A stretch of DNA of 64,000 nucleotides from contig CBDCXV010000002.1 in assembly GCA_965223905.1 (NCBI GenBank), positions 384,001 through 448,000 of the forward strand, in the 5' to 3' direction. This document shows positions 1-64,000 of the stretch, in pieces; within the stretch, counting starts at the first letter, position 1, and the number at the start of each line of letters is the position of its first letter. The translations under genes were made by a program, and so were the position numbers. This stretch comes from Candidatus Latescibacterota bacterium (GTDB lineage: Bacteria; Latescibacterota; UBA2968; UBA8231). Below the pieces are notes generated by a model, which was not told the origin of the DNA, searched no databases, and saw only the letters and a list, made by a program, of their open reading frames with translations.

Positions 1-713
1 ACCTTGAGGCGGGACAGCTCACCCCCCTGGTACCCGGGGTTGTATCCGTGCAGGAGGGTGCGCCGCTGATGCCGGCCGCGCCAGACCATGGTGCCGTGGA
101 TGGTGATCTCGGCGAAGATCACCGCATCGCCGGCCTGGACCTCGACGTCGACGATCTCCTCCTGGCAGGCCTCGTAGTCCCTCAGGCCCTGCGGGATCGG
201 GTAGTTGGCCTTGTGCCCGCCGGGAACCACCGCCAGGCCGCCTTCGCCCGGACCCTCGTCGGCGAGGGGAAACTCGACCAGCAGGAGGCCGCAGTAGATG
301 TTGCCGAACTTCGCCGAGTAGGTGTACTCGAAGACCTGCCGGTCGAGGCGGCCCCCGTGCATGTAATGGCCGGCGCATCCCGGGTCCATGACGATGAGAC
401 GCGGCGGCCCGGAGATGCGGTAACCGGAGCCGAGCAGCCCGCTGAGGTAGGGCTTGACCGCGGGCTGGACCATGAACTCCCGGAACGGCTCGCAGTGGGG
501 TTTCTCCCAGGCGATCATCTCGTCGCACCACTTCTGCCTGACCCCGCTGGTCAGCGCCTCCGAATCCCCCTCGAATCGCCGCTCGTGCTCCTCGAGCTCG
601 TCGAAGTGATGGTCTATGGCGCGGTTGGCGCGGGCGATGATGTCGGGATCGACCACGTCCCTGAGGACGAGGTATCCGGTGAGGTCGAAGAGGTATTTCT
701 CGTCGTCGGTCAT
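1..713 (-). CDS. Phytanoyl-CoA dioxygenase (PhyH) family protein, runs off window edge
   Basis: Manual translation from ATG at 713: MTDDEKYLFDLTGYLVLRDV...HG motif; frame open to base 1, host-like codon usage. Confidence 0.8.
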   Translation of the reverse strand, partial: MTDDEKYLFDLTGYLVLRDVVDPDIIARANRAIDHHFDELEEHERRFEGDSEALTSGVRQKWCDEMIAWEKPHCEPFREFMVQPAVKPYLSGLLGSGYRISGPPRLIVMDPGCAGHYMHGGRLDRQVFEYTYSAKFGNIYCGLLLVEFPLADEGPGEGGLAVVPGGHKANYPIPQGLRDYEACQEEIVDVEVQAGDAVIFAEITIHGTMVWRGRHQRRTLLHGYNPGYQGGELSRLK

Positions 714-994
714 TGGTTCAGTCGCTGTTCATGAAGAGAATCATCAAATCGTGCAGCCGCCGTTAATTCCCGGAAGCAGGGAGTTCCTTCTTGGCAGCGG
801 CGGATGCCACCGTCTTCCCGTATGCTCAGGATTTGCTTCTTCGCGAGCGGGTCGCCGACAAGGTACGCCGAACCGGTCGTGCTGCAACGCCTGTGCCTGG
901 GGTCGACGAGGCCCTGCAGGTTTTCCCGGGATTCCGGCAGGCGGGAACCGGCCGGCTACGCCCGACCGTGGCTCCTGAGGTTCCGGGTGATAAA

Positions 995-1013
995 CGCCAC
1001 GGAGCAGGACCGG
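995..1013 (+). repeat. 19-bp direct repeat, copy 1 (CGCCACGGAGCAGGACCGG)
   Basis: Identical to 6128-6146. Confidence 0.8.
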
Positions 1014-1067
1014 GATGCAGCGTCGCCAAGGCTGGCCGGGCGTCACCTCCCCGCTGGCGGAAGGTTC

Positions 1068-4000
1068 TCACTTCACCAGCAATACTTTCCGGGTTACCAC
1101 ATCCCTTCCATCGCGCAACCGGAGCGCGTATACACCGCTGGCGAGCGTTCTCCCGCGGTCGTCGCGGCCGTCCCATCGCAGCGCATATTGTCCGGCAGTC
1201 ATTTCCCTGTCGACCAGACTGCGGACCGACTGTCCGGCGAGATTGTAGACTGTCAAGCGGACATGGCTTGCAGCTGCTATCCCGTATGGAATGGTCACGG
1301 TCGAGTTGAACGGGTTCGGATAGGCAGGTCGCAGCGTCAGCTTCGCTGGCAGAGCAGGCCACCCGGTGCCTGCGGAGGAGACGACGGTAGAAGGATCCGT
1401 CATCTCCGATATCGACCTCAGCACGATGCTGCCGTCCCTGGCACCCGAAGCCAGGCGTTCCGAGTCCGGGCTGAACCGAAACGCGGTTATCGCGGTTGTG
1501 TGCCCCGGTGAACTTCCGGCAGGCATGTACTGCCGGGTGTCCCACAGCTTCACAACCGCGCTGTCGCTTCCCGTTGCCATCCATCGCCCATCGGGACTGA
1601 AGGCCAGGGCGGAAATTCCTCCGGGCCCCGCTCTCAGAACCGCCGGGTTCCTGCCGGTGGCAACGTTCCACACCCGCACTTCTCCATCGCCGGCCCCCGA
1701 GGCCAGATAACTCCCGTCGTGGTTGAACGCGAGGACCGATGCCGGCCGCTCGTGACCTTCGAGAACCCGGGTCTGCAGCTGGCTCCCGAGGTCCCGGATC
1801 CGAATGGTGCCGTCCGCGGCCAGGGCGATGACCTCCTCGGAGGGGCTGAACGCCAGTGCGGTTACGTTGGAACCAGCGGTCGGGACGACCCCGAATCGTT
1901 CGTCCTCGGTCACGTTCCAGATACGGACCTCCGGCTCCTCAAATGCCACGGATGCGAGGAGGCGGCCGCTTGGACTCAGGGAAAGTACCATCCTGCGATC
2001 GGTATGCGGTGGAAGGGCGATCAGCTCCTGTCCCTGGTCCATGTCCCATACACGTAGATCCTTGTCAACCCTCTGTACCAGAATGCGCCCATCTTGGCTG
2101 GAACTTACAACTCGACGGCCATATGAATACCCTCTCAGGGCTTCAATCGATGTTCCATTGCTGTATGAGGAACGACCCCTCACATCCCACTCTTCGAGGT
2201 GGCCATCTGCGTGACCGGCAGTCAGCGCGTTTCCATTGCCGCTGAAGACGAGCGATACTACCGCGGCACCCATGTCATTGAATCCGTCGACAGAGCCGAT
2301 CTCACTGCCGTGGAAGGGGTCCCACACTCTCCAACGGGAGAGGGATGATCCTGCGAGGAAAACCCGGTCCTCCGGGCCGTTGGCAAAAAGAAGCGGGGAC
2401 TGCAGGTCCTCCAATGCAGCCAAGCGGCGATCGTGCTCAACGTCCCAAAAAAGAGCACTGGTGCTTGAACTCCATCTGGTGGCCGCCAATAACCCGCCGC
2501 GGCGGCTGAAGACTGCTCGATACCACGGAACGGAGCCTGAATCTTCAAGATAGGTCCCATCCAGAACGTCAATCTCGTGAAGCTGCTGGACGCGCCACAG
2601 TCTCATCGGGCCATTCCCCTCGCGGGCAACCAGGATCTCCCCATCAGCGTTGAATCCGGGCGAGGCGAGTTTGCGTACTGACCCGACGCGCTCCCAGGAG
2701 GCTGTATCCCAGAGGTCCACCCCGCGCCTGGTACCGGTCAGTATCCAGCGGCCCGAGAGATCGAACGCGATCGATCTCACATCGCTTCGTGCACGCAACA
2801 CCACCTGTGGCTTTCCGTCCAGCCGCCAAACGCGGATCATTTCGAACCCACCGACTTCGTCCCAACCGCCGGAGGCCAGACTGTTTCCATCGGGGCTGAA
2901 AGCCAGCACAAACACGCCACCGTCGTGGCTTTCCCATTTCTCAACCACCTGACGGCTGATCAGGTCCCAGATCCGCACGATTCCCTCATCATCGCCGGTT
3001 GCCAGGTAGCGGCCGTCCGGACTGAGCGCCACCGATCGGACTTCGCGTCCATCCCTGAGAAAACCTGCAATCCTCAGTGCGGTTGCATCATACAGCCACA
3101 CACCTGTGCTGGAGCCCACGGCCACGGTACCGCCGTCCATTGAGAATGCGACGTCATGCAGTCTTCCTTTGTTCAGGAAGACACTTGCCAAGCCGTCGTT
3201 TTCAGCATCGCGATCGTGGACGAGCACCAACTGATTTCGGCTGCGGCCCTTGTTTCCTTCCGAGTCTTCGGACTGTACGTGCGCTAGATAGGCGCCAGGT
3301 AGGGAATTCTCCCATCTCCCTTCGAGACGACCATCCGAAAAAGTCAGAGGAACCTGTGCGACCCGGAGGGAGTCGGCGGCAGAATACAGAACGACAGATG
3401 CGGAAGCGATCGGGCTCGCCTCCGCAAGCTTATGCTCCGGCAGGTAGAGCCTCAGTGCGGGGCCGTTCTGCCGCGCCTGCAGCAACCCGACCCGGGGTGG
3501 AGTGCGGTCGCCTCCGGGCATGACGGGAACTTCAACAGGGCCCAGCCAATTACCCCGTTCGCTGGCCATCTCCAGCTCGAACTGCAGTGACTCCTGCGAT
3601 TTCACCCCGGGCAGGAGCAGGAACTCGGGACCGTTACCCAACGTGACTTGGCCTTCGGCAGTAGCTCTCGAGGAGAATCTCGAGGCACTCACCTGTACGA
3701 CATCCGGATCGAGAGGCCTGAGAGAGATTAGAAAAGGTCGTATGCTTTCTGCCGAGTCCATTCGGAGGGTGATCAACAGACGTATGATTTCACCTGCCCG
3801 AGCCGCGCCGTCGCCGTCGCCTGCTTGCTCCGCAACGGTCACTGACTCTATTCGCTGTCTGGGAGAGACGGCGGTCACGGGAATTTCCCGTCGTCCGACC
3901 ATCCCTTGATCCGAGTGGAATGCTCACTACAATCGACGCCGAGCGGTCGCCGACGAAGCCTGGCGAGAATCGAATCGACGGAATCTTCAATCTCCGTCGC

Positions 4001-5632
4001 GATTGGCCCACGCTGAGATCCTCGAGGGCAAGGGCCTCCAGGGGAAGATGCAGCAGAGGGTCCTCGGTGCTCAGTCTCAGGATGAGCCCGGTGGCGGAGA
4101 GCTGTCCTGTATTCGTGATATCGAAACGGAGGTCGGACGGTTCATCGGCGACAATGAAGCCGTCCCCGTCTTCGTCCGTCAGCCTCAGGTTGTCGATTTC
4201 CACAATGGGCGGAACCGTCAGCACCTCTGCAACAGCTGAGCCGGCCGCCAGTCGAACGTCGCGAATGTCCACACTCAGGCGGCCGTCCTCGCTGTAGGAA
4301 CCCGGATTCGAAAGCGTGGAAAACTCGCGGAACGTCGGGCCATCGAAGACATCGGTGGCGTCGCCGAGATTGCCGGCATGAGCCGAGGCATAGGCGGCAT
4401 CCTGGGCCCAGAAGTCCAGGTTGTCGGCGCCGCTGTCCGGGTCAGCCTCCACTCCCAGGGGATAGCCGGCATCCCGCCATCTCCCGTCGGCGCATTCGAG
4501 GTCGACGAAAATCCTGCGCCCCCTGCCTAGTTCGGGATCACCCGGCTTTCTTCCCCCGTGCCAGATAAGGATTCCCCCACCCGGAACATTCCTGTCGTAG
4601 TAGGTGCTTCCTCGGGTGCGGTACTCCAGCAGGAAATACTCCTCGCGGGTGAGTGGCAACTTGTAGACGGCACCCGCAATGCCGACGTCCTCGAACTTCA
4701 TCTCCGAGTTTCCTCGAGGCGGTTCCGACACGTTTGCCCACCCGAGCTGGAGGCGGCTCCAGGCGCTGAAGCTGGTGGGGCCGTCATTCCCGTTCCAACC
4801 CCGGGCGCCCCACCCCATCAACCCCCAGGCGCCTATACCGGCCGAGTCTTCCTCCGGGCCCAGCGGCTCGTCACTCTTCAGAAACCGCCAGTTGTACAAA
4901 TCGGGCAGCCCAAGCACGTGACCGTATTCGTGGCACAGGGCTCCAATCGCAGCGGAGTAAGAGGCGCCTTTTTGAATGGTGCCTTGCCATGGGCTTAATG
5001 AGGATGGATGTGCCACCGTATGCATCGTCCTTGGTGGTAAAATCCGATTCGAGCCCGAGATGGCCGACGCCGGTGCTCCCGCGGATTATGAAATTCTCGG
5101 GCACCGAATCCGGGATGATGAAAACGACATCGACGAAACCGTCATCGTCGCCGGAGTTGGGCACCCCATCCGGGCCGTCATTGTCGAACAGGGAAAAGTC
5201 GATGTCCCGGTCGGCATCCTGAAGGATTTCGGAAACGAAGTCGGCGTACCGGCCATGCTCTCCAGCCGACCCGAGGTAGTGGCCGGCTCGGTGGGCGGAC
5301 TCGTAGCGCCTTGCGGCGACCTCTCCTCTGACTCGCAGGGCCCCAAACGACATCGTGTCGAAAAAGTGACTGAAACTGCCCGGCTTTTCGGCGTTGAAAA
5401 TATCCCTCGCCCACTCCGGTACCGGGCTCCCCTCGAGCGCCTCCCCTTTGAACTTGGCGAAAATGGCCACGGCTCTTCGTGTTCCTGCGGTGTTCTGCGC
5501 CGCCGTGGGCTTGGCGCTGGCAGTCAGCCCGGCTGTGGCGGGCTCATGCCCGGCTGCGCCGGCGCACAGGAAGACATCGGCGTCTGCCACGACACTGAGT
5601 AACAGGATGAAAGAGGAAAGGACCTGAAACAT
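1068..5632 (-). pseudogene. M6-family (immune inhibitor A-like) metalloprotease + WD40 repeats + C-terminal FlgD-Ig domain, split by two +1 frameshifts (pseudogene or sequencing error)
   Basis: Three consecutive ORFs (4871-5632 with signal peptide and DNDGPDG..NSGDDDG; 3790-5025 with HEYGH..LGLPDLY; 1068-3902 with WD40 repeats and YPNPFN...GVY tail) join if one base is removed near 4996 and one near 3917. Confidence 0.8.
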
Positions 5633-6127
5633 TGGTTTTAGGAAATCTCCGATTACTTTTTTAAGGGGAACCCTTTTAAAGTTTACACCACTCTCAAAGG
5701 AAAAATGACACCTGTTTTACCGCTTCCCGTACTAAGTTTTCGGGCAAGCTTTCCTTGTCAATATTTTATAATTGAAGGTAAAGAAAATACAAAGGGGGGC
5801 GGGCCGTCATCAGGTTGGGTGGAACGGCCGCAATGACCAGTCGTGCCCCGCGGGGCTCTGACTGACCAGTCGAGGTTTCAACCAGCGAAAGAGATTTCGA
5901 GCGCCTGTAGTGCGTTGCCGTTGTCTATTGAAACGGCGATCCGAGGGAGTCGTAAGTAGCCTTGGTGCCCCCGCGCGAGCACGAACCAAGGAGCCGGACG
6001 GGAGTCGACCTCACTCACGCGGAGGTGGGCCTAGGAGCACAGGTCGGTGTTCCCGGATCGCCTGTGCCGGCGTACAGGGTCTATCTCCTCGCCTCCGAGT
6101 CAGCGGTAGGAACCGGGGGGTAACCAG

Positions 6128-6146
6128 CGCCACGGAGCAGGACCGG
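6128..6146 (+). repeat. 19-bp direct repeat, copy 2
   Basis: Identical to 995-1013. Confidence 0.8.
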
Positions 6147-6265
6147 CGAGTTCACGCTCAACGGCAAGCTGCCCGACAGCCTGTTGCGGATGATCAACCG
6201 AATGTGCATGATGTGCGCCGCGCTACCGTACCAGCACGCAACAAAGTAGAAACGGAGGCAGAAAG

Positions 6266-7321
6266 ATGCCGGGCATCGAAGTACTCGACAGCGGCCATGT
6301 GGACCGCAACGACTCCGCTTTTTCCACGGTGGTGAGACTGGACGACGGCGACCTCGTCTGCGGCTACAGCGTCGGCGGCGGAGCCCACGTGTCCGGGGGC
6401 ACGCACTGCTCGCGATCGAGCGACGGCGGCCGCACCTGGTCCTGGCAGGGGGCGGTGCTCGAGCCGACCGAGAACCCGCTGACCACCAACCACCTGCGCC
6501 TGAGCCGCACCGCGGACGGCACCATCCTCGCCTACGGCCAGCGGGACCAGAAGGAGGAGTCGGGCAATAGGAGCCGGGACCTGTCCTGCGACCCGGTGCT
6601 CTGCCGTTCAACCGACGGCGGTCGCACCTGGTCGGCGCTGCAGGTTATCCCCTTCCGGATGCCCGGCCCCTACGAGATCTCCAACTCCATTGTCGTCGCC
6701 GGGGACGGCGCCTGGCTGGCGCCGGCCGCTACCTTCCACGAGGGCCGCTACGGCGAGCGGGTGGTCCTGCACGAGTCCCGCGACCAGGGGGCCACCTGGC
6801 CGGAGATGCACACCGTGTTCGAGGACCCCGAGGGGAAGATCGGGTACCTCGAACAGAAGGTGATCGAGTGCGACCCGGGGCGCCTGCTGGCGGTAGCCTG
6901 GGTGCAGGACTTCGAGAGGGACACCGACCTCAAGAACCGGTACAGCTTTTCCGACGACGGCGGCCGCACCTGGGACGGACCGCATTCGACGGAGATCCAG
7001 GGGCAGACCATGACCCCGGTCTGGCTGGGGGGCGACCGCTTCCTCGTGCTCTACAACCGGCGCTTCGGAGAGCAGAGCGTGCAGATGTGCCTGGTGCGCG
7101 CCGCGGCCGGCCGCTGGGAGGTCGAGTTCGAGGGGACCATGTACGACGGCCGCGCCCGCCTGGAGCTGACCGAGGAGATCAGCAGCCAGGAGCAGATCGG
7201 CCTGATCCGCTTCGGTTTTCCCACGGCCGTGCGTCTCGACGAGGAGACCTTTCTGGCCACCCACTGGTGCGAGGAGGAGGGGGTGTGCGGCATCCGCTGG
7301 ACGCGGCTGCGGGTGGCGTGA
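6266..7321 (+). CDS. BNR/Asp-box repeat sialidase-like protein
   Basis: Four S-x-D-x-G-x-T-W Asp-boxes; RBS GGAGG upstream. Confidence 0.85.
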   Translation: MPGIEVLDSGHVDRNDSAFSTVVRLDDGDLVCGYSVGGGAHVSGGTHCSRSSDGGRTWSWQGAVLEPTENPLTTNHLRLSRTADGTILAYGQRDQKEESGNRSRDLSCDPVLCRSTDGGRTWSALQVIPFRMPGPYEISNSIVVAGDGAWLAPAATFHEGRYGERVVLHESRDQGATWPEMHTVFEDPEGKIGYLEQKVIECDPGRLLAVAWVQDFERDTDLKNRYSFSDDGGRTWDGPHSTEIQGQTMTPVWLGGDRFLVLYNRRFGEQSVQMCLVRAAAGRWEVEFEGTMYDGRARLELTEEISSQEQIGLIRFGFPTAVRLDEETFLATHWCEEEGVCGIRWTRLRVA

Positions 7322-7812
7322 TACCGGCGGACCGCGGGATCGCCTGACTTCCACAAGACCCCTTCCGGCCCGAAGCGCCCCATCCCCCGGCGTAGTTCGA
7401 GCCCGCTCCCGCCATGCGGCGGTACCCGTGCCTGCCGCGCCCGGCCCTGGCCGGCGAGTTCGGCGACCCCGAAGTGCTGGCTTCCCCGGCGCTGCCAGTT
7501 CCGGGGACCAAGGGCGGCTCGAAGGAGTCGGTCCGCTCCTCGCCGTCCCACAGCATCGCGATTTCGTCTACGGGGTTAGCTCCTCCAGGCAGAGCAGGCA
7601 GGCGGAGCGCACTGCCCCGGAAACGGCCTGCCCGAGATCGCCGCCGAACCTGCGTCGCAGAAGCCGGTGCAGGTCGGGCCCATCCCGCCTGTGCCGGCCG
7701 CTTTTCTACATGTCCTGGAAGGAAGTCGCAGGACCCGGCCTCCAAGACAAAGGCTCGCCCCCTTCCTCGTTTCCCGGCGGTGCCTTTAATTGAACCCCCG
7801 CAAGGACAGTCA

Positions 7813-8286
7813 GTGGAAATACGAAGAGCCCAGCCAGCCGATTTCCTCACCGTCGCCGCCCTCGACCGCGAGGCCTGGAAGCAGGGGGAGAACGCCGAGT
7901 TCATCCCCGACGGCGAGCACGCCTGGCGCATCTGGATCGAGCACGCCGTCGTCTTCTGCGCCGAGAGCGGCGGCCGCGTGGTCGGGGCAGTGGTCGCCTT
8001 CCCCTGCACGAGCGGCTCCTACTGCCTGCACAAGGTGTTCGTCGAGGCCGGCTTGCGGGGGCGGGGGATCGGCAGCCGGCTGTTCGACCAGCTGCTCGAG
8101 GAGATCGACGCCATGGGCCTGCCGGTATTCCTCACGGTATCTCCGGGCAACGACGCGGCCCTGGCGCTGTACGAAAAGTGGGGCTTCACCGAACGGCGGT
8201 TCGTCGCCGGGTACTACCGCCCCAGCGAGGACCGGTTCGTGCTGACGAGACCGGCGAGAATAACAGGGAGAGCAACGGAGAGATGA
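7813..8286 (+). CDS. GNAT family N-acetyltransferase
   Basis: GTG start; V..RGRGIGSRL motif A; N..A.ALYEKWGF motif B. Confidence 0.85.
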   Translation: MEIRRAQPADFLTVAALDREAWKQGENAEFIPDGEHAWRIWIEHAVVFCAESGGRVVGAVVAFPCTSGSYCLHKVFVEAGLRGRGIGSRLFDQLLEEIDAMGLPVFLTVSPGNDAALALYEKWGFTERRFVAGYYRPSEDRFVLTRPARITGRATER

Positions 8287-9290
8287 GCGAGTCGCGCACC
8301 ATCAGGGCCGGGGTGCTGGGGGCGGGCAACTTCGCCAACAACCAGCACCTGCCCAACCTCATGCGCATACAGGGAGTCGAGGTCGCCGCCATCTGCGACG
8401 TCGACGGGGAGAAGGCGCGCCGGACCGCGGCCGCCTTCGGTATCCCCGCGGTGTACACCGACGGGCACGAGATGATCGACAGGGAGCCGCTCGACGCCCT
8501 GTGGTCGATTGTGCCGGCGTACACGCGCACCGACATCGAGGCCACCGCGGCTTCGAAAGGGATTCACCTGTTCAGCGAGAAACCGCAGGCGATGACGATG
8601 GAGGTCGCCCGCCGCATCGACGAGGCGGTGCGCGAGGCCGGGGTGATCAGCACCGTCTGCTTCCGCGAGCGCTACCGGCCGATCTTCATGGAGGCGAAGC
8701 GGCTGCTCGCAGGCAAGGAGGTCGTCCACATCCGCTATCAGAACGTCTCCGGCCTGCCGGCGCCGCCGTCGGAGGATGCCGGGTGGAGCGGACAGCTCGA
8801 CAAGGGGGGGACCTCCTGGTTCGACTGGGGCCCGCACGCCGTCGACTACTGCCGCTACATGAGCGGCCTCGACGTCGCCAGGGCGCAGTGCTTCTTCAAC
8901 CACCCCGGCCGCCATCCGGTGCCGACGTCGGCGGCGTTCAACTTCTCGATGTCGAACGGGGCGACGATGACGATGAGCTTCGTCGCCGCTTCCGCCGGCA
9001 AGCCCGCGGACGAGCCCTACTTCCTGCTCTACTACGAGGGCGGCTACGTCGGCGTTCACAACTACAGCCACATCGACATGAACGGCGAGCGCGTCTTCGA
9101 GGGAGAGGAGTACAACCCCTGGTTCGAGCTCGACCGCCGCTTCTGCGAGGCGGTGCGCAGCGGCGACGACAGCGGTCTCCTCAACGACTACCACGACGGC
9201 CTCTACTCCCTGGCCCCGGTGCTCGCCGGCTGGGAATCGGCGCGCCGCGGGGGGGAGCCGATCGACATCTACGAGTTCATGAAAGCGTAA
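8283..9290 (+). CDS. Gfo/Idh/MocA family oxidoreductase
   Basis: GVLGAG Rossmann motif, EKP motif; ATGA overlap with the GNAT gene. Confidence 0.9.
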   Translation: MSESRTIRAGVLGAGNFANNQHLPNLMRIQGVEVAAICDVDGEKARRTAAAFGIPAVYTDGHEMIDREPLDALWSIVPAYTRTDIEATAASKGIHLFSEKPQAMTMEVARRIDEAVREAGVISTVCFRERYRPIFMEAKRLLAGKEVVHIRYQNVSGLPAPPSEDAGWSGQLDKGGTSWFDWGPHAVDYCRYMSGLDVARAQCFFNHPGRHPVPTSAAFNFSMSNGATMTMSFVAASAGKPADEPYFLLYYEGGYVGVHNYSHIDMNGERVFEGEEYNPWFELDRRFCEAVRSGDDSGLLNDYHDGLYSLAPVLAGWESARRGGEPIDIYEFMKA

Positions 9291-9318
9291 ACCGACGAAA
9301 GACGAAAGGCATATTTAG

Positions 9319-10407
9319 GTGAAGACCATGACAAAGAGAGCCGCTCTCCCCCCCGACCGGGGCAACGCGGAAAAAGCTCTCCAACCCGCCCCGGGGGCCC
9401 GGCTCCTGCTCGGGGCCGTCGCCGCCGCGGCGCTGATCCTGATCGCCGGCAGGGCCGGCGCCCAGCAGTTCAGCTGGACGATCCAGTCCCTGTGGCAGGC
9501 CGGCTCCATCAACCACGGCGTCTTCGAGCAGTTCTGCGAGAACGTCGCGGCCCTGACGGGCGGCCGCCTGGCCATCACCCCGGTGCCGGTGGGAACCCTC
9601 GTCGCCTACAACGAGACCCTCGATGCGGTCGGCTCCGGCATTCTCGACGGCCAACAGAGCGGCCCGGGGTACTCGGCGGGGAAGGACGCCGGCTTCGCCA
9701 TGCTGTCGGAGTTCCCCGGCGCCTACGAGAACGCCTACCAGATGCAGATGTGGTTCGAGTACGGCGGCGGCAAGGAGCTGGCGCGCGAGCTCTACGGCCG
9801 CTTCAACCTGTACTACATCGGCTCGGTCTGGCACGGCATGGAGTCGATTCCGTCGAAGAAGCCGCTGCGCTCGGTCGACGACCTCAAGGGGGTGAAGATG
9901 CGCATCCCCGAGGGGCTGAATCAGGAGATCTTCAAGCGCATCGGCGCCGCCCCGGTCAACATTCCGGGCAGCGAGGTGTACACCTCGCTCGACCGCGGCG
10001 TCATCGACGCCACCGACTGGGGGACCCTGGGGATGAACGTCGACCTCGGCTACCACAAGATCGCCCCCTACCAGATCTACCCGGGGTTCCACTCCCTGCC
10101 GATGGGGGACGTGGCCGTCAACATGGACCGCTGGAACGAGCTGCCCCCCGACATCCAGGCGATCCTCGAGGCCGCGGTGCGGGACTTCGCGCGCCAGATG
10201 ATCCAGGAGATGGCCGAGGCCGACGCCGCCGCGGCCCAGACCGCCCGGGAGCAGGGGGTCGAGCTGGTGACCTGGGACAGGGAGGAGCGGCGCCGCTTCC
10301 GCGTCATCGCCACGGAGGTGCTCAAGGACTTCGCCCTTCGCAGCGAGATGGCGCAGCGTATCTACGATTCCCACCTCGCCTATCTCGACAAACTGGGACT
10401 GATGTGA
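9319..10407 (+). CDS. dctP: TRAP transporter substrate-binding protein
   Basis: DLKGVKMR and EVYTSLDRGVIDA motifs; signal peptide; precedes dctQM. Confidence 0.9.
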   Translation: MKTMTKRAALPPDRGNAEKALQPAPGARLLLGAVAAAALILIAGRAGAQQFSWTIQSLWQAGSINHGVFEQFCENVAALTGGRLAITPVPVGTLVAYNETLDAVGSGILDGQQSGPGYSAGKDAGFAMLSEFPGAYENAYQMQMWFEYGGGKELARELYGRFNLYYIGSVWHGMESIPSKKPLRSVDDLKGVKMRIPEGLNQEIFKRIGAAPVNIPGSEVYTSLDRGVIDATDWGTLGMNVDLGYHKIAPYQIYPGFHSLPMGDVAVNMDRWNELPPDIQAILEAAVRDFARQMIQEMAEADAAAAQTAREQGVELVTWDREERRRFRVIATEVLKDFALRSEMAQRIYDSHLAYLDKLGLM

Positions 10408-10892
10408 GCGAGCCCCGGCTGGACCGGGCAGTCCGCGGCATCGGCGAGGCGACCAGCCTGGCATTCCTCGCCGCGGTAGCGCTGACCTTCTACGAGGTCA
10501 TCCTGCGCTACTTCTTCAACGCCCCCACCACCTGGGTGCACGAGGTCAGCATCTTCCTGACCGCGGCCGCCTTCATCATCGCCGGCTCCTACACCCTGCA
10601 GCGGAAGGACCACATCCGCATCAGCCTGGTATTCGACAAGCTGCCGGCCCGGGGACGCCGCCTGCTGACGGTGGTCAATCTGCTGATCGCCCTGTACTTC
10701 CTCGCCGCCCTGCTGTACGGGGCCGCGGTGCAGGCGGGCAAGGCGCTGGCGGTCATGGAGCGCACCGGCACAGCCTCCGACCTGCCGATCCCGGTGACCC
10801 TGAAGACCCTTCTCGCCGCCGGGGTGGGCCTGATGATCCTCCAGAGTCTCGCGCAGCTGGCGCGCGCCCTGAGGGGCAGGGAGGCCGGCTGA
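10404..10892 (+). CDS. dctQ: TRAP transporter small permease
   Basis: EVILRYFFNAPTTWVHE and HIRI motifs; about 4 TM segments. Confidence 0.9.
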   Translation: MSEPRLDRAVRGIGEATSLAFLAAVALTFYEVILRYFFNAPTTWVHEVSIFLTAAAFIIAGSYTLQRKDHIRISLVFDKLPARGRRLLTVVNLLIALYFLAALLYGAAVQAGKALAVMERTGTASDLPIPVTLKTLLAAGVGLMILQSLAQLARALRGREAG

Positions 10893-12211
10893 TGGACATC
10901 GGCCTGCTGACCCTCGTCATCGTCCTGGCGATGGCGGCGCTGCTGGTCATGGGCCTGCCCCTGGCGTTCGTCACCGGGACGGTCGCGGTCACCGTCGGGC
11001 TGCTGAAGTTCGGCCCGAGCGTGCTCGGCCTCATCGCCAGCCGCATCTACAGCTTCATGAGCGAGTACGTCCTCGTCGCCGTGCCGATGTTCATCCTGAT
11101 GGCGTCGCTGATGGAGCGCACCGGCGTCGCCCGCGACCTCTACCGCGCCATGCACGTGTGGGCCGGCGGCCTGCGCGGCGGCCTCGCGGTGCAGACCCTG
11201 CTGGCGGCGATGCTCATGGCGGCGATGACCGGCATCATCGGGGGGGAGATCGTCCTCCTCGGGATGATCGCCCTGCCGCAGATGCTGCGCCTGGGGTACA
11301 ACAAGAACATCGCCATCGGCACCATATGCGCCGGGGGCTCGCTGGGCACGATGATCCCGCCGAGCGTGGTGCTCATCATCTACGGCCTGACCGCCAACGT
11401 CCCCATCGGCGACCTGTTCCTGGCGACTATCGCCCCCGCCTTCGTCCTCGCCGGGCTCTACCTGTTCTACATCCTGGTGCGCTGCAACCTCAACCCGAAG
11501 CTCGGACCGCCGGCGCCGCCGGAGGAGCGGAGCATGCCGGTGCGGGAGAAGCTCGCCCTGTTCAAGGACCTCGTCCTGCCGCTGAGCGTCGCCGCCTGGG
11601 TGCTGGGCAGCATCTACGCAGGCATCGCCTCGGTCAGCGAGGCCGCGGGCATGGGGGTCGTCGGCACCGTTGTCGCCGCCCTGGTGCGCAGGGAGCTGTC
11701 CTGGAAGGTCGTGCGCGACTCGATCCGGCAGACGATGAACACCTGCGGCATGCTGCTGTGGCTGACCTTCGGGGCAACCGCCCTGATCGGCGTGTACAAC
11801 CTCCTCGGCGGGATGCACTTCGTCCGCTCGGCGGTGACCGGCCTCGACCTGGCCCCGGTGTTCGTCATCGCCGTCATGATGGCCATCCTCGTCGTCATGG
11901 GCCTGTTCATGGACTGGGTCGGCATCCTCCTGCTCACGGTGCCGATCTTCGTGCCGATCGTATCCGCCCTCGGGTACGACCCGGTCTGGTTCGGGGTGCT
12001 GTTCTGCATGAACATGCAGGTCTCCTACCTGTCCCCGCCGTTCGGCCCGGCCGCCTTCTACCTCAAGGGGGTGGCCCCTCCCGGGATCAGCCTGCAGGAC
12101 ATCTTCGCCGGAGTCTTGCCCTTCATCGCTCTGCAGCTGATCGGTCTCGGCCTGGTGCTGGCCTTTCCCAACATCGCCCTGTGGCTGCCCCGCCTGGTGT
12201 ACGGCGGGTAG
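10892..12211 (+). CDS. dctM: TRAP transporter large permease
   Basis: GGSLGTMIPPS and SPPFG motifs; polytopic membrane protein. Confidence 0.92.
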   Translation: MDIGLLTLVIVLAMAALLVMGLPLAFVTGTVAVTVGLLKFGPSVLGLIASRIYSFMSEYVLVAVPMFILMASLMERTGVARDLYRAMHVWAGGLRGGLAVQTLLAAMLMAAMTGIIGGEIVLLGMIALPQMLRLGYNKNIAIGTICAGGSLGTMIPPSVVLIIYGLTANVPIGDLFLATIAPAFVLAGLYLFYILVRCNLNPKLGPPAPPEERSMPVREKLALFKDLVLPLSVAAWVLGSIYAGIASVSEAAGMGVVGTVVAALVRRELSWKVVRDSIRQTMNTCGMLLWLTFGATALIGVYNLLGGMHFVRSAVTGLDLAPVFVIAVMMAILVVMGLFMDWVGILLLTVPIFVPIVSALGYDPVWFGVLFCMNMQVSYLSPPFGPAAFYLKGVAPPGISLQDIFAGVLPFIALQLIGLGLVLAFPNIALWLPRLVYGG

Positions 12212-12419
12212 GGCCGGGGTTCCCCAAAAACCGGGCTGACCCCGGGCGGGCAGCTATTCGCGAACCGGAGGGTTGCATTAAGAAGAGGGCTTCTATTTCC
12301 CATGGGATGCGAGAAGCGCGACCGGTTTTTTCTCAGTTGACTTGCATTTTGCGGGAACCGGCCTGTTACAATTACAATAAAGCCAGAACCCTCCCCCGGC
12401 AGTATAGAAAGGGCCGGAC

Positions 12420-12962
12420 ATGAACGATAAATTGATGATCTCAGTTTTTCTGATGAGCTTGGCGGTCGCTCGCGCCGGATGGGCAGCGGCGCCGGCGGCC
12501 CCGGATTCCGTCTGGACGGAGGACGGCGGGGTTCCCGGGTTCGTGGTTGTGGTATGGCCATCGGTTCCGAATGCCGATGGATACCGGATCTACCTGGAGC
12601 TCGCAGTGACCACGGACGCGAACCCGGAGGGCGAAATCGTGCAACTCGAGTCCCCCGAGTACGCTCTGATCCAGTGGGGCTACGTAGAACAACAGGAAGG
12701 GGTGATTCGGGCGGTGGTCGCCAACTTCGGGACGGCTGCGTCGCTTGGTGTGGCCACCGTTCAAGGCGGTCAGGAGTCATCGACGACATGGTACGGGGGA
12801 GCAGATTTCAACCTGGACGGCCGCGTAGATTTGGATGACTTCTTCCTTTTCGCGGATGCCTTCGGAACCGACCGTCAACCATTCGACCTCAACCGGGACC
12901 TGAAGGTGGACTTGGCTGACTTCTCACTGTTTGCCGACGCCTTCGGCAGGAAGCAACGGTAG
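12420..12962 (+). CDS. Secreted protein with C-terminal dockerin/EF-hand-like duplicated motif
   Basis: Signal peptide; DFNLDGRVDLDDFFLFADAFG and DLNRDLKVDLADFSLFADAFG. Confidence 0.7.
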   Translation: MNDKLMISVFLMSLAVARAGWAAAPAAPDSVWTEDGGVPGFVVVVWPSVPNADGYRIYLELAVTTDANPEGEIVQLESPEYALIQWGYVEQQEGVIRAVVANFGTAASLGVATVQGGQESSTTWYGGADFNLDGRVDLDDFFLFADAFGTDRQPFDLNRDLKVDLADFSLFADAFGRKQR

Positions 12963-13117
12963 CTTTCAGGCGTGCAGTGGAGGGTTCGCAGGAATAACCC
13001 GACCCCTCCAAACCCCTGGAGGTTTGTTGCCCGTAAAGGGTTCGCCCCTCCCGGCAGCCTGCAGGCCCTCGACCCCCCCGACCTCGGCGCAAGCATCCTG
13101 AACCTGGCCGCAGGGGA

Positions 13118-14074
13118 CTACCCCCGGGCCAGCAGCTCCTCGACCTCGGCTCGCAGCGGCATCGAGTCCTGCACGCCGGGCCGAGTGACCGCCAGGGCCC
13201 CGGCCGCGGCGGCGAAGGTGACGGCGTCGCGCAGGTTCCTGCCCTCGGCGAGGGCGACGGCGAGGGCGACCGCGAGGGCGCCGTGGAAGGCGTCTCCCGC
13301 CGAGGTAGTGTCGACGGCTTCGACGGCAAAGGGAGGGACGAACCCCTCCTCATCGCCGCTTCTGTAGTAAGCCCCCAGCTCCGCCATCTTTATCACCGCG
13401 GCAGGTGCCCCCCGTTGGAGAAGCAGGCCGGCGGCTCGAGCGGCGGACTCCACACTGTCGACGGCGACGCCGACCAAAAACTCCGCTTCCGTCTGGTTCG
13501 GCGCGACAATATCGAACGCCGCAAAAGCTTCCTCCGGGATGTCGGCAGCCGGGGCCGGGTCGAGGATGACGCGGACGTTCCGGTCCCTGGCGGCCCGCGC
13601 CGCCCGCAGGGACACCTCGAGAGGGATCTCCATCTGCAACAGCAGGACGTCGGTGTCCGGCAGGGCGGCTTCGACCGCCCGCAGCTGCTCGCCGCCGCAG
13701 CGCAGGTTGGCCCCGTAGGTCGCCAGGACGCGGTTCTGGCCGCTGCCGTCGACGAGGATGACGCCGACTCCGGACGCCGCTTCCGGATCGACTGCGACGT
13801 CCGCAGTGTCGACCCCGTGCGAGCGCAGGGATTCGAGGAGGGCGGGGCCGAAGAGGTCGTCGCCGACGCGCCCCACCATTTTGACGCGCGCACCCTGGCG
13901 GGAGGCGGCCACCGCCTGGGTCGCCCCCTTGCCGCCCGGGGAGCTGTAGAAGCACTCGCCGCGCAGGGTCTGGCCGGGGGCCGGCAGGGTCCCGGCACGG
14001 GTGATCAGCCCCATGTGGATGCCGCCGAGGACGAGGACGCGGGGGGTGGTGGATGCCGCTGTTACGAGCTTCAC
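13118..14074 (-). CDS. rbsK: Ribokinase / PfkB family sugar kinase
   Basis: PGGKGATQA, PNQTEA and DTTSAGDAF motifs. Confidence 0.85.
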   Translation of the reverse strand: MKLVTAASTTPRVLVLGGIHMGLITRAGTLPAPGQTLRGECFYSSPGGKGATQAVAASRQGARVKMVGRVGDDLFGPALLESLRSHGVDTADVAVDPEAASGVGVILVDGSGQNRVLATYGANLRCGGEQLRAVEAALPDTDVLLLQMEIPLEVSLRAARAARDRNVRVILDPAPAADIPEEAFAAFDIVAPNQTEAEFLVGVAVDSVESAARAAGLLLQRGAPAAVIKMAELGAYYRSGDEEGFVPPFAVEAVDTTSAGDAFHGALAVALAVALAEGRNLRDAVTFAAAAGALAVTRPGVQDSMPLRAEVEELLARG

Positions 14075-14081
14075 GGCCCGC

Positions 14082-15320
14082 CTATCCGCAGATCACCGGA
14101 TTCGGGCGGGCGCTGTACCCCCCCGGCTTGTAGGGAAACCGCTTCTCGAGATCGGGGGCCAGCTCCATGCCGAACCCGGGCCGGTCCGGCAGGTCCATGT
14201 AGCCGTCCACCACCACCAGCGGATCGGTGAAGATCTCGGTGCGCAGCGGGTCCCAGGTCTCGAACTGCTCCAGCATCAGCGCGTTCGGGCTGGCGGCCAC
14301 GAGGGCGGCGTTGGCGAGGGTGCAGCTGCCGTCCCCCCAGTTGTGGGGGCAGAACGGCCTGCCGTGCGAGGCCGCCATGCGCACCACCCTCCAGGCTTCC
14401 ATCAGGCCGATGCGGCCGGCGTCGGGCTGCGGCATCTCGATGGCGCCGCGGTCGACCCACTCCTTGAGCTCGTGGCTGTTCCAGCAGGACTCGCCCCCCG
14501 AGATCATCACGGTCGGCAGCGCCTCCTGCAGCTGGAGGTAGCGGTCGAAGGCGTCCTCCCCCTGGCGGCTCATCGGCTCCTCGAACCAGGTGAAGCGCAG
14601 CTCTTCGAGGACGGGTGCGAGCTGCAGGGCCTCCTCCAGCGACCAGGGGCGCAGCTCGAGGGCGAGGTCGAAGCCGTCCCCGACCGCGCCGCGCACGCGC
14701 TCGAGCCAGGGGATGAACTTGTCGACCGTCATGCCGCTGAACTCCCACTCGGTGCCGGGGCGGAACTTGTAGGCGGTGAACCCCTGCTCCTTCATCGCCG
14801 CGGCCTCCTCGACCAGCTGCTCGGGGCGGTCGTACCAGGCGTACTTGACGCCGGCGCTGGCGTACACGCGCAGGCGCGTATTCGGCTCGGCGTCGACGGC
14901 GAGAAGGTCGTACACCGGCCGGCCGGTGAGCTTGCCGATGAGGTCGAAGAGGGCGGCTTCGGCTCCGGCCCAGGCGCAGCGGCCGATGCTGGTGGCGCCG
15001 CCCCAGGCGAGGCGGTCGAGGTCGAAGGGGTTCTTCCCGATCAGGCTGGGGCCGACCACCACCTCGAGGTATTGCTTTACCGGCAGGCAGCACCCGCCCC
15101 CGCTGTAGCGGCTGGCGCCGCCGAGGCCGACGACCCCTTGGTCGGTGTGGATCCGGACGATGATGGAGTCGGACTTCCACCAGATGTTGCGGACGACGAG
15201 CAGCTGCTCCTCGGGCGGGTACTCGCAGGTGAGAAGGGTGACCTCGAGCCCGGTGATGACGGCGTTCTGGCGCTCGATTCCCTCGAGCGGATGCAGGCGG
15301 TTTCGCTGGGGTTGGTTCAT
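14082..15320 (-). CDS. Mandelate racemase/muconate lactonizing enzyme family protein
   Basis: ALFDLIGK, WFEEP, GES, QPD and PGFG motifs. Confidence 0.88.
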   Translation of the reverse strand: MNQPQRNRLHPLEGIERQNAVITGLEVTLLTCEYPPEEQLLVVRNIWWKSDSIIVRIHTDQGVVGLGGASRYSGGGCCLPVKQYLEVVVGPSLIGKNPFDLDRLAWGGATSIGRCAWAGAEAALFDLIGKLTGRPVYDLLAVDAEPNTRLRVYASAGVKYAWYDRPEQLVEEAAAMKEQGFTAYKFRPGTEWEFSGMTVDKFIPWLERVRGAVGDGFDLALELRPWSLEEALQLAPVLEELRFTWFEEPMSRQGEDAFDRYLQLQEALPTVMISGGESCWNSHELKEWVDRGAIEMPQPDAGRIGLMEAWRVVRMAASHGRPFCPHNWGDGSCTLANAALVAASPNALMLEQFETWDPLRTEIFTDPLVVVDGYMDLPDRPGFGMELAPDLEKRFPYKPGGYSARPNPVICG

Positions 15321-15478
15321 GGCTCGGCTTTCGCTGGGGTTGCGGGATCGCCACAATCAAAGCGGAAAGCCGGGGCGCTCAAAGTTTCCAGGCGCCTGGA
15401 ACGGGGCGCCTGCCGCGAATGCTACAAATGCGTTACGGCAAGTACGCGCGGCCGGATCATTGCCGAACTTTAATGGCG

Positions 15479-15679
15479 ATGACGAAAACGCGAACGGACA
15501 TCCCCACCGCAACCGGATGGGTCGAGCTGCGATCCGCGGCCCAGGTCCGCCTGATCGAAGAGCTGGCCTCGGACCCGGAGCTCATGCAGCCGAAGCTCTC
15601 CGGCATCGACCGCTGCCGCGAGTGGAACGCCCGGGCTACCGGAGCCATTCCCGCGGTCGTCGAAAGGTTCGTCGACTGA
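15479..15679 (+). CDS. Small hypothetical protein
   Basis: Host-like codon usage; TGATG coupling to the HAD gene. Confidence 0.45.
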   Translation: MTKTRTDIPTATGWVELRSAAQVRLIEELASDPELMQPKLSGIDRCREWNARATGAIPAVVERFVD

Positions 15680-16404
15680 TGAAGAAGAAACCGGATCTTG
15701 CCGCCGCCCAAAGCCCGGCCCGGCCCGAGGGAAAGGGGCCGGGGCAGGTTGAGTCGCTGTGGCTGGATTTCGACGGCACTCTCTGGAACAACCAGAAGGC
15801 TTGCGTCCGGCAGCTCGAGTTCGCCCTGCGCGTCCTCGGCATCGACGGGGACGCGCGCTCCGTCTGGCTGAAGGCCCACGAGGCCAACCCGTCGCGCGCG
15901 CTCTTTGACTTCTTCCGCAGCCGCAAGCACGTCGGCAAGGTGTCGCGAAAGCCGATCGAGTCCTGGCGCTTCCTGCGCAACATGCACGAAATGGCGATGC
16001 GCGGCTCGCGCCCGTTCCCGCTGCTGGACGCCTACGCGTACGCGCTGGAGTACTTCGAAGTGGCGATCGTCAGCTCGAACAAGAAGAAGGTGATCGCCAA
16101 GGCCCTGCAGGAGCACGGCCTGCAGGACCCCCACGTCTACAGCTGCGGCAAGAAGAACAAGAGGAAGAAGTTCGCCAGGCTGCTGGGGGAGATCGGAAAG
16201 CCCGGGAAGGTGCTGGTGGTCAGCGACACCACCGGCGACCTCCGCTTCGCCGACGATCAGGGGATCCCGACCATCGGGGCCGGCTGGGGACTGCACGGGG
16301 CGGAGAAGCTGCGCGCCGAGAAGCTCGAGCACGGCCTCGGGGTGCTCGACGAGCCGCAGGAGCTGCTGCCGCGCCTGCGCGAGCTGCGCTGCGAGGGAGG
16401 GTGA
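15679..16404 (+). CDS. HAD family hydrolase (phosphoglycolate phosphatase-like)
   Basis: DFDGTL motif I, VSSN motif II, SD...D motif IV, WG tail. Confidence 0.8.
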   Translation: MKKKPDLAAAQSPARPEGKGPGQVESLWLDFDGTLWNNQKACVRQLEFALRVLGIDGDARSVWLKAHEANPSRALFDFFRSRKHVGKVSRKPIESWRFLRNMHEMAMRGSRPFPLLDAYAYALEYFEVAIVSSNKKKVIAKALQEHGLQDPHVYSCGKKNKRKKFARLLGEIGKPGKVLVVSDTTGDLRFADDQGIPTIGAGWGLHGAEKLRAEKLEHGLGVLDEPQELLPRLRELRCEGG

Positions 16405-16611
16405 GGGCTGCTATTCTGGATTGGTGGAGTCAAAGTTTTCCGGCCGCGCTAATTAGCATGATGACGACTAAACCCGGGCAGTTACTCAACGTCAATCCGC
16501 ACCCGAATTTTGGATTCCTCCACGACCCACAGCTGCGGTCGAAAAACTAATCAGACAATATTTACGCGTTGAAAATAGGGAAAATGGCGGTCGAAATCGC
16601 TCATTTCGCCT

Positions 16612-17250
16612 CTACCATGGCTTCTTGTCAAGATCAGACAGCATAATAGGTATCCTGTATCCATATTTCGCTACAACCAATTCCACATTCTCTACCAACA
16701 AAGGTGACGCTTTTGGTTGAATATAGATCGAATCTATTAGTTGTATAGGATCGATTTCTAAGGTCCATCCATTATGTGCCATAGCCACTCTCTTGTCCGA
16801 CTCCTGTTCAAGAAGGAAATCAGTGCTGAAGGCCCTCACTTCTTCTTCATGGCTAAATTCTTGTCGCTTGTAAAGGACGGGCCGTAGGTGATGGCTCTCT
16901 ACAGTTTCGTAATTATCTACAAATTCATCCAGTCTATCTACATATTCCCTCGGGTCAAAAAAATCAAGGTAGTGAACGAAGCCGACGAATACAGAATTGG
17001 GCATTACAGATAGTCTCGATATTGTTTTCTGCCGATCAGCCCCCTGCTGGAGGGCCAAATACTTCATGATCGACGGATATCCTTCATATGGATCGTCAAA
17101 ATCCTTCAAGCGTGCAAAGTGAATTTTGCCGGTCTGGATTAAATGGAGAAATTTGGGCAAATCTAAATACCGCCACAATAATGCATCGTCTAAGCCTATA
17201 GTCTCTGGCTGGCGGTCTTGCACGATAGCGTGCTTTGTATTAGCTGGCAT
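16612..17250 (-). CDS. DUF2971-like protein (low GC, possibly internally deleted)
   Basis: LWRYLD..KF, F.DPYEG and K...F.HE.E.R motifs; central AMW motif not seen. Confidence 0.55.
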   Translation of the reverse strand: MPANTKHAIVQDRQPETIGLDDALLWRYLDLPKFLHLIQTGKIHFARLKDFDDPYEGYPSIMKYLALQQGADRQKTISRLSVMPNSVFVGFVHYLDFFDPREYVDRLDEFVDNYETVESHHLRPVLYKRQEFSHEEEVRAFSTDFLLEQESDKRVAMAHNGWTLEIDPIQLIDSIYIQPKASPLLVENVELVVAKYGYRIPIMLSDLDKKPW

Positions 17251-17308
17251 TAGTCCACCTGAAAATTACTTTAAGCCTTAAGTGCATGGAGAAACCGCGC
17301 TCCGATCT

Positions 17309-17410
17309 TCAGGATATGGTCTCGCGCTTGGCTTTCAAGGCCAACACGACTATCCCGGGATACGCGCTCGGGGGATACGTTCGGATATCCGCGAAGTCCA
17401 TATCAATCAA
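17309..17410 (-). pseudogene. Remnant of DUF5615 (PIN-like) gene
   Basis: DMDFADIRTYPPSAYPGIVVL matches the family C-terminus; N-terminus absent. Confidence 0.5.
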
Positions 17411-17495
17411 GGGAAACGATGGCACGGCCCTACTGAACGCAGACCAACGCGAGATCAGCATCCCTGGCTCATTCCGCATGAACGGCCTCGTTTGA

Positions 17496-18599
17496 TCATT
17501 CGGCCCCGATCCACGCGGAACCGTAGTCGTTATCAAGCTCACGATACATGCTGTGGGCGTGATCTACAGTGCCTTCGCCGTTTTGAATCGAGTATTCTAG
17601 CACCAGGGACGGGCTGGTCACCCGGAAATACGCAGCGCCCAGGACACCCTGCCGGCCCCACCATCCAAAGTAGGTGTCCTCGATCTCGGCCACCACGGTC
17701 TTCATTTTTTCAGCATAGTCGTCATCGTTCATGAAACCCAAACGGGCCTCGATCACATCCAGGAGCAGCGTTCTCTGCATAGTTGTAAGTTCGCTGCCCT
17801 TGATGCCTTCCGGCGCAACTGTTGCGCCATACTTTCCTGGCCCCAGCAAGAGATCGATGGGCTGCTCTGCACGAACGGCTTGTTCTCTCTGTTCGTCCGT
17901 AAGGCTATCCATGAACGCTTGCGCTGCCGCAGTTTCCCTCTGCGTAATGAAGATGTCGTCACCGTCAAGGCGAAAGTGCAGCGGTTGACCGCCGGTCAGC
18001 ATCGGTGAAAAGGAAATGTTCGGCCCGAATACTGTGGCGTTTATTGCGAGATGGTGCCCGCCGAACTGAAACATCCAAGGCTCTGTAGTTGACGGTTCTC
18101 CGAGAAATGCAGCGTAAAAGTACTCACTGCCATATTTCAAGACGCCGGACAAGTCTCCCGAGATCAGCATGTCCTCTGCTGCCAATTGATAAGTGACATT
18201 TTTCATACCGTCTTCACTCAGGAGTTCCCCAAGGAGCTTATCGAGATTCGCCCGCTGTGATTCAGAGAGAACACCGAGCTTTACACCACCACGCGGAACC
18301 ATGCCCTCAGGGAAGTTGGACCAGTTTGAACGCTGTTCGTTATCGCTGAATCGATATGTCACCGCTTGACTCTGATAGTCGTCCAGTGAGTCCAGAAAGA
18401 GCATTGCGGCTGCGACGATGGCCACGGTCTTTTCGTCTGCAGCAGGCACGTCGTGAGCGTGCTTGAGATTCATCTCTACTGGTGAGGGAGCCGTTCCAAA
18501 AAAGACTTGAGGTGCAATATCTGGACGAAAGAACAGGTAGGCGAAAATTGCGGCAACGATAATCGCTGCACCCAGAAGGTAGATCAATACACGTTTCAT
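17496..18599 (-). CDS. DUF3500 family protein with N-terminal membrane anchor
   Basis: R..WSNFP, W..QFGGHHL.IN and H.H...R...NDYG motifs. Confidence 0.8.
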   Translation of the reverse strand: MKRVLIYLLGAAIIVAAIFAYLFFRPDIAPQVFFGTAPSPVEMNLKHAHDVPAADEKTVAIVAAAMLFLDSLDDYQSQAVTYRFSDNEQRSNWSNFPEGMVPRGGVKLGVLSESQRANLDKLLGELLSEDGMKNVTYQLAAEDMLISGDLSGVLKYGSEYFYAAFLGEPSTTEPWMFQFGGHHLAINATVFGPNISFSPMLTGGQPLHFRLDGDDIFITQRETAAAQAFMDSLTDEQREQAVRAEQPIDLLLGPGKYGATVAPEGIKGSELTTMQRTLLLDVIEARLGFMNDDDYAEKMKTVVAEIEDTYFGWWGRQGVLGAAYFRVTSPSLVLEYSIQNGEGTVDHAHSMYRELDNDYGSAWIGAE

Positions 18600-18653
18600 G
18601 GACCCGTGTTGTACATTCTTTCCGTCCTTTTTCGGATGATGTTGTTTGTTACT

Positions 18654-21600
18654 TCATGGCTCCCCGAGCACTTCCAGAAACTCTGCAATCACTTGAAGAT
18701 CCCCTTCATCCGTACCGGTCAGGACGATAGGCTCAAAGTCCGGGTTTACGGGCTTCAGAGTGATTTTCGCATGACGCCACGAATCACCCTCCACCGTCCT
18801 TTCACTTTCGTAACGCTTGACGGTGTAACGCTGGCTGGTCTCAGGATCGATTTGGTCTCGGAGCTCGACGAGGACGGTCTTGCCCTGCCGGCTCCCTTCA
18901 ACCGGGGCGCGGAAGAGACACCAGGAACCGTCCGGGATCGCAGGCTCCATGGACCTGCCGACGACCTGGGCGGCGAACATCCCTCGTCTCAACTGGTGCC
19001 GTGATTCCACGGCCACCCACTCGAAACCATCCTCCTCGATGTGCTGGGGCTCACCAAATGCCCCCGCTGCCGCCTTGAGCGGAACGAGCGGCACACAGCT
19101 CACGTAACGCTCCTCTGAACGGCCTTCCACCACGCGCAGTCCCGCCGGGAAGGCCTGCTCCGTGGGCAGTTCGTCCGATGCGGCCTGATCGGTCCGCAGC
19201 CTTCGATAAGCTTCGGAAGCCATCCAACTGGTGACGATCCGCTGGAAGGAGGAGTCGTTCATGTAGCGGACGAAGATCTCCTCGTTCTGGTCCATGCGTT
19301 CGACGAAGATCCGCTCCAGAAGATTCCTGAACACCAGCTCGAATTTGTCCTCCGGGTTCACCGCGGCTGCCTGACGCAGTCCGTCGTCGCTCATCGCCGC
19401 TTCGACGATCTGGTCGAAGAAGAGCTGGTCCGCCTGGTTGAAGTCGGTACCGAAGCGCTCGTTGACAACGTCAATAAGCTGAGAAAGCGGCAACGCCTCC
19501 TCGTGTACAGCGCCGCTGCCGACCTCGGTTTGCCCATCAAGAGCGTGAGTGTCCCCCCCAGCGAGGGAGATCGAACCCTCACTGATCTTCTGCAGGCGGT
19601 AGTACTCGAGCCGCACCTCGTCATCGAACTGATAGGCGGGACCGCTCCGGCGTCGTGGCAGCTTGGCCGCCAGATGGCGCAGGAACACGTACAGGCGCTC
19701 GAGGTCCGAATCCTGGTACGGGATGATCTGGCTCAGGAAGCCGTACAGGTTGCGGAACGCCTGAGCCTTTCCCCGCCAGAGTTCCGCCTGGTTCTCGTCC
19801 TCCCTCTGCAGATCCTCGAAACGGAATACCGCCGGATCGAGAGCCGCGTTCATCGCCTGATGGTCCTGAGTGCTTTGCCGTTGCTTCGGCTTGAAGTACA
19901 CGGCACAGAACCGCTCGACCTCTTCATCGAGATAGATCCCTGAAGCGTCGAGTTCACCCTTGACCGCGTACATGCGGGCGGGATCCACTTCTTCCCCCAT
20001 CTCCGTCCCTTCGTAGTAGACCTTGAACGCTTCGCGGATCTCTTCGGGGTCGTTTACGAAGTCGAGGACGAAGGCGTCTTCCTTGAGGGGGTGGGTGCGG
20101 TTGAGTCGCGACAGCGTCTGGACCGCCTGGATGCCGGCAAGCCGCTTGTCCACGTACATCGTGTGCAGGAGCGGCTGATCGAACCCGGTCTGGTATTTCT
20201 CCGCGACGAGCAGCACCTGATACTCCTGGGTCGCGAACTTTTCCGGGAGCTCTTTCTGCCGAATCCCGGCGTTCATCTTTTCTTCGGTGTACTCAACGTC
20301 CGGAAGCTTGTCGTCCTGAACCGTTCCCGAGAAGGCGACCAGGGTCTTGATGGCGTATCCCTTCTTCTGGATGTAGCGATCAAAGCTCTGCTTGTAGCGC
20401 ACGGCCTCCAGACGGGAACCGGTGACGACCATGGCTTTAGCGCGTCCGCCGATCTTGTGCCGGGTGAATGCCTGGAAGTGCTCGACCATCACCTCGGTTT
20501 TCTGGGCGATGTTGTGGGGATGCAAGCGCAGAAAGCGCGCCAGCGCGCGGGCTGCGTTCTTCCGCTCGACGTTGGGATCGTCTTCGCAGGCCTTTAACAG
20601 TTTGAAGTAGGTCGCGTACGTGGTGTAGTGCTTGAGCACGTCGAGGATGAACTCTTCCTCTATCGCCTGCCGCATGGTGTAGCGGTGGATCGGTTCCCCG
20701 CCCCGGCCGAACACCGCCAGCGTCTTGTGTTTGGGCGTGGCGGTGAAAGCGAAGAAACTCAGGTTCGCCTGCCGTCCGCGTTTGGCCATGCTGCGGAACA
20801 GCGCCTCCTGGTCCTTGAGGCCTTCTTCCTGTGCGCGTTTACGAGCCTCTTCTTGCAGGTCTTCACCGCCGAGGACTTCCTTGAGATCCGTCGCCGTCTC
20901 CCCTCCCTGCGAGCTGTGGGCTTCGTCCACTATGACGGCGCAGCGTTTAGTGGGAAGTACACCTGTACTCTCAACGCCCTGCTCCTTGGCCATCTTGAGT
21001 AAATGCCGGGAAACAAATGGGAACTTCTGCAGCGTAGTGATGATAATCGGGACGGCGTTTTCCAAGGCTTCAGCGAGCTGTCGGGATCGCTCGTCGATCT
21101 TCTGCACGACCCCGAGCTTGTGCTCGAACTGGTAGATCGTGTCCTGCAGTTGCTGGTCCAGCACAACCCGGTCAGTCACCACGATCACGCTGTCGAAGAC
21201 GCGCTCGTTCGCCTCGTCGTGCAGGGAAGCGAGTCGGTGCGCCAGCCAGCCGATCGTGTTGCTCTTGCCGCTGCCGGCCGAGTGCTCGACGAGGTAGTTG
21301 TTGCCAATGCCCTCGCGACGAGCCTTCCCCACCAGCAGCCGGACCGCGTCGAGCTGGTGGTAGCGCGGGAAGATCATCGACTCGACCTTCACCTTGCGGC
21401 CATGATCGTCGCGTTTCTCCTCGATTTGCAGATGGATAAACCGGGCGAACACGTCGAGCAGGCTGTCCCGGGCGAGCACTTCTTCCCACAGGTAAGCCGT
21501 CCGGTAGCTGCGGCCCGCCGGATCGGGCGGATTACCGGCACCCCCGTCACTTCCCTTGTCGAAGGGCAGGAAGTGAGTCGCGTCTCCGGCCAGCCGAGTG

Positions 21601-22196
21601 GTCATGCGCACGCACTCGGTGTCGACGGCGAAGTGGACGAGCGTACGGCGCTTGAACTCGAAGATCGGCTCGCGGGGATCGCGGTCGCGCCGGTACTGGT
21701 GGATCGCATCCTCTACGGTCAGTCCGGTGAGCGGGTTCTTCAGCTCCACTGTGGCGACGGGAATGCCGTTCAAGCTCACTGTCAGGTCGAGCGACTTCTC
21801 CGAACGGGATGAGAAACGAAGCTGTCGCGTAAGCCCGAGGCGGTTGGCGGCGTAGCGGGCTTCGAGCTCGGGGTTCAATTCATGGGCGGCTTTGAAGAAC
21901 GCCACGTGAAGCGTCCGGCCGTAGCACTTGAAGCCGTGCCGAAGAGTTGCCAGCGAGCCGTTGGCGTCCATCCACTTGCACAGGTCCGTGAGAATCTGCT
22001 CGCCGGTTTGGATGCCGTGGAGCGCTTCCAGCTTGGCCCATTCGACGGGCTGGGTTTCGCGGATGAAAGCGAGGACGGTGTCGGGAAAGATTGCGCGGTC
22101 GCGGTCGAAGCCGTCTCCTGCAATGGAACAGTATCCGTTCTGAAGCAGGTGCGCTTCGATTACGGTCTCGAAGGCGGCTTCACTAATTTGGCTCAC
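18654..22196 (-). CDS. hsdR: Type I restriction endonuclease subunit R with C-terminal S24 (LexA-like) peptidase domain
   Basis: VELKN nuclease motif, [33 protein letters not shown]; C-terminal AAAG...GRSMEP...TVKR. Confidence 0.95.
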
Positions 22197-22212
22197 GTAT
22201 TACCTCCCAGTA

Positions 22213-22333
22213 CGAATCGCGCCCAGCTTGCGCCGCAGCTTGATCGGCTCCTCCGAATGCTGGCTCGGCGCGAGGTTCAACGCCTTGCGGCCTTCGTATA
22301 CAGCTTCGGCAAGTCGTCCTTGTCGGTATATTC
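22213..22333 (-). pseudogene. Remnant of abortive-infection (Abi_C-like) gene
   Basis: Frameshifted EYTDKDDLPKLY...LNLAPSQHSEE...LRRKLG. Confidence 0.45.
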
Positions 22334-22347
22334 CGGGGAGAGATTGT

Positions 22348-22833
22348 TCAATTCGCAACTTTTTGGTCTACATAGACGAATTTGAACCATATATCGTCCA
22401 GGTGACTGAAGTCTGTATCTGTTGACAGGAGTGCAGCCCGGCTTACGTGAGCTGTCGCGGCGATCCAGAGATCATTTTGTTTCATCGGCACAGCCGGCGT
22501 TGGCGGTGGGGCATTTTGAGGAGAAGTCACAGGCTTACCGTGGGTCCAGGCGTCAATCCGAGCGTACGCGTCCAATATCGTTCGTCTGCTGATGTCAAGC
22601 GTCGGCACTTCGTTAAGAATTTGCTCAAGGTGGGTTCTTCTGGTGCCGCCCCAACCATTCTTCTCCGCAAGCGCGAGAATTTCTCCTTGGCAGATAACGG
22701 AGGTAAAGACCATTGTTTCCGGATCTCCGAGATTGAATTCTGCGCGAGTCTGGATAGCCCACGGTGCTTCTCGGGTGAAACCGAGCAACAGGTTCGTGTC
22801 CAGGAGGAAACGTGTCATAACCAGATCGTTCAA
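22348..22833 (-). CDS. vapC: PIN-domain (VapC-like) ribonuclease
   Basis: LLDTN, GE, NDLWIAATA, TDTDF acidic tetrad. Confidence 0.9.
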   Translation of the reverse strand: MNDLVMTRFLLDTNLLLGFTREAPWAIQTRAEFNLGDPETMVFTSVICQGEILALAEKNGWGGTRRTHLEQILNEVPTLDISRRTILDAYARIDAWTHGKPVTSPQNAPPPTPAVPMKQNDLWIAATAHVSRAALLSTDTDFSHLDDIWFKFVYVDQKVAN

Positions 22834-23783
22834 TCGAGCTGGGCTAGGAGATCCGCGATGGGTTCATCGCCAGGCCACGCGCCCGCAAGCTCAATAGGGT
22901 CGAAGGCCCCGGCTTGCTTGCGTTGTACCGGGAATAGGTCATGCGATTTCTGAATCTCTACCGATGGCATTTCCTCGAAAACGCTATCTCCTTCCAGCTG
23001 ACTACTGATCCGGCGAGCCTCGATGAATCGCGGCTCGCCATTGGCCTTGAAATGCACCATCCCCTCGACGGTGGTCTGCTTGCCCCATAGAGGACGTAAG
23101 GTCTCCAGGCTCAATGACGCAGTGTCCAGCCGTCCAAAGAGCGCTGACTTCCGGCTTACCAAAAGGCGGAAGCGGCCGTTGCCGTGTTTGATCTCGTCGA
23201 GCCTGCCACTTACGACGAAAGATCTTGGGGCCGGGATGTCATTCAACCGCTCTTTGATGTATTCGCAAGTACTGTCGTCCAGCACGAATCGTCCATGGGC
23301 CGTACTCTGAGGGATCATTTCATAGCGCACACCGGCAACTCCAGCCGCTTTCCCGAACTTGAGAATCGCCTCGAGAACCGAACTATCGAAATAGTCTCCA
23401 ACTGGATCGTCGGTCTGGGTCTCGTTGACCGCTTGGGCGGCTAGATCAAGTGCCGTGTCGTTCAGGCTGGGCTGCATGCTCCATGAGTCTGCTTGGGTAA
23501 ACTGTTCGCAGGCAGTCTCACTAAGCTGGGGAGCTTCCACGTCAAAAATCGTGGATCCGGATTTCAATCCAGTTACCGTGAAGTCTATGGTAGAGTCCAG
23601 CCAGTGAGGTCTCGCCCCCTTCCCGCTACCCGCGCCAGTAGCGAGCAAGCGGGTGGTCCGCTCTGCCGTCGTGAGGAGGGCGTCCAGAACACGCCGGAGA
23701 GTCGCCATCTTGATCTGACCTCCGTTTTCTCTCAGACCGCTGACGCAGAGTTGGTAGCGTTGTGTTTTCATGGCAGGGCTCAC
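22830..23783 (-). CDS. Hypothetical protein orf317 (putative antitoxin/sensor partner of PIN)
   Basis: ATGA-coupled to hsdS and PIN; acidic tail GAWPGDEPIADLL. Confidence 0.7.
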   Translation of the reverse strand: MSPAMKTQRYQLCVSGLRENGGQIKMATLRRVLDALLTTAERTTRLLATGAGSGKGARPHWLDSTIDFTVTGLKSGSTIFDVEAPQLSETACEQFTQADSWSMQPSLNDTALDLAAQAVNETQTDDPVGDYFDSSVLEAILKFGKAAGVAGVRYEMIPQSTAHGRFVLDDSTCEYIKERLNDIPAPRSFVVSGRLDEIKHGNGRFRLLVSRKSALFGRLDTASLSLETLRPLWGKQTTVEGMVHFKANGEPRFIEARRISSQLEGDSVFEEMPSVEIQKSHDLFPVQRKQAGAFDPIELAGAWPGDEPIADLLAQLD

Positions 23784-25105
23784 TTTCCTGAGTTGCTGAG
23801 CGATGGCGCATGTTGCACAGCTTCGCCGTTTCTCATCTCGATCTTGCCAGTAACAGCAGCCGCGATGAGGGCGGCGCGGCGCTCCTTGAGGAGAGCAACC
23901 GTGCTTTCCGTCGATTCCCTCAGTTCCTCGAGTCTCTTCGCCTCGAATGCAATTTGCTCGACAATCTCCGCCTGCTCTTGGACGGGAGGCAATGGAACTT
24001 CAATGTCGCGGAAGCCTGTCCAATAGAGACGCAACCTATCCCACACGATTCCGTGGGAGTGCCGCGCACACTCCGCACTGAAAGCAGCAGTTTGAAAGAG
24101 TCTTTTTGCGTACGCTGAAGACAAAAGCCCGACGGGTTCCGCAACCACATAGTCCGGACTCACTAGGCCGTCCTCAGGGGCTATGCCAACTGCCCCTTGC
24201 CACATCCGCATCTTGTTGAACACCACATCACCTTGGCGAGCAACTTTATACGTGTTGAAATCGGCTGCTGTGCTCTCGATTCGTTCCTCGGAAAATTCAC
24301 GCAAGATGACACCATGGTTGATCGAAACTTCCAACAGTGGAAGATCCGGCTCCCCTCGTTCGTCACGCTCGCTGAATAGCCAGGCTACCCGCCGCGTCTT
24401 CCAATGTGCAGGAATCACACCAAGCCAGGGGATGCCGGAATCGCGGAGCGGCAGGGCAGGGTCGAGGCCACAGGTAACGGCACGGGTTATGAGAGCACGG
24501 CGCTTCTCGGCCAGCAGGTCCAGCAACTGCTCCTTCTCTGCTACCAGTTCATCCAGCCGCGCCGTCTCGTGGTCGAGGTAGTCGGCGATGGCGCGTTGCC
24601 TAGAAAGCGGAGGCACAGGAAGCATCACAGTGCCAATTTCAGACTTCGGTAATCCGAAGCGGGTGACACCATTAGCCGCCAATTCTAGTTGCACTTGGAT
24701 CGGTTTCGCCTGTAGGCATCGAAAAAGGAACGCGCCCGCCAACTGGTGGCAATGGGGGCGAAGAAGCGCGAGGTGATAACCGCACACAAGGTCGTCGGCT
24801 GTTTCCCGGACAAGCGCGGGGACACCTATATCATCCCATGATTCTGAATCCTTCGTGATGACAACATCGCCTGCTTGTAAGCCGAACTTCTCGATCTCGT
24901 CCTCGGTCGCTGTTGCCTGCATGAAGTCGAGGCTCATAGAAATGAAATCGTTGTTGTAAACGTCCTTGTAATTGCACAGTCGAACCGGTATTTCGTGGTC
25001 AACCGACAATTTGTCGACGTTGCTCACCACATAATCAGTCGTCGCCCGAAGCGGCTTCACCTGCCACGACTCAGGCAGTGATTTGACCCAAGCTAGGTGC
25101 CTCAC
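23780..25105 (-). CDS. hsdS: Type I R-M specificity subunit
   Basis: Two TRDs; PPL..Q.AIA and DSGIPWLG.IP.HW spacers; ALIAAAVTGK. Confidence 0.93.
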   Translation of the reverse strand: MRHLAWVKSLPESWQVKPLRATTDYVVSNVDKLSVDHEIPVRLCNYKDVYNNDFISMSLDFMQATATEDEIEKFGLQAGDVVITKDSESWDDIGVPALVRETADDLVCGYHLALLRPHCHQLAGAFLFRCLQAKPIQVQLELAANGVTRFGLPKSEIGTVMLPVPPLSRQRAIADYLDHETARLDELVAEKEQLLDLLAEKRRALITRAVTCGLDPALPLRDSGIPWLGVIPAHWKTRRVAWLFSERDERGEPDLPLLEVSINHGVILREFSEERIESTAADFNTYKVARQGDVVFNKMRMWQGAVGIAPEDGLVSPDYVVAEPVGLLSSAYAKRLFQTAAFSAECARHSHGIVWDRLRLYWTGFRDIEVPLPPVQEQAEIVEQIAFEAKRLEELRESTESTVALLKERRAALIAAAVTGKIEMRNGEAVQHAPSLSNSGK

Positions 25106-25221
25106 GCCGTCACCTCCCGGTACAGTCGCAAAATCGTTTTCTCCACCTTCTTCAAATCCCCATCGGCCTGGAGATCAGGCCTCGTCGAGATCGCTGGTCG
25201 TTTACTTCGATCGTACACCAT
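25102..25221 (-). CDS. 39-aa mini-ORF ending in a copy of the HsdM C-terminus
   Basis: MVYDRSKRPAISTRPDLQADGDLKKVEKTILRLYREVTA; overlaps the orf125 stop (TGATG) and the hsdS start (GTGA). Confidence 0.55.
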   Translation of the reverse strand: MVYDRSKRPAISTRPDLQADGDLKKVEKTILRLYREVTA

Positions 25222-25598
25222 CAGGCAGGGTCCACGCGATACTGCCAGCCGCGAAGCACCGCGGCACGCGTCAAGTATTTCGCCTTCGTCTTGATGTCCG
25301 CGTTGGAGCAGTCGCGGAAGTCAATCACTACGTGTTCTTGAAACGGCTCCGGATCACACGTTACAGGCAGCTCCTGTTGCCAGCATTCTGCTACGGTCAA
25401 GGCCATGACGCCAACCGATGTCAGTCTCAATTGTTGGGTGTAGTGGCGATACGCCTGCTGAGCCGTCATCCGGTCTCCGTCGTAAACGGACAGTTTCTTT
25501 TGGTCTTTTGCGGTCGGCTTGAACGCCTGGGAGGTGATCCTTCCTTCTCGAATCCAACCTGGGTTCACCTGTCGGAGCAGCAAGATATCCAGTGTCAT
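25221..25598 (-). CDS. Hypothetical protein orf125 (possible ART/RES-like toxin fold)
   Basis: ATGA-coupled to upstream gene; LLRQV..AF.P..LSV...EH pattern. Confidence 0.65.
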   Translation of the reverse strand: MTLDILLLRQVNPGWIREGRITSQAFKPTAKDQKKLSVYDGDRMTAQQAYRHYTQQLRLTSVGVMALTVAECWQQELPVTCDPEPFQEHVVIDFRDCSNADIKTKAKYLTRAAVLRGWQYRVDPA

Positions 25599-26014
25599 AC
25601 ACGGCCTGCAGTCATGGCTTCGATCTGGTCGACCATCCACTTCCAGTCATCGCCATCGTCACAATTCAACGTGCGCTCGGAAGCGACGTTGGACACCATG
25701 TTGAGCGTGTGCCATTCGCCGGAACGGGTTTCGAGATTCACATCGAACGTGACCTCGTTCGGGCCGAGGGACCACTCAGCCTGAACGCCTCCCGATTCCG
25801 TTGGGTAGAGGTGCGGCAAGGGCGCCTCATCGGAAAAGTGCCGGTCGAAGGCGCCGTTCAGCCAATCGAGGCCCGCGCCTGGTGGGGCAAGCCCCTCTCC
25901 TTCGAGCCAGCCGTTTTGCAATAGTCGCAGTTCGTCGAGTTGCGCGCCGACATCCAAAGTGTCGAGAATGCTCAGATGTTCGATCGTATCGAAGCCGATA
26001 AACTGACCAGCGCG
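25595..26014 (-). pseudogene. 3' part of orf375, cut off by the transposon
   Basis: Joins 36752-37459 in frame (GIGRFS|RAGQFIG) once the element and one TSD copy are removed. Confidence 0.9.
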
Positions 26015-26022
26015 GCTGAAAC
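26015..26022 (+). repeat. 8-bp target-site duplication GCTGAAAC (left)
   Basis: Identical to 36752-36759. Confidence 0.95.
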
Positions 26023-26110
26023 GGGACCTACCCATATAACAACGCAAAAATCTCCGAAAAAGGCCCCAATCGCTGTTCTACGAGAAATAATACCGAAGGA
26101 TTTTCAGTAG
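26023..26110 (+). repeat. Left terminal inverted repeat (88 bp)
   Basis: 74/88 identical to the reverse complement of 36664-36751; first 8 bp and last 36 bp perfect. Confidence 0.92.
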
Positions 26111-26133
26111 GCGGCGGAAGGGAGTTGAGTGTC

Positions 26134-26454
26134 TTAGGCGTAACTCGGAGGCTCTATAGGAGGAATTTCAGAAACGGGTATTTCCTTGCCTGATACAGCA
26201 GAAATAAGGGTTTCTCCAGTCTCCGTAGGGCAAACAAATATATCATACCTGATCGTCATAATGTGAACTTCAGCCATGTTTTCACACGCCTTTTTGATTT
26301 CACCAAGACGATATTTTCCATCCAAAGCCGAATATAATGATTGGTACGATAAGCCGTATCCTGCCCTACGTGTCGCATCAAAGCGGGGATAGGCGGTAAG
26401 AATTTCTCGATAAATTTCGGGTAAACTATTAATGTATTTCTCACTTATAGGCAT
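26134..26454 (-). CDS. Hypothetical protein, possibly winged-helix, coupled to the TIR-domain gene
   Basis: 106-aa ORF with TAATG overlap. Confidence 0.65.
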   Translation of the reverse strand: MPISEKYINSLPEIYREILTAYPRFDATRRAGYGLSYQSLYSALDGKYRLGEIKKACENMAEVHIMTIRYDIFVCPTETGETLISAVSGKEIPVSEIPPIEPPSYA

Positions 26455-27089
26455 TAGTCTATCCTTTCCCGAAGGGGCGGGTCAGCACACATAACCCTTG
26501 AAAGAAGGTTTTTCTCTTCCCTGAGTGCAGATTTGAAAGATGGGTCGATTTGAATTTGTTCTGCTAAGGATAATCCACGAATTTCTTCCTGCCTAATGAA
26601 ACTTTTAATCTCTGAAGTTGCCCAGCTCGTTGCCTTGTCGTCTACTTCTCCAGGGGAGTAAAACTTTCCCCGTTGGATTAGCGGTCCCCATGCCGATCTA
26701 TGTAGGATACAATGTGATTGGGGAACGAAAAATAATGGGAATTGAATGTTACATAATTCTAAATCGTATTGTAAGAATCTTTTCTGAAGCAAATCGGCAT
26801 AAGCAGTTTCAATACTGTTCCATCCCCGTCCTTGTAAGAGGAATTCTTCCGTAATAAAATAAACTACATGTCGGCAAAGTACAATTCCCTCTCGAAGCGC
26901 CGAAAAGGAATCTCGACCACGGGGATAATGATGTCGGTCAAGCCACGGGAAATACTGATCCTCCTCTAATAAATTGTATACAGGTTGTATAAGAGAAGTA
27001 CGATCTTCAGCACAATGCGATAGAAATACATGGTGAGTGCATCGTGGTAAATAACGGATATTCCATGTGCCTATCATTCTCCCATCCAT
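26454..27089 (-). CDS. TIR-domain protein
   Basis: VFLSH..ED, WLD, I..C..VV.FIT..F and W...E (catalytic Glu position). Confidence 0.8.
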   Translation of the reverse strand: MDGRMIGTWNIRYLPRCTHHVFLSHCAEDRTSLIQPVYNLLEEDQYFPWLDRHHYPRGRDSFSALREGIVLCRHVVYFITEEFLLQGRGWNSIETAYADLLQKRFLQYDLELCNIQFPLFFVPQSHCILHRSAWGPLIQRGKFYSPGEVDDKATSWATSEIKSFIRQEEIRGLSLAEQIQIDPSFKSALREEKNLLSRVMCADPPLRERID

Positions 27090-27105
27090 CCTTTCGTAAT
27101 TCAGG

Positions 27106-27132
27106 TGTGGTATAACACTATGTTATACCACA
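27106..27132. promoter_or_regulatory. Palindrome TGTGGTATAACA-cta-TGTTATACCACA (extended -10-like on both strands)
   Basis: 12-bp arms; near-identical copy at 29811-29834. Confidence 0.6.
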
Positions 27133-27165
27133 TCCCATACATGGTAGTTAATATACCCTTTTGTG

Positions 27166-27891
27166 TCATTGCTTCTCTCCCTTTTCAGTAAGACTGTTTT
27201 TCATATCGATTATTTCCTGTCTCCGGTCATTACGGACCGCAGGAATAACATATATCTCATGCAAAATTTCTTTGATAGCAGATAATATGATTCTAAGATA
27301 ATCCGCCTTCCATCCATCGAGTGCATTTTCATGCACCTTGGAACTGGTTATTTCATGGATCGATAAAAGAGTGTCGAAGTAGGTAGAATCTACTTCCTTC
27401 CGTATCGACTTTAGTGACTTGATTTTCTCCTCATAGGAAGTGCCGGTTGCCTTTTCCTTTTTCCCAAGTTCGTAAATGAGTTTCCGCGCACAAGCTGATC
27501 CACCAGTCAAATGATTGCCATTCAGGCAGCTTTCTGCCTCAGTAAGTAGTTCTCTTAGGACACGAGGAATCCGGTTGTCTAAAGCGAAGAATGACGTTGG
27601 AACGGAATGGAATATGGCATTATCTATTAATCCATTGAACTTTTTGTTGAATTCATCACGATACGGTAAATTATTATATATCTCATATACATCATAATAT
27701 GATAAATGCATTGATATTTTTTCGCAAGAACTGCATTTAATAAAAAATGCTTGACATTCTCTCTTATTATCCCAGTTAAACGTAACTATATTGTGCGTTC
27801 TATATCTCACATTTTTTCTGTTACAGAAAGGACAATTGTAAGTCTCTTCGTCTACGAAATATCGCTCATCTAAGTGTGATTGATCGGACAT
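27166..27891 (-). CDS. Zn-ribbon + DUF4145 (HEPN-like) protein
   Basis: CPFC/CSSC; EA..C.....G..C.RK; S..VH motif. Confidence 0.65.
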   Translation of the reverse strand: MSDQSHLDERYFVDEETYNCPFCNRKNVRYRTHNIVTFNWDNKRECQAFFIKCSSCEKISMHLSYYDVYEIYNNLPYRDEFNKKFNGLIDNAIFHSVPTSFFALDNRIPRVLRELLTEAESCLNGNHLTGGSACARKLIYELGKKEKATGTSYEEKIKSLKSIRKEVDSTYFDTLLSIHEITSSKVHENALDGWKADYLRIILSAIKEILHEIYVIPAVRNDRRQEIIDMKNSLTEKGEKQ

Positions 27892-28053
27892 AGTTCCCCC
27901 TTACAGGACCTATAGTTCATTGGCAGTGTGTTCATTTGAAGCGTCATCATGACGTCCCTCCTAATATAACCTCTCCCTAAGTATTCGTACAAACCTTAGC
28001 TGCTCACCTTCTCCAGGAATTCTTCCCTATACTTCGCTTTCATGTTCTGTCTC

Positions 28054-28644
28054 CTAAGGAATTCTTAGGACCATACCAGTGCCCGTGAACATATCATCAT
28101 TCAGTCCGAATCCGGCCCGAATGTCCCACTGGAGATTTTCCGCCAGCAGCCAAGTGAGCCCCCCGTTGATATAGTGCTCAGTCTCCCGATACCACTCGGC
28201 ATACAGACCAATAGGGGCGCTAACCTTCATTCCTACCGCGATTGATTGAGCCCACCCCGTTCCCCGATTCACCTGTGAACTGCCTGCCAAGGATACCCTG
28301 TCGGTAAGGTCCCAACTGTAGACGAGATTCACTCCTGGTGAAGTGGGCAGGGTTATCTGTGGGATTACAGCGATGCCCGGAGTAAGGGCCAGCTTCATAC
28401 CCAGGTAGATATCCTCTGTCCTGCCAAGTCGGAGCTCCAACCAATCGGCCAGCACCCCGGCGCGAAGAAGGGGTTCTCCGAGGGAATGAGCCCAATCCCC
28501 GTCATGTGTGGCGGTGTATCCAAGCTCAATCTGTAGGATATTTCTACCGACAGCTTCTGCTGCTTCCGTGAAGTCCGGGCGATCTCCTACAAGCGGCTGT
28601 GCATACACTCCCCCTGCTGCTAATATCAGTAGTAATATCTTCAT
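28054..28644 (-). CDS. Putative outer-membrane beta-barrel (MetA-pathway/'transporter'-like family)
   Basis: Signal peptide, DRPDFTE motif, alternating beta-strand pattern. Confidence 0.6.
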   Translation of the reverse strand: MKILLLILAAGGVYAQPLVGDRPDFTEAAEAVGRNILQIELGYTATHDGDWAHSLGEPLLRAGVLADWLELRLGRTEDIYLGMKLALTPGIAVIPQITLPTSPGVNLVYSWDLTDRVSLAGSSQVNRGTGWAQSIAVGMKVSAPIGLYAEWYRETEHYINGGLTWLLAENLQWDIRAGFGLNDDMFTGTGMVLRIP

Positions 28645-28762
28645 CTTCTCCCTTTCAAAAGTATAACATATTCATCTACACTATTTATGCAACAGTCGCC
28701 CCTATTTATGGACTAATGTCACACTTCTGCTATCTTACTGATTTTCAGGAGGATAACAAGGA

Positions 28763-28969
28763 ATGGATATATATAACGATTACACCCCTCGTAACCGCTT
28801 GCGGGATGGATGGCAGGAGGATCTATTCAGCAGATTCGGAAACGCCGGTTTTCCCAGGGAGAACGATGTCGTCAAGGTTGCCCCCAGAACGCTTGAAGCT
28901 TTCCTTCTCGAATACGACAAGCGTGTTAAGGTGCTCCTCGATGAGCGAAAGAGAATTCGCAATCTCTAA
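28763..28969 (+). CDS. Small protein with TPRNRLxDGWQEDL motif (copy A)
   Basis: RBS AGGAGG; motif conserved through synonymous changes relative to 36441-36626. Confidence 0.55.
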   Translation: MDIYNDYTPRNRLRDGWQEDLFSRFGNAGFPRENDVVKVAPRTLEAFLLEYDKRVKVLLDERKRIRNL

Positions 28970-29107
28970 GGATACCTCTAACTGTCGAGCTTGCACCCAG
29001 TAAGCAGCTTCCTTTGGACCACCTTTGACCTTTTGAGAGTGGTTTCTAAGTGCTTCTATAGCTTTCCGGTCAAGCTTCTTATTTTTTTCTTCTCTGCTTC
29101 GTGCCAT
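28823..29107 (-). CDS. Hypothetical protein (94 aa)
   Basis: Strong RBS AAGGAGGT upstream. Confidence 0.6.
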   Translation of the reverse strand: MARSREEKNKKLDRKAIEALRNHSQKVKGGPKEAAYWVQARQLEVSLEIANSLSLIEEHLNTLVVFEKESFKRSGGNLDDIVLPGKTGVSESAE

Positions 29108-29195
29108 CCTATTACCTCCTTTGAGGGGTATAATAGGGAAGGAAAATCAGAAAAGCAAGGTGATATAACGTAGCGTTACACCACCCTACCCTTCC

Positions 29196-29732
29196 TTACG
29201 GACAGATATCGTCGTTTCCGTCCTGGACAACTGTCGGGGTATCAGCAGCTCCCGATTCTGCATGCGGAACCCAGCCGGTGAATCCAGGAGTAGCGGCCAG
29301 ACGGACATCCCGCACTTCCCCAGGGGCAAGGTCAGCCCGAGGGGTAGGTCCAAGCTCGATACCGTTGCTAAGGTGCACTTCAACACGAACGTCACGTATG
29401 ACGGCATCAGTGACGTTCTCAACGGTCCCGACAAATGCCTCTTCGTCAGGGTCCCAAATCATGAACAGATAGACACCGTTACGAAGACCATCATATCCCT
29501 CGTCAAGGGCAAGCTCCAGTCCGCTTTCCTCTCCGACGCCTGGCCCGCCTTCGCCACCTTCGCCGGAGTGCTCCCCACCCTCCCCACCTTCTCCACCTTC
29601 ACCGCCTTCTCCGGAATGCTCTCCTTCCTGGAGGATCTTACCAGAATCGCAAAGGTCGTGCGTCGTTGACGACATTGGCTGCTCTGAACATCCCCAAATC
29701 GTCATAAGTGCAACTGCGAGAATGACATACAT
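29196..29732 (-). CDS. Lipoprotein with Gly/Glu/His low-complexity repeat and Ig-like domain
   Basis: Lipobox IWGC; EGGEGGEGGEHSGEGGE; G.VEN...VRVEV...L.PGE. Confidence 0.65.
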   Translation of the reverse strand: MYVILAVALMTIWGCSEQPMSSTTHDLCDSGKILQEGEHSGEGGEGGEGGEGGEHSGEGGEGGPGVGEESGLELALDEGYDGLRNGVYLFMIWDPDEEAFVGTVENVTDAVIRDVRVEVHLSNGIELGPTPRADLAPGEVRDVRLAATPGFTGWVPHAESGAADTPTVVQDGNDDICP

Positions 29733-29810
29733 GCCAATTCTCCTCTGGTTATGGGGGTTTACAGCATATGACTATTCAGAACTGGACAGGTTCCCTCCTT
29801 TCGTAATTAG

Positions 29811-29834
29811 TGTGGTATAACATGTTATACCACA
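29811..29834. promoter_or_regulatory. Perfect 24-bp palindrome TGTGGTATAACATGTTATACCACA between divergent lipoprotein and transposase genes
   Basis: Seen directly; shares the flank CCTTTCGTAATT with the 27106 copy. Confidence 0.6.
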
Positions 29835-29932
29835 TAACCCGCCTAATTAGCTGAAATTCCGCGAAACTACCCCCGACGCTGGTATAACGCAGTGAAGAAG
29901 GAAAGTTTCTCTCCTAAACCAAGGGGGAAAAT

Positions 29933-30967
29933 ATGGGAGAAAAGCGGTTTTTGGGTAAGTGGAGCGGACGTGGAAAGAAGCGCCGGCAGAAGCGTATTAC
30001 CCTGTTGGAGATAGTGCATATGTTCCCCGATGCCCGCACGGCGGAAAGCTGGTTTGAAGCGTTGCGTTGGGGTGACGGTATGTATTGTCCTCGTTGCGGC
30101 TGTGATGCTGACAGTATATCCGAGTGTCCGCGCCGGCGACCGCAGCCGTATTGGTGTAAGGATTGCCGAAGGCGTTTCAGTGTCCGCACCGGAACGACGT
30201 TAGAAGCGTCTAAGGTCCCACTGCACAAGTGGGCAATAGCGATCTACCTGCACGTTACCAGCACGAAAGGTATCAGCAGTGCCCGCCTTTGCCGGGATCT
30301 TGGGGTAAGGCAGCATACGGCTTGGTTCATGTTGCATCGCATACGGGAAGCATGGAGCGATCAGCCATCGCTACGCAGCAGTGAGGCAGAGATTGACGAG
30401 GCATACTTTGGCGGCAAGGAGAAGAATAAGCATAAGGATAGGCGCCTGGGGCGCCGCTGGATGGATGGCAAGCGTATCGCCGTTGGCATCAAGGACCGCA
30501 AGACTGGCAAGATACGTGCAGAGGTATTACCGCCAGGCTCGGACATTCATGACAACATGCCCCCCAGTATGGACAGGTCCGACGACAGCAGCCTACGGGC
30601 CTTTGTCCGGGACAACCTCCGTATCCGGGGAATCCTCTACAGCGACGGCGCCGAAGCGTATAAGGACTTCCCCTGGCTCGGTAAGCATGTTGCCGTTAGA
30701 CACAGCAAGGGAGAGCATGCCAAACCAAGACGCAAGGGGCGCAAGTTAGTTGCCCACACTAACGGCATAGAATCGTTTTGGGCATCCGTCAAGCGAGCCT
30801 ATCACGGCACCTTCCACCAGATATCCCCGAAGCACCTACAGCGATACCTGGATGAGTTTTGCGCCCGGCACAATATCCGCGATAAGGATACGATAGAGCA
30901 GATGCGGGAGTGTGTGCGGCAGATGTATAACAAGCGGTTGACGTATAAGGATCTTGTTGGCAAGTAA
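29933..30967 (+). CDS. tnpA: IS1595-family (ISXO2-like) DDE transposase 1
   Basis: RW..G..CP.C Zn ribbon, FSVRTGT, EIDEAY, YSDG, HTNGIESFW, KHLQRYL.EF. Confidence 0.95.
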   Translation: MGEKRFLGKWSGRGKKRRQKRITLLEIVHMFPDARTAESWFEALRWGDGMYCPRCGCDADSISECPRRRPQPYWCKDCRRRFSVRTGTTLEASKVPLHKWAIAIYLHVTSTKGISSARLCRDLGVRQHTAWFMLHRIREAWSDQPSLRSSEAEIDEAYFGGKEKNKHKDRRLGRRWMDGKRIAVGIKDRKTGKIRAEVLPPGSDIHDNMPPSMDRSDDSSLRAFVRDNLRIRGILYSDGAEAYKDFPWLGKHVAVRHSKGEHAKPRRKGRKLVAHTNGIESFWASVKRAYHGTFHQISPKHLQRYLDEFCARHNIRDKDTIEQMRECVRQMYNKRLTYKDLVGK

Positions 30968-31017
30968 TTGTTGGTGAACACCAACAATGTTGTGGAGGTA
31001 GATGTTCGTCTTAGTCA

Positions 31018-31050
31018 GATACCCCCGGTGCTTTCCTGGCCGGGGGTATC
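31018..31050. terminator. Hairpin between convergent genes (possible bidirectional terminator)
   Basis: GATACCCCCGG / CCGGGGGTATC 11-bp stem. Confidence 0.6.
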
Positions 31051-31072
31051 ATTATGTCACGCTTGGAGTGGG

Positions 31073-31732
31073 TTAGGTGGAAGGTGGCGAGGCTGGAGCT
31101 TTGTTCGCTTTCTTTCGATTGTCTTCAACGAGCTTGGGTAACGTAAAACTATACGTTAAAAACACTTCCGTAAATACTTGTAACTGTCTTGTAGTATCTT
31201 CGTTGGCATCTTCGTTGTGAGCGGCTTCATTGCCATCAAGTCTAATAATATCAGCCCAATCTTTCATTGATGGTGTTATCATATGATTTTTGGATAAGTC
31301 ATCAATCCTGTCGATTAGCCTCGATTTCTTTGACAATGAACTATCTATCTCTACAGTAGCACGGTCGAGAACTTTACGAAACATCATAGCCGCGCTTGTA
31401 TAGCTTTTCCTTTTGAGATTATCTACAGCTTCTACATAATTATTGGCAATTGGTTTAGGGGTAGAATTTGGAGCTTCTACAGATTCAAACTGTGGATACA
31501 TTCCTATAATTGTGAATTTTTCATCGGTAGGATTTCCAGAGCACTTCATAGGTTTTTTATCGTCATCCAATATACGTAAACAAACCACAGTTATATTTCT
31601 GCAATTCCTACACTGGAAAAAAGAATTCCATCGATAGTCATAATATGAAGAATGAGTAAGACTTTCGCCCACACATGTATGTCCAAGATTAATCCCTTTG
31701 CAATGGGGACAATTTAATACCATTTCTGCCAT
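31073..31732 (-). CDS. Zn-ribbon + DUF4145 (HEPN-like) protein
   Basis: CPHC/CRNC; AA.M.RK.L; IRLDGNEAAH (R-x-N-x-H). Confidence 0.8.
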   Translation of the reverse strand: MAEMVLNCPHCKGINLGHTCVGESLTHSSYYDYRWNSFFQCRNCRNITVVCLRILDDDKKPMKCSGNPTDEKFTIIGMYPQFESVEAPNSTPKPIANNYVEAVDNLKRKSYTSAAMMFRKVLDRATVEIDSSLSKKSRLIDRIDDLSKNHMITPSMKDWADIIRLDGNEAAHNEDANEDTTRQLQVFTEVFLTYSFTLPKLVEDNRKKANKAPASPPST

Positions 31733-31762
31733 AATTTATTCTCTCAGAATTAAAAGGGCGGC

Positions 31763-32017
31763 CTATTCCCCAGAGGGAACTGTCTTAGTTGTATGAATAC
31801 TTCGATCCTCGATATGTCGATGAACCTTCTTATCCAGGTTTTTAATCTGCTTACTGATATTCTTGTGAGCCTTTCTGGATTCTTTCTTTGTGCGGCGCAA
31901 GTCTTCTTTCAAGTTATTGCTCACACTTCTGAGATACAAAGCTATCAATCCACCAGTTATTGCACTGGTAAAAGTAATATATCCAGGAACTACCAAGTCA
32001 CTAAGTGCTATTGCCAT
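31763..32017 (-). CDS. Small single-TM coiled-coil protein
   Basis: RBS GGAAGG; one TM followed by a basic helical tail. Confidence 0.5.
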   Translation of the reverse strand: MAIALSDLVVPGYITFTSAITGGLIALYLRSVSNNLKEDLRRTKKESRKAHKNISKQIKNLDKKVHRHIEDRSIHTTKTVPSGE

Positions 32018-32132
32018 AAGTTACCTTCCCCTTTATTGAGAAGGGCGGGCAACTGGTTCCCGAGACCCGAGAGCCGATCCACAAAAGGAGCCCTGATTAA
32101 TCCAGCGCCCGCCCTAAACGAAAGGAACACAA

Positions 32133-32246
32133 ATGCCTTCTGAGTTATATCAACCTTCACCCGAGCTTGCAGTAATAGTCGGTGATATGCCGCTGTCCTG
32201 GGTAAAGATCATGGAGATAGTAATGCGATCACATCAAGGAGAATGA
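32133..32246 (+). CDS. 37-aa mini-ORF resembling the start of a SWIB domain
   Basis: RBS AAAGGA; YQPSPELAVIVGDMPL. Confidence 0.35.
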   Translation: MPSELYQPSPELAVIVGDMPLSWVKIMEIVMRSHQGE

Positions 32247-32341
32247 CCTTGACAGATTGCCTAATGTTGTCACGGATGCCGCTCTACGGTCCCTTACTGG
32301 CGACCGAGAACAGCTATCCGCGAATGAGCTAACCAGGGTCA

Positions 32342-32902
32342 TTAAAGCCCACGTGACCCCAACGGGAAGAAAGGTGTAGACTGCTTAACCCTTCCCCAAG
32401 TTGTTGTTCTTACTGCGGTTGTCGCACTTCTGGTAAGGACTATCTCCCCTGTGTCGGTGGATAACGACAATTCGTCACCTTCCAGGATATACCCGAACGT
32501 CGCCGGTCCGAACTCGGGACCTTCCCCGATAAATTCATTTGCCAGCTCTACGACAACAGAATCACTCGGAACGTCGAGTCCGGCATCCTCGAACTGCTTC
32601 CTGACGAACGTCTCTACGTCGAGCCCGTCTACCAGTATCTCAGGTTCGGAAGTCGGTAGAAGGGACAAGATGTTGCCCCCGGAAATACTATCCTCTCCGG
32701 TGCTCCAGGTTCCCTCGACAACGGTTTCCAGGGTGGCGGAAAAGTCATCGGCAGAGACTTCCGCCGTAATCGTCAAGGTGAATGCCTGTCCGTCCTTGAC
32801 GGATAGGTCGAAGGCTTCACCGGTGCTCATGGTGCCGCTCCAATCTCCCTGTAGCTGAGCACTGGCGATAGCTGGTAACAAAAATAAAAACAAGTACTTC
32901 AT
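32342..32902 (-). CDS. Secreted acidic protein with C-terminal TAVRTTTWGRVK motif
   Basis: Signal peptide MKYLFLFLLPAIASA; RBS GGAG. Confidence 0.7.
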   Translation of the reverse strand: MKYLFLFLLPAIASAQLQGDWSGTMSTGEAFDLSVKDGQAFTLTITAEVSADDFSATLETVVEGTWSTGEDSISGGNILSLLPTSEPEILVDGLDVETFVRKQFEDAGLDVPSDSVVVELANEFIGEGPEFGPATFGYILEGDELSLSTDTGEIVLTRSATTAVRTTTWGRVKQSTPFFPLGSRGL

Positions 32903-33033
32903 TGTGGTTCTCCAATAAGGCATCCTGTGTGCTTCAGATACCCGGTTCTGAGGATAGGGGTGTCAACGGGGCAGGGGGGCGAATTCGGCTCCCCTGTCAC
33001 AAACGATATAACCTCGCGAAAGGAGGTTGTCAA

Positions 33034-33225
33034 ATGGATCAGGAACAGTTGAAGTGTGCCCGTATCGCCGTCGGCATGAAGCAGTGGGAGTTAGGCGTTG
33101 CCCTTGGCGTCAGCGAGGCGGAGATATGCCTGTGGGAGAAGGGAAAACGGAAGATGCCGGAACGGTATCTAACCCTGATGGGAGCGATCATACACCACCT
33201 GGAACACGGGTTGATTCTGTCGTAA
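33034..33225 (+). CDS. XRE/Cro-like HTH regulator
   Basis: RBS AAGGAGG; LK.AR...GM.Q.ELG..LGVS...I..WE.G. Confidence 0.85.
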   Translation: MDQEQLKCARIAVGMKQWELGVALGVSEAEICLWEKGKRKMPERYLTLMGAIIHHLEHGLILS

Positions 33226-33298
33226 CCTGTTGATTTTACGGTATTTGTGGTATAACCGTATAAAATTATTGCGCCGCTGCCAGGGATACCATATTATT

Positions 33299-33570
33299 GG
33301 CTCGTCAGCTTCGCTTGCGTAGGAACCTCCGTTAGTCGGGTTCCTGCCTGAATACAATAGCCATCATAACCGACCACGGGGTAGCGCACCTATGGTCTGG
33401 CGAATAGGGTAGACCTTCCCGCTCTCTACGCGGCGGAGTTGACAGAGCCCGGCACCAACGGTTGTCGGAAATCTGTCAACTTCACATAGTCCGGGCCGTA
33501 GTCGTCATCATCGTAATCAGGTTCCTTCAGCAGAATCTGGTCATCCTCTCTCTGGCGGCTACGGCCTTTT
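33299..33570 (+). ncRNA. Candidate structured RNA/leader with alternative pairings
   Basis: Long G:U-containing stems identified by eye (see findings). Confidence 0.5.
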
Positions 33571-33598
33571 CTATGCCTTGCGGGAAGGGTCCGAACAA

Positions 33599-34114
33599 AT
33601 GGCTATCTACGTCTTGCTGTTACTGCTTACAGGATGTTCCAGCTATGTCACCAAGGAAGAACTCCCGGAACTAATCGGATCGTATCTCAAATCACATAGC
33701 GGGAGAGTCACTGCACATACTCTGTATGCGAGAGAAATACGCCTTATGCCTTTTCCTCAAAATTATTTGTATGAGGATGGGGAGAGTCCGGGAGGAGTAA
33801 TATTAAAAGTCAATAATGAAGGATTTACGCAGTTTCTTATAAGCTCTCCAGGAGGAAGGATATATCTGGATGCAGATGATAAGGGAGGAACTTTACAGGT
33901 ATCCAATACATCCGAAAATGGGGGAGGAGCTACAATAATGAGCCAAGAAAATTCGTCATTCATATTAATTCGTCCAGGGAAGGATCTGGATAGAAATTCA
34001 ATTGCGTTAAGCTCTGAGAAGAATATTAAATCTAAGTTCTTTGGAACTCGAATTTTCGCAAACGATCATAGGGGAAGAGCTAAGACGATATATAGATCAC
34101 GGCCAATTGATTAG
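33599..34114 (+). CDS. Putative lipoprotein
   Basis: MAIYVLLLLLTGC lipobox. Confidence 0.65.
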   Translation: MAIYVLLLLLTGCSSYVTKEELPELIGSYLKSHSGRVTAHTLYAREIRLMPFPQNYLYEDGESPGGVILKVNNEGFTQFLISSPGGRIYLDADDKGGTLQVSNTSENGGGATIMSQENSSFILIRPGKDLDRNSIALSSEKNIKSKFFGTRIFANDHRGRAKTIYRSRPID

Positions 34115-34129
34115 AAAGAGGGGGAGAAA

Positions 34130-34438
34130 ATGAAGCCAACTGAACAGGCAATCCTACGCAAATACAAAACCGAGCTAATCGAAGAAGTAGGAAATACTAA
34201 AAACTCTACCCACCTAAGAACACTATCCGCAAGAATGTTCTTGGAAATTGATGCCTTAGATCATCCTAATGAGATGTCTGTATTAATTAAGTCAATTAAC
34301 AGACACACTCGGGAAACTCCTACTCACCTACGTTCCATCCAGACTACGCTTGAGTCTCTTGAGTGTAGCCTTGCGGAACTCGTGAGCTTTTTGAAATCTG
34401 ATAAGAAAGTCAGTCCAAAGCCTGTCTCTACCACATAA
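34130..34438 (+). CDS. Hypothetical protein (102 aa)
   Basis: RBS GGAG; helical composition. Confidence 0.6.
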   Translation: MKPTEQAILRKYKTELIEEVGNTKNSTHLRTLSARMFLEIDALDHPNEMSVLIKSINRHTRETPTHLRSIQTTLESLECSLAELVSFLKSDKKVSPKPVSTT

Positions 34439-34553
34439 AAAACCCTGCAATCTCGGGGGCGGTTTCTTTCTCCGCTCGTAGTTCTGCATTCTCTTTCTGC
34501 AAGCGGACAATCTCTTGCCGCATCTTCTTTGCAGCTTCTTTGTGCAAGTTCAT
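34428..34553 (-). CDS. Small coiled-coil protein (41 aa)
   Basis: MNLHKEAAKKMRQEIVRLQKENAELRAEK. Confidence 0.4.
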   Translation of the reverse strand: MNLHKEAAKKMRQEIVRLQKENAELRAEKETAPEIAGFFMW

Positions 34554-34626
34554 TGTTTCATCTTTTCCGCTCCACAAGTAGGAACGTCCTACGCCGGAGC
34601 ATTTACGCAGGCAAGGAGAATGTCCT

Positions 34627-34701
34627 ATGCCTACCTGGGTGGTTATCGTGCTTGAGGTGGCCCTGGAGCTAATCCAGATCATCTTGAAGTACGGAGCCTA
34701 A
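34627..34701 (+). CDS. 24-aa hydrophobic peptide (type I toxin-like)
   Basis: MPTWVVIVLEVALELIQIILKYGA; RBS AAGGAG 8 nt upstream; terminator directly downstream. Confidence 0.55.
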   Translation: MPTWVVIVLEVALELIQIILKYGA

Positions 34702-34706
34702 CGGCT

Positions 34707-34752
34707 AAGGGACAGTGAAGCCAGGGATATGAGTTTCGCTGTCTCTTTTTTT
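34707..34752 (+). terminator. Rho-independent terminator
   Basis: AGGGACAGTGAAGC / GTTTCGCTGTCTCT stem followed by a T-run. Confidence 0.65.
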
Positions 34753-34867
34753 AGCTTAGATGTTGAAGAACAGCAACAACCTAACTGCCCGCTGTTGAAT
34801 ACCACTATATAGTAGTATAAAGGGGGCAACAATTTGACAAGTGTCGCCGGACAGCGTAGTACTTAGA

Positions 34868-35054
34868 GAGACGGAGCGGAACAGACGGGATTTCGGGACC
34901 GGATTCCGATCCCTGGCTACAATATCAGGTTGTAGCGTACCAGCCCTCAACGGGCGTTGAGAGCGTGAAAGCTTCGTTTTCTCGGTTATCAACCATACGG
35001 CAAGCCGTATCGGAACGAGAAAAGTCGCTTTAGCCGCCTGCCCGCTACCGTCTC
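34868..35054 (+). ncRNA. Candidate 187-nt multi-branched RNA upstream of transposase 2
   Basis: Closing stem GAGACGG/CCGTCTC with at least 6 internal helices; TTGACA at 34834. Confidence 0.6.
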
Positions 35055-35068
35055 AAATAAAGGGTAAA

Positions 35069-36010
35069 ATGTTCTTAAATAAATGGAATAATCTGGTAAA
35101 ATCGCAGCCGGAAATACTCGGTCCTGCGGCACTGAACAGTGTTTCTATCCGGGAATTTTTCAGCCGCTTCCCCGACAAAACCACATCGGAACAATGGTTT
35201 GAACGCTTGCGTTGGGGGGAGGATATCCTATGTCCTCACTGTGACGCTATCCCGTCTGAATGTCCGCAACGGCGACCACAACCGTATTGGTGTGGTGTCT
35301 GTCGGCGGCGGTTCTCTGTGCGAACTGGCACCCTGATTGAGGGGTCTCCTGTGTCCTTTCAGGATTGGGCATTTGCCTTATACCTCCATGTAGTATCGCC
35401 GATTAACGCAGTCCAGTTACAGGGTTATCTCGGGATAAAGCAAGCAACTACTTGGTTCATGCTGCACCGTCTACGTTGTGCCTGGCCAGACCCGGAACCA
35501 CTTCGCGCGAAGGAAGCGGAGGTTGATGAAACCTATTTCGGCAGTGGCCGGGGAACGGCGGGCAAGACTACCGTTATCGGCATGAAGGACCGACATACAA
35601 AACACGTCGCGGCGGAAGTAATATCCAGTCTCGACAAGGCTGCCGTGCAGACATTTATCCGGCGCCATCTTCACAGTCAGGGACGGCTGTTGAGTGATGG
35701 CTTCCGCAGCTACACACGCTTCCGCTGGGTAAGCCTGCATGAGACAGTAGAACACCAAGACGGGGAGTATGTCCGGGGAGACGTGCATACCAACGGCATG
35801 GAATCATTCTGGTCGGGTCTGAAGCGAGCATACTACGGCGTTTATCACCATTTTCCCGAGAAGCATTTTCAACTCTACCTGAATGAGATAGTCGGCAGGC
35901 ACAACCTGCGTGACCGGGACACGACGGAGAGGATGAAGTATCTTGGGGAGAGGTTGGTTAGAGGGGGAGAAGGCGGTTTGATGGGACACGATTCGTGCCC
36001 CTTGTCCTGA
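35069..36010 (+). CDS. tnpA: IS1595-family DDE transposase 2
   Basis: RWG...CPHC, FSVRTGT, EVDETY, LSDG, HTNGMESFW. Confidence 0.93.
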   Translation: MFLNKWNNLVKSQPEILGPAALNSVSIREFFSRFPDKTTSEQWFERLRWGEDILCPHCDAIPSECPQRRPQPYWCGVCRRRFSVRTGTLIEGSPVSFQDWAFALYLHVVSPINAVQLQGYLGIKQATTWFMLHRLRCAWPDPEPLRAKEAEVDETYFGSGRGTAGKTTVIGMKDRHTKHVAAEVISSLDKAAVQTFIRRHLHSQGRLLSDGFRSYTRFRWVSLHETVEHQDGEYVRGDVHTNGMESFWSGLKRAYYGVYHHFPEKHFQLYLNEIVGRHNLRDRDTTERMKYLGERLVRGGEGGLMGHDSCPLS

Positions 36011-36111
36011 CGTAACTCAGGTCGTCCCTACCCTTCATCCGGGTAGGAAAGATTCGCGCCCTGTCTTGTGTAATGGCTTGAATCTTTGGCACCTTCTCCC
36101 CCTCCTAATCC

Positions 36112-36140
36112 TTGACATACATCGACGGGTGGCGTACAGT
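36112..36140 (+). promoter_or_regulatory. Sigma70-type promoter TTGACA-17-TACAGT
   Basis: Consensus -35, 17-bp spacer; predicted +1 near 36147. Confidence 0.65.
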
Positions 36141-36146
36141 GGAGGC

Positions 36147-36197
36147 GATCTGGATTAGCTCCAGAGCCACCTCAAGCACAATGACCACCCAGGTAGG
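36147..36197 (+). repeat. 51-bp inverted copy of the peptide coding sequence 34630-34680
   Basis: 48/51 identical to the reverse complement. Confidence 0.9.
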
Positions 36198-36209
36198 AAA
36201 GGGAACCCG

Positions 36210-36581
36210 ATGACCGGATCAACTTTGGAAACAGTACGGAAAGAACTACTGAAACTATTGGAGAGGCAGAGTAAGGACGATAATAATCGGCTTCGGGCTG
36301 CGGAATTGCTTATCAAGATGGAAAAAGACAGAAATATCTACGAAAAGCTTGAAACTATAAAGGGAGTCGATGCGGCAACTGTATCCACTATATTGGCAAT
36401 TGTGATGTCTATTGACCCTGACAAAGTCCAGGAGATTGTCTCATTCCTTAAAGAGAAGGTCGAAAGCCCTCCTAAACAACTCGGTACGACTGTCTCTATC
36501 GACGCCTTCATCTATAGAACAAAAAGCATCATCGATTCTTTTGAAATTATCGGAGGCCCCGTCAATAAGGCTACTCCGTAA
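36210..36581 (+). CDS. Hypothetical protein (123 aa)
   Basis: ORF downstream of the promoter, purine-rich RBS. Confidence 0.6.
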   Translation: MTGSTLETVRKELLKLLERQSKDDNNRLRAAELLIKMEKDRNIYEKLETIKGVDAATVSTILAIVMSIDPDKVQEIVSFLKEKVESPPKQLGTTVSIDAFIYRTKSIIDSFEIIGGPVNKATP

Positions 36582-36626
36582 ATCTTCCTGCCATCCATCC
36601 TGTAACCTGTTTCGTGGTGTGTCCAT
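36441..36626 (-). CDS. Small protein with TPRNRLxDGWQEDL motif (copy B)
   Basis: RBS AAGGAG; reads inward from the right TIR. Confidence 0.55.
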   Translation of the reverse strand: MDTPRNRLQDGWQEDLRSSLIDGASDNFKRIDDAFCSIDEGVDRDSRTELFRRAFDLLFKE

Positions 36627-36663
36627 GTTCGCTCCTTTTTGTATTATCCAGAGAATCAGTGCT

Positions 36664-36751
36664 CTACTGAAAATCCTTCGGTATTATTTCTCGTAGAACG
36701 TCGATTGAGCCCCTTTTCGGGGAAAATTGCGCTGTTAAGCGGATAGGTCCC
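36664..36751 (-). repeat. Right terminal inverted repeat (88 bp)
   Basis: Ends ...TAGGTCCC; matches 26023-26110. Confidence 0.92.
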
Positions 36752-37459
36752 GCTGAAACGACCGATGCCCTGGAACAGCGCGCGAATCCCGTTCTGGTAT
36801 CCATTGAATGCTTCGAGGATGGTGTCGAGGTGCTGGGACGCAATCGGGGCTTTGACCTTGCTGCCGTCTAGCAACTGAATCTCGAAGCTCCTGTCGTCCT
36901 GGTCAGCCTCGGGCACCGCACCTCGTATCGAAACTTCCTCGGTCAGTTCCTTCACTTTGGGCGACGCAAGGACCAGCCGTCGCCGGACGTCCCTGGTGAG
37001 CCTCGCCGTGGTTTTGTGGTCCGGACCATCGAATAAAACCGCTTCACCCTCCTTCAGGCTTCGCCCCAGCTTGTCGAAGTAGCCCAGCGTCCCCTCCGGC
37101 AGATGCGGCTCGATGGGACGTTCGTCTTCCGCTGCACTGATAGCTTGGATGATCGCGTCGCGCGCGTAACCGGAATAGGTCTGGCTGACTGCCGGGAGCA
37201 AGGTCGGCGGTTCCGAGGTAATTCGGATTTCCAGGGATGCACTGCCGGGATTAATCGCCGCGAGCCTCAATTGGATGTTCTTCGTGAAGCCACGGGGTGA
37301 CCGCTGACGGTTCGGGTGATCCGTGAGGAATTTGGACTTGGCCACTTCAACGACCATTTCTTCCAGCACCGCGACATCTTTCAAGAATTCCAGCGGGACG
37401 GAGTGGTCGTCGTAGCGCGCACCGACGAGGTGCAGGCGCATGAAAGGTTCCGTGCTCAT
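36752..37459 (-). pseudogene. 5' part of orf375 (includes the right TSD copy at 36752-36759)
   Basis: ATGA-coupled to hsdM; continues in frame at 26014. Confidence 0.9.
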
Positions 37460-39441
37460 GAAGTCACCTCCCGCAGCAATCGCATGATCTTTTCCTCCGC
37501 CTTCTTCAGATCCGCGTCGATCTCCTCCAGCGGTCGTGGCGGTGTGTACTTGTAGAAGTGGCGATTGAAGTTGATCTCGTAGCCGACCTTGTCCTTGCCG
37601 CGGTCCATCCAGGCGTCGGGAACGTGGGGGGCTACCTCCCGTTTGAAGTAGGCGTCGACGTTGTCTTTAAGCGGCACGTTCTCGAAGTCGCGCAGCTTGG
37701 TGTCGGGCTCGCAGCCTTTCTCCCGGCCATCCTTCCTTACCTGCTCGGCCTGCGGATCCTTCTCGGTGAAGACATCCCGGAAGAGATTCTGTTCCGCCTT
37801 CTTCCAGCGCGATTGACGCTTATGCAGAAGAGTCGCAATTCTCCCCCATGCCGCATTCCAGTCGTGCTCCGGCTCTCGCCCCAACTCTTTGTCGATGGCC
37901 TGCACATCGTCGAGCAGGTACGGGCAGGCGTCGAGGAAGCGGGCCTTGTCTTCTATAGTCATCCGGTAGCGCAAGCGCAGGGGTTGCTCCACGGTCACGC
38001 GTGTGTAGCCGAAGTCGTCGTTGTCGAAGACCCTGGAGCGATCTCCGTCCTCAAAGCGGCCGTATAGCCGCACGATCTCCTCGATCTGCTCTGCGGCGAT
38101 GTGGCGGCGCTTGTCGCCAAGGCTGCGCATGTTGTCTTCACCCCCGCCCGCGGTCCACAAGTCGCGGGCGTCGAGGAGCTGAATCTTTCCCATCCTGCGC
38201 TCCTCCTTGCGGTTGGTGACGATCCAGACGTAGGTGCCGATGCCGGTGTTGTAGAACATCTGCTCCGGCAGGGCGATGATGGCTTCGAGCCAGTCGTTCT
38301 CGATGATCCACTTGCGAATGTCGCTCTCGCCGGAGCCCGCGCCTCCGGTGAAGAGCGGCGAGCCGCTGAAAACGATAGCGAGCCGCGAGCCGTGTTTGTG
38401 TTCCCTCGGCCGCACGGGTTCCCGCTTGTGCCACATGTGCTGCAGGAAGAGCAGCGAGCCGTCGTTCACGCGCGGAAGCCCTGCCCCGAAACGGCCCTCT
38501 AATCCGAGCTTGTCGTGTTCGCGCTGGACCTCATTCTTCTGCCTCTTCCAGTCCACGCCGAAGGGGGGATTGGTGAGGAAGTAGTCGAAGGTCTCGCCCT
38601 CGAACCGGTCCTCGGTCAAGCTGTCGCCGAAGCGGATGTTGTCGCCGCCGCCGTTGTGGTCGACCTGCTTCATCAGCATGTCGGAGGCCGCGGTGGCGAA
38701 GGCGCGGTTGTTGTAGTCCTGCCCATAGACGTAGAGCCGTGCCGAACCGTGGTGGTCTCGCAAGTCGTTCTGCGCTCCGGCCAACATGCCGCCCGTTCCG
38801 CATGCAGGGTCGAGGAGCTTGCGCACAGTGCCGGGTGTGGCGAGCAGTTGGTCGTCGTGAATGAAGAGGATGCTCACCATCAACCGGATGACCTCGCGCG
38901 GCGTGAAGTGGTCGCCCGCGGTCTCGTTCGCCAGCTCATTGAAGCGGCGGATGAGATTCTCGAAGAGAAGTCCCATTTGCTCGTTCCGGACCCTGCCGGG
39001 GTGCAGGTCCACATCGCAGAACTTCGAGGCGACGAGGTACAGGATATTGGCTTCGCGCATCTTCTCGATCTCCGTCTCGAACTCGAAGAACTCGAAGATG
39101 TCGCGCACGTTGGCCGAGAAGCCCTGGATATAGCTGACGAGGTGCTGGGCGATGTTGTCCGGATCGCCTTTGAGCTTCTGGAAATCGAGGTCTGAGTGGT
39201 TGTGGAAGCGCTGGCCCGCGGCCCTGTTCAGCCTGGCGTCGAGCGCGTCGCCGTCGAGTCTGCCGCGCCAGCGATCATATTCGGACTGGACCTTCGGCTT
39301 GCTCGGCGCCAGCACGCAGTCGAACCGCCGCAACACGGTCATGGGCAGCATGACGCGCTCGTACTGCGGCGGGCGGTAGGGACCGCGCAGCAGGTCGGCG
39401 ATCTGCCAGATCAGGTTGGCGAAGTAGCTGTGGTCAGGCAT
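37456..39441 (-). CDS. hsdM: Type I R-M methyltransferase subunit
   Basis: GDHFTPREV, DPACGTGGML, NPPFG, FYNTGI.TY. Confidence 0.95.
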   Translation of the reverse strand: MPDHSYFANLIWQIADLLRGPYRPPQYERVMLPMTVLRRFDCVLAPSKPKVQSEYDRWRGRLDGDALDARLNRAAGQRFHNHSDLDFQKLKGDPDNIAQHLVSYIQGFSANVRDIFEFFEFETEIEKMREANILYLVASKFCDVDLHPGRVRNEQMGLLFENLIRRFNELANETAGDHFTPREVIRLMVSILFIHDDQLLATPGTVRKLLDPACGTGGMLAGAQNDLRDHHGSARLYVYGQDYNNRAFATAASDMLMKQVDHNGGGDNIRFGDSLTEDRFEGETFDYFLTNPPFGVDWKRQKNEVQREHDKLGLEGRFGAGLPRVNDGSLLFLQHMWHKREPVRPREHKHGSRLAIVFSGSPLFTGGAGSGESDIRKWIIENDWLEAIIALPEQMFYNTGIGTYVWIVTNRKEERRMGKIQLLDARDLWTAGGGEDNMRSLGDKRRHIAAEQIEEIVRLYGRFEDGDRSRVFDNDDFGYTRVTVEQPLRLRYRMTIEDKARFLDACPYLLDDVQAIDKELGREPEHDWNAAWGRIATLLHKRQSRWKKAEQNLFRDVFTEKDPQAEQVRKDGREKGCEPDTKLRDFENVPLKDNVDAYFKREVAPHVPDAWMDRGKDKVGYEINFNRHFYKYTPPRPLEEIDADLKKAEEKIMRLLREVTS

Positions 39442-39539
39442 GTCATCACCTTCGCGGGCTTACCGCGTCAGGGATCCCAACGAAAAACCGTCAACACTAG
39501 AAATTTACGAAACACCCTAAGCCGCGCCTCCGCCCGCCG

Positions 39540-40592
39540 CTACCCGTAGCGCACCCCGGTCGGAATCACCCCGGCATCCTCCCCCAGCTGCAGGGCCTCG
39601 GCCGCCTCGACCAGGCTCAGCAGGTCGTGCTTCGGCTCGAACCCCAGCAGCCTGTTGATCTTGCCGAGGTCGAGCTCGAAGTAGTTGGGCGTCGGCACCT
39701 TCGCCTCGACGTATTCCATGCCGTAGCGCTCCGCCAGGAAGGGGATCGCCTCCCCCCAGTCGAACAGGACGGCGCCGCCGAGGTTGAAGATCTCGCCGAC
39801 CGCCTCCTCGCGCTCGAGCCCGAGCAGCAGGCCGCCGGCGATGTCGCGGACGTCGGCGAAGGGCTGCTTCTGCGGCACGCCGTTGGGGTTGAGCAGCACG
39901 ACGAGCTTCTCCTCCCCCTGCCACAGGGAGCGGATGCGGTCGTACATCTCGCGCTCTTCCCGGGTTTCCCCCTCTGCCTCCCTGTAGCGCTCGTACAGGT
40001 CGCTGAGGAAGAAGCGGTACGGCCTGCCCTCGACGTCGAGGAACTCGCTCGGCTCGATGATGGAGGCGAAGCGGAAGACGCTGGCCGGTACCCCGTACTG
40101 GCGCTGGTAGCACATCGTCAGCTCCTCCCCGATCCGCTTGGTCATGAAGTAGGGCATGTCGCAGTACTCGGCGGTCATCTCCTCGGTGATGGGCTGCTCG
40201 AAGTAGCGGCCCTGGTAGGGCGTATCCCAGTAGACGGCCTCGGTGCAGGCGTAGGCGAAGCGGTGCAGGCCGGGCAGCTCTTCGCGGATCGCCTCGAGCA
40301 GGTTGAGAGTGCCGTTGGCGTTGATCTCGAGGTATTCGCGGTGGCTGAAGGGGGCGGCGAAGGCCGCGGCGATGTGGTAGACGGCGTCGATTCCCTGCAG
40401 GGCGGCGCGCACGTCGTCGAAGCTGCGCAGGTCGTCGGTGACGCTTTCGACGCGCTCGAAGCCGTCGAGCTTGTGGGCGCGCGAGGCGTCGCCGGGATAG
40501 ACGAAACTGCGCACGTGGTGGCCGGCGTCGAGCAGCGCCAGTACGAGGTTGGCGCCGACCCGGCCGGTGGCGCCGGTTACGAGGATTTTCAC
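39540..40592 (-). CDS. NAD-dependent epimerase/dehydratase
   Basis: GTG start; TGATGRVG and YFMTK motifs. Confidence 0.88.
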   Translation of the reverse strand: MKILVTGATGRVGANLVLALLDAGHHVRSFVYPGDASRAHKLDGFERVESVTDDLRSFDDVRAALQGIDAVYHIAAAFAAPFSHREYLEINANGTLNLLEAIREELPGLHRFAYACTEAVYWDTPYQGRYFEQPITEEMTAEYCDMPYFMTKRIGEELTMCYQRQYGVPASVFRFASIIEPSEFLDVEGRPYRFFLSDLYERYREAEGETREEREMYDRIRSLWQGEEKLVVLLNPNGVPQKQPFADVRDIAGGLLLGLEREEAVGEIFNLGGAVLFDWGEAIPFLAERYGMEYVEAKVPTPNYFELDLGKINRLLGFEPKHDLLSLVEAAEALQLGEDAGVIPTGVRYG

Positions 40593-40830
40593 GGGAAGTC
40601 CTTGGGTGCTGTGCGCCGCAGGTCCGAAGGCGGGCGGGCAGGAAGGGGCGCGGGTGGGAGAAGGCAGGGGAACCAGGGGCCTGGTGATGGCCGGAAATTC
40701 GAGAGGGCCGCAGGGATCTGCGCAATCCCGGGCGGCCTGTCGCGGCCGGTGTGGATGCGCCTGCCGGTGGAGATGCGGCCGTCCGCGGCAACACCGGGCA
40801 TGCCGGTGCGGACAGAACGAAGGGCCGCGG

Positions 40831-41628
40831 CTAGTGGCCGCGATGCGCGTACGCATCCGGGTCGCGGTCGACCTCGGCGACCAGGGCCTCGATGAAGTCG
40901 CCGATGGGAAACAGCCGGCAGTAGGAGTCGCCGGCGCGCCCGCGCCGCAGGCGGCCCTGGCGGTCCCACCAGGCCCCGAGGATCTCGCGGTCTATGCCCG
41001 GGTAGGCCGCCTCCGGGTCCTCCTCGAGCATCCGGTTCCAGCGTATGACCTCGACGAGGTGGATGTAGGTCACGGTGTCGTAGGTGGTCCCGAGCATCAG
41101 CAGCTTGCCGCCGCGCTCGTACGCCCGGTTCATCGGCGAGTGGGTGCCGTAGGTGCGGCCCCACGGCGGGTAATCCCAGATCGACACGAGCCCCTCGTTC
41201 TCGAGGTGACCGGCGACGAACGCCTCGGCCTCCTTGCCGCGGGCGGCGACCGCGTGCGAGTAGTGGTCGGAGCGGAAGGTGCCGGGCATGAGCCGGAAGT
41301 ACTCGGTCAGCCAGCCGACCGTGGACGGGGTGGTCGCGTGGTCCCAGAGCTCGGCTCGGCCCTGGCGCAGCCGGTAGCGCTCGGAAAGCCAGGGATCGGC
41401 GGAGATTTCCGGAGGCGCCGGCTGCGACGGTTCGCGCCAGATCAGGTGGAACGACGGCATGAGGATGAGCCCCTCGGGGCCGACCGCGTCCTCAAGGGCG
41501 GCAACCACAGTGCGGGCGTTCCCCTTGACCGGCCCGAGGCTCTTGAAGGAGGAGTGGACGAACAGGATGTCCCCGGGCTCCACTCCGAGAGCGGTGAAGT
41601 CTCCGGCCAGCCGCTGCCGCGTGTACAT
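40831..41628 (-). CDS. AAC(3) / aminoglycoside 3-N-acetyltransferase-like protein
   Basis: VHSSFKSLG, G.L.EYFR, RS.H and T.IHL.E motifs. Confidence 0.85.
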   Translation of the reverse strand: MYTRQRLAGDFTALGVEPGDILFVHSSFKSLGPVKGNARTVVAALEDAVGPEGLILMPSFHLIWREPSQPAPPEISADPWLSERYRLRQGRAELWDHATTPSTVGWLTEYFRLMPGTFRSDHYSHAVAARGKEAEAFVAGHLENEGLVSIWDYPPWGRTYGTHSPMNRAYERGGKLLMLGTTYDTVTYIHLVEVIRWNRMLEEDPEAAYPGIDREILGAWWDRQGRLRRGRAGDSYCRLFPIGDFIEALVAEVDRDPDAYAHRGH

Positions 41629-41637
41629 GGCCCCTCT

Positions 41638-42612
41638 CTACGACCCTCCGACCACGAGGGCCTGCGGCTCTTCGCCGCGGGCGAAACGGGCGAGGTTCTC
41701 GGCGGCGAAGGCGGCGCGCTTGCGGGAGGTGCCGTCGGTGCCGCCGGCGGTGTGCGGCAGGACGACGACGTTGGGCAGCTGGAACACCGGCAGCGTCGGG
41801 TCCGGGGGTTCCTGGGCAAAGGCGTCGAGACCGGCGCCGCCGATGCGTCCCTCCATCAGGGCCGCGTAGAGCGCCTCCTCGTCGGCGAGGCCGCCGCGGC
41901 AGACGTTGATGTAGCAGGCGGTCGCCTTCATCAGCCCGATGCGGCGCGCGTCGATGATGTGCTGGGTCTCGTCGTTCAGATGCAGGTGGCAGGACAGGAA
42001 GTCGCAGCGCCCTACCACGGCGTCGAGATCCTCCGGGGACCCGAGGAAGTCGGGCCGGATCTCGTCGAGGATCTCCGCGTCGATCTCGCGCACGTCGATC
42101 GCCTCGATGCGCATGCCGAACGGCCGGGCCCGGCGCGCCAGCTCGGTGCCGCTGGCCCCGAGTCCGACGATGCCGAGGGTCATGCCGACCAGCTCCCTTC
42201 CGCGCGGCATGAAGAACGGCCCCTGCGAGAAGTTTACCTGGGCCTCGCGGTAGCGGCCGGCCAGCATCAGGATGAACATCATGGCGTTCTGGGCCAGGGC
42301 CACGGCGCTGAGATAGCCCGGGGCGTGGGCCGTCATCAACCCCTTTGCGCGCAGGTACTCGATGTCGATATGGTCGAGCCCGTTCGTCTGCAGCTGCAGG
42401 AAGCGGACCCCGGCTGCGACCGCGGCGTCGATCACCTCCCGGCTCGGACCGGACCCCTGGTCGACCATCGCCTCGATGCCGGCGAACTGCGGCGGCAGCG
42501 GGGCCTCCCTGTCGAGGCGGCGCACCTCGAAGCGCTCCTCGAGCGCCTGAAGGAGGTCGGCCGACCACTCGGACAGCTCGGGCATTTCGTGCGGAAGGAA
42601 AATTACTTTCAT
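41638..42612 (-). CDS. D-isomer-specific 2-hydroxyacid dehydrogenase
   Basis: GIVGLGASG, IN..RG, GAGLD.F..EP, PHTAG. Confidence 0.9.
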   Translation of the reverse strand: MKVIFLPHEMPELSEWSADLLQALEERFEVRRLDREAPLPPQFAGIEAMVDQGSGPSREVIDAAVAAGVRFLQLQTNGLDHIDIEYLRAKGLMTAHAPGYLSAVALAQNAMMFILMLAGRYREAQVNFSQGPFFMPRGRELVGMTLGIVGLGASGTELARRARPFGMRIEAIDVREIDAEILDEIRPDFLGSPEDLDAVVGRCDFLSCHLHLNDETQHIIDARRIGLMKATACYINVCRGGLADEEALYAALMEGRIGGAGLDAFAQEPPDPTLPVFQLPNVVVLPHTAGGTDGTSRKRAAFAAENLARFARGEEPQALVVGGS

Positions 42613-42716
42613 ATCTTTTTTTCTTTAGTGGTTTCAGAGGGAAAACAGCCTATATAAAAATCTATATAAACCTTTATGTAGTTTCCAAATTGCTAATGTT
42701 TTCCGGAAGCGGAAAA

Positions 42717-43088
42717 ATGAAAGATATAGTAGCGAAAAGTCGCGAGATATCCCCCACGGTTTCCCGCTTGGTTGCAGCCAGTATATCGGAAAGCACCAAA
42801 CGGAAGTACGAAAATGCTTTGAAAAGGCTGGATTCGGATCTACCCGAGATCACGGATTTCACGCTTGCCCACTACCTCGCCGAGCGGTTCGATAAAGGTC
42901 TCTCCCCCCCCCGAACGCTCGTTACTACTGTCAACGCGGTCAAATTGCGCTCCAAACTGACGGGGGAACCTTCCCCTATCGGCCCCCTTACTGAGCGAAT
43001 CCTTGTAGGTATGCGCAGGGAATGGCGGGGAAGAGGAACCGGCAAGCGCTACGCAAAGCCAGGGTATGCCAGCACTACGAAGACGTGA
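42717..43088 (+). pseudogene. Truncated tyrosine recombinase (N-terminal SAM-like domain only)
   Basis: S.ST.R.Y..A, LA.YLA..F..GLSP, L.G.RRE..GRG; no catalytic domain. Confidence 0.55.
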
Positions 43089-43380
43089 TACCCGTACGGG
43101 AAAGGGTATGGACCCTGAAAAGCACGGGACACCGATACGCCTACTATCACCTATCTTGCCGGAAGGAGTTTACGGAATGACAATCGCCGAACAGAGGCGG
43201 GAAGCTCAGAGAATGATTGAAATCGAGGCACTTTTCGAGTATGAGACCTTCAAAGACAAGGGGAGAGACTTCCTAACCGCCCTTGAGAAGGTTCCGTATA
43301 TTGGGCTGATTTTCTGCCCGAATTGGTCAAAATCAGCATACGCAGCCGGGAAGCGGCTTCCCGGTGTCTGCAAGAGGTGA
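43066..43380 (+). CDS. Hypothetical protein
   Basis: ORF in low-GC islet; start uncertain. Confidence 0.3.
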   Translation: MPALRRRDTRTGKGMDPEKHGTPIRLLSPILPEGVYGMTIAEQRREAQRMIEIEALFEYETFKDKGRDFLTALEKVPYIGLIFCPNWSKSAYAAGKRLPGVCKR

Positions 43381-43510
43381 ATTGATCCGGTTTCTCTTCA
43401 AGCTCGCTCTGGCTGTTGCTGTTGGTGCCATCCTCGGGATTCTGGCACTGGCTGCCGCCTTCGTATTCTTCGTTATTGCCGTCTGGATTCGGCACCTACC
43501 AGCCCCCATC

Positions 43511-43927
43511 TCATTTCTCTGCGGTGGTTATTTTTGGATCTCTTTTCATCACAAAGAAGGAAATGCAGGTCCACAGTGGTATTACTGACCAAGTAAGAGG
43601 TTCCTCAACAAAAGGGGCACCTCCTACACGCATATACACCCAAAGGGGCCAGATTACAGATGGGGATATAGCAATGTACTCAAGGCAAGTTCGTAGGGTT
43701 GACGCTTTTTTTGAACCGAGTTTGGTTTTCTTTGCTGATATGTAGGCTATGGTGCCCAAAATCAGGGAGAATCCGGCAAACGGATTTCCGGAGGGATTCT
43801 TTCCCATACCCAGGCTACCCATCGACGACAGAAATAGTAATCCACCCAAGGCTATTGCTACAGCTGAAAGCCAATAGTTCTTTTTTATTTGCATGATTCT
43901 CCGGTGATTTCCAGAGCCGGTTTCCAA
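43511..43927 (-). CDS. Hypothetical membrane protein
   Basis: About 4 hydrophobic segments; start may lie further downstream. Confidence 0.5.
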   Translation of the reverse strand: METGSGNHRRIMQIKKNYWLSAVAIALGGLLFLSSMGSLGMGKNPSGNPFAGFSLILGTIAYISAKKTKLGSKKASTLRTCLEYIAISPSVIWPLWVYMRVGGAPFVEEPLTWSVIPLWTCISFFVMKRDPKITTAEK

Positions 43928-43942
43928 AAAGGTAGGGCAGAA

Positions 43943-43979
43943 AAAGCCCCCCGGGAATCGAGATGATTCCGGGGGCTTT
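43943..43979 (-). terminator. Rho-independent terminator
   Basis: AAAGCCCCC / GGGGGCTTT stem with T-run on the minus strand. Confidence 0.6.
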
Positions 43980-43997
43980 GGTAATCTGGATGCTCCT

Positions 43998-44465
43998 TCA
44001 TTCCAAGTCTGTTGATCTCTGCCATCCCCAGTTTCTCATTGTTTCCTCTAAGGGGATTTTCGTCTCCTCTTCGAGCAATGCACGCAAAGGGCTGCGATAG
44101 CCTTCTTCCCACGAACTGAAAATTTCCGTCAACATCGGTTCAAGAACAGCTGCCATTGTCATATGCCAATGGCAGCGCGGACAGGCAACATGCTGCTTAT
44201 GGAGATCGGCAATAAATCCACTTGCCGTTGGAAGGGATACCTTGCCCTCGCCAAGTACAATTTCATGCAACTTGGAATCCGCTCTTCCTTCCTCTATGGC
44301 ACAATCCAAGCAAGTGAACATTTCATCGAGTTGACGAGATTGATTGTTGTTTTCTCGATCTTCAGGTTCTACAAAGCTGTCGCGATCAACTAATTGCATT
44401 TGAGAAATCCTCCTTTTGGGTTTGGGAATTTGGGGGGAACCTCGCAATTCCTCAAGTTTCCGCAA
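43998..44465 (-). CDS. Hypothetical protein with two CxxC motifs
   Basis: CLDC and CPRC; followed by a terminator. Confidence 0.45.
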   Translation of the reverse strand: MRKLEELRGSPQIPKPKRRISQMQLVDRDSFVEPEDRENNNQSRQLDEMFTCLDCAIEEGRADSKLHEIVLGEGKVSLPTASGFIADLHKQHVACPRCHWHMTMAAVLEPMLTEIFSSWEEGYRSPLRALLEEETKIPLEETMRNWGWQRSTDLE

Positions 44466-44630
44466 TTCTCAGCGGGTGGCGCTATCTGTCAGATAAGGGC
44501 CTCCCGAAATGAAGGTATTCATATAAGCACCATAAGCACCCAAGATATACATATGATCCCCAATATAGATAAATTCAGGAAAAACAATAATTTAGCAATT
44601 CGTGCGGAATAAACAGTACTTCTGGCTTGC

Positions 44631-45587
44631 TCATCGGTATCCTTCAGGTGAGGTGAATCGCTGCAGATCCTCGTCGCTCGCCGCGGGCCGGTCGTCCCAT
44701 TCCCCCATGGCGAAACCGCGTTCGTCCGCCGGCGTCGCCAGGTGGCGGTAGCGCGCCCCGCGCGTCCACACCTGCTTGCCCTCGAACAGGACCTTGAGCT
44801 GTTCGGGAATGCGCTCCCGGAACCCGGGGCTGAGCTCGCCGAAATCCCAGTAGGGAAACATCGTCGAGCCGTACCCGGTGATGATGATGATGCGTTCGCG
44901 GTCGGAGCGGATCGGCCCGGTGGCGTGCGCCAGGGTTTCGCAGAACAGCAGCGTCGACCCGGCCGGGGCGACCACTTGGTGAACGAGCGACCGGTCCTCT
45001 TCGGCCAGGGCGATCAGCTCGTTCGCAGGGGCGTCGATCTTGTGGCTGCCGGCGATGACCGCGGTGCCGCCGTCGTCCGGTCCGAGGTCGGTGAGGTTGG
45101 TCAGCGTCTTGACGAAGTTGCAGTGGAAGAGCCCGTCGTGGGTGTGGCCGGCGTAGGGGACGTCGGTGCCGCGGTGAAAGCCGGTCAGCTTCTCCTCCCA
45201 GGTGTTGTCCGGGTCGCGGGAGTTGATGTGGGCGTTCATCTCGACGATGCGCGCCTCGCTGCCCATCAGCTCCTCGGCGAGGGAGACCATGTACGGGTGG
45301 GTGGCGTAGGCGGTGATCGCCGGGTCGGACTCCCAGATGTTGACGGCGAACCTGTGGCACGGCTTGTCCATCCCGAGGAAAGCCCCGCGCACCCGGGGGC
45401 CGTTCGGGCCGCGGTCCTCGAGGGCGGCCAGCTCGTCGAACAGGCGGTACAGGGCCTCCTTCAGGCGCTCGACCTCGCCGCCGCTGAGGGCGTTCTCCAG
45501 GACGACGTACCCGTACACCTCGAGGCGGTAGCGCTGCGCCGGGGTCAGCGGCGGAAACGGACGCCGGAAGGTCGCTGCGGCGGACAT
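44631..45587 (-). CDS. Phytanoyl-CoA dioxygenase family protein
   Basis: GYVV..NAL, FHRG, GGT..IAGSH, AGS.L.F....H, R. Confidence 0.88.
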   Translation of the reverse strand: MSAAATFRRPFPPLTPAQRYRLEVYGYVVLENALSGGEVERLKEALYRLFDELAALEDRGPNGPRVRGAFLGMDKPCHRFAVNIWESDPAITAYATHPYMVSLAEELMGSEARIVEMNAHINSRDPDNTWEEKLTGFHRGTDVPYAGHTHDGLFHCNFVKTLTNLTDLGPDDGGTAVIAGSHKIDAPANELIALAEEDRSLVHQVVAPAGSTLLFCETLAHATGPIRSDRERIIIITGYGSTMFPYWDFGELSPGFRERIPEQLKVLFEGKQVWTRGARYRHLATPADERGFAMGEWDDRPAASDEDLQRFTSPEGYR

Positions 45588-45590
45588 CGG

Positions 45591-46337
45591 CTAGGCGGCT
45601 CCTTTCAGGTAGGCCTTGCGCCGGCGCTCGGGGAAGCGCTCGATGGCGTAGCGGAGCATGGTGCGGGGCATGCGCCCGTACCGGTCCTGCAGGAACGCCT
45701 CCTCGCGTTGGAGGTCGCGCTTGCCCACCTCCCGCAGCATCCAGCCGACCGCCTTGTGAATGAGGTCCTCCCGGTCGTCGAGGATGCGGTCCGCTATCCG
45801 CAAGGTGTCGTCGAACTCCTCCCGCTGGATGAAGAAGAAGGTGGCGATGACGGCGATCCGCCGTTCCCAGAGGCTTTTCGAGCGGGCCAGGCGGTCGAGG
45901 GGGCGGCGGCTGCGGTTTTCCAGGTGGGGCCCGACGATCTTGTGGGCCGAGGCATCGACCAGGTCCCAGTTGTTGATGAAGGCGGTGTGGCCGAGGTAGG
46001 CGTCGTAGATCCGCTTGCGCTCCGCAGCGTCCCCGCGCTTGTACTGATCGCAGAGGATGAGCAGGGCGAGCAGCCGCTCCTCGTGAATTTCGGAGCGGAG
46101 CAGCGACAGCACCCCGGCGTGCGGAAGGGCGCGGTATTGTTTTGCGACCCCGCGGATCGCAGGCACCCGGACGCCGATGAAGCGGTCTCCTTCCGCGTAC
46201 TCACCCGGTCCGGTCTTGAAGAAGCGCTGCGAGTGCGCGGCGATCCCGTCGTCGGCCAGGGCCTTCAGGTCGCGGCGGGCCTGTGATGTCGTCGGTTGGG
46301 AGTGCATCTCGGAGTCGGCGGCGAAATTGGCGCCCAC
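45591..46337 (-). CDS. DNA alkylation repair protein (AlkD-like HEAT repeat)
   Basis: FFKTGPGEY, NNWDLVD, KAVGWMLRE, PRTMLRYAIE. Confidence 0.9.
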   Translation of the reverse strand: MGANFAADSEMHSQPTTSQARRDLKALADDGIAAHSQRFFKTGPGEYAEGDRFIGVRVPAIRGVAKQYRALPHAGVLSLLRSEIHEERLLALLILCDQYKRGDAAERKRIYDAYLGHTAFINNWDLVDASAHKIVGPHLENRSRRPLDRLARSKSLWERRIAVIATFFFIQREEFDDTLRIADRILDDREDLIHKAVGWMLREVGKRDLQREEAFLQDRYGRMPRTMLRYAIERFPERRRKAYLKGAA

Positions 46338-46609
46338 TTCCGGGGCGTGTCAACAGCCCGGCGCCGGCGGGTGGGCGGGGATGATTCGAAGGTGAGGCCG
46401 GAGGGACGCCAGGGAATGGAACGAAGCGGGGGAGGGCTCGAAGGGAAGGTTCGTCCATTCGGGAACAATCAAGGTGAAATAGCACCCGTCCGCACCCCTG
46501 ATGGGATTAAAGCTTTGGTATAACCACTTCGCGTTTCACGACGGTTTGACCTTGTCAAAGGCAGCCCCCAGAATTGCCGGACCGACTGCGGTTTCGAAAG
46601 CGACGAACA

Positions 46610-47132
46610 GTGAAGCTGACGACTGAACAGCTGCGCTTCTTCAAGCGCGAGGGCTACCTGATCCTGCGCGGCGTCATGGCCGCGGCATCTACTGCACAAT
46701 GCCGTACGGGGACCGGCCGCGGCCGGGCAACGGCTGCCACTGCGACGGGCACCCGTTCCACCTCGGGGTGGTCGGGTACATCGACGACGTCGAGCCTGAC
46801 GGCGGCGCCTTCTGCGTCTGGCCCGGGAGCCACCGCGAGTTCTTCCACACCTTCACCACCGGGTACATGCCGGACAAGACCGGCGAGTACGAGCCGCTGC
46901 GCGAACGCCTGAACCGGCAGCCCCCCGTCGACTGCCACGGGTCGGCCGGCGACGTCCTGTTCTGGCACCACCGCCTCGGGCACATGGCCGGCCACAACTA
47001 CTCGGGCCGCATCCGCCAGGCCGTGCTCTACGATTTTCCGGCGCACCGATCTCGAGGAGATTTCAGAGGTTGCCGCCCCCGCGGGACATGTGGCGGGACT
47101 GGTCGGAGGAACTGAGGGAAGTAGAGCTGTAG
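46610..47132 (+). pseudogene. Decayed PhyH-family gene
   Basis: LTTEQLRFFKREGYL start, internal deletion/frameshift, HCD and WPGSH motifs, further 3' frameshifts. Confidence 0.7.
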
Positions 47133-47173
47133 GTGGGGTTCTTCGGTCGGCGCGACCCGGAGACCCTCGCGAC

Positions 47174-47929
47174 CTACTTCACCCAGAATCCTCCGTCGAC
47201 CCGCAGGGTGGCCGCGGTGATGTAGTCGGCCGCGTCCGATGAGAGGAAGGCCGCGGCCTTGCCGAGATCCTCTATGGTGCCCAGGCGCCCCCACGGCAGC
47301 TCCCGCCCTCCTTCCCGCAGCTCATCCTCCGTGGCGAACTGGCGTTCCCCCGGGGTGTCCGTCCAACCCGGCTCGATGACGTTGACGCGGATGCGGTGGG
47401 GGGCCAGCTCCTTGGCGATGGTGGCGGCCATGTGGTTGACCCCGGCCTTGGCGGTGTTGTACGGCACCGAGGTCTCCATCGGGATGAAGGAGAGCACCGA
47501 GCTGATGAAGAGAATGTGCCCTCCCTCGGCCTGCTCGACCATGCGGCGCGCCGCGTGCTGCGCGGTGTGGAACGACCCCCACAGCGTCACCTCCAGGGTG
47601 CGCCGCATCGCCTCGAGCGATAGCTCGAGAAACGGCTCCCGCTTGGAGTAGTAGGAGTTGCAGACCACCGTGTCGAGGCGGCCGAGCTCGTCGATGGCCC
47701 CGTTGATCATGCCCTCGACCGCGCCGCGGTCAGACACGTCGGCCTGGAACAGGGCGACGCGCCTTCCCAAGGCCGTCACCTCCGCGGCGACCGCCTCCGC
47801 GTCGTCGGCATGGGTGTGGTAGTTGATGGCGACGTCGGCGCCGCAACGGGCCATCTCGACGGCGCAGCCGCGGCCGATGCCGCGGGATGAACCGGTAATG
47901 AGGGCGACTTTTCCGCTGAGATCGATGAT
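47174..47929 (-). CDS. SDR family oxidoreductase (apparent ATC start)
   Basis: IDLSGKVALITGSSRGIG upstream of the called ATG; YNTAK and VDGG motifs. Confidence 0.85.
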   Translation of the reverse strand: MIDLSGKVALITGSSRGIGRGCAVEMARCGADVAINYHTHADDAEAVAAEVTALGRRVALFQADVSDRGAVEGMINGAIDELGRLDTVVCNSYYSKREPFLELSLEAMRRTLEVTLWGSFHTAQHAARRMVEQAEGGHILFISSVLSFIPMETSVPYNTAKAGVNHMAATIAKELAPHRIRVNVIEPGWTDTPGERQFATEDELREGGRELPWGRLGTIEDLGKAAAFLSSDAADYITAATLRVDGGFWVK

Positions 47930-47989
47930 GGCTCTGTCTCCTGTCTGCGGCGGGCGGATATGGAACTCACCGCGGTGCTGATCACCAAA

Positions 47990-48268
47990 TCAGATGAGTT
48001 CGATGTGAAGTTTTTTCCCAAGGGCCTGCGCGGCGCGTCCCATCGTCTGGAGCGTCACCGAGCAATTGGTGGAATCGAGTAACCGGTCGAGAGCGGACCG
48101 GCTGGTTTGCATGCGTTCGGCCATCGCAGTTTTCGACAGGTTGTTTTCCTCCATGAACTGACGCAGCTGATGAGCGATGACGCGTTTCACCGCGGTTGTT
48201 TCCACTTCACTGAGAATTCCTTCCTCTGTGAGGAAGTCATCGAAATTGCTGCCGACATGCTTTTTCAT
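47990..48268 (-). CDS. XRE/HigA-like antitoxin without adjacent toxin
   Basis: GS.FDDFL.EEG; MA.RM.TSRS.LDRLLD; VTL.T. Confidence 0.8.
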   Translation of the reverse strand: MKKHVGSNFDDFLTEEGILSEVETTAVKRVIAHQLRQFMEENNLSKTAMAERMQTSRSALDRLLDSTNCSVTLQTMGRAAQALGKKLHIELI

Positions 48269-48362
48269 CGTTCCTCCCGGAGCAATTCAGTCAGTGTACC
48301 AATTGTGGTGCACTTGGCAACCTCCGATAAGGAAATACTGGCGATCCCCTGTAAACCCACAA

Positions 48363-49517
48363 TCACCCCGGCCTCGGCATGCGATACCGCTGCAGCAGCT
48401 CGTGGAAATCCCGGCGGTCGAGGGGAGCCGCCTCGCTGTGGAACAGGTGGGAGCGGCAGTCGCAATCGGAGGATCCGAACCCCGGCACGCCCGCTCCCAT
48501 GATCGCCTCGAGGCCGCGTGCCAGCTCGCATTCCAGGCGCCGTGAGGCGCGCACCGGCACCGGCACCACCGCGTCGGCGGCCTGGCGCAGGTAGTCGACG
48601 TGCCAGTGCATCCGCTTGCGCCGGCGGCAGTGCCGCGCCAGCCTGGCGGTGAGGTTGGCCATGGCCGAGCCGGCGTACACGTAGTGCCCCTTCTCGAACA
48701 GGACCGCCCCGAGCTGTCCCACCTGGAGGCGGTGGCGCCGCGCCAGATGCAGCAGAACGAAGTAGGAGCCGCGGTCGTCGACTTCCTTGTCGAGGAACTC
48801 CCACGGGATTTCGAGCTCCCGAACCCGCGGTCCGAGGCTGAGGCCGGGCCGCCAGGAAACCGCCGCGGCCAGGACGTCGACGGCCTCGCGGACTTCGAGC
48901 AGGGTGCGGCTGAAGGCGAGGTCGGAGTGGTAGTCGGGCATGAACCAGTCGGCGCGCGGGGTGTGCACGACGAACAGGACCACCGGCCGGACGCCGCTCC
49001 GCGACAGCTCGGCGAGCTCGAGCAGGTGCCTCCTGCCGCGGGACGTGACGGCATCGGGGAACATGGCGACGCGGTTGCCGTAGAGGGTGCAGGACTTCAC
49101 CTCGAGATAGAGCTCGCGGCCCCCGCGTGAAAGCAGGAAATCGAAGCGGCTGCGGCCCGCGCGGACCTCGCTGCCGGCTATCTCCGCTCCCGCGAGGGAG
49201 GGGATGCGGCCGCTTTCGATCAGGCGGCGGGCGACGGCGTTGGTCAGCCCGGTGTGGAGGAAGACGAGATCCCCGTCCCGCTCGACGGCGACCGCTGTGT
49301 AGCGGGTCTTGCGGCGGACCGCACCGCTTGAAGCGCCCCGGTTTTCTGTCAAATACATCGCGACCCCGGGAAACAGCAGCTCCCACATTCGTCCCGGGTT
49401 CGGCAGGAAGGCGCGGACGAGGCGCCCGTCGGCCAGCCGGCAGCGCACGAGGAACTGGTTGGGCCGGTCGACGAAGCCGGTCTTCAGCAACTCCCCGGTT
49501 ACGAACGATGCCGTCAT
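48363..49517 (-). CDS. sfsA: SfsA nuclease-like protein fused to a DUF123 (GIY-YIG-like) domain
   Basis: PNPGRM.EL, SRFDF, EVKS.TL, FPDAVT.RG; then GSY...YVYAGSA, HWHVDYL, GFGSSDC.C.SHL. Confidence 0.88.
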   Translation of the reverse strand: MTASFVTGELLKTGFVDRPNQFLVRCRLADGRLVRAFLPNPGRMWELLFPGVAMYLTENRGASSGAVRRKTRYTAVAVERDGDLVFLHTGLTNAVARRLIESGRIPSLAGAEIAGSEVRAGRSRFDFLLSRGGRELYLEVKSCTLYGNRVAMFPDAVTSRGRRHLLELAELSRSGVRPVVLFVVHTPRADWFMPDYHSDLAFSRTLLEVREAVDVLAAAVSWRPGLSLGPRVRELEIPWEFLDKEVDDRGSYFVLLHLARRHRLQVGQLGAVLFEKGHYVYAGSAMANLTARLARHCRRRKRMHWHVDYLRQAADAVVPVPVRASRRLECELARGLEAIMGAGVPGFGSSDCDCRSHLFHSEAAPLDRRDFHELLQRYRMPRPG

Positions 49518-49621
49518 TGCCGGTACCGAAACCCCGCGGCGGGGTACGGCAATTTGTAAGCGCGATAGCGGTGCAGCAGATTCAACCGATTCGCCAACGG
49601 AAATCGAGAAAGGATCGAACA

Positions 49622-50362
49622 ATGGCAAAGCAGAACGTGGGCTACGACGATACTCCGATGCTCCCCGGCGGCAAGTGGCGCGTCCACGACGGCGACAGGC
49701 CGCAGCCGCGCGTGGTCGACCCGGGCACCGGCGCCACCCCGGGGCGCGCGCCCTCCGACGCCGTCGTCCTGTTCGACGGCACCGACCTGTCCGCCTGGGT
49801 GGGCCGCGACGGCGAGGCGCAGTGGAAGGTGGAGAACGGCTACATGGAGGTGGCCGGCGGCACCGGCAACATCCTCAGCAGGGAGCACTTCGGCGACTGC
49901 CAGCTGCACCTGGAGTGGGCGGAGCCGGCCATCGTTCAGGGGGACAGCCAGGGCCGCGGCAACAGCGGCGTCTTCCTGATGGACAAGTACGAGATACAGG
50001 TGCTCGACGGGTACGACAACCCGACCTACGCCGACGGCCAGTGCGGGGCCATCTACGGCCAGTACCCGCCGCTGGTGAACGCCTCGCGCCCGCCGGGGGA
50101 GTGGCAGTCGTACGACATCGTCTTCGAGGCGCCGCGCTGGGACGCGGACGGCAGCCTCGACAAGCCGGCGTTCATCACCGTGCTGCAGAACGGCGTCCTC
50201 CTCCACCATCGGCAGGAGATCCTCGGCCCCACCGGCCACCGCGGTTCGGCCAGCTACGACACCCCCCACGACCCGGAAGGACCGCTGCACCTGCAGGACC
50301 ACGGCAACCCGGTGCGCTACCGCAACATCTGGATGCGCAGGTTGAGAGGGTACGACGAGTAG
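49622..50362 (+). CDS. DUF1080 (3-keto-disaccharide hydrolase-like) protein
   Basis: LFDG.DL..W, GNSGVF, YEIQVLD, LQDHG.PV.YRNIW. Confidence 0.9.
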   Translation: MAKQNVGYDDTPMLPGGKWRVHDGDRPQPRVVDPGTGATPGRAPSDAVVLFDGTDLSAWVGRDGEAQWKVENGYMEVAGGTGNILSREHFGDCQLHLEWAEPAIVQGDSQGRGNSGVFLMDKYEIQVLDGYDNPTYADGQCGAIYGQYPPLVNASRPPGEWQSYDIVFEAPRWDADGSLDKPAFITVLQNGVLLHHRQEILGPTGHRGSASYDTPHDPEGPLHLQDHGNPVRYRNIWMRRLRGYDE

Positions 50363-50372
50363 AGAGGGAGAA

Positions 50373-50948
50373 TCAGGGGCGGCGGGTGCCGAAGACGAAG
50401 TCCCAGAGCGGGGTGGTGACCCCGTAGGCGACGGTGTCGTCCCGGTAGTGGTGGCCGAGGTGGTAGCGCCGCCATTGCCGCATCAGCCCGAAGCGCCGGA
50501 ACTGTCCGGTGTGCACGAGGAAGTGCACGGTTTCGTACGCCAGGCACCCCAGGGCGAGGCCGGCGAACAGCGGGGCCGCGGCCAGGAAACCGGCAAGCAA
50601 CCAGAACAGTCCGTAGAACAGCGCCGCAACCGGCAGGGTGAAGGCCGGCGACATGGTCAGCCCCCGGGTGTCGGAGGGGAAGTCGTGGTGGCGCCCGTGA
50701 TACAGGTAGACGATGCGCTGCATCGCGGGGCGTTCGGATTCGAGGTGGAACAGGAGGCGATGAACGAGGTACTCGACGAAAGTCCAGGTCAGCAGCCCGA
50801 CCGCTACCAGGCAGAAGAGCCGGGCAACCGGCATGCCGGCGGCCGTCCAGGCGGAGAGGCCTGCGGCCAGCGGCAGGAAAATGGCCGCGGGAACCGCGAG
50901 CTGAGAGGCGCTGCCTGGTGTTCCGCAATCGACGTCATGACGATTCAA
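50373..50948 (-). CDS. Fatty acid hydroxylase/sterol desaturase family protein (start uncertain)
   Basis: EY.VHR..FH, HG.HH, H...H, H..HH, YGVT..LWD..FGT. Confidence 0.75.
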   Translation of the reverse strand: MNRHDVDCGTPGSASQLAVPAAIFLPLAAGLSAWTAAGMPVARLFCLVAVGLLTWTFVEYLVHRLLFHLESERPAMQRIVYLYHGRHHDFPSDTRGLTMSPAFTLPVAALFYGLFWLLAGFLAAAPLFAGLALGCLAYETVHFLVHTGQFRRFGLMRQWRRYHLGHHYRDDTVAYGVTTPLWDFVFGTRRP

Positions 50949-51593
50949 GATAACAAACCGGCGACCGTACCCGACAGACTCTACGTAGATCTCGACGACG
51001 TCATCGGCGAGACCGCGCAGCGGCTCCTCGTGATGGCCGAGCGGGAGTACGGCCGCAAGGTCCCCTTCGAAGAGGTGACCTCCTTCGATCTCGACGCCGT
51101 CTTCGGTATGAACGCGGAGGAAACCGCGCAGTTCTACCGGCGCTCCAACCAGGCGGACGTGCTGTCCGGGGTGGCGCTCCGGGAGGGGGCGGTCGAGAGC
51201 CTGGCGGCCTGCCGCGCCCGCGGGATCGAGGTCTGGGTCGTCACCGGCAGGCCCGCGGCCACGAGCGACCTGACGCGGGCATGGCTCGCCGGCCGCGGGG
51301 TTCCGCACGACGAGCTGATCTTCGTCGAAAAGTACGGGCCCTGGGAGGAGCTGGACGGGCCCCCGCCCGTCGAACCGGCGGAACCGGTGTCGCTCGAGGA
51401 GCTGGCGGAGATGGAGTTCCGCGCCGCCATCGAGGATCACCCCGGGATGGCGCGATTTCTGGCCGGGCGCATGCGCACCCGGGTGCTGCTGATGGACCGG
51501 CCCTGGAACCGAGACCCCGAAGCCGGTGCCCACCCCCTGATCACCCGCTGCCGCGACTGGGATGCGGTTCTCGCGGGGCTCGGGATCGGGTAG
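50937..51593 (+). CDS. HAD-superfamily 5'(3')-nucleotidase-like protein
   Basis: VDLDDVI, VTGR, IED, L.DRPWN. Confidence 0.8.
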   Translation: MTIQDNKPATVPDRLYVDLDDVIGETAQRLLVMAEREYGRKVPFEEVTSFDLDAVFGMNAEETAQFYRRSNQADVLSGVALREGAVESLAACRARGIEVWVVTGRPAATSDLTRAWLAGRGVPHDELIFVEKYGPWEELDGPPPVEPAEPVSLEELAEMEFRAAIEDHPGMARFLAGRMRTRVLLMDRPWNRDPEAGAHPLITRCRDWDAVLAGLGIG

Positions 51594-51851
51594 CGCTCTC
51601 ATCAGCGACGCCTCCATCCGCTCGCGCTCGCAGCTTTGGCCGCTGCGGCCCTTCCAGATCCGGGGGCAGCACAAAGTTTCGACTGGGTCACCAGCCGGAG
51701 CGGGTCCCGGGAATTCCTGTGGAACCGAATGAATCCAGGGTTTCGGGGGAGGGGACTGGCCATCGGCCGCCCGGGCCGAAAGCCCCGGAATAAGCGATCT
51801 CATGGCGGCGAAGCGGCGGGGGCAGCGGCCCCGCCTTGAACCGCCCCAAAA

Positions 51852-52991
51852 TCATCCCCCCATTCCATACAGCTCACCGCTCGCCGCGGCGGCCCTGTCG
51901 GTGTACCCGGGCCAGCGCGGCGGCTCCAGCAGCAGGTCTCCCTCGGGGCACAGGATCCAGTCCGAGCGGCCGATCTCGTAGCTGCGGATGTGGGCGTAGG
52001 GGCCGTCGTCGTTGATGTACTGCACGACGAACAGGTCCCCGGACGGTCTCTGCACCCACCCGGAGTAGGCGCCGTCGCAGTGGATGCTGCGGTCGTGGTC
52101 GATGAAGAAATACCGGTGGCCTCCCTGGCGGGCGCGGTTGGCGGTGCAGTCCGGGTCGGCGGCGATCTCCTGGGTCTCGACGTGGAGCACGAGGTTGCGC
52201 GGCGGCGTCAGGCGCTGGAAGCCGTGGACGATGGCGACCTCGCCGGTGCGCAGGAGGCCGGCCTGCGGCCTGCCGACGCAGCAGGTCAGGAAGGTGGGGT
52301 GGGGGCCGGACCAGGTCTTTCCGCCGTCCCGCGAAATCGCCTTGTGCCCGATGGCGCGCTGCCGGTCCTCGCGCAGGTAGCAGACCAGGGTGCCGTCGTC
52401 GAGCTCGACGTAGGTCCCTTCGTTGAGCCACAGCTCCGGGTCGGAGCAGACGTGGACCGCCGGGGCCCAGGTGCGTCCGTTGTCGGCCGAGGTGAAGGCG
52501 TTGTGGAGCCAGACCGCGCCGGGGTCGTCGCGCTTTCCGACGCGGTCGCCGCCGATGATGATCTCGCCCGCCCGGGTGCGGAATATGCAGGGGCAGATGT
52601 GGCCGGTGATCCCGGTCGAGGCGCGCTCGGACCAGGTGCGCCCCGAGTCGGTCGAGCGGTAGATGAGGATCTCGGAGTCGGGGTGTTCCTCCGGCTCGAG
52701 GCGGGGCAGCAGGTCGCAGATCATCATCAGCTCGGAGCCGTCGAGGGCGAGCAGGCGCGGGTTGTTCAGCCGGCCCCCGGTTTCCGGGTCGCTCACCTCG
52801 TCGACGACGGCCTTCTCGCTCCAGGTGCGGCCGCCGTCGTGGCTGAGGTGGCAGGCGATGCGGCCGAACGGGCGGGCGGTGTGCCCGAGGCTCTCCCGGT
52901 ATATGCATACCCAGGTGCCGTCGCCGCACTCGACGAGGTCGGGGAAGGCCTTGTATACGTTGTCTTCCCGGAAGAGGACGGACTTGATCAT
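51852..52991 (-). CDS. BNR/Asp-box sialidase-like protein
   Basis: AFPD, four S.D.G.TW boxes, D.AY. Confidence 0.85.
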   Translation of the reverse strand: MIKSVLFREDNVYKAFPDLVECGDGTWVCIYRESLGHTARPFGRIACHLSHDGGRTWSEKAVVDEVSDPETGGRLNNPRLLALDGSELMMICDLLPRLEPEEHPDSEILIYRSTDSGRTWSERASTGITGHICPCIFRTRAGEIIIGGDRVGKRDDPGAVWLHNAFTSADNGRTWAPAVHVCSDPELWLNEGTYVELDDGTLVCYLREDRQRAIGHKAISRDGGKTWSGPHPTFLTCCVGRPQAGLLRTGEVAIVHGFQRLTPPRNLVLHVETQEIAADPDCTANRARQGGHRYFFIDHDRSIHCDGAYSGWVQRPSGDLFVVQYINDDGPYAHIRSYEIGRSDWILCPEGDLLLEPPRWPGYTDRAAAASGELYGMGG

Positions 52992-53263
52992 CGCTTGGGC
53001 TCCTTCTGGTTGGGTGCGAACCGGGGGATGAACCGGCGTAACGGCCGGTTCGCGGATGGGCATGGCTCCGGATATCGGCGGGAGCCGGCGGCTGACAATG
53101 GAAAAAAAGAGTGAAGTGGCTCTCGCAGCGCTAACGGTCACTGGTGAATGTCAGCGGCAGGTATGACCGGGAGGGTGGAATATATTGGCCGGATCTTCAG
53201 GGGGGCCGCACGCAAAGGGCCGGTCGAATCCCCGGCTGGTCGTTCATCAGACTTCATGGAATA

Positions 53264-53580
53264 GGGATGTCAGCTACAGGTGTTGGCGAGGGCTGCGTGA
53301 AGTGCGGTGCCGGTGATTTCCGGGGCACGGGCGCGGCGGCAAGGGCCGCCTAGCAGTTCCCATCATTTCCCCGGGTCCCAGGGGATGCGGGATGTCGGCC
53401 GCGCCACTTGCCGACGGCTGCGTGAAATTGCGTGAAATGCGGTCGGTGATTTCGGGCCCGGGCGCGGCAAGGGCCGGCCAGCAGCTTCGAATCGTTTCAC
53501 CGGGTCCCAAGGGATGCGGGATGTCGGCCGTAAAAATTGCCGAGGGCCTGGCGGAAAATGGCGTCGGGATCTCCGGGAAT
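53264..53580. repeat. About 2.5 degenerate tandem units of 125-129 bp
   Basis: GGGATGTC anchors at 53264, 53389 and 53518 with shared flanks. Confidence 0.7.
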
Positions 53581-56500
53581 CGGATTCGGTGTCAGGAGTT
53601 GCGCGTCGGAGAGATTGAGCGCCGCATGGGGGCCGTACTGGAGAACGAGCTGGGCCGCGGCGCATACCGCCCGGTATCCGGGATCGTCTGCGCGGGCTCC
53701 TCGGTTGGCCGCGGGCCGGGCCGCGGCGATCAGGGCGCTGGCCAGCGCCGGCGCCGGCAGGAGGTCTGGTTCGATTCCGAGGCTGCGCAGGCCATCCAGA
53801 ACCTGGGCGGCTCTCAAGGGCTCCAGGGAAAGATGGCGCACCGGCCTGTCCCTCGACGGGCCTGTCTCCAGAAGGGAGACCAGCTCCCGGCAGACCGCCT
53901 CCACCGGAGCGAACTGCCAGGTCCAGTCCCCCTCCGGGAATACCCCGGCGGCCACCAGGGCACGCACCGCCGCGGTCAAGCGGTCGCGGGGTGCGCCGTT
54001 TTCGCTTGCGGAGGGGCCGAGAAGGTGGGGGATGCGCACGACGGATACCGGCAGCCCCCGCTCGAAGGCGGACCAGACGAGCAGCTCGGCGGCGTACTTG
54101 GAAAGGGAGTAGCCGTCGGCGCCCGAGGCTTCGAGGTCCGCGGCCAGGGAGCGCATGACATCGAGGCCGAAGGTGTCCTCCGGCCAGGAGGTCCCCAGGG
54201 GGAAGACGGCGCTCGAGGAGACGCAGTGGACGGGGGTGCCGTGCCGGAGAGCGAGCCGCAGCACTTCCCGGGTGCCGCCGACGTTTGCGGGCTCGAGGTC
54301 CTCGTAGGAGGCGAAGACGTCGAGGTCGGCGGCGAGGTGGAAGATGGCGTCGACTTTTTCGGCCAGGGCGGCGAAGGCTTCGGGGGCGAGCCCCATCAGC
54401 GGTTTCGACAGGTCGCCTGGAATCGCCTGGATGCGCTCCGCCTGCCTTCCCGGGACCGCCTCCTCGAGCCGGGATTTCGGAGCGTCTCCAGGATTTGCCT
54501 GCGGGCGCTCCGCACCCCCTCCACTGCCCGTCGACCCGGAGCCGGCTATTCCCAGGTCACCCGAGATTTCCTGCAGGCCAAGATCCGGATCCTGCAGGGG
54601 CATTCCGGCCCTCCCATGCCGATCCAGGGCATCTTCCAGGCGCCTGCGCGCGCCGCCGCCGCTGTCGGCCCGGACCAGGGCCACCACCTCAACAGGGGTC
54701 GTCCGCAACAGCGCGTCCACCAGGGCCGCCCCGAGGAACCCGGTCGCTCCGGTCACCAGGACGGTCCGTGGAGGAGTCCACGGTTCCGGGCGAACCGCAG
54801 CAGGGGTGTCGATCCCCAGCTCCGGCGGGCTCCACCCGGCCCGCGGCTGCAGGCCTTTCTGGTCCCGCAGGAAGCGGGCCAGGCCCGATGGAGTGGGGTG
54901 CCGATAGAGGTCGCCGACCGCCACGCGGCGCCCGGTCGCGTCGTGCAGAATCCCGCAGAGCCGGATCGCCCTGAGGGAATGACCGCCGCTGGCCTCGAAG
55001 TCGTCCCGCGGGCGGATCTCCGGATCGTCGAGGACCTCCCTGAAGGCGGCGAGCACCTGCTCCTGCAGATCGCCCCGCTCGGACCGCGGCCCCTGAGATG
55101 TGGACGAGGCCAGGTCCGCCAAGCGCAACTGTCGGCGGTCGACCTTCCCGGAAGGCAGGAGCGGCAGCTCGCCGACGGGGACGAACCTTCCCGGCACGCT
55201 CTGCTGCGGCAGCCGGGAAGCGACGAAAGCCCGCAGCCGGCCGGCGAGGGCTTCCGCCTGCAGACCCTCCTGTCCCGGGACGACGTAAGCCACCAGCTCC
55301 GTCTGACCTCGAGGGTCGGTCTCGGCCATGACGCAGGCCCGCCGGACAAGCGGGTGACCCTCGAGAACCTCCTCGATCTCTCCGGGCTCCACCCAGGAAC
55401 CGCGGATCTTGATGCCGCTGTCGCAGCGCCCCAGGATCTCGAGCTCGCCCCCGGGATGGAACACGCCGAGGTCGCCGGTATCCCAGACGCGGGTACGGCG
55501 CCGGCTTCCGTCCGGAGCGGGCAGGTCCACCTCGACATAGCCGCCGCCGCCGTCCTCGTCAGCGCCGTGAACAGCCCGCGCCAGGGCGCTGCCCCCCACC
55601 AGAATTCTGCCGGGGCTGCCCACCTCCACGAGCCGTTGGGGGTCGTCCCGATCGCAGAGGTGGACCTCGGCGAAGTCGGCGACCAACCCGCATGTGACCG
55701 CTTGCCCGGGCCTGAGCTCGCCGCCGGCGATATCGTGGCATTCCGCCGTCGAGTAGAGATTGGCGATCCGCACCCGGGGCAGGGCTTCCCAGGCGCGCTG
55801 CACGATGGCCGGTGCGGCGATTTCGCCGCAGAGGACAAGCAGGCGCAGAGGCCGCAGCGCCTCGATTCCTTCGGCGCAGTCGAGGCAGGCACCCAGCAGG
55901 GTCGGGGTCATCATGATCCGCGTGATACCGAAGCGGACGATGGCGGAGGCCAGGGCGAACGGGTCCCGCATGGTCTCGTCGCGGATCAGCACCGTGGGGA
56001 CGCCCCGGCAAAGCGCCGGGACCGCGTCCCAGATGCCGAAGATGTTGCAGCCCACCGCGTCTCTTGCCGGGTCGAAGGGCCAGAGCCGGCTGCGCCAGGC
56101 GTGCGAGAGCATCGACCCCACCTGATCGGTGGCGACCATTCGGGGGATGCCCGTCCGAGTGCCGGAGGTAAAGGCGAGGTGGGCTGTGCGCAGGGGGTCG
56201 GGCTCGGGGAAGGTGATTCCCGCGTTTTCCCGGGGCGCTTCCTCTTCGATCCAGATCCTGGCTGCGTCCTCCTCGAGAGAGGCGGGCAGGACCGGGGTGA
56301 ACCGCCGGGAACTCACCAGCGCGCCGAGGGGAGCGAGCGCGAGCACCTGCTCCATGATCGCCGGTGAGTGTGGTGCCAGGGGGACGTAGGGGAGCTCCGC
56401 CTTCAGACAGGCGAAGTAGGTGACGACCTTCTCGGCGTCGTTCTCCAGCAGGACGCCGACACCTGCCTGCTGGGGTCCGCCCCGGCAGCGCCTCAGCAGG

Positions 56501-56706
56501 GCCGCCGCCCGAGCCTCGACGGCAGCAATGAGCTCCCCGTAGGTCAGGTGGCCGCTTTCGTCGACGAGGATGGCCCTGTCCGGGGTGTGGCCTGCCTGCC
56601 GGGCGAAGGCGGCGTCGATGCACTCAGGGGCCGCGCTTCCCTCGGGGCGGGACCGACGGATGCGCTGGTACCAGGCGAGGGCGGTGCTTGAGAAGTCAGG
56701 GGGCAT
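53497..56706 (-). CDS. Single-module NRPS-like reductase (A-T-R)
   Basis: FTSG..TG.P, TGDLG, KIRG, SGKVDR; GGHSL carrier motif; TGATGFLG and Y..SK reductase motifs. Confidence 0.9.
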   Translation of the reverse strand: MPPDFSSTALAWYQRIRRSRPEGSAAPECIDAAFARQAGHTPDRAILVDESGHLTYGELIAAVEARAAALLRRCRGGPQQAGVGVLLENDAEKVVTYFACLKAELPYVPLAPHSPAIMEQVLALAPLGALVSSRRFTPVLPASLEEDAARIWIEEEAPRENAGITFPEPDPLRTAHLAFTSGTRTGIPRMVATDQVGSMLSHAWRSRLWPFDPARDAVGCNIFGIWDAVPALCRGVPTVLIRDETMRDPFALASAIVRFGITRIMMTPTLLGACLDCAEGIEALRPLRLLVLCGEIAAPAIVQRAWEALPRVRIANLYSTAECHDIAGGELRPGQAVTCGLVADFAEVHLCDRDDPQRLVEVGSPGRILVGGSALARAVHGADEDGGGGYVEVDLPAPDGSRRRTRVWDTGDLGVFHPGGELEILGRCDSGIKIRGSWVEPGEIEEVLEGHPLVRRACVMAETDPRGQTELVAYVVPGQEGLQAEALAGRLRAFVASRLPQQSVPGRFVPVGELPLLPSGKVDRRQLRLADLASSTSQGPRSERGDLQEQVLAAFREVLDDPEIRPRDDFEASGGHSLRAIRLCGILHDATGRRVAVGDLYRHPTPSGLARFLRDQKGLQPRAGWSPPELGIDTPAAVRPEPWTPPRTVLVTGATGFLGAALVDALLRTTPVEVVALVRADSGGGARRRLEDALDRHGRAGMPLQDPDLGLQEISGDLGIAGSGSTGSGGGAERPQANPGDAPKSRLEEAVPGRQAERIQAIPGDLSKPLMGLAPEAFAALAEKVDAIFHLAADLDVFASYEDLEPANVGGTREVLRLALRHGTPVHCVSSSAVFPLGTSWPEDTFGLDVMRSLAADLEASGADGYSLSKYAAELLVWSAFERGLPVSVVRIPHLLGPSASENGAPRDRLTAAVRALVAAGVFPEGDWTWQFAPVEAVCRELVSLLETGPSRDRPVRHLSLEPLRAAQVLDGLRSLGIEPDLLPAPALASALIAAARPAANRGARADDPGYRAVCAAAQLVLQYGPHAALNLSDAQLLTPNPIPGDPDAIFRQALGNFYGRHPASLGTR

Positions 56707-56825
56707 GGTGACAAACCCGGGAGAATCCTACAAGGAACGGTAAATGGTGGAGAATGTCCCCGTAGTAGATGATGTTAAACGATTCCTGTGGATGGGAAGG
56801 GGAGAAGATTCCCAGGGTAGTCAAA

Positions 56826-56875
56826 TCATATGAGAGGAACAGGAGGTTGAATTATCGCATGACATATCATATGAT
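56826..56875. promoter_or_regulatory. Two TCATATGA palindromes (candidate TA operator)
   Basis: 56826-56833 and 56866-56875, upstream of the TA-like pair. Confidence 0.45.
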
Positions 56876-56890
56876 TGTTCCCGATGACAC

Positions 56891-57271
56891 TTGTTCTACA
56901 TCCTGGAGCAGCTATTGCACGTAGACGAGGCGACGAGACACCAATTGGTTGTCCTCGCCAGAAGGAGAAACGCTCGCGTGACTGCGTTCAGCTACGACCG
57001 GCCGACTGACTGGCGTCCAGGGCAGGTGCGTAACCCGGCTGGAGTGCTCGATACTCACTTTACTGACGCGGCCGCTTGGGAGTTGATCGCATCCAGGATT
57101 GAAAATGGCCACGCTTTGGAGGTAGTCCAGTTGGACAAACCGTCAGGGGCAAGAGGCTATGTCATGAAGATCGACCTCGATCCGGGACAGCCCCAGCTCT
57201 ACGTCAAGCTCCAACTGGGATCGGGCAAGATCATCGGAAGAAGCTTTCACTACTCCGAACGGGAGACCTGA
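56891..57271 (+). CDS. MqsR/RelE-like toxin candidate
   Basis: C-terminal LYVKL...SFH; directly upstream of an MqsA-like gene. Confidence 0.55.
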   Translation: MFYILEQLLHVDEATRHQLVVLARRRNARVTAFSYDRPTDWRPGQVRNPAGVLDTHFTDAAAWELIASRIENGHALEVVQLDKPSGARGYVMKIDLDPGQPQLYVKLQLGSGKIIGRSFHYSERET

Positions 57272-57282
57272 GGGGGTTGTAA

Positions 57283-57843
57283 ATGGAATCGTATCAAACA
57301 ACGGCACGCTTGGGGGCTGGCCGGAAGAAACTCGAGTGCCCTCAATGTGGAATCGGCAGGGTCACGACTTCTCAGCATCGGCACACATTCACCTATGGAT
57401 CGGAGGAATCCGCTTTCGAGTTGACCGTAGATGTGCCGATGCGTCGCTGCACTTCCTGCGACTTCGAATACCTCGACGAAGAGGCCGAGCAACTGAAACA
57501 CGAGGCGGTCTGCCGACACTTCGGTGTGCTGTCACCCAGCGAGATTCGACGCATCAGGGAGCATCACCAGATGACGCGCGCGAGGTTTGCAGAAGTGACC
57601 GGGCTCGGTGAGGCCTCGTTGAATCGGTGGGAGAATGGACTCACGATCCAAACGCAGGGGAACGACCGGTACATCCGGTTACTGGCACTGCCGGGGATTA
57701 TGCAGCATCTCGAGGACTTGGTGGAGAGAGGAGCCTTCCTGCGACCAGCGTCGAGCGCTGGTGAAAACCGGTTTCGGACGCTGGAAGTCACCGAAGATTT
57801 ACGCAGGGACCAGGAGTGTTTTCGATTGCGGTCCGCCGCATGA
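57283..57843 (+). CDS. mqsA: MqsA-like antitoxin (Zn finger + XRE HTH)
   Basis: CPQC...CTSC; L.P.EIR.IR; FA...G.G..SL.RWE.G. Confidence 0.8.
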   Translation: MESYQTTARLGAGRKKLECPQCGIGRVTTSQHRHTFTYGSEESAFELTVDVPMRRCTSCDFEYLDEEAEQLKHEAVCRHFGVLSPSEIRRIREHHQMTRARFAEVTGLGEASLNRWENGLTIQTQGNDRYIRLLALPGIMQHLEDLVERGAFLRPASSAGENRFRTLEVTEDLRRDQECFRLRSAA

Positions 57844-57847
57844 CGCC

Positions 57848-59683
57848 ATGTACGTAACGACCTTCTACTCATTCAAGGGAGGAGTCGGCCGCACAATGGC
57901 TCTGGTCAACGCGGCCGTCGAGCTGGCCAACAGGGGCCGCCGGGTGCTCGCAGTGGATTTCGACCTGGAGGCGCCCGGGCTCGATACCTTCGAGGTCATG
58001 CAACCCCGTGACCAGGTCCCGGGGCTCATCGATTTCGTCAGCGAGTACCTGGCCTCGGGGCAGGCTCCGGAAGCCGGCCGATTCATAAGTCAGGCTTCAG
58101 ATGTGGGAAATAAAGGCGGCGGGATATGGATAATGCCGTCAGGACGCCCCGAAACTTACGCCGCGAATTTCCAGCAAATCGACTGGGGAATGTTATACGA
58201 CAAGCATGATGGTTACCTGTTGTTCGAAGACCTCAAGGAGCAATGGAACCGGGTCGTGACCCCCGACTATGTCCTGATTGATTCACGTACGGGGCACACC
58301 GACACGGGCGGCATATGTACCCGGCAGCTTCCCGATGCGGTGGTGATCCTGTTCTTTCCGAACGAACAGAACTTGCGGGGGTTGAGGCGGGTCGTCCGCG
58401 ATGTTCGAGCCGAAGCCGGTGAACCGCGCAGCAAGACAATCGAACTCCACTTCGTCATATCCAACGTTCCGGACCTGGACGACGAAGACAGGATTCTCGA
58501 CGACAAGATCGAGGCTTTTCAGGAACAGCTCGGCTTCCCTCGCGAGCCCATGATCGTGCACCGCTACGACAGTCTTTCCCTGCTGAACCAGGTCGTATTT
58601 ACGAAGGACCGTCCAAGAAGCAGGCTGGCTCGGGAATACAGGGAACTCGTCCGGGAAGTCTCCGGACGCAACTGGGCTGACCCCGACGGCGCGCTGGACT
58701 ATATCCTTCAAGTGGGCAGGCGAGGGGAGGGACAGGATGAGTCCATACAGACAAGAGAGGACATGCTCCTCAAGATTGAGACTTCCCACCCGGACGATGG
58801 GGAGATCCTGTTCCGTCTTGGAGAACTCAGAGAGCATGATGGGCAGCCGGAATTGGCAGCCTCGCTGGTCTCCCGTGCGATAGACGCGGGGTACGATGGA
58901 CCTGATGCATACTTGCAAAGGGCTCGAATTCGCGCACGCAACCATGACTCCGAGGGTGCGGAGCAGGACGCCCTGCGCGTGTTAGACTCAAAACAAGCGC
59001 CGCCCCCACCGATGGTCCGGGAAGCAATCTCGCGGATACACTCGTACGTACCTGAAGAAATTGCCGATTCAGCAGCGGTAACATCTCTGGACCCGGATGA
59101 GCAGATGTGGCTCGCGGGGACTCTGGATCGTAGTCCGGAGGAAATGCGGGCCGCGATACCCATATGGGAGCGTATCCTCCATCGCGACGACTTCTCCGAA
59201 ACAAGGCGCAAAAGCGCAGAGCATGAGTTGGGGCTGGCCTATATGGGAACTGGGAGGTGTTCCGATGCCGGAAGATTATTCCGGCACGACGACACTAACG
59301 AGATGAATATCCAGGATGCCTTCAATTACGGCATGGCTGTTTGGGGAGAAACCGGAACCGTTGAGCAACAGCCATTCTTGCGGGTTGTGGAACTCGACCA
59401 ATCAGGCACGCAGACGGAGAAAGGACCGAACTATTTCCAATGCATGGCAATTGCCTACTGGGCTACGGGGAAAAGGATATCCGCTGACCTAAATTTGGAA
59501 GAGGCCCAAAGGTCTGTGGCAGACATTATGCCCGTCGAGTTTAGTTGCTGGCGATACTGCCGTATCAAGGCCGACACTTTCCTTGCGGATTTGATGGAGA
59601 TTCGCGCGTTGATCAATGGCGATACGTCGCGAAAGCCCCTGTTTATTTATGGTGCAGAAAAAAAAGAGTACCCGGCTTCATAA
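57848..59683 (+). CDS. KGGVGR-variant ParA/MinD-like ATPase with C-terminal TPR-like repeats
   Basis: TFYSFKGGVGRTMAL.N, VDFDLEAPGL, DYVLIDSRTG, NEQN. Confidence 0.85.
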   Translation: MYVTTFYSFKGGVGRTMALVNAAVELANRGRRVLAVDFDLEAPGLDTFEVMQPRDQVPGLIDFVSEYLASGQAPEAGRFISQASDVGNKGGGIWIMPSGRPETYAANFQQIDWGMLYDKHDGYLLFEDLKEQWNRVVTPDYVLIDSRTGHTDTGGICTRQLPDAVVILFFPNEQNLRGLRRVVRDVRAEAGEPRSKTIELHFVISNVPDLDDEDRILDDKIEAFQEQLGFPREPMIVHRYDSLSLLNQVVFTKDRPRSRLAREYRELVREVSGRNWADPDGALDYILQVGRRGEGQDESIQTREDMLLKIETSHPDDGEILFRLGELREHDGQPELAASLVSRAIDAGYDGPDAYLQRARIRARNHDSEGAEQDALRVLDSKQAPPPPMVREAISRIHSYVPEEIADSAAVTSLDPDEQMWLAGTLDRSPEEMRAAIPIWERILHRDDFSETRRKSAEHELGLAYMGTGRCSDAGRLFRHDDTNEMNIQDAFNYGMAVWGETGTVEQQPFLRVVELDQSGTQTEKGPNYFQCMAIAYWATGKRISADLNLEEAQRSVADIMPVEFSCWRYCRIKADTFLADLMEIRALINGDTSRKPLFIYGAEKKEYPAS

Positions 59684-59937
59684 AGATTAATCGTCATACC
59701 AGCACAAGACGGCTCACAGCGGTTGATGTTTGCAGAAAAATCGCGGCAAAACCACCTGCGGACACACATCGTCAACAAGGTGGTACCTGAAATAAGAACA
59801 CTCGGCTGTCTCAGCGGTGGCGTAGATGAATCCATTGGCCCAGTACACACGGCGCGGCTCGCAGACGCCAAGTCAATCACCCCTGCGGCTCGCAATGGGT
59901 GGCGCCCGGGGTGCAGTCCCGGTATTGGGTTCTCCTC

Positions 59938-60873
59938 GTGAGTGACGCTCCGATCCGCCTTGCCGCATTCGACTGGCTCGCCGAGCAGGTTTCCCAGCAC
60001 GACGACGTCCTTCCTTGGTCGGTGCTCCACCGAGGTTTTGACTTCAAGGGCAATCGCATTCCGCTCGTCAGCATGCCGGGGATCTTCAAGCCACGCGCGT
60101 GCGAGCTGCCGCTCTCAATTCGGACCGCCGTCGATGGGCCCTACGACGACCGCGCGAGCGGCGGGGGACGCTTCCATTATGCGTATCGCGGAACCGACCC
60201 CAATCATCCGGACAACGCGGGGCTCCGTGAGCTCATGCAACAGCGCATCCCGCTCATCTATTTCTTCGGTCTCGTTCCCGCGCGCTACCTCCCTGCTTGG
60301 CCGGTGTTGGTCATCGGAGACGACCCGGGCGGACTAACCTTCACGATCCAGCTCGACGATACGGCAATGCTGGACTTCCACGAGGCAGTCTCGCCGGCCA
60401 AGTCCACCCACGGGTTGGTTGGCGAGGAGCGGCGCCGATATGTGACTCGCGAATTTCAGTTTCGCGTCCACCAGCGTTCATTTCGGGAGCGAGTCCTTCG
60501 TGCGTACCAGACCCAATGCGCGGTTTGCCGTCTAAGGCACCGTGAGCTCCTCGACGCAGCTCATATCGTTTCTGATAAGGAAGGGGGAGATCCGAGCGTG
60601 CCAAACGGCCTTTCCCTCTGCAAGCTGCATCACGCTGCGTATGACAAGCACTTTGTCGGGGTACGCCCGGACGGGATCATCGAGGTCCGCCGCGCCATTC
60701 TCGAGGAGCAGGACGGTCCGATGCTGCTCCACGGGCTGAAGCGGCTTCACCAGACCAGGATCTACCGGCCGAAAAATGCTGCGAATCGCCCAGATCCGCA
60801 CTTGCTGGAGACCCGCTACGCGCGTTTTGTTGCCGCAGGCAGCGACTCGCCCCTGCTCCCTCCAGCAAGCTGA
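59938..60873 (+). CDS. HNH endonuclease with SRA-like N-terminal region (putative restriction endonuclease)
   Basis: Q..FR..VL.AY...CAVC, LDAAHI, NGLSLCKLHH.AYD; Y.D....YAYRG....DN.GL. Confidence 0.8.
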   Translation: MSDAPIRLAAFDWLAEQVSQHDDVLPWSVLHRGFDFKGNRIPLVSMPGIFKPRACELPLSIRTAVDGPYDDRASGGGRFHYAYRGTDPNHPDNAGLRELMQQRIPLIYFFGLVPARYLPAWPVLVIGDDPGGLTFTIQLDDTAMLDFHEAVSPAKSTHGLVGEERRRYVTREFQFRVHQRSFRERVLRAYQTQCAVCRLRHRELLDAAHIVSDKEGGDPSVPNGLSLCKLHHAAYDKHFVGVRPDGIIEVRRAILEEQDGPMLLHGLKRLHQTRIYRPKNAANRPDPHLLETRYARFVAAGSDSPLLPPAS

Positions 60874-61490
60874 TCATCCAACGGAATCTGTGGTCCACGT
60901 TTCGCAGAGGTAGCTGTCCCTGTCGGCTCGCCTACCTCTCCCGGTTCTATAGCCTTCTCGGAGGTCTTGAAGGCCGGGTTCGGAGCGCCTTGTCCCTGAT
61001 GTCCCAGGGAACCATGTCCTCCGCGGCCAGGGCAATTGCCAGCAATCCGCCCTGGCCGGCTCCCGAGGCAGCCTCCTCGAGCCTGACCCCTCGCGTGCTG
61101 GCCAACCCTGTCGCCGCCCCGCTCCCCAACTGACGAATCCCAAGCCAACCACTGCTCACAGCCACATGTAGAACAGCTCTAACGCCCTCCCCGACCCAGC
61201 CGGCCGAAGCCCGAACAACAGCACGATTACGGAACGGCTTTGACGAAGCCGCCCCGTACGACTGCGTCCGACCCACAACACCAGCGCGATCCCCTTCGGG
61301 CCTTCTCCCAAGAGGCAGCCGGTTGCCCCCGCTCCGGGGTCAGGTGTTCCTGGACCGCCCCCCTTCACTCGTGCCGTCCATTTGTGGACGCCTGTCGTCC
61401 ATCGATGGACGATCACCCCCAGGGCCAAATCCATAACCGATTGTTTTTTCTTCACTTTGATTCTGGCACGGTGCTTGCGTAAGGGTCGCC

Positions 61491-62747
61491 ATGGACATGG
61501 ACCGGCCACTTACAGACGAACAGATCTGGAGAAGACGAGCCCGCAGGGCGGCTCCGGTGATCGGATTCGCCCTGGCCGCAGGCTTGGCCGCGGCGGTTCT
61601 CCCGGGTTGGGTCGCCCCGAGTCTCGAACGCCGCAATCTCCTGATTTCCACGGTGGACACAGGCCCCGTGGAGGCGGGTATCAGCGGTTCCGGAGTCATC
61701 GAGCCTTTGACGGAGCATGTCCTCTTTTCACCCGTCGATGCCGAGGTGCGCCAGATCCTGCGACAGCCTGGCGACCCGGTTGCCCCGCGGGAGGTGGTTT
61801 TTCACCTCGACGTCAGTCACTTGCGGCGGGATCTGGAGCAACTGCAGGGTGAAATCGACCTGCTCGCCAATCGCAGGACCCGGACCGAGACCGAACATCA
61901 ACAGCAGATGGACGATTTGCAGATGAAGCTGCGCATGACGCGTCTGTCGGCGGATGCTCTGGCGGTCAAGGCCCGGCAGACCCGCGAGATGCTGGAGTTC
62001 GGGGGCGTATCGAAAAACGCACTCGGCGAAATCGAGCTCGACCGGAAACGGGTTTCACTGGAACTGGAACAGCTGCAACGCCAGCAGACCCGGCTGCGCG
62101 CAGCCTTCATCAGCCGGCTCGAAGCGATCGAGCTGGAGTCGGCGGCGCTGCAGCTCAAGGTCGACCAGCTCCGGGAGGACCTGGCCTACGGCTCACTGCG
62201 CAGCTCGGTAAACGGTATCGTCACCCGGATCGGTGTCGAGGTGGGGGCAACGGTTCGGAAGGGCTCGGAGATTGCTCGCATCGCCGATCTGAGCGCCTAC
62301 AGGGCGGACGTCGTCGTTCCTGATATCCACGCCGATCTCCTCGCGCCGCAGATGCCGGTCCGCCTGGTGCTGTCCGATAATCGGGAACTGAGCGGCTGGA
62401 TCGAGCACGTCTTCCCCACCTCCGAGTCGAGCGCCGTACATCTTGATGTCCGCCTGAAGGAACCTTCCCATGGCGCCCTGCGGCCGAAGATGCGGGTGGA
62501 GGCCTGGATCGTCACCGAACGCCGGGCGCAGGTGCCCCGCCTGCCCAAGGGACCTATCCCCCGCGACGAACTGGGGGTGCGCCAGGCGTTCGTCCTGCGT
62601 GGGGAAAGCGCGGTCAGGACGCCGGTCAAGCTCGGCCTGATCGGCCGCAGCTATTTCGAGGTGGCAGCGGGACTTTCTGTCGGAGACGAAGTGTTGGCCA
62701 TCGACACCCAGCGGTTCCTGCAACGGGATCGAATAGCGATCGAATAA
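61491..62747 (+). CDS. Efflux transporter periplasmic adaptor (MacA/HlyD-like)
   Basis: N-terminal TM, lipoyl half motifs, coiled coil, GL..GD.V. Confidence 0.88.
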   Translation: MDMDRPLTDEQIWRRRARRAAPVIGFALAAGLAAAVLPGWVAPSLERRNLLISTVDTGPVEAGISGSGVIEPLTEHVLFSPVDAEVRQILRQPGDPVAPREVVFHLDVSHLRRDLEQLQGEIDLLANRRTRTETEHQQQMDDLQMKLRMTRLSADALAVKARQTREMLEFGGVSKNALGEIELDRKRVSLELEQLQRQQTRLRAAFISRLEAIELESAALQLKVDQLREDLAYGSLRSSVNGIVTRIGVEVGATVRKGSEIARIADLSAYRADVVVPDIHADLLAPQMPVRLVLSDNRELSGWIEHVFPTSESSAVHLDVRLKEPSHGALRPKMRVEAWIVTERRAQVPRLPKGPIPRDELGVRQAFVLRGESAVRTPVKLGLIGRSYFEVAAGLSVGDEVLAIDTQRFLQRDRIAIE

Positions 62748-62761
62748 GGAGGGATGCGAGA

Positions 62762-63427
<666 letters not shown>

Positions 63428-63453
63428 CGACGCCTGTCCGAGAGGAGCGCGCC

Positions 63454-64000
63454 ATGTGGAAGAACCACCTCAAAATCGCCCTGAAGGTGTTGTTGCGGCG
63501 CAAGTTCATCACCGCGGTCAGCCTTCTCGGGATCGGCTTTACACTGACCGTGCTGATGGTTGCGGCGGCCCTCGTCGACCACCGGATCGGACCCTGTCCT
63601 CCCGAGACCAGGGGGGACCGCCTGTTGAAAGTCACGGGTGCCTGCCTGGTCAATGAGGATTTCTACAAGGAAGGCTCAGGCTCGGTCTCCGCGGGGGGAC
63701 TCGGATTCGGCTTGGTAAGGCATGTAAAAAAACTGCAAACCCCTGAGAAGATCGCCGTCTACGAGAACAACCGGCAGCAGGCCACCTACCAGGGTGGAGA
63801 GAAGCGGCTGTTGGACGTCAAGGCGACCGACGCGGCGTACTGGGAGATCATGGAGTTCGATTTCCTCGAGGGGCGCCCGTTCACGGCTGACGAGGTTGCC
63901 GGGATGAGCGCCGTGGCCGTCATCGACCGGAAAACGGGAGCAGCCCTGTTCCCAGGTCAGCCGGCTGTCGGCCAAATTCTGGAAACGATCGAAAAGCGGT
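63454..64000 (+). CDS. ABC transporter permease (MacB-like), runs off window edge
   Basis: MWKNHLKIALKVLLRRKF.T.VSLLGI; F.EGRPF. Confidence 0.8.
   Translation, partial: MWKNHLKIALKVLLRRKFITAVSLLGIGFTLTVLMVAAALVDHRIGPCPPETRGDRLLKVTGACLVNEDFYKEGSGSVSAGGLGFGLVRHVKKLQTPEKIAVYENNRQQATYQGGEKRLLDVKATDAAYWEIMEFDFLEGRPFTADEVAGMSAVAVIDRKTGAALFPGQPAVGQILETIEKR

Follow-up and report, generated by a model that had tools for sequence, protein, structure and literature searches.

A probable 10.7-kb transporter IS of the IS1595 family within a type I restriction-modification operon of a Candidatus Latescibacterota bacterium

The transporter ISs (tIS) of the IS1595 family, of which ISNha5 is an example, are reportedly the subject of work by Siguier, Gagnevin and Chandler in 2009. 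Published texts on the family already use tIS as a named category for passenger-carrying elements and describe IS1595 members as having one transposase gene, versus the two found here, and a passage of PMC11891212 gives ISNha5 as a member with a regulator as its passenger. We analyzed a 64,000-nucleotide stretch of DNA (the window) from a Candidatus Latescibacterota bacterium, in which positions 26023-36751 (10,729 bp, window coordinates; element E1) very probably form one transposition unit, a non-composite, passenger-carrying tIS of the IS1595 family. Like the tIS, E1 was structured as an IS, with inverted repeats, an 8-bp duplication and a zinc-ribbon DDE transposase; it had no flanking IS copies, and its passengers included a transcription regulator. 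It differed from them in its two transposase genes, its 88-nt repeats and its mostly defence-type and exported cargo. To our knowledge, the catalogued IS1595 members reach about 7.9 kb (ISfinder family table), and E1 was longer.

The terminal inverted repeats of E1 were located at 26023..26110 (plus strand, tip GGGACCTAC) and 36664..36751 (minus strand, tip GGGACCTAT). The two 88-nt arms were identical at 74 positions and differed at 14, and their inner 36 nt (repeat positions 53-88, at 26075-26110 in the left arm) formed a single perfect run; the repeat-finding output gave inverted arms at 26022-26110 and 36664-36752 (89 nt, 84%). The inner 36-mer occurred twice in the window at ≤3 mismatches, versus 0.00 occurrences expected from 100 shuffles, and the 88-nt repeat was confined to its two sites across the whole 7.92-Mb genome. 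The left junction read GCTGAAAC/GGGACCTA... at 26015-26022/26023 and the right junction read ...TAGGTCCC/GCTGAAAC at 36751/36752-36759, which placed the two copies of the 8-bp target-site duplication, GCTGAAAC, at 26015..26022 and 36752..36759. When inverted ends bordered by exact 8-bp duplications were sought in 25000-37800, this outer pair was recovered with 4/16 tip mismatches, together with two weaker end pairs (5 and 6 mismatches) that we regarded as chance. An earlier note on this DNA had described the same element, and our recount of its extent, repeat length and identities gave identical values. The ISNwi1 subgroup of IS1595 has the end consensus ggnnatTAT. The E1 tips, next to an 8-bp duplication, fit this consensus, and so did the tips of relatives (GGGAATTAT, GGAACTTAT and GGCAATTAT); public annotation of the related transposases read 'IS1595 family transposase' only, with no subgroup given.

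An empty allele, which had been set beforehand as something to look for, was found both in a congener and in public runs. In the same-genus genome G002, the same operon was uninterrupted at the site. Window positions 25110-26023 aligned to 10320-11233 of its locus L026 (92.0%) and positions 36753-40072 aligned to 11226-14543 (94.5%). The two alignments overlapped by exactly 8 bp, the duplication, which was single in the empty site (as ACTGAAAC), and an intact 375-aa ORF was present there. In keeping with the clean insertion proposed earlier, in silico excision of E1 with one duplication copy restored a single uninterrupted minus-strand frame of 375 aa. In addition, position 26014 was joined to 36752, skipping 10,737 bp, in contigs of all four public runs examined (three studies). 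These contigs were ~87-90% identical to the flanks of the element and were therefore from related strains.

Run X1 contained 0.94 of the sampled words from 25600-26500 and may be the source sample, hence no independent witness. Its contig pieces, as listed, ended at 26014/26081 and 36693/36752, and none of those listed bridged a junction. The breaks near both repeats in this run, the only one with the filled allele, could be taken to mean that there was no transposon insertion and that the locus is an assembly chimera, a site-specific recombinase island or a compound transposon, a view that is largely refuted and highly improbable. The breaks fell on the 36-nt perfect inverted repeat, which was longer than the 31-letter words used, and a chimera would not yield a perfect 8-bp direct repeat, 88-nt inverted repeats and an exact 375-aa frame. 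The recombinase island was contradicted by profile searches, which found no integrase or recombinase family among the ORFs of the element, and no tRNA was found nearby. Compound transposons resemble E1 in carrying multiple transposase genes and cargo that extends over several kb. However, the E1 transposases were internal, co-oriented and only 43% identical, its ends were 88-nt repeats, and repeat and genome similarity searches found no IS copies at those ends. The earlier description of an IS1595 cargo transposon with internal transposases and no flanking IS copies was supported.

E1 split a gene whose N-terminal part was at 36752..37459 (minus strand; 236 native codons, the ORF running 31 codons into the element) and whose C-terminal part was at 25595..26022 (minus strand), as indicated by frame restoration, congener synteny and PADLOC. 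The intact congener orthologue of this gene matched PADLOC PDC-M32A over its full length (E 1.2e-133). The adjoining gene, a 139-aa downstream partner at 25221..25640 (minus strand), was syntenic with its orthologue at L026:10431-10850, which matched PDC-M32B over its full length (E 1.1e-52). On these matches the split gene is PDC-M32A, which leads a pair of genes regarded as a candidate phage-defence system, and the antitoxin identity suggested earlier was not supported. PDC-M32 is classed only as a candidate, among 'hypothetical defense systems', in a passage of PMC12429752.

The candidate PDC-M32 pair, which was intact in the congener and had its A gene split here, lay inside the type I restriction-modification operon. 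Specifically, it was between hsdM (37456..39441, minus strand; Pfam N6_Mtase E 2.4e-50 and HsdM_N E 5e-23), upstream of the insertion, and hsdS (23780..25105, minus strand; Pfam Methylase_S E 5.8e-11). Farther downstream was hsdR with a C-terminal Peptidase_S24 (18654..22196, minus strand; Pfam HSDR_N, SWI2_SNF2, T1R_D3-like and Peptidase_S24; PADLOC REase_I E 2.2e-36). As the earlier note had stated, the insertion parted hsdM from hsdS and hsdR: 10.7 kb now separated hsdM from PDC-M32B, hsdS, a 317-aa gene, a PIN gene and hsdR. Because the leftmost cargo genes had the same direction as the operon, and no terminator-like site was found ahead of the left end of the element, transcription from the leftmost cargo could possibly read into hsdS/hsdR. 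The insertion may also affect restriction.

Sibling elements with homologous ends were looked for and found. Three siblings were in the same genome: E3 (C10:935721-942719; 6,999 bp; 45-nt perfect repeat; duplication GTCGTAGT), E4 (C11:1961238-1965811; 4,574 bp; 93-nt repeat; duplication ATCGAGGC) and E6 (C2:~484079-492285; 8.2 kb; E4-like ends without a duplication). The E1 tips matched the E4/E6 tips, in register, at 15-18/26 positions and, within positions 10-26, at 9-12/17 positions, a level that was reached by 0/2000 shuffles for the two best pairs and by 0.5-1.7% for the other three pairs. As judged from these alignments, the E1 ends are homologous to those of E4 and E6. E3, E4, E6 and a 9.3-kb element in a Chloroflexota (Caldilineaceae) genome (L027, the largest such relative) had in common with E1 the transposase clade or family, low GC, a multi-kb cargo and long repeats of 25-93 nt with GG tips, and E3, E4 and L027 had 8-bp duplications. 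Among related loci in other phyla, 9 of the 12 examined had GG-tipped inverted ends and exact 8-bp duplications; 8 of those 9 were 2.65-9.35 kb, and one 4.2-kb cargo element was present as two copies in one genome with different duplications. The size and repeat length of E1 stood out less than the earlier note had suggested, given the 4.6-8.2-kb relatives with 45-93-nt repeats in its own genome, the Chloroflexota element and the named tIS category. E1 differed from its siblings in its cargo, which was unrelated apart from an XRE gene common to E1 and E3 (E6 carried a SIR2_2 protein), and in its surroundings, since the neighbours of E3, E4 and E6 were metabolic, ISL3 and efflux genes rather than defence genes. 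No second copy of E1 or its ends was found in its own genome, the genomes of 40 other relatives showed matches to internal cargo segments only and never to the ends, and exact-pattern scans of genome contigs and of metagenome contigs gave 0 matches. Thus, the case for mobility rests on a single insertion event.

Both internal IS1595-family transposase genes were on the plus strand. Tnp1 (344 aa, 29933..30967) matched Pfam DDE_Tnp_IS1595 (E 6.7e-24) and NCBIfam transpos_IS1595 (E 3.3e-46), and Tnp2 (313 aa, 35069..36010), which formed a long branch, matched Pfam DDE_Tnp_IS1595 (E 1.6e-27). Both retained open reading frames and every conserved block, including the zinc-ribbon cysteines and the DE..Y.GG, D....Y and H.N..E..W...KR blocks; the Pfam zinc-ribbon scores (22.2 and 16.4 for Tnp1 and Tnp2, respectively) were under the gathering cut-off of 25.4. 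The genome contained 15 IS1595 transposase matches, of which 8, including Tnp1 and Tnp2, were near-full-length, and all near-full-length paralogues, the E3, E4 and E6 transposases among them, formed one clade with 100/100 support. The tree left both Tnp1 and Tnp2 as possible nearer kin of the E4/E6 transposases. Tnp1 is favoured over Tnp2 as the cognate of the outer ends, and only BLAST scores favour it (243 vs 176 bits to E6 and 214 vs 189 bits to E4).

It is also conceivable, if unlikely, that E1 is non-autonomous, with Tnp1 and Tnp2 as passengers or decaying genes and with its ends mobilized in trans by a host IS1595 paralogue. The host had at least six further near-full-length transposase copies, and the ends of E1 resembled those of E4/E6, elements with transposases sharing just 38-46% identity with Tnp1 and Tnp2. 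Unlike the transposases of simple relatives, neither Tnp1 nor Tnp2 adjoined an element end, and relative to the family alignment Tnp1 had two insertions and Tnp2 had a 15-residue deletion. The open frames with all conserved blocks argued against this idea, as did the E4 transposase, which was a poor donor because its N-terminus was degenerate. Moreover, no paralogue was linked to ends closer to those of E1 than the ends of E4/E6.

The earlier count of about 17 cargo ORFs was near the number of genes inside the element, which was 17, but 2 of these were the transposases, 14 were candidate passenger ORFs and 1 was a frameshifted gene. The functions of individual cargo genes given here are predictions. 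The likely defence-type cargo comprised a zinc-finger HEPN protein resembling RAZR/PD-T7-4, a further protein in which this resemblance was weaker, and a TIR-domain protein accompanied by a small partner. The first (219 aa, 31073..31732, minus strand) combined a Cys4 zinc ribbon with DUF4145 (HEPN; Pfam E 1.1e-13) and R164-x7-H. Like RAZR/PD-T7-4, it had the zinc ribbon at the N-terminus and DUF4145/HEPN with R-x7-H at the C-terminus; the counterparts of this motif in RAZR are R146 and H154, according to a passage of PMC13017515. Its residues 5-184 matched PADLOC PD-T7-4 at E 4.8e-9, a distant relationship. The second (241 aa, 27166..27891, minus strand), with a Cys-rich N-terminus and a helical C-terminus, was weakly RAZR/PD-T7-4-like (PADLOC PD-T7-4 E 0.03; Lar zinc ribbon E 0.008, below cut-off), and had H-x7-H replacing R-x7-H; a single class-level relative had a homologue with 54% aa identity. 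The TIR-domain protein (211 aa, 26454..27089, minus strand; Pfam TIR_2 E 1.3e-8; weak PADLOC ThsB/PDC-S66) had 165 homologues at E≤0.001. Its 106-aa partner (26134..26454, minus strand) was a winged-helix-like candidate without a Pfam match, for which Atlas feature leads pointed to HTH regulators (scores 0.87-0.94), and the pair was kept in three other genomes (60-69% aa). Upstream of the TIR gene, a 27-bp palindrome, TGTGGTATAAC-N5-GTTATACCACA (27106..27132), may be an extended -10-like promoter/operator.

Four cargo proteins were exported or envelope proteins, and the remaining cargo was an XRE regulator and small hypothetical ORFs. The exported set included an outer-membrane-type protein with a signal peptide (196 aa, 28054..28644, minus strand; Pfam Phenol_MetA_deg E 4.2e-12), encoded in a discrete RBS-ORF-hairpin module, and two putative 178-aa lipoproteins recognized by eye from their lipoboxes. 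One of these (29196..29732, minus strand) had GGEGGE repeats (NCBIfam FxLYD_dom E 6e-4, below cut-off), and the other (33578..34114, plus strand; lipobox LTGC) had no family match; a perfect 24-bp palindrome, TGTGGTATAACATGTTATACCACA (29811..29834), lay between the former gene and Tnp1. The fourth was a 193-aa protein with a signal peptide by eye (32342..32923, minus strand), the gene of which had a 77% nt paralogue at C10:119724-120113 and a 63% aa partial match in the congener. The XRE-type helix-turn-helix regulator (63 aa, 33034..33225, plus strand; PADLOC/NCBIfam HTH matches, E 8.5e-5 to 1e-3) was 86% aa identical to an E3 ORF and had several copies in both congeners, and its gene recurs in these IS1595 cargo elements. 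The hypothetical ORFs encoded 94 aa (28823..29107, minus strand; without a family match), 84 aa (31763..32017, minus strand; DUF6626 E 0.0026, below cut-off), 102 aa (34130..34438, plus strand), 84 aa (34428..34682, minus strand; weakly similar to ORFs in E3 and a C11 region) and, as a candidate, 123 aa (36210..36581, plus strand; overlapping an alternative 61-aa minus-strand ORF at 36441-36626). Intact counterparts (81-82 aa) of the frameshifted small gene (32133..32378, plus strand) were present in the island of the congener and, within the same genome as E1, at C11:~1196.5 kb.

E1 was foreign (GC 0.48 versus 0.64) and mosaic: its GC was 0.477, compared to 0.607 in the flanks and 0.63-0.65 in genome contigs, and ranged from 0.37 to 0.57 in 500-bp windows. 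This mosaic composition is one of several observations consistent with a smaller IS1595 element having inserted first and much of the 10.7 kb having been gained later in situ by nested insertion or island recombination, in which case the full 10.7 kb would never have transposed as one unit. This alternative overlaps the best explanation, differs from it in when the cargo arrived, and seems less likely, though it has a real chance of being correct. The module at 28043-28656 had sharp boundaries and unrelated flanks, and it was 97% nt identical to a gene that the congener carries in another low-GC island. Run X3 contained a near-identical copy of 31027-33621 linked to different sequence, and a promoter/5'-UTR cassette was duplicated within E1. 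Tnp2 also had its own inverted repeats of 51 nt (34630..34680 and 36147..36197; 94%, or 58 nt at 90%), the left arm of which held the first 20 codons of the 84-aa ORF at 34428..34682. On the other hand, no internal end pair with a target duplication was found, and the inner repeat flanking Tnp2 had none either. That elements of comparable size transpose intact is shown by the 7.0-9.3-kb relatives with perfect duplications, and the 4.2-kb cargo element occurred twice in one genome.

In the preferred reading of E1 as one transposition unit, an IS1595-type zinc-ribbon DDE transposase would have bound the 88-nt inverted repeat at each terminus and inserted the element at GCTGAAAC through cuts staggered by 8 bp; repair of these cuts would have left the 8-bp duplication on either side. 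The acting transposase was most likely Tnp1, by a modest preference, with Tnp2, or a paralogue supplying the activity in trans, as the alternatives. The element may be mobile today. For the IS1595 family, E1 is a well-documented and unusually large representative of an already known kind of element and does not define a new one.

Reading of the window reproduced exactly the junction sequences that the earlier note had given for a mobile element at 26023-36751 (10,729 bp). The repeat finder returned inverted arms of 89 nt at 26022-26110 and 36664-36752 (84% identical); when compared from the tips inward, the arms agreed at 74 of 88 positions and positions 53 to 88 formed a single perfect 36-nt run, as that note had claimed for the terminal inverted repeats. 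The 36-mer occurred twice in the window at three or fewer mismatches (0 occurrences expected from shuffles), and the repeat was not found elsewhere in the 7.92-Mb, 11-contig host genome. Both tips of the element begin with GG (GGGACCTA), and an 8-bp duplication, GCTGAAAC, flanks the element on both sides and is present as a single copy at the empty site. When the element and one copy of the duplication were removed in silico, one open 375-aa frame resulted, which bears out the restored frame that had been proposed. A scan of positions 25000-37800 for exact 8-bp duplications around inverted ends recovered the outer pair and two weak pairs; the nested elements that the weak pairs would define (26776-27834 and 32619-33422) had mismatches at 5-6 of 16 tip positions and were taken as chance. 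The element has a GC content of 0.477; its flanks have 0.607 and the contigs 0.63-0.65. An Rfam search of positions 25500-37300 at E ≤ 0.1 yielded 0 matches, and no tRNA genes were found within 20000-45000.

The unoccupied form of the locus was identified in a second genome of the same genus. A protein search with the N-terminal part of the split gene gave a match in 5 of 41 genomes, the host genome among them, and the match in the congener was 91% identical. Over the 18 kb of the congener that was compared, its operon was 92-97% identical to the window operon along the entire length. The congener carries the empty allele on which the earlier note had let its proposal stand or fall: the two flanks abut there, overlapping by 8 bp that represent the lone copy of the duplicated target, and the site holds an intact 375-aa ORF. 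Contigs from all four of the public sequencing runs compared over 24000-39000 (three studies) join position 26014 to position 36752 and omit 10,737 bp. Since these contigs diverge from the window flanks by about 10-13%, they come from related strains in which the site is empty and do not reflect excision from the window strain. The filled allele was found in run X1, which showed 0 differences over 26081-29520 and 29505-36693, and the pieces listed for this run break at the 36-nt perfect repeat; X1 may be the source sample. In run X3, from another study, cargo corresponding to 31027-33621 was near-identical, was present at low depth and was joined to different sequence. The same run contained a copy of the region of the second transposase gene that was 93% identical and lay in a different right-hand context.

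The insertion lies inside a type I restriction-modification (R-M) operon, as had been claimed, with hsdM, hsdS and hsdR all present and their frames open. The operon is on the minus strand and reads hsdM, PDC-M32A (split by the element), PDC-M32B, hsdS, a 317-aa gene, a PIN gene and hsdR-Peptidase_S24; all of its frames are open save that of PDC-M32A. The suggestion in the earlier note that the interrupted gene was a putative antitoxin gene did not stand, as the product is 375 aa long and matches PDC-M32A, and the PIN gene is 2.8 kb away, beyond hsdS. No Pfam family was detected in the fragments of the interrupted gene or, even at E ≤ 1, in the intact congener orthologue. With PADLOC, the intact orthologue matched PDC-M32A over its full length (E = 1.2e-133) and the adjacent gene matched PDC-M32B (E = 1.1e-52), with synteny kept. 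PDC-M32 is described as a computational "phage defence candidate" (PMC12429752). The two leftmost cargo genes of the element are co-oriented with the operon and no terminator-like site precedes the left end, so read-through from these genes could still feed hsdS and hsdR. A promoter and terminator scan gave counts that were not above those of shuffles.

Other features of the locus were recorded in the course of this comparison. HsdR (18654-22196, minus strand) has a C-terminal Peptidase_S24 (LexA/UmuD-like) domain at residues 1041-1171, a fusion that seemed unusual. The congener has an Abi_C gene between the PIN gene and hsdR, where the window differs (22239-22344; L026:6907-7617 in the congener), and the target-recognition part of hsdS (24599-25110) could not be aligned between the two genomes. 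A stretch of about 2 kb with a drop in GC (42594-44595) is missing from the congener. It has no notable inverted repeats and its ORFs have no Pfam match; a further insertion, or else a loss from the congener, may explain it.

The IS1595 cargo transposon without flanking IS copies that had been proposed was supported, as the ends are repeats and two transposases with the DDE_Tnp_IS1595 catalytic domain are encoded inside, namely Tnp1 (29933-30967; Pfam E = 6.7e-24) and Tnp2 (35069-36010; E = 1.6e-27). A match to the NCBIfam model transpos_IS1595 was also obtained for Tnp1 (E = 3.3e-46). The two proteins are 43% identical and both retain the zinc-ribbon cysteines and all of the conserved catalytic (acidic) blocks; relative to the family, Tnp1 contains two insertions and Tnp2 lacks one stretch of 15 residues. 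The Zn_ribbon_IS1595 Pfam scores (22.2 and 16.4) were under the cut-off of 25.4, yet the CP..C...C..C cysteines align with those of the family. Members of the IS1595 family are described as showing 8-bp duplications and having just one transposase gene, whose product combines an N-terminal zinc finger with a DDE domain; the N-terminal zinc ribbon is found in every group but IS1016 (PMC8101967). "Transporter IS" (tIS) denotes IS-like elements with passenger genes, a class that includes members of the IS1595 and IS66 families (TnCentral preprint; PMC11891212). The window element has the repeats, the duplication, a transposase of its own and passenger genes, and it lacks flanking IS copies. It thus fits the tIS category except for its second transposase, in contrast to the single transposase gene of the family. 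A compound transposon was rejected because the ends are repeats rather than two copies of one IS, and Pfam and NCBIfam gave no match to an integrase or recombinase family among the element ORFs. The tips fit ggnnatTAT, which we take to be the end consensus of the ISNwi1 subgroup, although the related transposases are annotated to the IS1595 family level only. We conclude that the element is a genuine, precisely bounded IS1595-family tIS.

One insertion of this element is known. Exact scans for the 36-mer in the genome collection and for a 26-mer derived from it in the metagenome collection each gave 0 matches, as did a degenerate tip pattern in the genome collection; exact-pattern scans miss diverged copies. 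When the element DNA was compared to the genomes of 41 relatives, the host included, 11 matched in internal segments only. The element ends had no match in the 40 other genomes and matched the host genome alone.

Relatives of the element were sought through its transposases. Tnp1 had 15 matches in the host genome, eight of them near full length when Tnp1 and Tnp2 are counted, and the paralogue loci were searched for flanking inverted repeats and exact duplications. Three sibling elements were delimited in this way: E3 (C10:935721-942719; 6,999 bp; GC 0.47), with a perfect 45-nt repeat and the duplication GTCGTAGT; E4 (C11:1961238-1965811; 4,574 bp; GC 0.55), with a 93-nt repeat and the duplication ATCGAGGC; and E6 (C2:~484079-492285; 8.2 kb; GC 0.505), with E4-like ends and no duplication. 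In register, the tips of the window element matched those of E4 and E6 at 15-18 of 26 positions, and past the shared GGGAnnTAT they matched at 9-12 of 17. The match over these 17 positions was reached by 0 of 2000 shuffles for the two best pairs and by 0.5-1.7% of shuffles for the other three, and the ends are regarded as homologous to those of E4 and E6; similarity to the tips of more distant relatives was limited to the first nine bases. Sibling cargo is mostly of unknown kind; E6 encodes a SIR2_2 protein, and both E4 and E6 contain fragments of other transposases. Targeting of defence islands was rejected, as E3, E4 and E6 adjoin oxidoreductase, PhyH/ISL3 and AcrB-type genes.

Maximum-likelihood phylogeny of 20 transposases grouped all seven of the near-full-length host paralogues that it contained into one clade with 100/100 support; the clade was unresolved internally and Tnp2 had the longest branch. 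A search of the genome collection with Tnp1 identified 18 loci in other phyla at 53% identity or less, and none of the 30 loci found in the metagenome collection exceeded 48% identity. GG-tipped ends and exact 8-bp duplications were present at 9 of the 12 other-phylum loci that were examined, bounding elements of 1.8 to 9.3 kb, and one 4.2-kb element had two copies in one genome with different duplications. The ends and cargo of the siblings and of the other-phylum elements indicate that carrying cargo is ordinary in this clade. The window element, at 10.7 kb, is the largest member of the clade among the relatives examined, and this length presumably exceeds the catalogued IS1595 sizes.

The presence of two transposases raises the issue of which one acts on the outer ends. 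Tnp2 is bracketed by an inverted repeat of its own (34630-34680 and 36147-36197; 51 nt, 94% identical) that defines a unit of about 1.6 kb, around which no target duplication was found. This arrangement suggests that Tnp2 is a nested IS and favours Tnp1 as the enzyme that pairs with the outer ends. By BLAST scores, the transposases of E6 and E4 are also nearer to Tnp1; the tree does not decide. We consider Tnp1 the probable enzyme; it is unlikely that Tnp2 serves the outer ends, and a paralogue acting in trans seems equally doubtful. Both arms of the inner repeat can be read as the peptide IWISSRATSST(I/M)TTQVG, with three of the differences between them synonymous by reading, and the stop codon of the right copy overlaps the start codon of a 123-aa ORF in an ATGA sequence. 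Because both arms encode the same peptide, they could be a duplicated gene start instead of IS ends. Separately, the region C11:~1183-1209 kb of the host genome is rich in IS1595 sequences; XRE genes recur in it, and an 81-aa gene is present there as inverted copies. The tips of the Tnp2 unit scored 10 against the repeats at C11:1186-1197 kb (shuffle mean, 7.2; maximum, 13), which was not significant. That locus was rejected as a sibling, as its repeats consist of the 3' end of the 81-aa gene, copied in inverted orientation, and are not family-type ends.

The cargo includes genes of a defence type. A 219-aa protein has a Cys4 zinc ribbon (C8, C11, C41 and C44), a DUF4145 match (E = 1.1e-13) and an R164-x7-H motif, and residues 5-184 match the PD-T7-4 model (E = 4.8e-9). 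PD-T7-4, now named RAZR, is described as a zinc-finger HEPN RNase that is activated by phage ring proteins and has the catalytic residues R146 and H154 (PMC13017515). With all three features present, the 219-aa protein is RAZR/PD-T7-4-like and has a putative defence role. A 241-aa protein with a similar layout has a weak PD-T7-4 match (E = 0.03) and an H-x7-H motif; no significant similarity was detected between the two zinc-ribbon proteins (E = 0.098). A 211-aa protein contains a TIR domain (E = 1.3e-8), and its gene and that of a 106-aa neighbour are kept as a pair in three other genomes at 60-74% amino acid identity. At E ≤ 0.001, 165 homologues of the TIR protein were found, and the few named ones are from Planctomycetota. 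Exported cargo, based on signal peptides and lipoboxes identified by eye, comprises a Phenol_MetA_deg-type outer-membrane protein (E = 4.2e-12), two putative lipoproteins and one putative secreted protein. A 63-aa XRE regulator is 86% identical to an E3 protein and is multi-copy in both congeners, and a pseudogene corresponds to an 81-82-aa gene with a frameshift, of which intact copies are present in the congener with the empty site and at another place in the host genome. For seven small ORFs, an open frame was the sole support. A 44-nt inverted repeat (28782-28825 and 36579-36622; 80%) extends from the upstream region through codon seven of two small ORFs; both begin MDGR(R/K)IY, and the TIR gene begins MDGRMI. 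The element interrupts a candidate defence gene within a type I R-M operon while itself importing other defence-type genes.

The element is a mosaic, with GC ranging from 0.37 to 0.57 along its length. The module that contains the outer-membrane protein gene (28043-28656) is 97% identical to L087:15340-15952, which is part of an otherwise unrelated low-GC island of the congener with the empty site. The identity has sharp boundaries that enclose an RBS-ORF-hairpin unit, running from the hairpin just past the stop codon to about 15 nt short of the start. At the boundaries of the island itself (L087 ~7120-17200), no inverted ends or duplication were found. In addition, a promoter/5'-UTR cassette of about 45 nt is duplicated within the element (27085-27132 and 29792-29834; the motif also occurs at 33246-33256). 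Its palindrome, TGTGGTATAAC..GTTATACCACA, precedes the TIR gene and a lipoprotein gene and faces Tnp1. Five of the seven exact copies of the 11-mer in the 7.9-Mb genome are inside the element, an enrichment that is partly compositional because low-GC DNA should harbour more AT-rich motifs. The sequence TGGTATAAY is found at the ends of E4 and E6 as well. These sequence comparisons are compatible with a possible exchange of gene-sized modules between elements. Taken further, the sharp-edged 97% module, the duplicated cassette, the five of seven motif copies and the recurrent XRE and 81-aa genes could be read as a lineage of single-transposase "cargo platforms" that swap promoter-less RBS-ORF-hairpin modules behind a shared TGTGGTATAAC promoter/operator cassette, with the XRE regulator and the 81-aa protein as recurrent accessory genes. 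We regard this reading as quite improbable. If true, such platforms would represent a cassette-like assembly of mobile defence and envelope gene sets that is distinct from integrons and Tn7-like elements.

The tIS of the IS1595 family are already known as a category, so the advance is incremental for specialists; what is new is the individual member, together with its size, its cargo and its pair of transposases. The literature searches made for this analysis turned up no paper on IS1595 elements that carry defence genes, nor on any in Planctomycetota. Base-exact delimitation of a multi-gene transposon is rare, and here it is provided by the ends and duplication, the restored frame, the empty site in a sister genome and the empty-site contigs from independent samples. 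To our knowledge, the mechanism of IS1595 transposition has been little studied, and clean ends are now available for testing it. The element shows that more than 10 kb, with RAZR-like abortive-infection and TIR-domain genes included, can be carried by a simple one-enzyme IS1595 element, and that such an element can disrupt one defence candidate (PDC-M32A) as it brings others into the same locus. It is a concrete example of IS-type elements driving the turnover of defence islands.

Follow-up and report, generated by a model that had tools for sequence, protein, structure and literature searches.

A 187-nucleotide multi-branched structure upstream of an IS1595-family transposase gene: a candidate lineage-specific 5' leader

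In the window (the whole 64-kb stretch of DNA that was analysed) an IS1595-family transposase gene is directly preceded by a 187-nt block that folds into a multi-branched structure. This locus raises the question whether the block acts as RNA, either on the transposase message or together with the transposase, and from which strand it would be made, or whether it is a palindromic piece of DNA that is tolerated in the leader.

The block, its fold, and the element around it

It had been predicted from the letters that a 187-nt multi-branched fold lies directly upstream of the second IS1595 transposase, and both the length and the shape were confirmed. In the minimum free energy (MFE) fold the block has 64 Watson-Crick pairs and is a compact closed domain with a multi-way junction and several unpaired loops. 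The closing stem is made up of 7+5+3+3 bp (34868-34888 with 35034-35054) and it holds three hairpins and one branched arm (Table 1). All the closing, hairpin, and arm helices that had been listed beforehand are in the sequence and all are in the MFE fold except the 4-bp GGTT/AACC, which is the only listed helix missing from it. The borders of the block form a 12-bp inverted repeat, and no direct repeat or target-site duplication was found in the sequence at these borders.

The block sits between a promoter-like site, which is a predicted one, and a Shine-Dalgarno (SD) sequence, and this is the position of a 5' leader. A TTGACA-17-TAGTAC with an imperfect -10 had been described before the fold and it is there, with a gap of 5 nt to the beginning of the block and a -10 hexamer, TAGTAC, that matches the consensus at only 3 of 6 positions; the consensus scan did not list this site because the second hexamer lacks the final T. 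As had also been described, the fold ends 14 nt before the start codon, the last pair being at 35054 and the ATG at 35069. In both the MFE fold and the centroid fold the SD and the ATG are outside the last pair and the ribosome-binding site is not occluded, and since the SD is free of structure no simple translational switch is visible. No terminator was seen after the block on the plus strand and therefore any plus-strand transcript would continue into the transposase ORF. This ORF also has a weak match to Pfam Zn_ribbon_IS1595. Because distant homologues align to the transposase from residue 1, and the N-terminal region is common to the relatives with 53% identity, the block is a non-coding leader and not a mis-called part of the protein. 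The claim that the first transposase of the window has no such leader holds for this structure, but Tnp1 (29933-30967) does have a leader of its own. A 24-nt perfect palindrome was noticed in the Tnp1 leader, within 29810-29834.

The whole unit is bounded by a 58-nt inverted repeat and is present as a single copy in its own genome, and the IS1595 transposase is the sole long or Pfam-assigned ORF inside the repeats. The inverted-repeat similarity ends at the 58-nt arms. We also considered whether the small flanking ORFs are paralogues and the 58-nt repeat belongs to a larger inverted duplication and rejected this, the BLASTP comparison having given an E value of 11 and the similarity ending at the arms. 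To the left of the block, the terminator-like hairpin at 34707-34752 would stop transcripts entering from the left and, going by its predicted fold, has the look of a read-through terminator. The stretch 34561-34760 folds on the plus strand at -83 kcal/mol (z -5.18) with 8 G-U pairs and on the minus strand with a z of -2.14. At the right end there is an outward-facing promoter-like site that resembles the left one. The core element has degenerate versions of the canonical end motifs and shows no target duplication, and the 200 nt to the left of the block, including the 58-nt repeat, lie outside the canonical plan of the homologues that is described below. An empty site was not found in the two genomes of the same genus, G001 and G002, which share the region only from window position 36753 onward.

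Table 1. Positions, in window coordinates, of the block, its helices, and the surrounding features
Feature	Position	Strand	Basis or remark
Left arm of 58-nt inverted repeat (90%) bounding the whole unit	34623..34680	.	Repeat search
Hairpin of inner half of left arm and next 13 nt	34647..34693	+	4 G-U pairs make the hairpin plus-strand-specific
Terminator-like hairpin, 17 bp with 3 G-U, then 7 T	34707..34752	+	Fold
GGGGG-N7-TTGACA	34822..34839	+	Weak likeness to left end of homologues, GGGGATTATA..TTGACA; without the TTATA core
Promoter-like site TTGACA-17-TAGTAC	34834..34862	+	TTGACA 34834-34839, TAGTAC 34857-34862; by sequence
Structured block	34868..35054	+ (assigned for position in transposase 5' leader; minus-strand fold stabler)	MFE folds, both strands
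Closing helix GAGACGG/CCGTCTC	34868-34874 / 35048-35054		Sequence and MFE fold
Closing helix AGCGG/CCGCT	34875-34879 / 35042-35046		Sequence and MFE fold
Hairpin GGGA-CGG/CCG-TCCC	34895-34913		Sequence and MFE fold
Hairpin GCTACAA/TTGTAGC	34916-34936		Sequence and MFE fold
Hairpin CTCAAC/GTTGAG	34946-34961		Sequence and MFE fold
Helix AAAGC/GCTTT, base of branched arm 34968-35031	34968-34972 / 35027-35031		Sequence and MFE fold
8-bp helix TTTTCTCG/CGAGAAAA in branched arm	34977-34984 / 35016-35023		Sequence and MFE fold
Hairpin ATACGG/CCGTAT in branched arm	34995-35010		Sequence and MFE fold
Unpaired spacer with ribosome-binding site AAGGG (35060-35064)	35055..35068	+	Sequence
IS1595-family transposase, 313 aa, intact ORF	35069..36010	+	Pfam DDE_Tnp_IS1595 (PF12762), E 1.6e-27
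Promoter-like site TTGACA-17-TACAGT, right end, outward-facing	36112..36140	+	Consensus scan, 10/12 matches
Right arm of 58-nt inverted repeat	36147..36204	.	Repeat search

The stability of the fold was compared with 200 dinucleotide shuffles of 34834-35068 for each strand. On the plus strand this stretch folds at -85.4 kcal/mol (z -2.98) and 1 of the 200 shuffles was equally good; on the minus strand it folds at -96.6 kcal/mol (z -5.43) and none was. The block alone folds at -79.0 kcal/mol with 64 Watson-Crick pairs and 1 G-U pair on the plus strand and at -90.2 kcal/mol with 64 Watson-Crick and 4 G-U pairs on the minus strand. As a genomic control, 3192 windows of 190 nt were taken from both strands of the 64 kb and their MFE was regressed on GC content. 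The minus-strand block lies beyond all of them (-4.4 sd) and the plus-strand block is 7th among them (-2.9 sd). The structure of the block exceeds chance.

Relatives of the block and the leader plan of distant homologues

An Rfam scan had been suggested as a check, and the block matches no Rfam 15 family at threshold. The 64-kb window has no match at the gathering score; in 34400-36400, with E up to 10, there are 4 weak matches and none is on the block; and the 271 nt searched alone gave only psbNH, a chance match with 12.1 bits against a gathering score of 45 (E 1.9). No tRNA or tmRNA was found by ARAGORN. That the block is a fragment of an rRNA, an intron, or a ribozyme was considered and dropped, no Rfam match supporting it. 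A full-text literature search, in which the papers were judged by their titles and the beginnings of their abstracts, yielded no IS1595 element with such an RNA.

Neither BLAST nor a covariance model, which was built from the single sequence of the block with 68 pairs, found a second copy in its own genome. Thus the marks of a MITE-like nested insertion, namely, several copies and a target-site duplication, are absent, since the block is single copy and no repeat is present at its borders. When the leader was compared by BLAST with 100 relatives only pieces of 19-42 nt were found (E 0.012-0.088, in 8 genomes), and in the class (132 genomes) and the phylum (168 genomes) the only match was in G000. 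The plasmid and phage sets gave no match to the block, and the viral contigs had 0 matches to a 22-nt exact pattern. The stretch 34681-35068 compared with 80 homologue loci gave a best E of 1.7 with blastn and 0.37 with nhmmer. The covariance model found only the block itself (in G000) in its own genome and 151 genomes of the phylum, and in the two sets of 80 distant-homologue loci its best E values were 1.1 and 4.5, the block being absent from all 160 loci. Among 29 loci of same-genus paralogues it made one match, of 16 bits (E 0.01), in the leader of copy L194, and an alignment of this leader with that of the window gave no demonstrable homology. The original prediction had named lack of conservation among homologues of the transposase as evidence against it. 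At identities of up to 53% the structure is indeed not conserved, being absent from the 160 loci.

These distant homologues were 80 of 296 from a set with one genome per species and 80 of 99 from metagenome contigs, and they are 29-48% identical to the transposase. To count leader features we retained 103 distinct loci with at least 600 nt upstream, having dropped duplicates, loci without an in-frame ATG, and loci where the match began past query residue 26. A GGGGATTATA-type end motif is present in 75 of the 103 loci, at a median distance of 75 nt from the ATG (interquartile range 65.5-87) and within 100 nt of it in 65 of the 75, and the plan of the homologues is this motif, TTGAC about 18 nt later, and then the ATG. 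In the window the distance from GGGGG..TTGACA to the ATG is 247 nt, and without the block it would be 60 nt. Since the homologues have a median of 75 nt, the block is best described as an insertion or expansion in an otherwise short 5' UTR. One homologue, L048, has a -10-like TATAGT, 7 nt, a 10-mer identical to 35055-35064, and then the ATG, and the block stands exactly between the counterparts of this TATAGT and the shared 10-mer. L048 also has inserted hairpin modules, in a leader of 543 nt. Judged by these comparisons, the block was added to the canonical leader by insertion or expansion and is specific to its lineage.

Close relatives and same-genus paralogues

In the protein database the transposase has relatives with 47-53% identity and one 90% cluster with two 95% members that come from other assemblies, and the changes in the 95% relatives are mostly conservative. 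In public reads from another study, runs X3 and X4, there is a copy that is about 92-93% identical and reaches the same left flank; record 20 of X3 extends from 34488, which is outside the left repeat, to 36140. Going by the shared flank, this copy is probably the same locus in a related organism. Two further runs, X1 and X2, probably derive from the source sample itself. Read stretches without cover were excluded as evidence, and the differences cited here leave out 137 further differences and 13 indels. Record 26 of X4 keeps the block with 12 substitutions and 5 deleted bases over 34834-35088, the deleted bases being divided among hairpin loops (two), a junction (two), and a helix (one); counted as events, 3 of 4 indels in the X4 copy are in loops or junctions. 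The substitutions in this block, 12 in 255 nt, are no more frequent than in the ORF (30 in 477 and 10 in 146). X3 and X4 each have a 1-nt deletion inside the ATACGG/CCGTAT helix. Both runs also have T>C at 34716, by which a U-G pair of the terminator-like hairpin becomes C-G, and the X3 copy of this hairpin lacks 5 of the 7 T. In a second X4 contig, of 190 nt and depth 3, 34869 is joined to 35059 with 12 bases between them. From their sequence these 12 bases are read as 34872-34884 minus one base, and on this reading about 174 nt (34885-35058) are missing from that X4 copy, in which the promoter-like site and the SD-ATG are retained together with the 5' half of the closing stem. In a third contig 34750-34833 is skipped.

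Within the genus there are many paralogues. At E up to 1e-20 the transposase has 9 matches in G000, 23 in G001, and 9 in G002, with 38-56% amino acid identity. In family A, which has 5 copies, a 10-bp stem, GGGGAGCGGG/CCCGCUCCCC, encloses about 70 nt just before the spacer and the SD-ATG, and in copy L194 this stem is longer on both sides. Three further copies of the family A element (L192/L197 and L206) have lost the interior at two different breakpoints, and they retain a small hairpin and intact ORFs of 330 aa. In L195 the corresponding stem is GGGGAGAGGG/CCCUCUCCCC around 16 nt and has a C-G to A-U change relative to family A. The inner closing stem of the window block, (GACG)GAGCGG/CCGCU(A)CC (GGAGCGG/CCGCU(A)CC), is of the same type as the stems of family A and L195. 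Local alignment of the window leader with the family A leaders was not significant, the best z being 2.6 with 8 of 300 shuffles equal, and the stability of the family A leaders is unremarkable (sense z -0.9 to -1.7). From the likeness of the stems, homology of the closing stems of the window and the paralogues is plausible.

The leader of family B, of which there are 11 distinct copies, is 200 nt long and contains invariant blocks and three hairpins, two of them 5' hairpins. One helix of this leader encloses an SD and a three-codon ORF, a long-range pairing of CCUUC with the transposase SD GAAGG is predicted, and its G-U pairs are on the sense strand. The family B leader was found in 4 of 168 genomes of the phylum, and an nhmmer search of the distant loci and of the window gave no match to it. 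For the IS1595 elements of this genus it is the rule to have a structured leader between promoter and SD, and the window block is the largest.

What the block may do

The account that we find most likely, and propose tentatively, is that the block forms a structured 5' leader which acts in cis on the transposase mRNA, is specific to the lineage and dispensable, and has grown inside a 5' stem-loop common to the IS1595 elements of the genus. Transcription from TTGACA-17-TAGTAC would start a few bases before the closing stem, and a closed multi-branched domain of very high stability would come first in the mRNA, with 14 free bases that include the ribosome-binding site, and then the ATG, after it. 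This domain, with both the acting strand and the effect being what we infer, would act in cis on the transposase message. It may be a 5'-terminal stem that sets the half-life of the mRNA, or it may limit the access of ribosomes to a standby site and in this way hold translation at a set level. It would have originated by insertion or expansion inside the GC-rich 5' stem-loop that is at the same position in same-genus IS1595 paralogues. Because the interior has been lost in L192/L197, in L206, and in one X4 contig while the ORF, or the promoter-like site and the SD, were kept, the interior is dispensable. Against a leader are the poor -10 (3/6) of a promoter that is a predicted one, the free SD, the 1-nt deletions of X3 and X4 inside the ATACGG/CCGTAT helix, the non-significant alignment with the family A leaders, and the fact that loss of the interior in relatives can also mean that it has no function. 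What bears on covariation is one C-G to A-U change in the related closing stems of the paralogues, the window leader itself being a single readable sequence. The original prediction had left the choice between a new transposase-associated non-coding RNA and a cis-regulatory leader. Its second half is favoured by the position of the block and by the paralogue stem-loops at the same place, but a ribonucleoprotein partner or guide is not, given that matches to the element are at chance level, that the block is absent from 160 loci, and that relatives have lost it.

The insertion sequences known to hold down their own transposase by means of RNA structure or an antisense RNA are few and include IS10, IS50, and IS200, and IS200 has a terminator hairpin at its left end. 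In the unit described here a hairpin that looks like a terminator (34707-34752) likewise lies just inside the left end, and after it comes a strongly structured leader before the transposase. As in IS200 (PMC4513863, PMC5435999, and 10.1101/2024.06.26.600842), a sense structure and an antisense RNA are both candidate repressors. Unlike IS200, whose enzyme is of the HUH type, the enzyme here is a DDE transposase of IS1595, the structure is 187 nt long and multi-branched and leaves the ribosome-binding site free, and the block has no sequence or Rfam relation to IS200. Known 5'-terminal stabilisers of mRNA such as the ompA leader are simple hairpins. The block is like them in having a stable stem a few bases from the predicted 5' end, which recurs in paralogues, also in those that lost the interior, and is unlike them in being multi-branched and in that its 5' end is predicted.

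The strand asymmetry of the block bears on a different proposal, namely, that the functional RNA comes from the minus strand and is an antisense regulator of the IS10 RNA-OUT or IS200 art200 type, transcribed leftward from the transposase start. In such an RNA the multi-hairpin body would provide stability, and a short 5' tail, with the anti-SD CCCUUU, and loop-loop contacts would pair with the leader of the transposase mRNA and block translation. We consider this unlikely but a serious rival. The minus strand is the one that lies beyond all shuffles and all 3192 control windows and its fold is about 11 kcal/mol better than that of the plus strand. All 4 wobble positions inside helices are G-U on the minus strand and A-C mismatches on the plus strand, the sole plus-strand G-U pair of the block closes a loop, and for the adjacent stretch 34760-34868, too, the minus-strand fold is the better one (z -2.61 vs -0.90). 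Selection on the sense strand should give the opposite G-U bias and therefore the asymmetry counts against a plus-strand leader; by analogy, it is what an antisense RNA of the IS10 or IS200 kind would show. However, with 4-5 sites only the asymmetry is statistically not decisive, and in the paralogous leaders the G-U pairs are sense-strand ones. The plus strand also has the more favourable surroundings, with the promoter-like site and the SD-ATG, and is collinear with the paralogous leaders. An interior inverted between the two halves of the closing stem would produce such an asymmetry as well and would reconcile it with a sense leader. By eye there is a weak minus-strand TTTACC-17-TAAGAA with its -10 at 35077-35072, from which an RNA would start near 35065, but it matches at only 4/6 and 3/6 positions, the consensus scan found no minus-strand promoter in 34400-36400, and there is no terminator-like signal after the block on the minus strand. 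IS10 RNA-OUT is a single stem-loop of about 70 nt that overlaps the start codon. With an active minus strand the block would resemble it in giving a stable antisense RNA from just inside the transposase start toward the element end, but the folded part here stops 14 nt before the ATG and no convincing antisense promoter was found. For IS200, PMC4513863 describes the antisense RNA art200 opposite the tnpA 5' UTR, and this precedent is in favour of an antisense RNA.

That the block has no function at the RNA level is doubtful rather than far-fetched. It would then be a tolerated palindromic DNA insert, i.e. a decayed mobile or foldback element or a hairpin expansion, in the leader of an old immobile copy. 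Consistent with this, it is single copy in the genome, has no relative in 168 phylum genomes or in the plasmid, phage, and viral sets, and was inserted, with 12-bp inverted-repeat borders, relative to the canonical leader; L048 likewise has inserted hairpin modules. Its helices are nearly all Watson-Crick (64 of 65-68 pairs), like young DNA palindromes and unlike old RNAs, the block is lost in the contig of one relative and the corresponding interior in paralogues, and the core-element ends are degenerate and without a visible target duplication. On the other side, the ORF is intact and mostly conservatively changed in the 95% relatives, the X4 block is no more diverged than the ORF, the stem is at the same position in several paralogue lineages and survives in the deletion forms, and a second copy of the supposed mobile insert was not found anywhere that was searched. 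We regard it as improbable that the leader is processed to a stable small RNA, or senses a ligand, temperature, or the transposase, on the model of an IS200 5' UTR fragment that acts in trans on genes of the host. The compact closed 187-nt domain with its multi-way junction would suit such a role, and the IS200 tnpA 5' UTR is a precedent, being reported, in PMC5435999 and bioRxiv 10.1101/2024.06.26.600842, to give rise by processing to a small regulatory RNA that is highly structured. However, the block is dispensable in relatives, its conservation is confined to one lineage, and conserved nucleotides in the junction or loops are not demonstrable.

Most improbable of all is that the block is a trans-acting partner of the DDE transposase and serves as a guide or bridge for reading the target or the ends of the element. 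Like the bridge (seek) RNAs of IS110/IS1111 it is about 180-190 nt long, lies upstream of the gene for the mobility enzyme and inside the element, and has several unpaired loops, and it would be new, the titles and abstract openings searched showing no link of IS1595 with such an RNA. But the enzyme here is a DDE transposase and not a DEDD recombinase, the loops are not complementary to the ends or the target, and the block is not conserved among homologues, for neither the 160 homologue loci nor, save for the one 16-bit match, the 29 paralogue loci of the genus have it. That matches to the element end are too weak for guiding had been recognised from the letters, and this was borne out: the longest matches of the block to the ends or flanks, whether in the same sense or in the complementary one, have a length of 5-8 nt, which 63-300 of 300 shuffles reached, and so do not surpass those of shuffled sequences. 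An 18-nt, 83% complement to 34711-34728 with a 9-nt perfect core is, by a rough estimate, about what chance would give. Further, the block is dispensable in relatives, the element has long inverted repeats of the protein type, and no terminator would free the RNA from the mRNA. The block is also like the omega RNAs of IS200/605 and IscB in being a transposon-borne structured RNA that adjoins a protein gene, but the unit has no TnpB or IscB gene and no Rfam match to the HEARO or IS605-orfB motifs. The broader notion that the IS1595 elements of this lineage have acquired structured RNAs, i.e. the 187-nt block and the family A and B leaders, as partners or switches of a DDE transposase is very improbable; such RNAs might, for instance, bind the enzyme or make transposition depend on a cellular signal. 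If this notion were true, this would be the first RNA component for a classical DDE insertion sequence.

Should the block be a working cis-acting leader, as we tentatively propose, it would be an unusually large multi-branched case among the insertion sequences that restrain their own transposase by RNA, and it would show such control evolving as a module within a single 5' stem-loop grows and is lost. The evidence gives no support to a new class of RNA-guided transposition. In practical terms the gain is modest: one testable element and, within the genus, family B, a multi-copy IS1595 family whose conserved 200-nt leader lends itself better to covariation work and to experiments.

A conserved leader in same-genus IS1595 copies

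A leader of about 200 nt with invariant blocks is conserved across a multi-copy IS1595 family (family B, a group of paralogues in the same genus), and as a candidate for a new cis-regulatory RNA motif it is stronger than the singleton of the window, the 187-nt multi-branched block at 34868-35054 in the leader of Tnp2, the IS1595-family transposase at 35069-36010. The 5' part of the family B leader holds two hairpins, a third hairpin is present besides these, and a helix lies around a Shine-Dalgarno (SD) sequence and a three-codon ORF. It is predicted that the SD of the transposase pairs long-range with CCUUC in the leader. The leader is present in 4 of the 168 genomes of the phylum and had no Rfam match at E<=0.1. 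Close to one of the copies in the window's own genome (G000) lies a match to a group II intron domain.

Features of the IS1595 loci and of the surroundings of the element
Feature	Position or loci	Strand	Remarks
Perfect palindrome, 24 nt	29810-29834		upstream of transposase 1 (29933-30967), the other IS1595-family gene
DUF4145 protein	31073-31732		neighbour of element region
Small ORF	34428-34560	-	immediately left of element; leucine-zipper-like stretch at its end
Most structured + strand stretch of the whole window	34561-34760	+	-83 kcal/mol, z -5.18, 8 G-U pairs
Outward-facing promoter-like site, TTGACA-17-TACAGT	36112-36140	+	just inside right repeat arm
Type I restriction HsdM methylase	37456-39441		neighbour of element region
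Family B leader copies	L189, L196, L198, L204, L207-L212, L215-L217		genomes G000, G001, G002 (same genus)
Family B leader, example copy	L208:1939-2158	-	
Group II intron domain match, RF02003	L204:2889-3026	-	94.5 bits, E 1.2e-19; G000 contig C11
IS1595-type gene inside repeat unit of at least 2.3 kb	L192, L194, L197, L200, L203, L206		G001 contig C3
543-nt leader of distant homologue	L048:1914-2457		another phylum

Leaders of other IS1595-type genes

In the leader of the distant homologue L048, two GC-rich hairpins lie between the end motif and the promoter-like site, and each is followed by the same T-rich tail of about 25 nt; long leaders with inserted hairpin modules thus recur in the IS1595 family. 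In G001, another genome of the genus, three copies of a repeat unit with an IS1595-type gene carry insertions of 330-500 nt directly before the leader. This unit also contains the 3' end of an upstream gene, which by its motif may be RadC/JAB-like, and on its downstream side a terminator and one further gene. The palindrome upstream of transposase 1 is about 100 nt from the ATG and is flanked by two copies of TAATTAG; a related palindrome with ATACCAC is found in the Tnp2 leader at 34799-34818.

Ends and neighbourhood of the element

The two other genomes of this genus lack 33400-36752, the region in which the element lies, and synteny with one of them, G002, begins at 36753 (94%); the region looks like a variable island. 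The most structured stretch takes in the 58-nt repeat arm on the left as well as a terminator-like site, made up of a hairpin and a run of seven T, and its part at 34561-34622 falls outside the repeat. The end of the small ORF beside it may resemble the C-terminus of IS3-family OrfA proteins, and a Pfam search with an 84-aa ORF left of the element gave no match. Several contigs of X3 and X4, public sequencing runs of another study, cover 34305-34558. At the right end, the promoter-like site is similar to the left one at 34834-34862, and transcription from it would cross the arm into a 123-aa ORF (36210-36581) that has no Pfam family.
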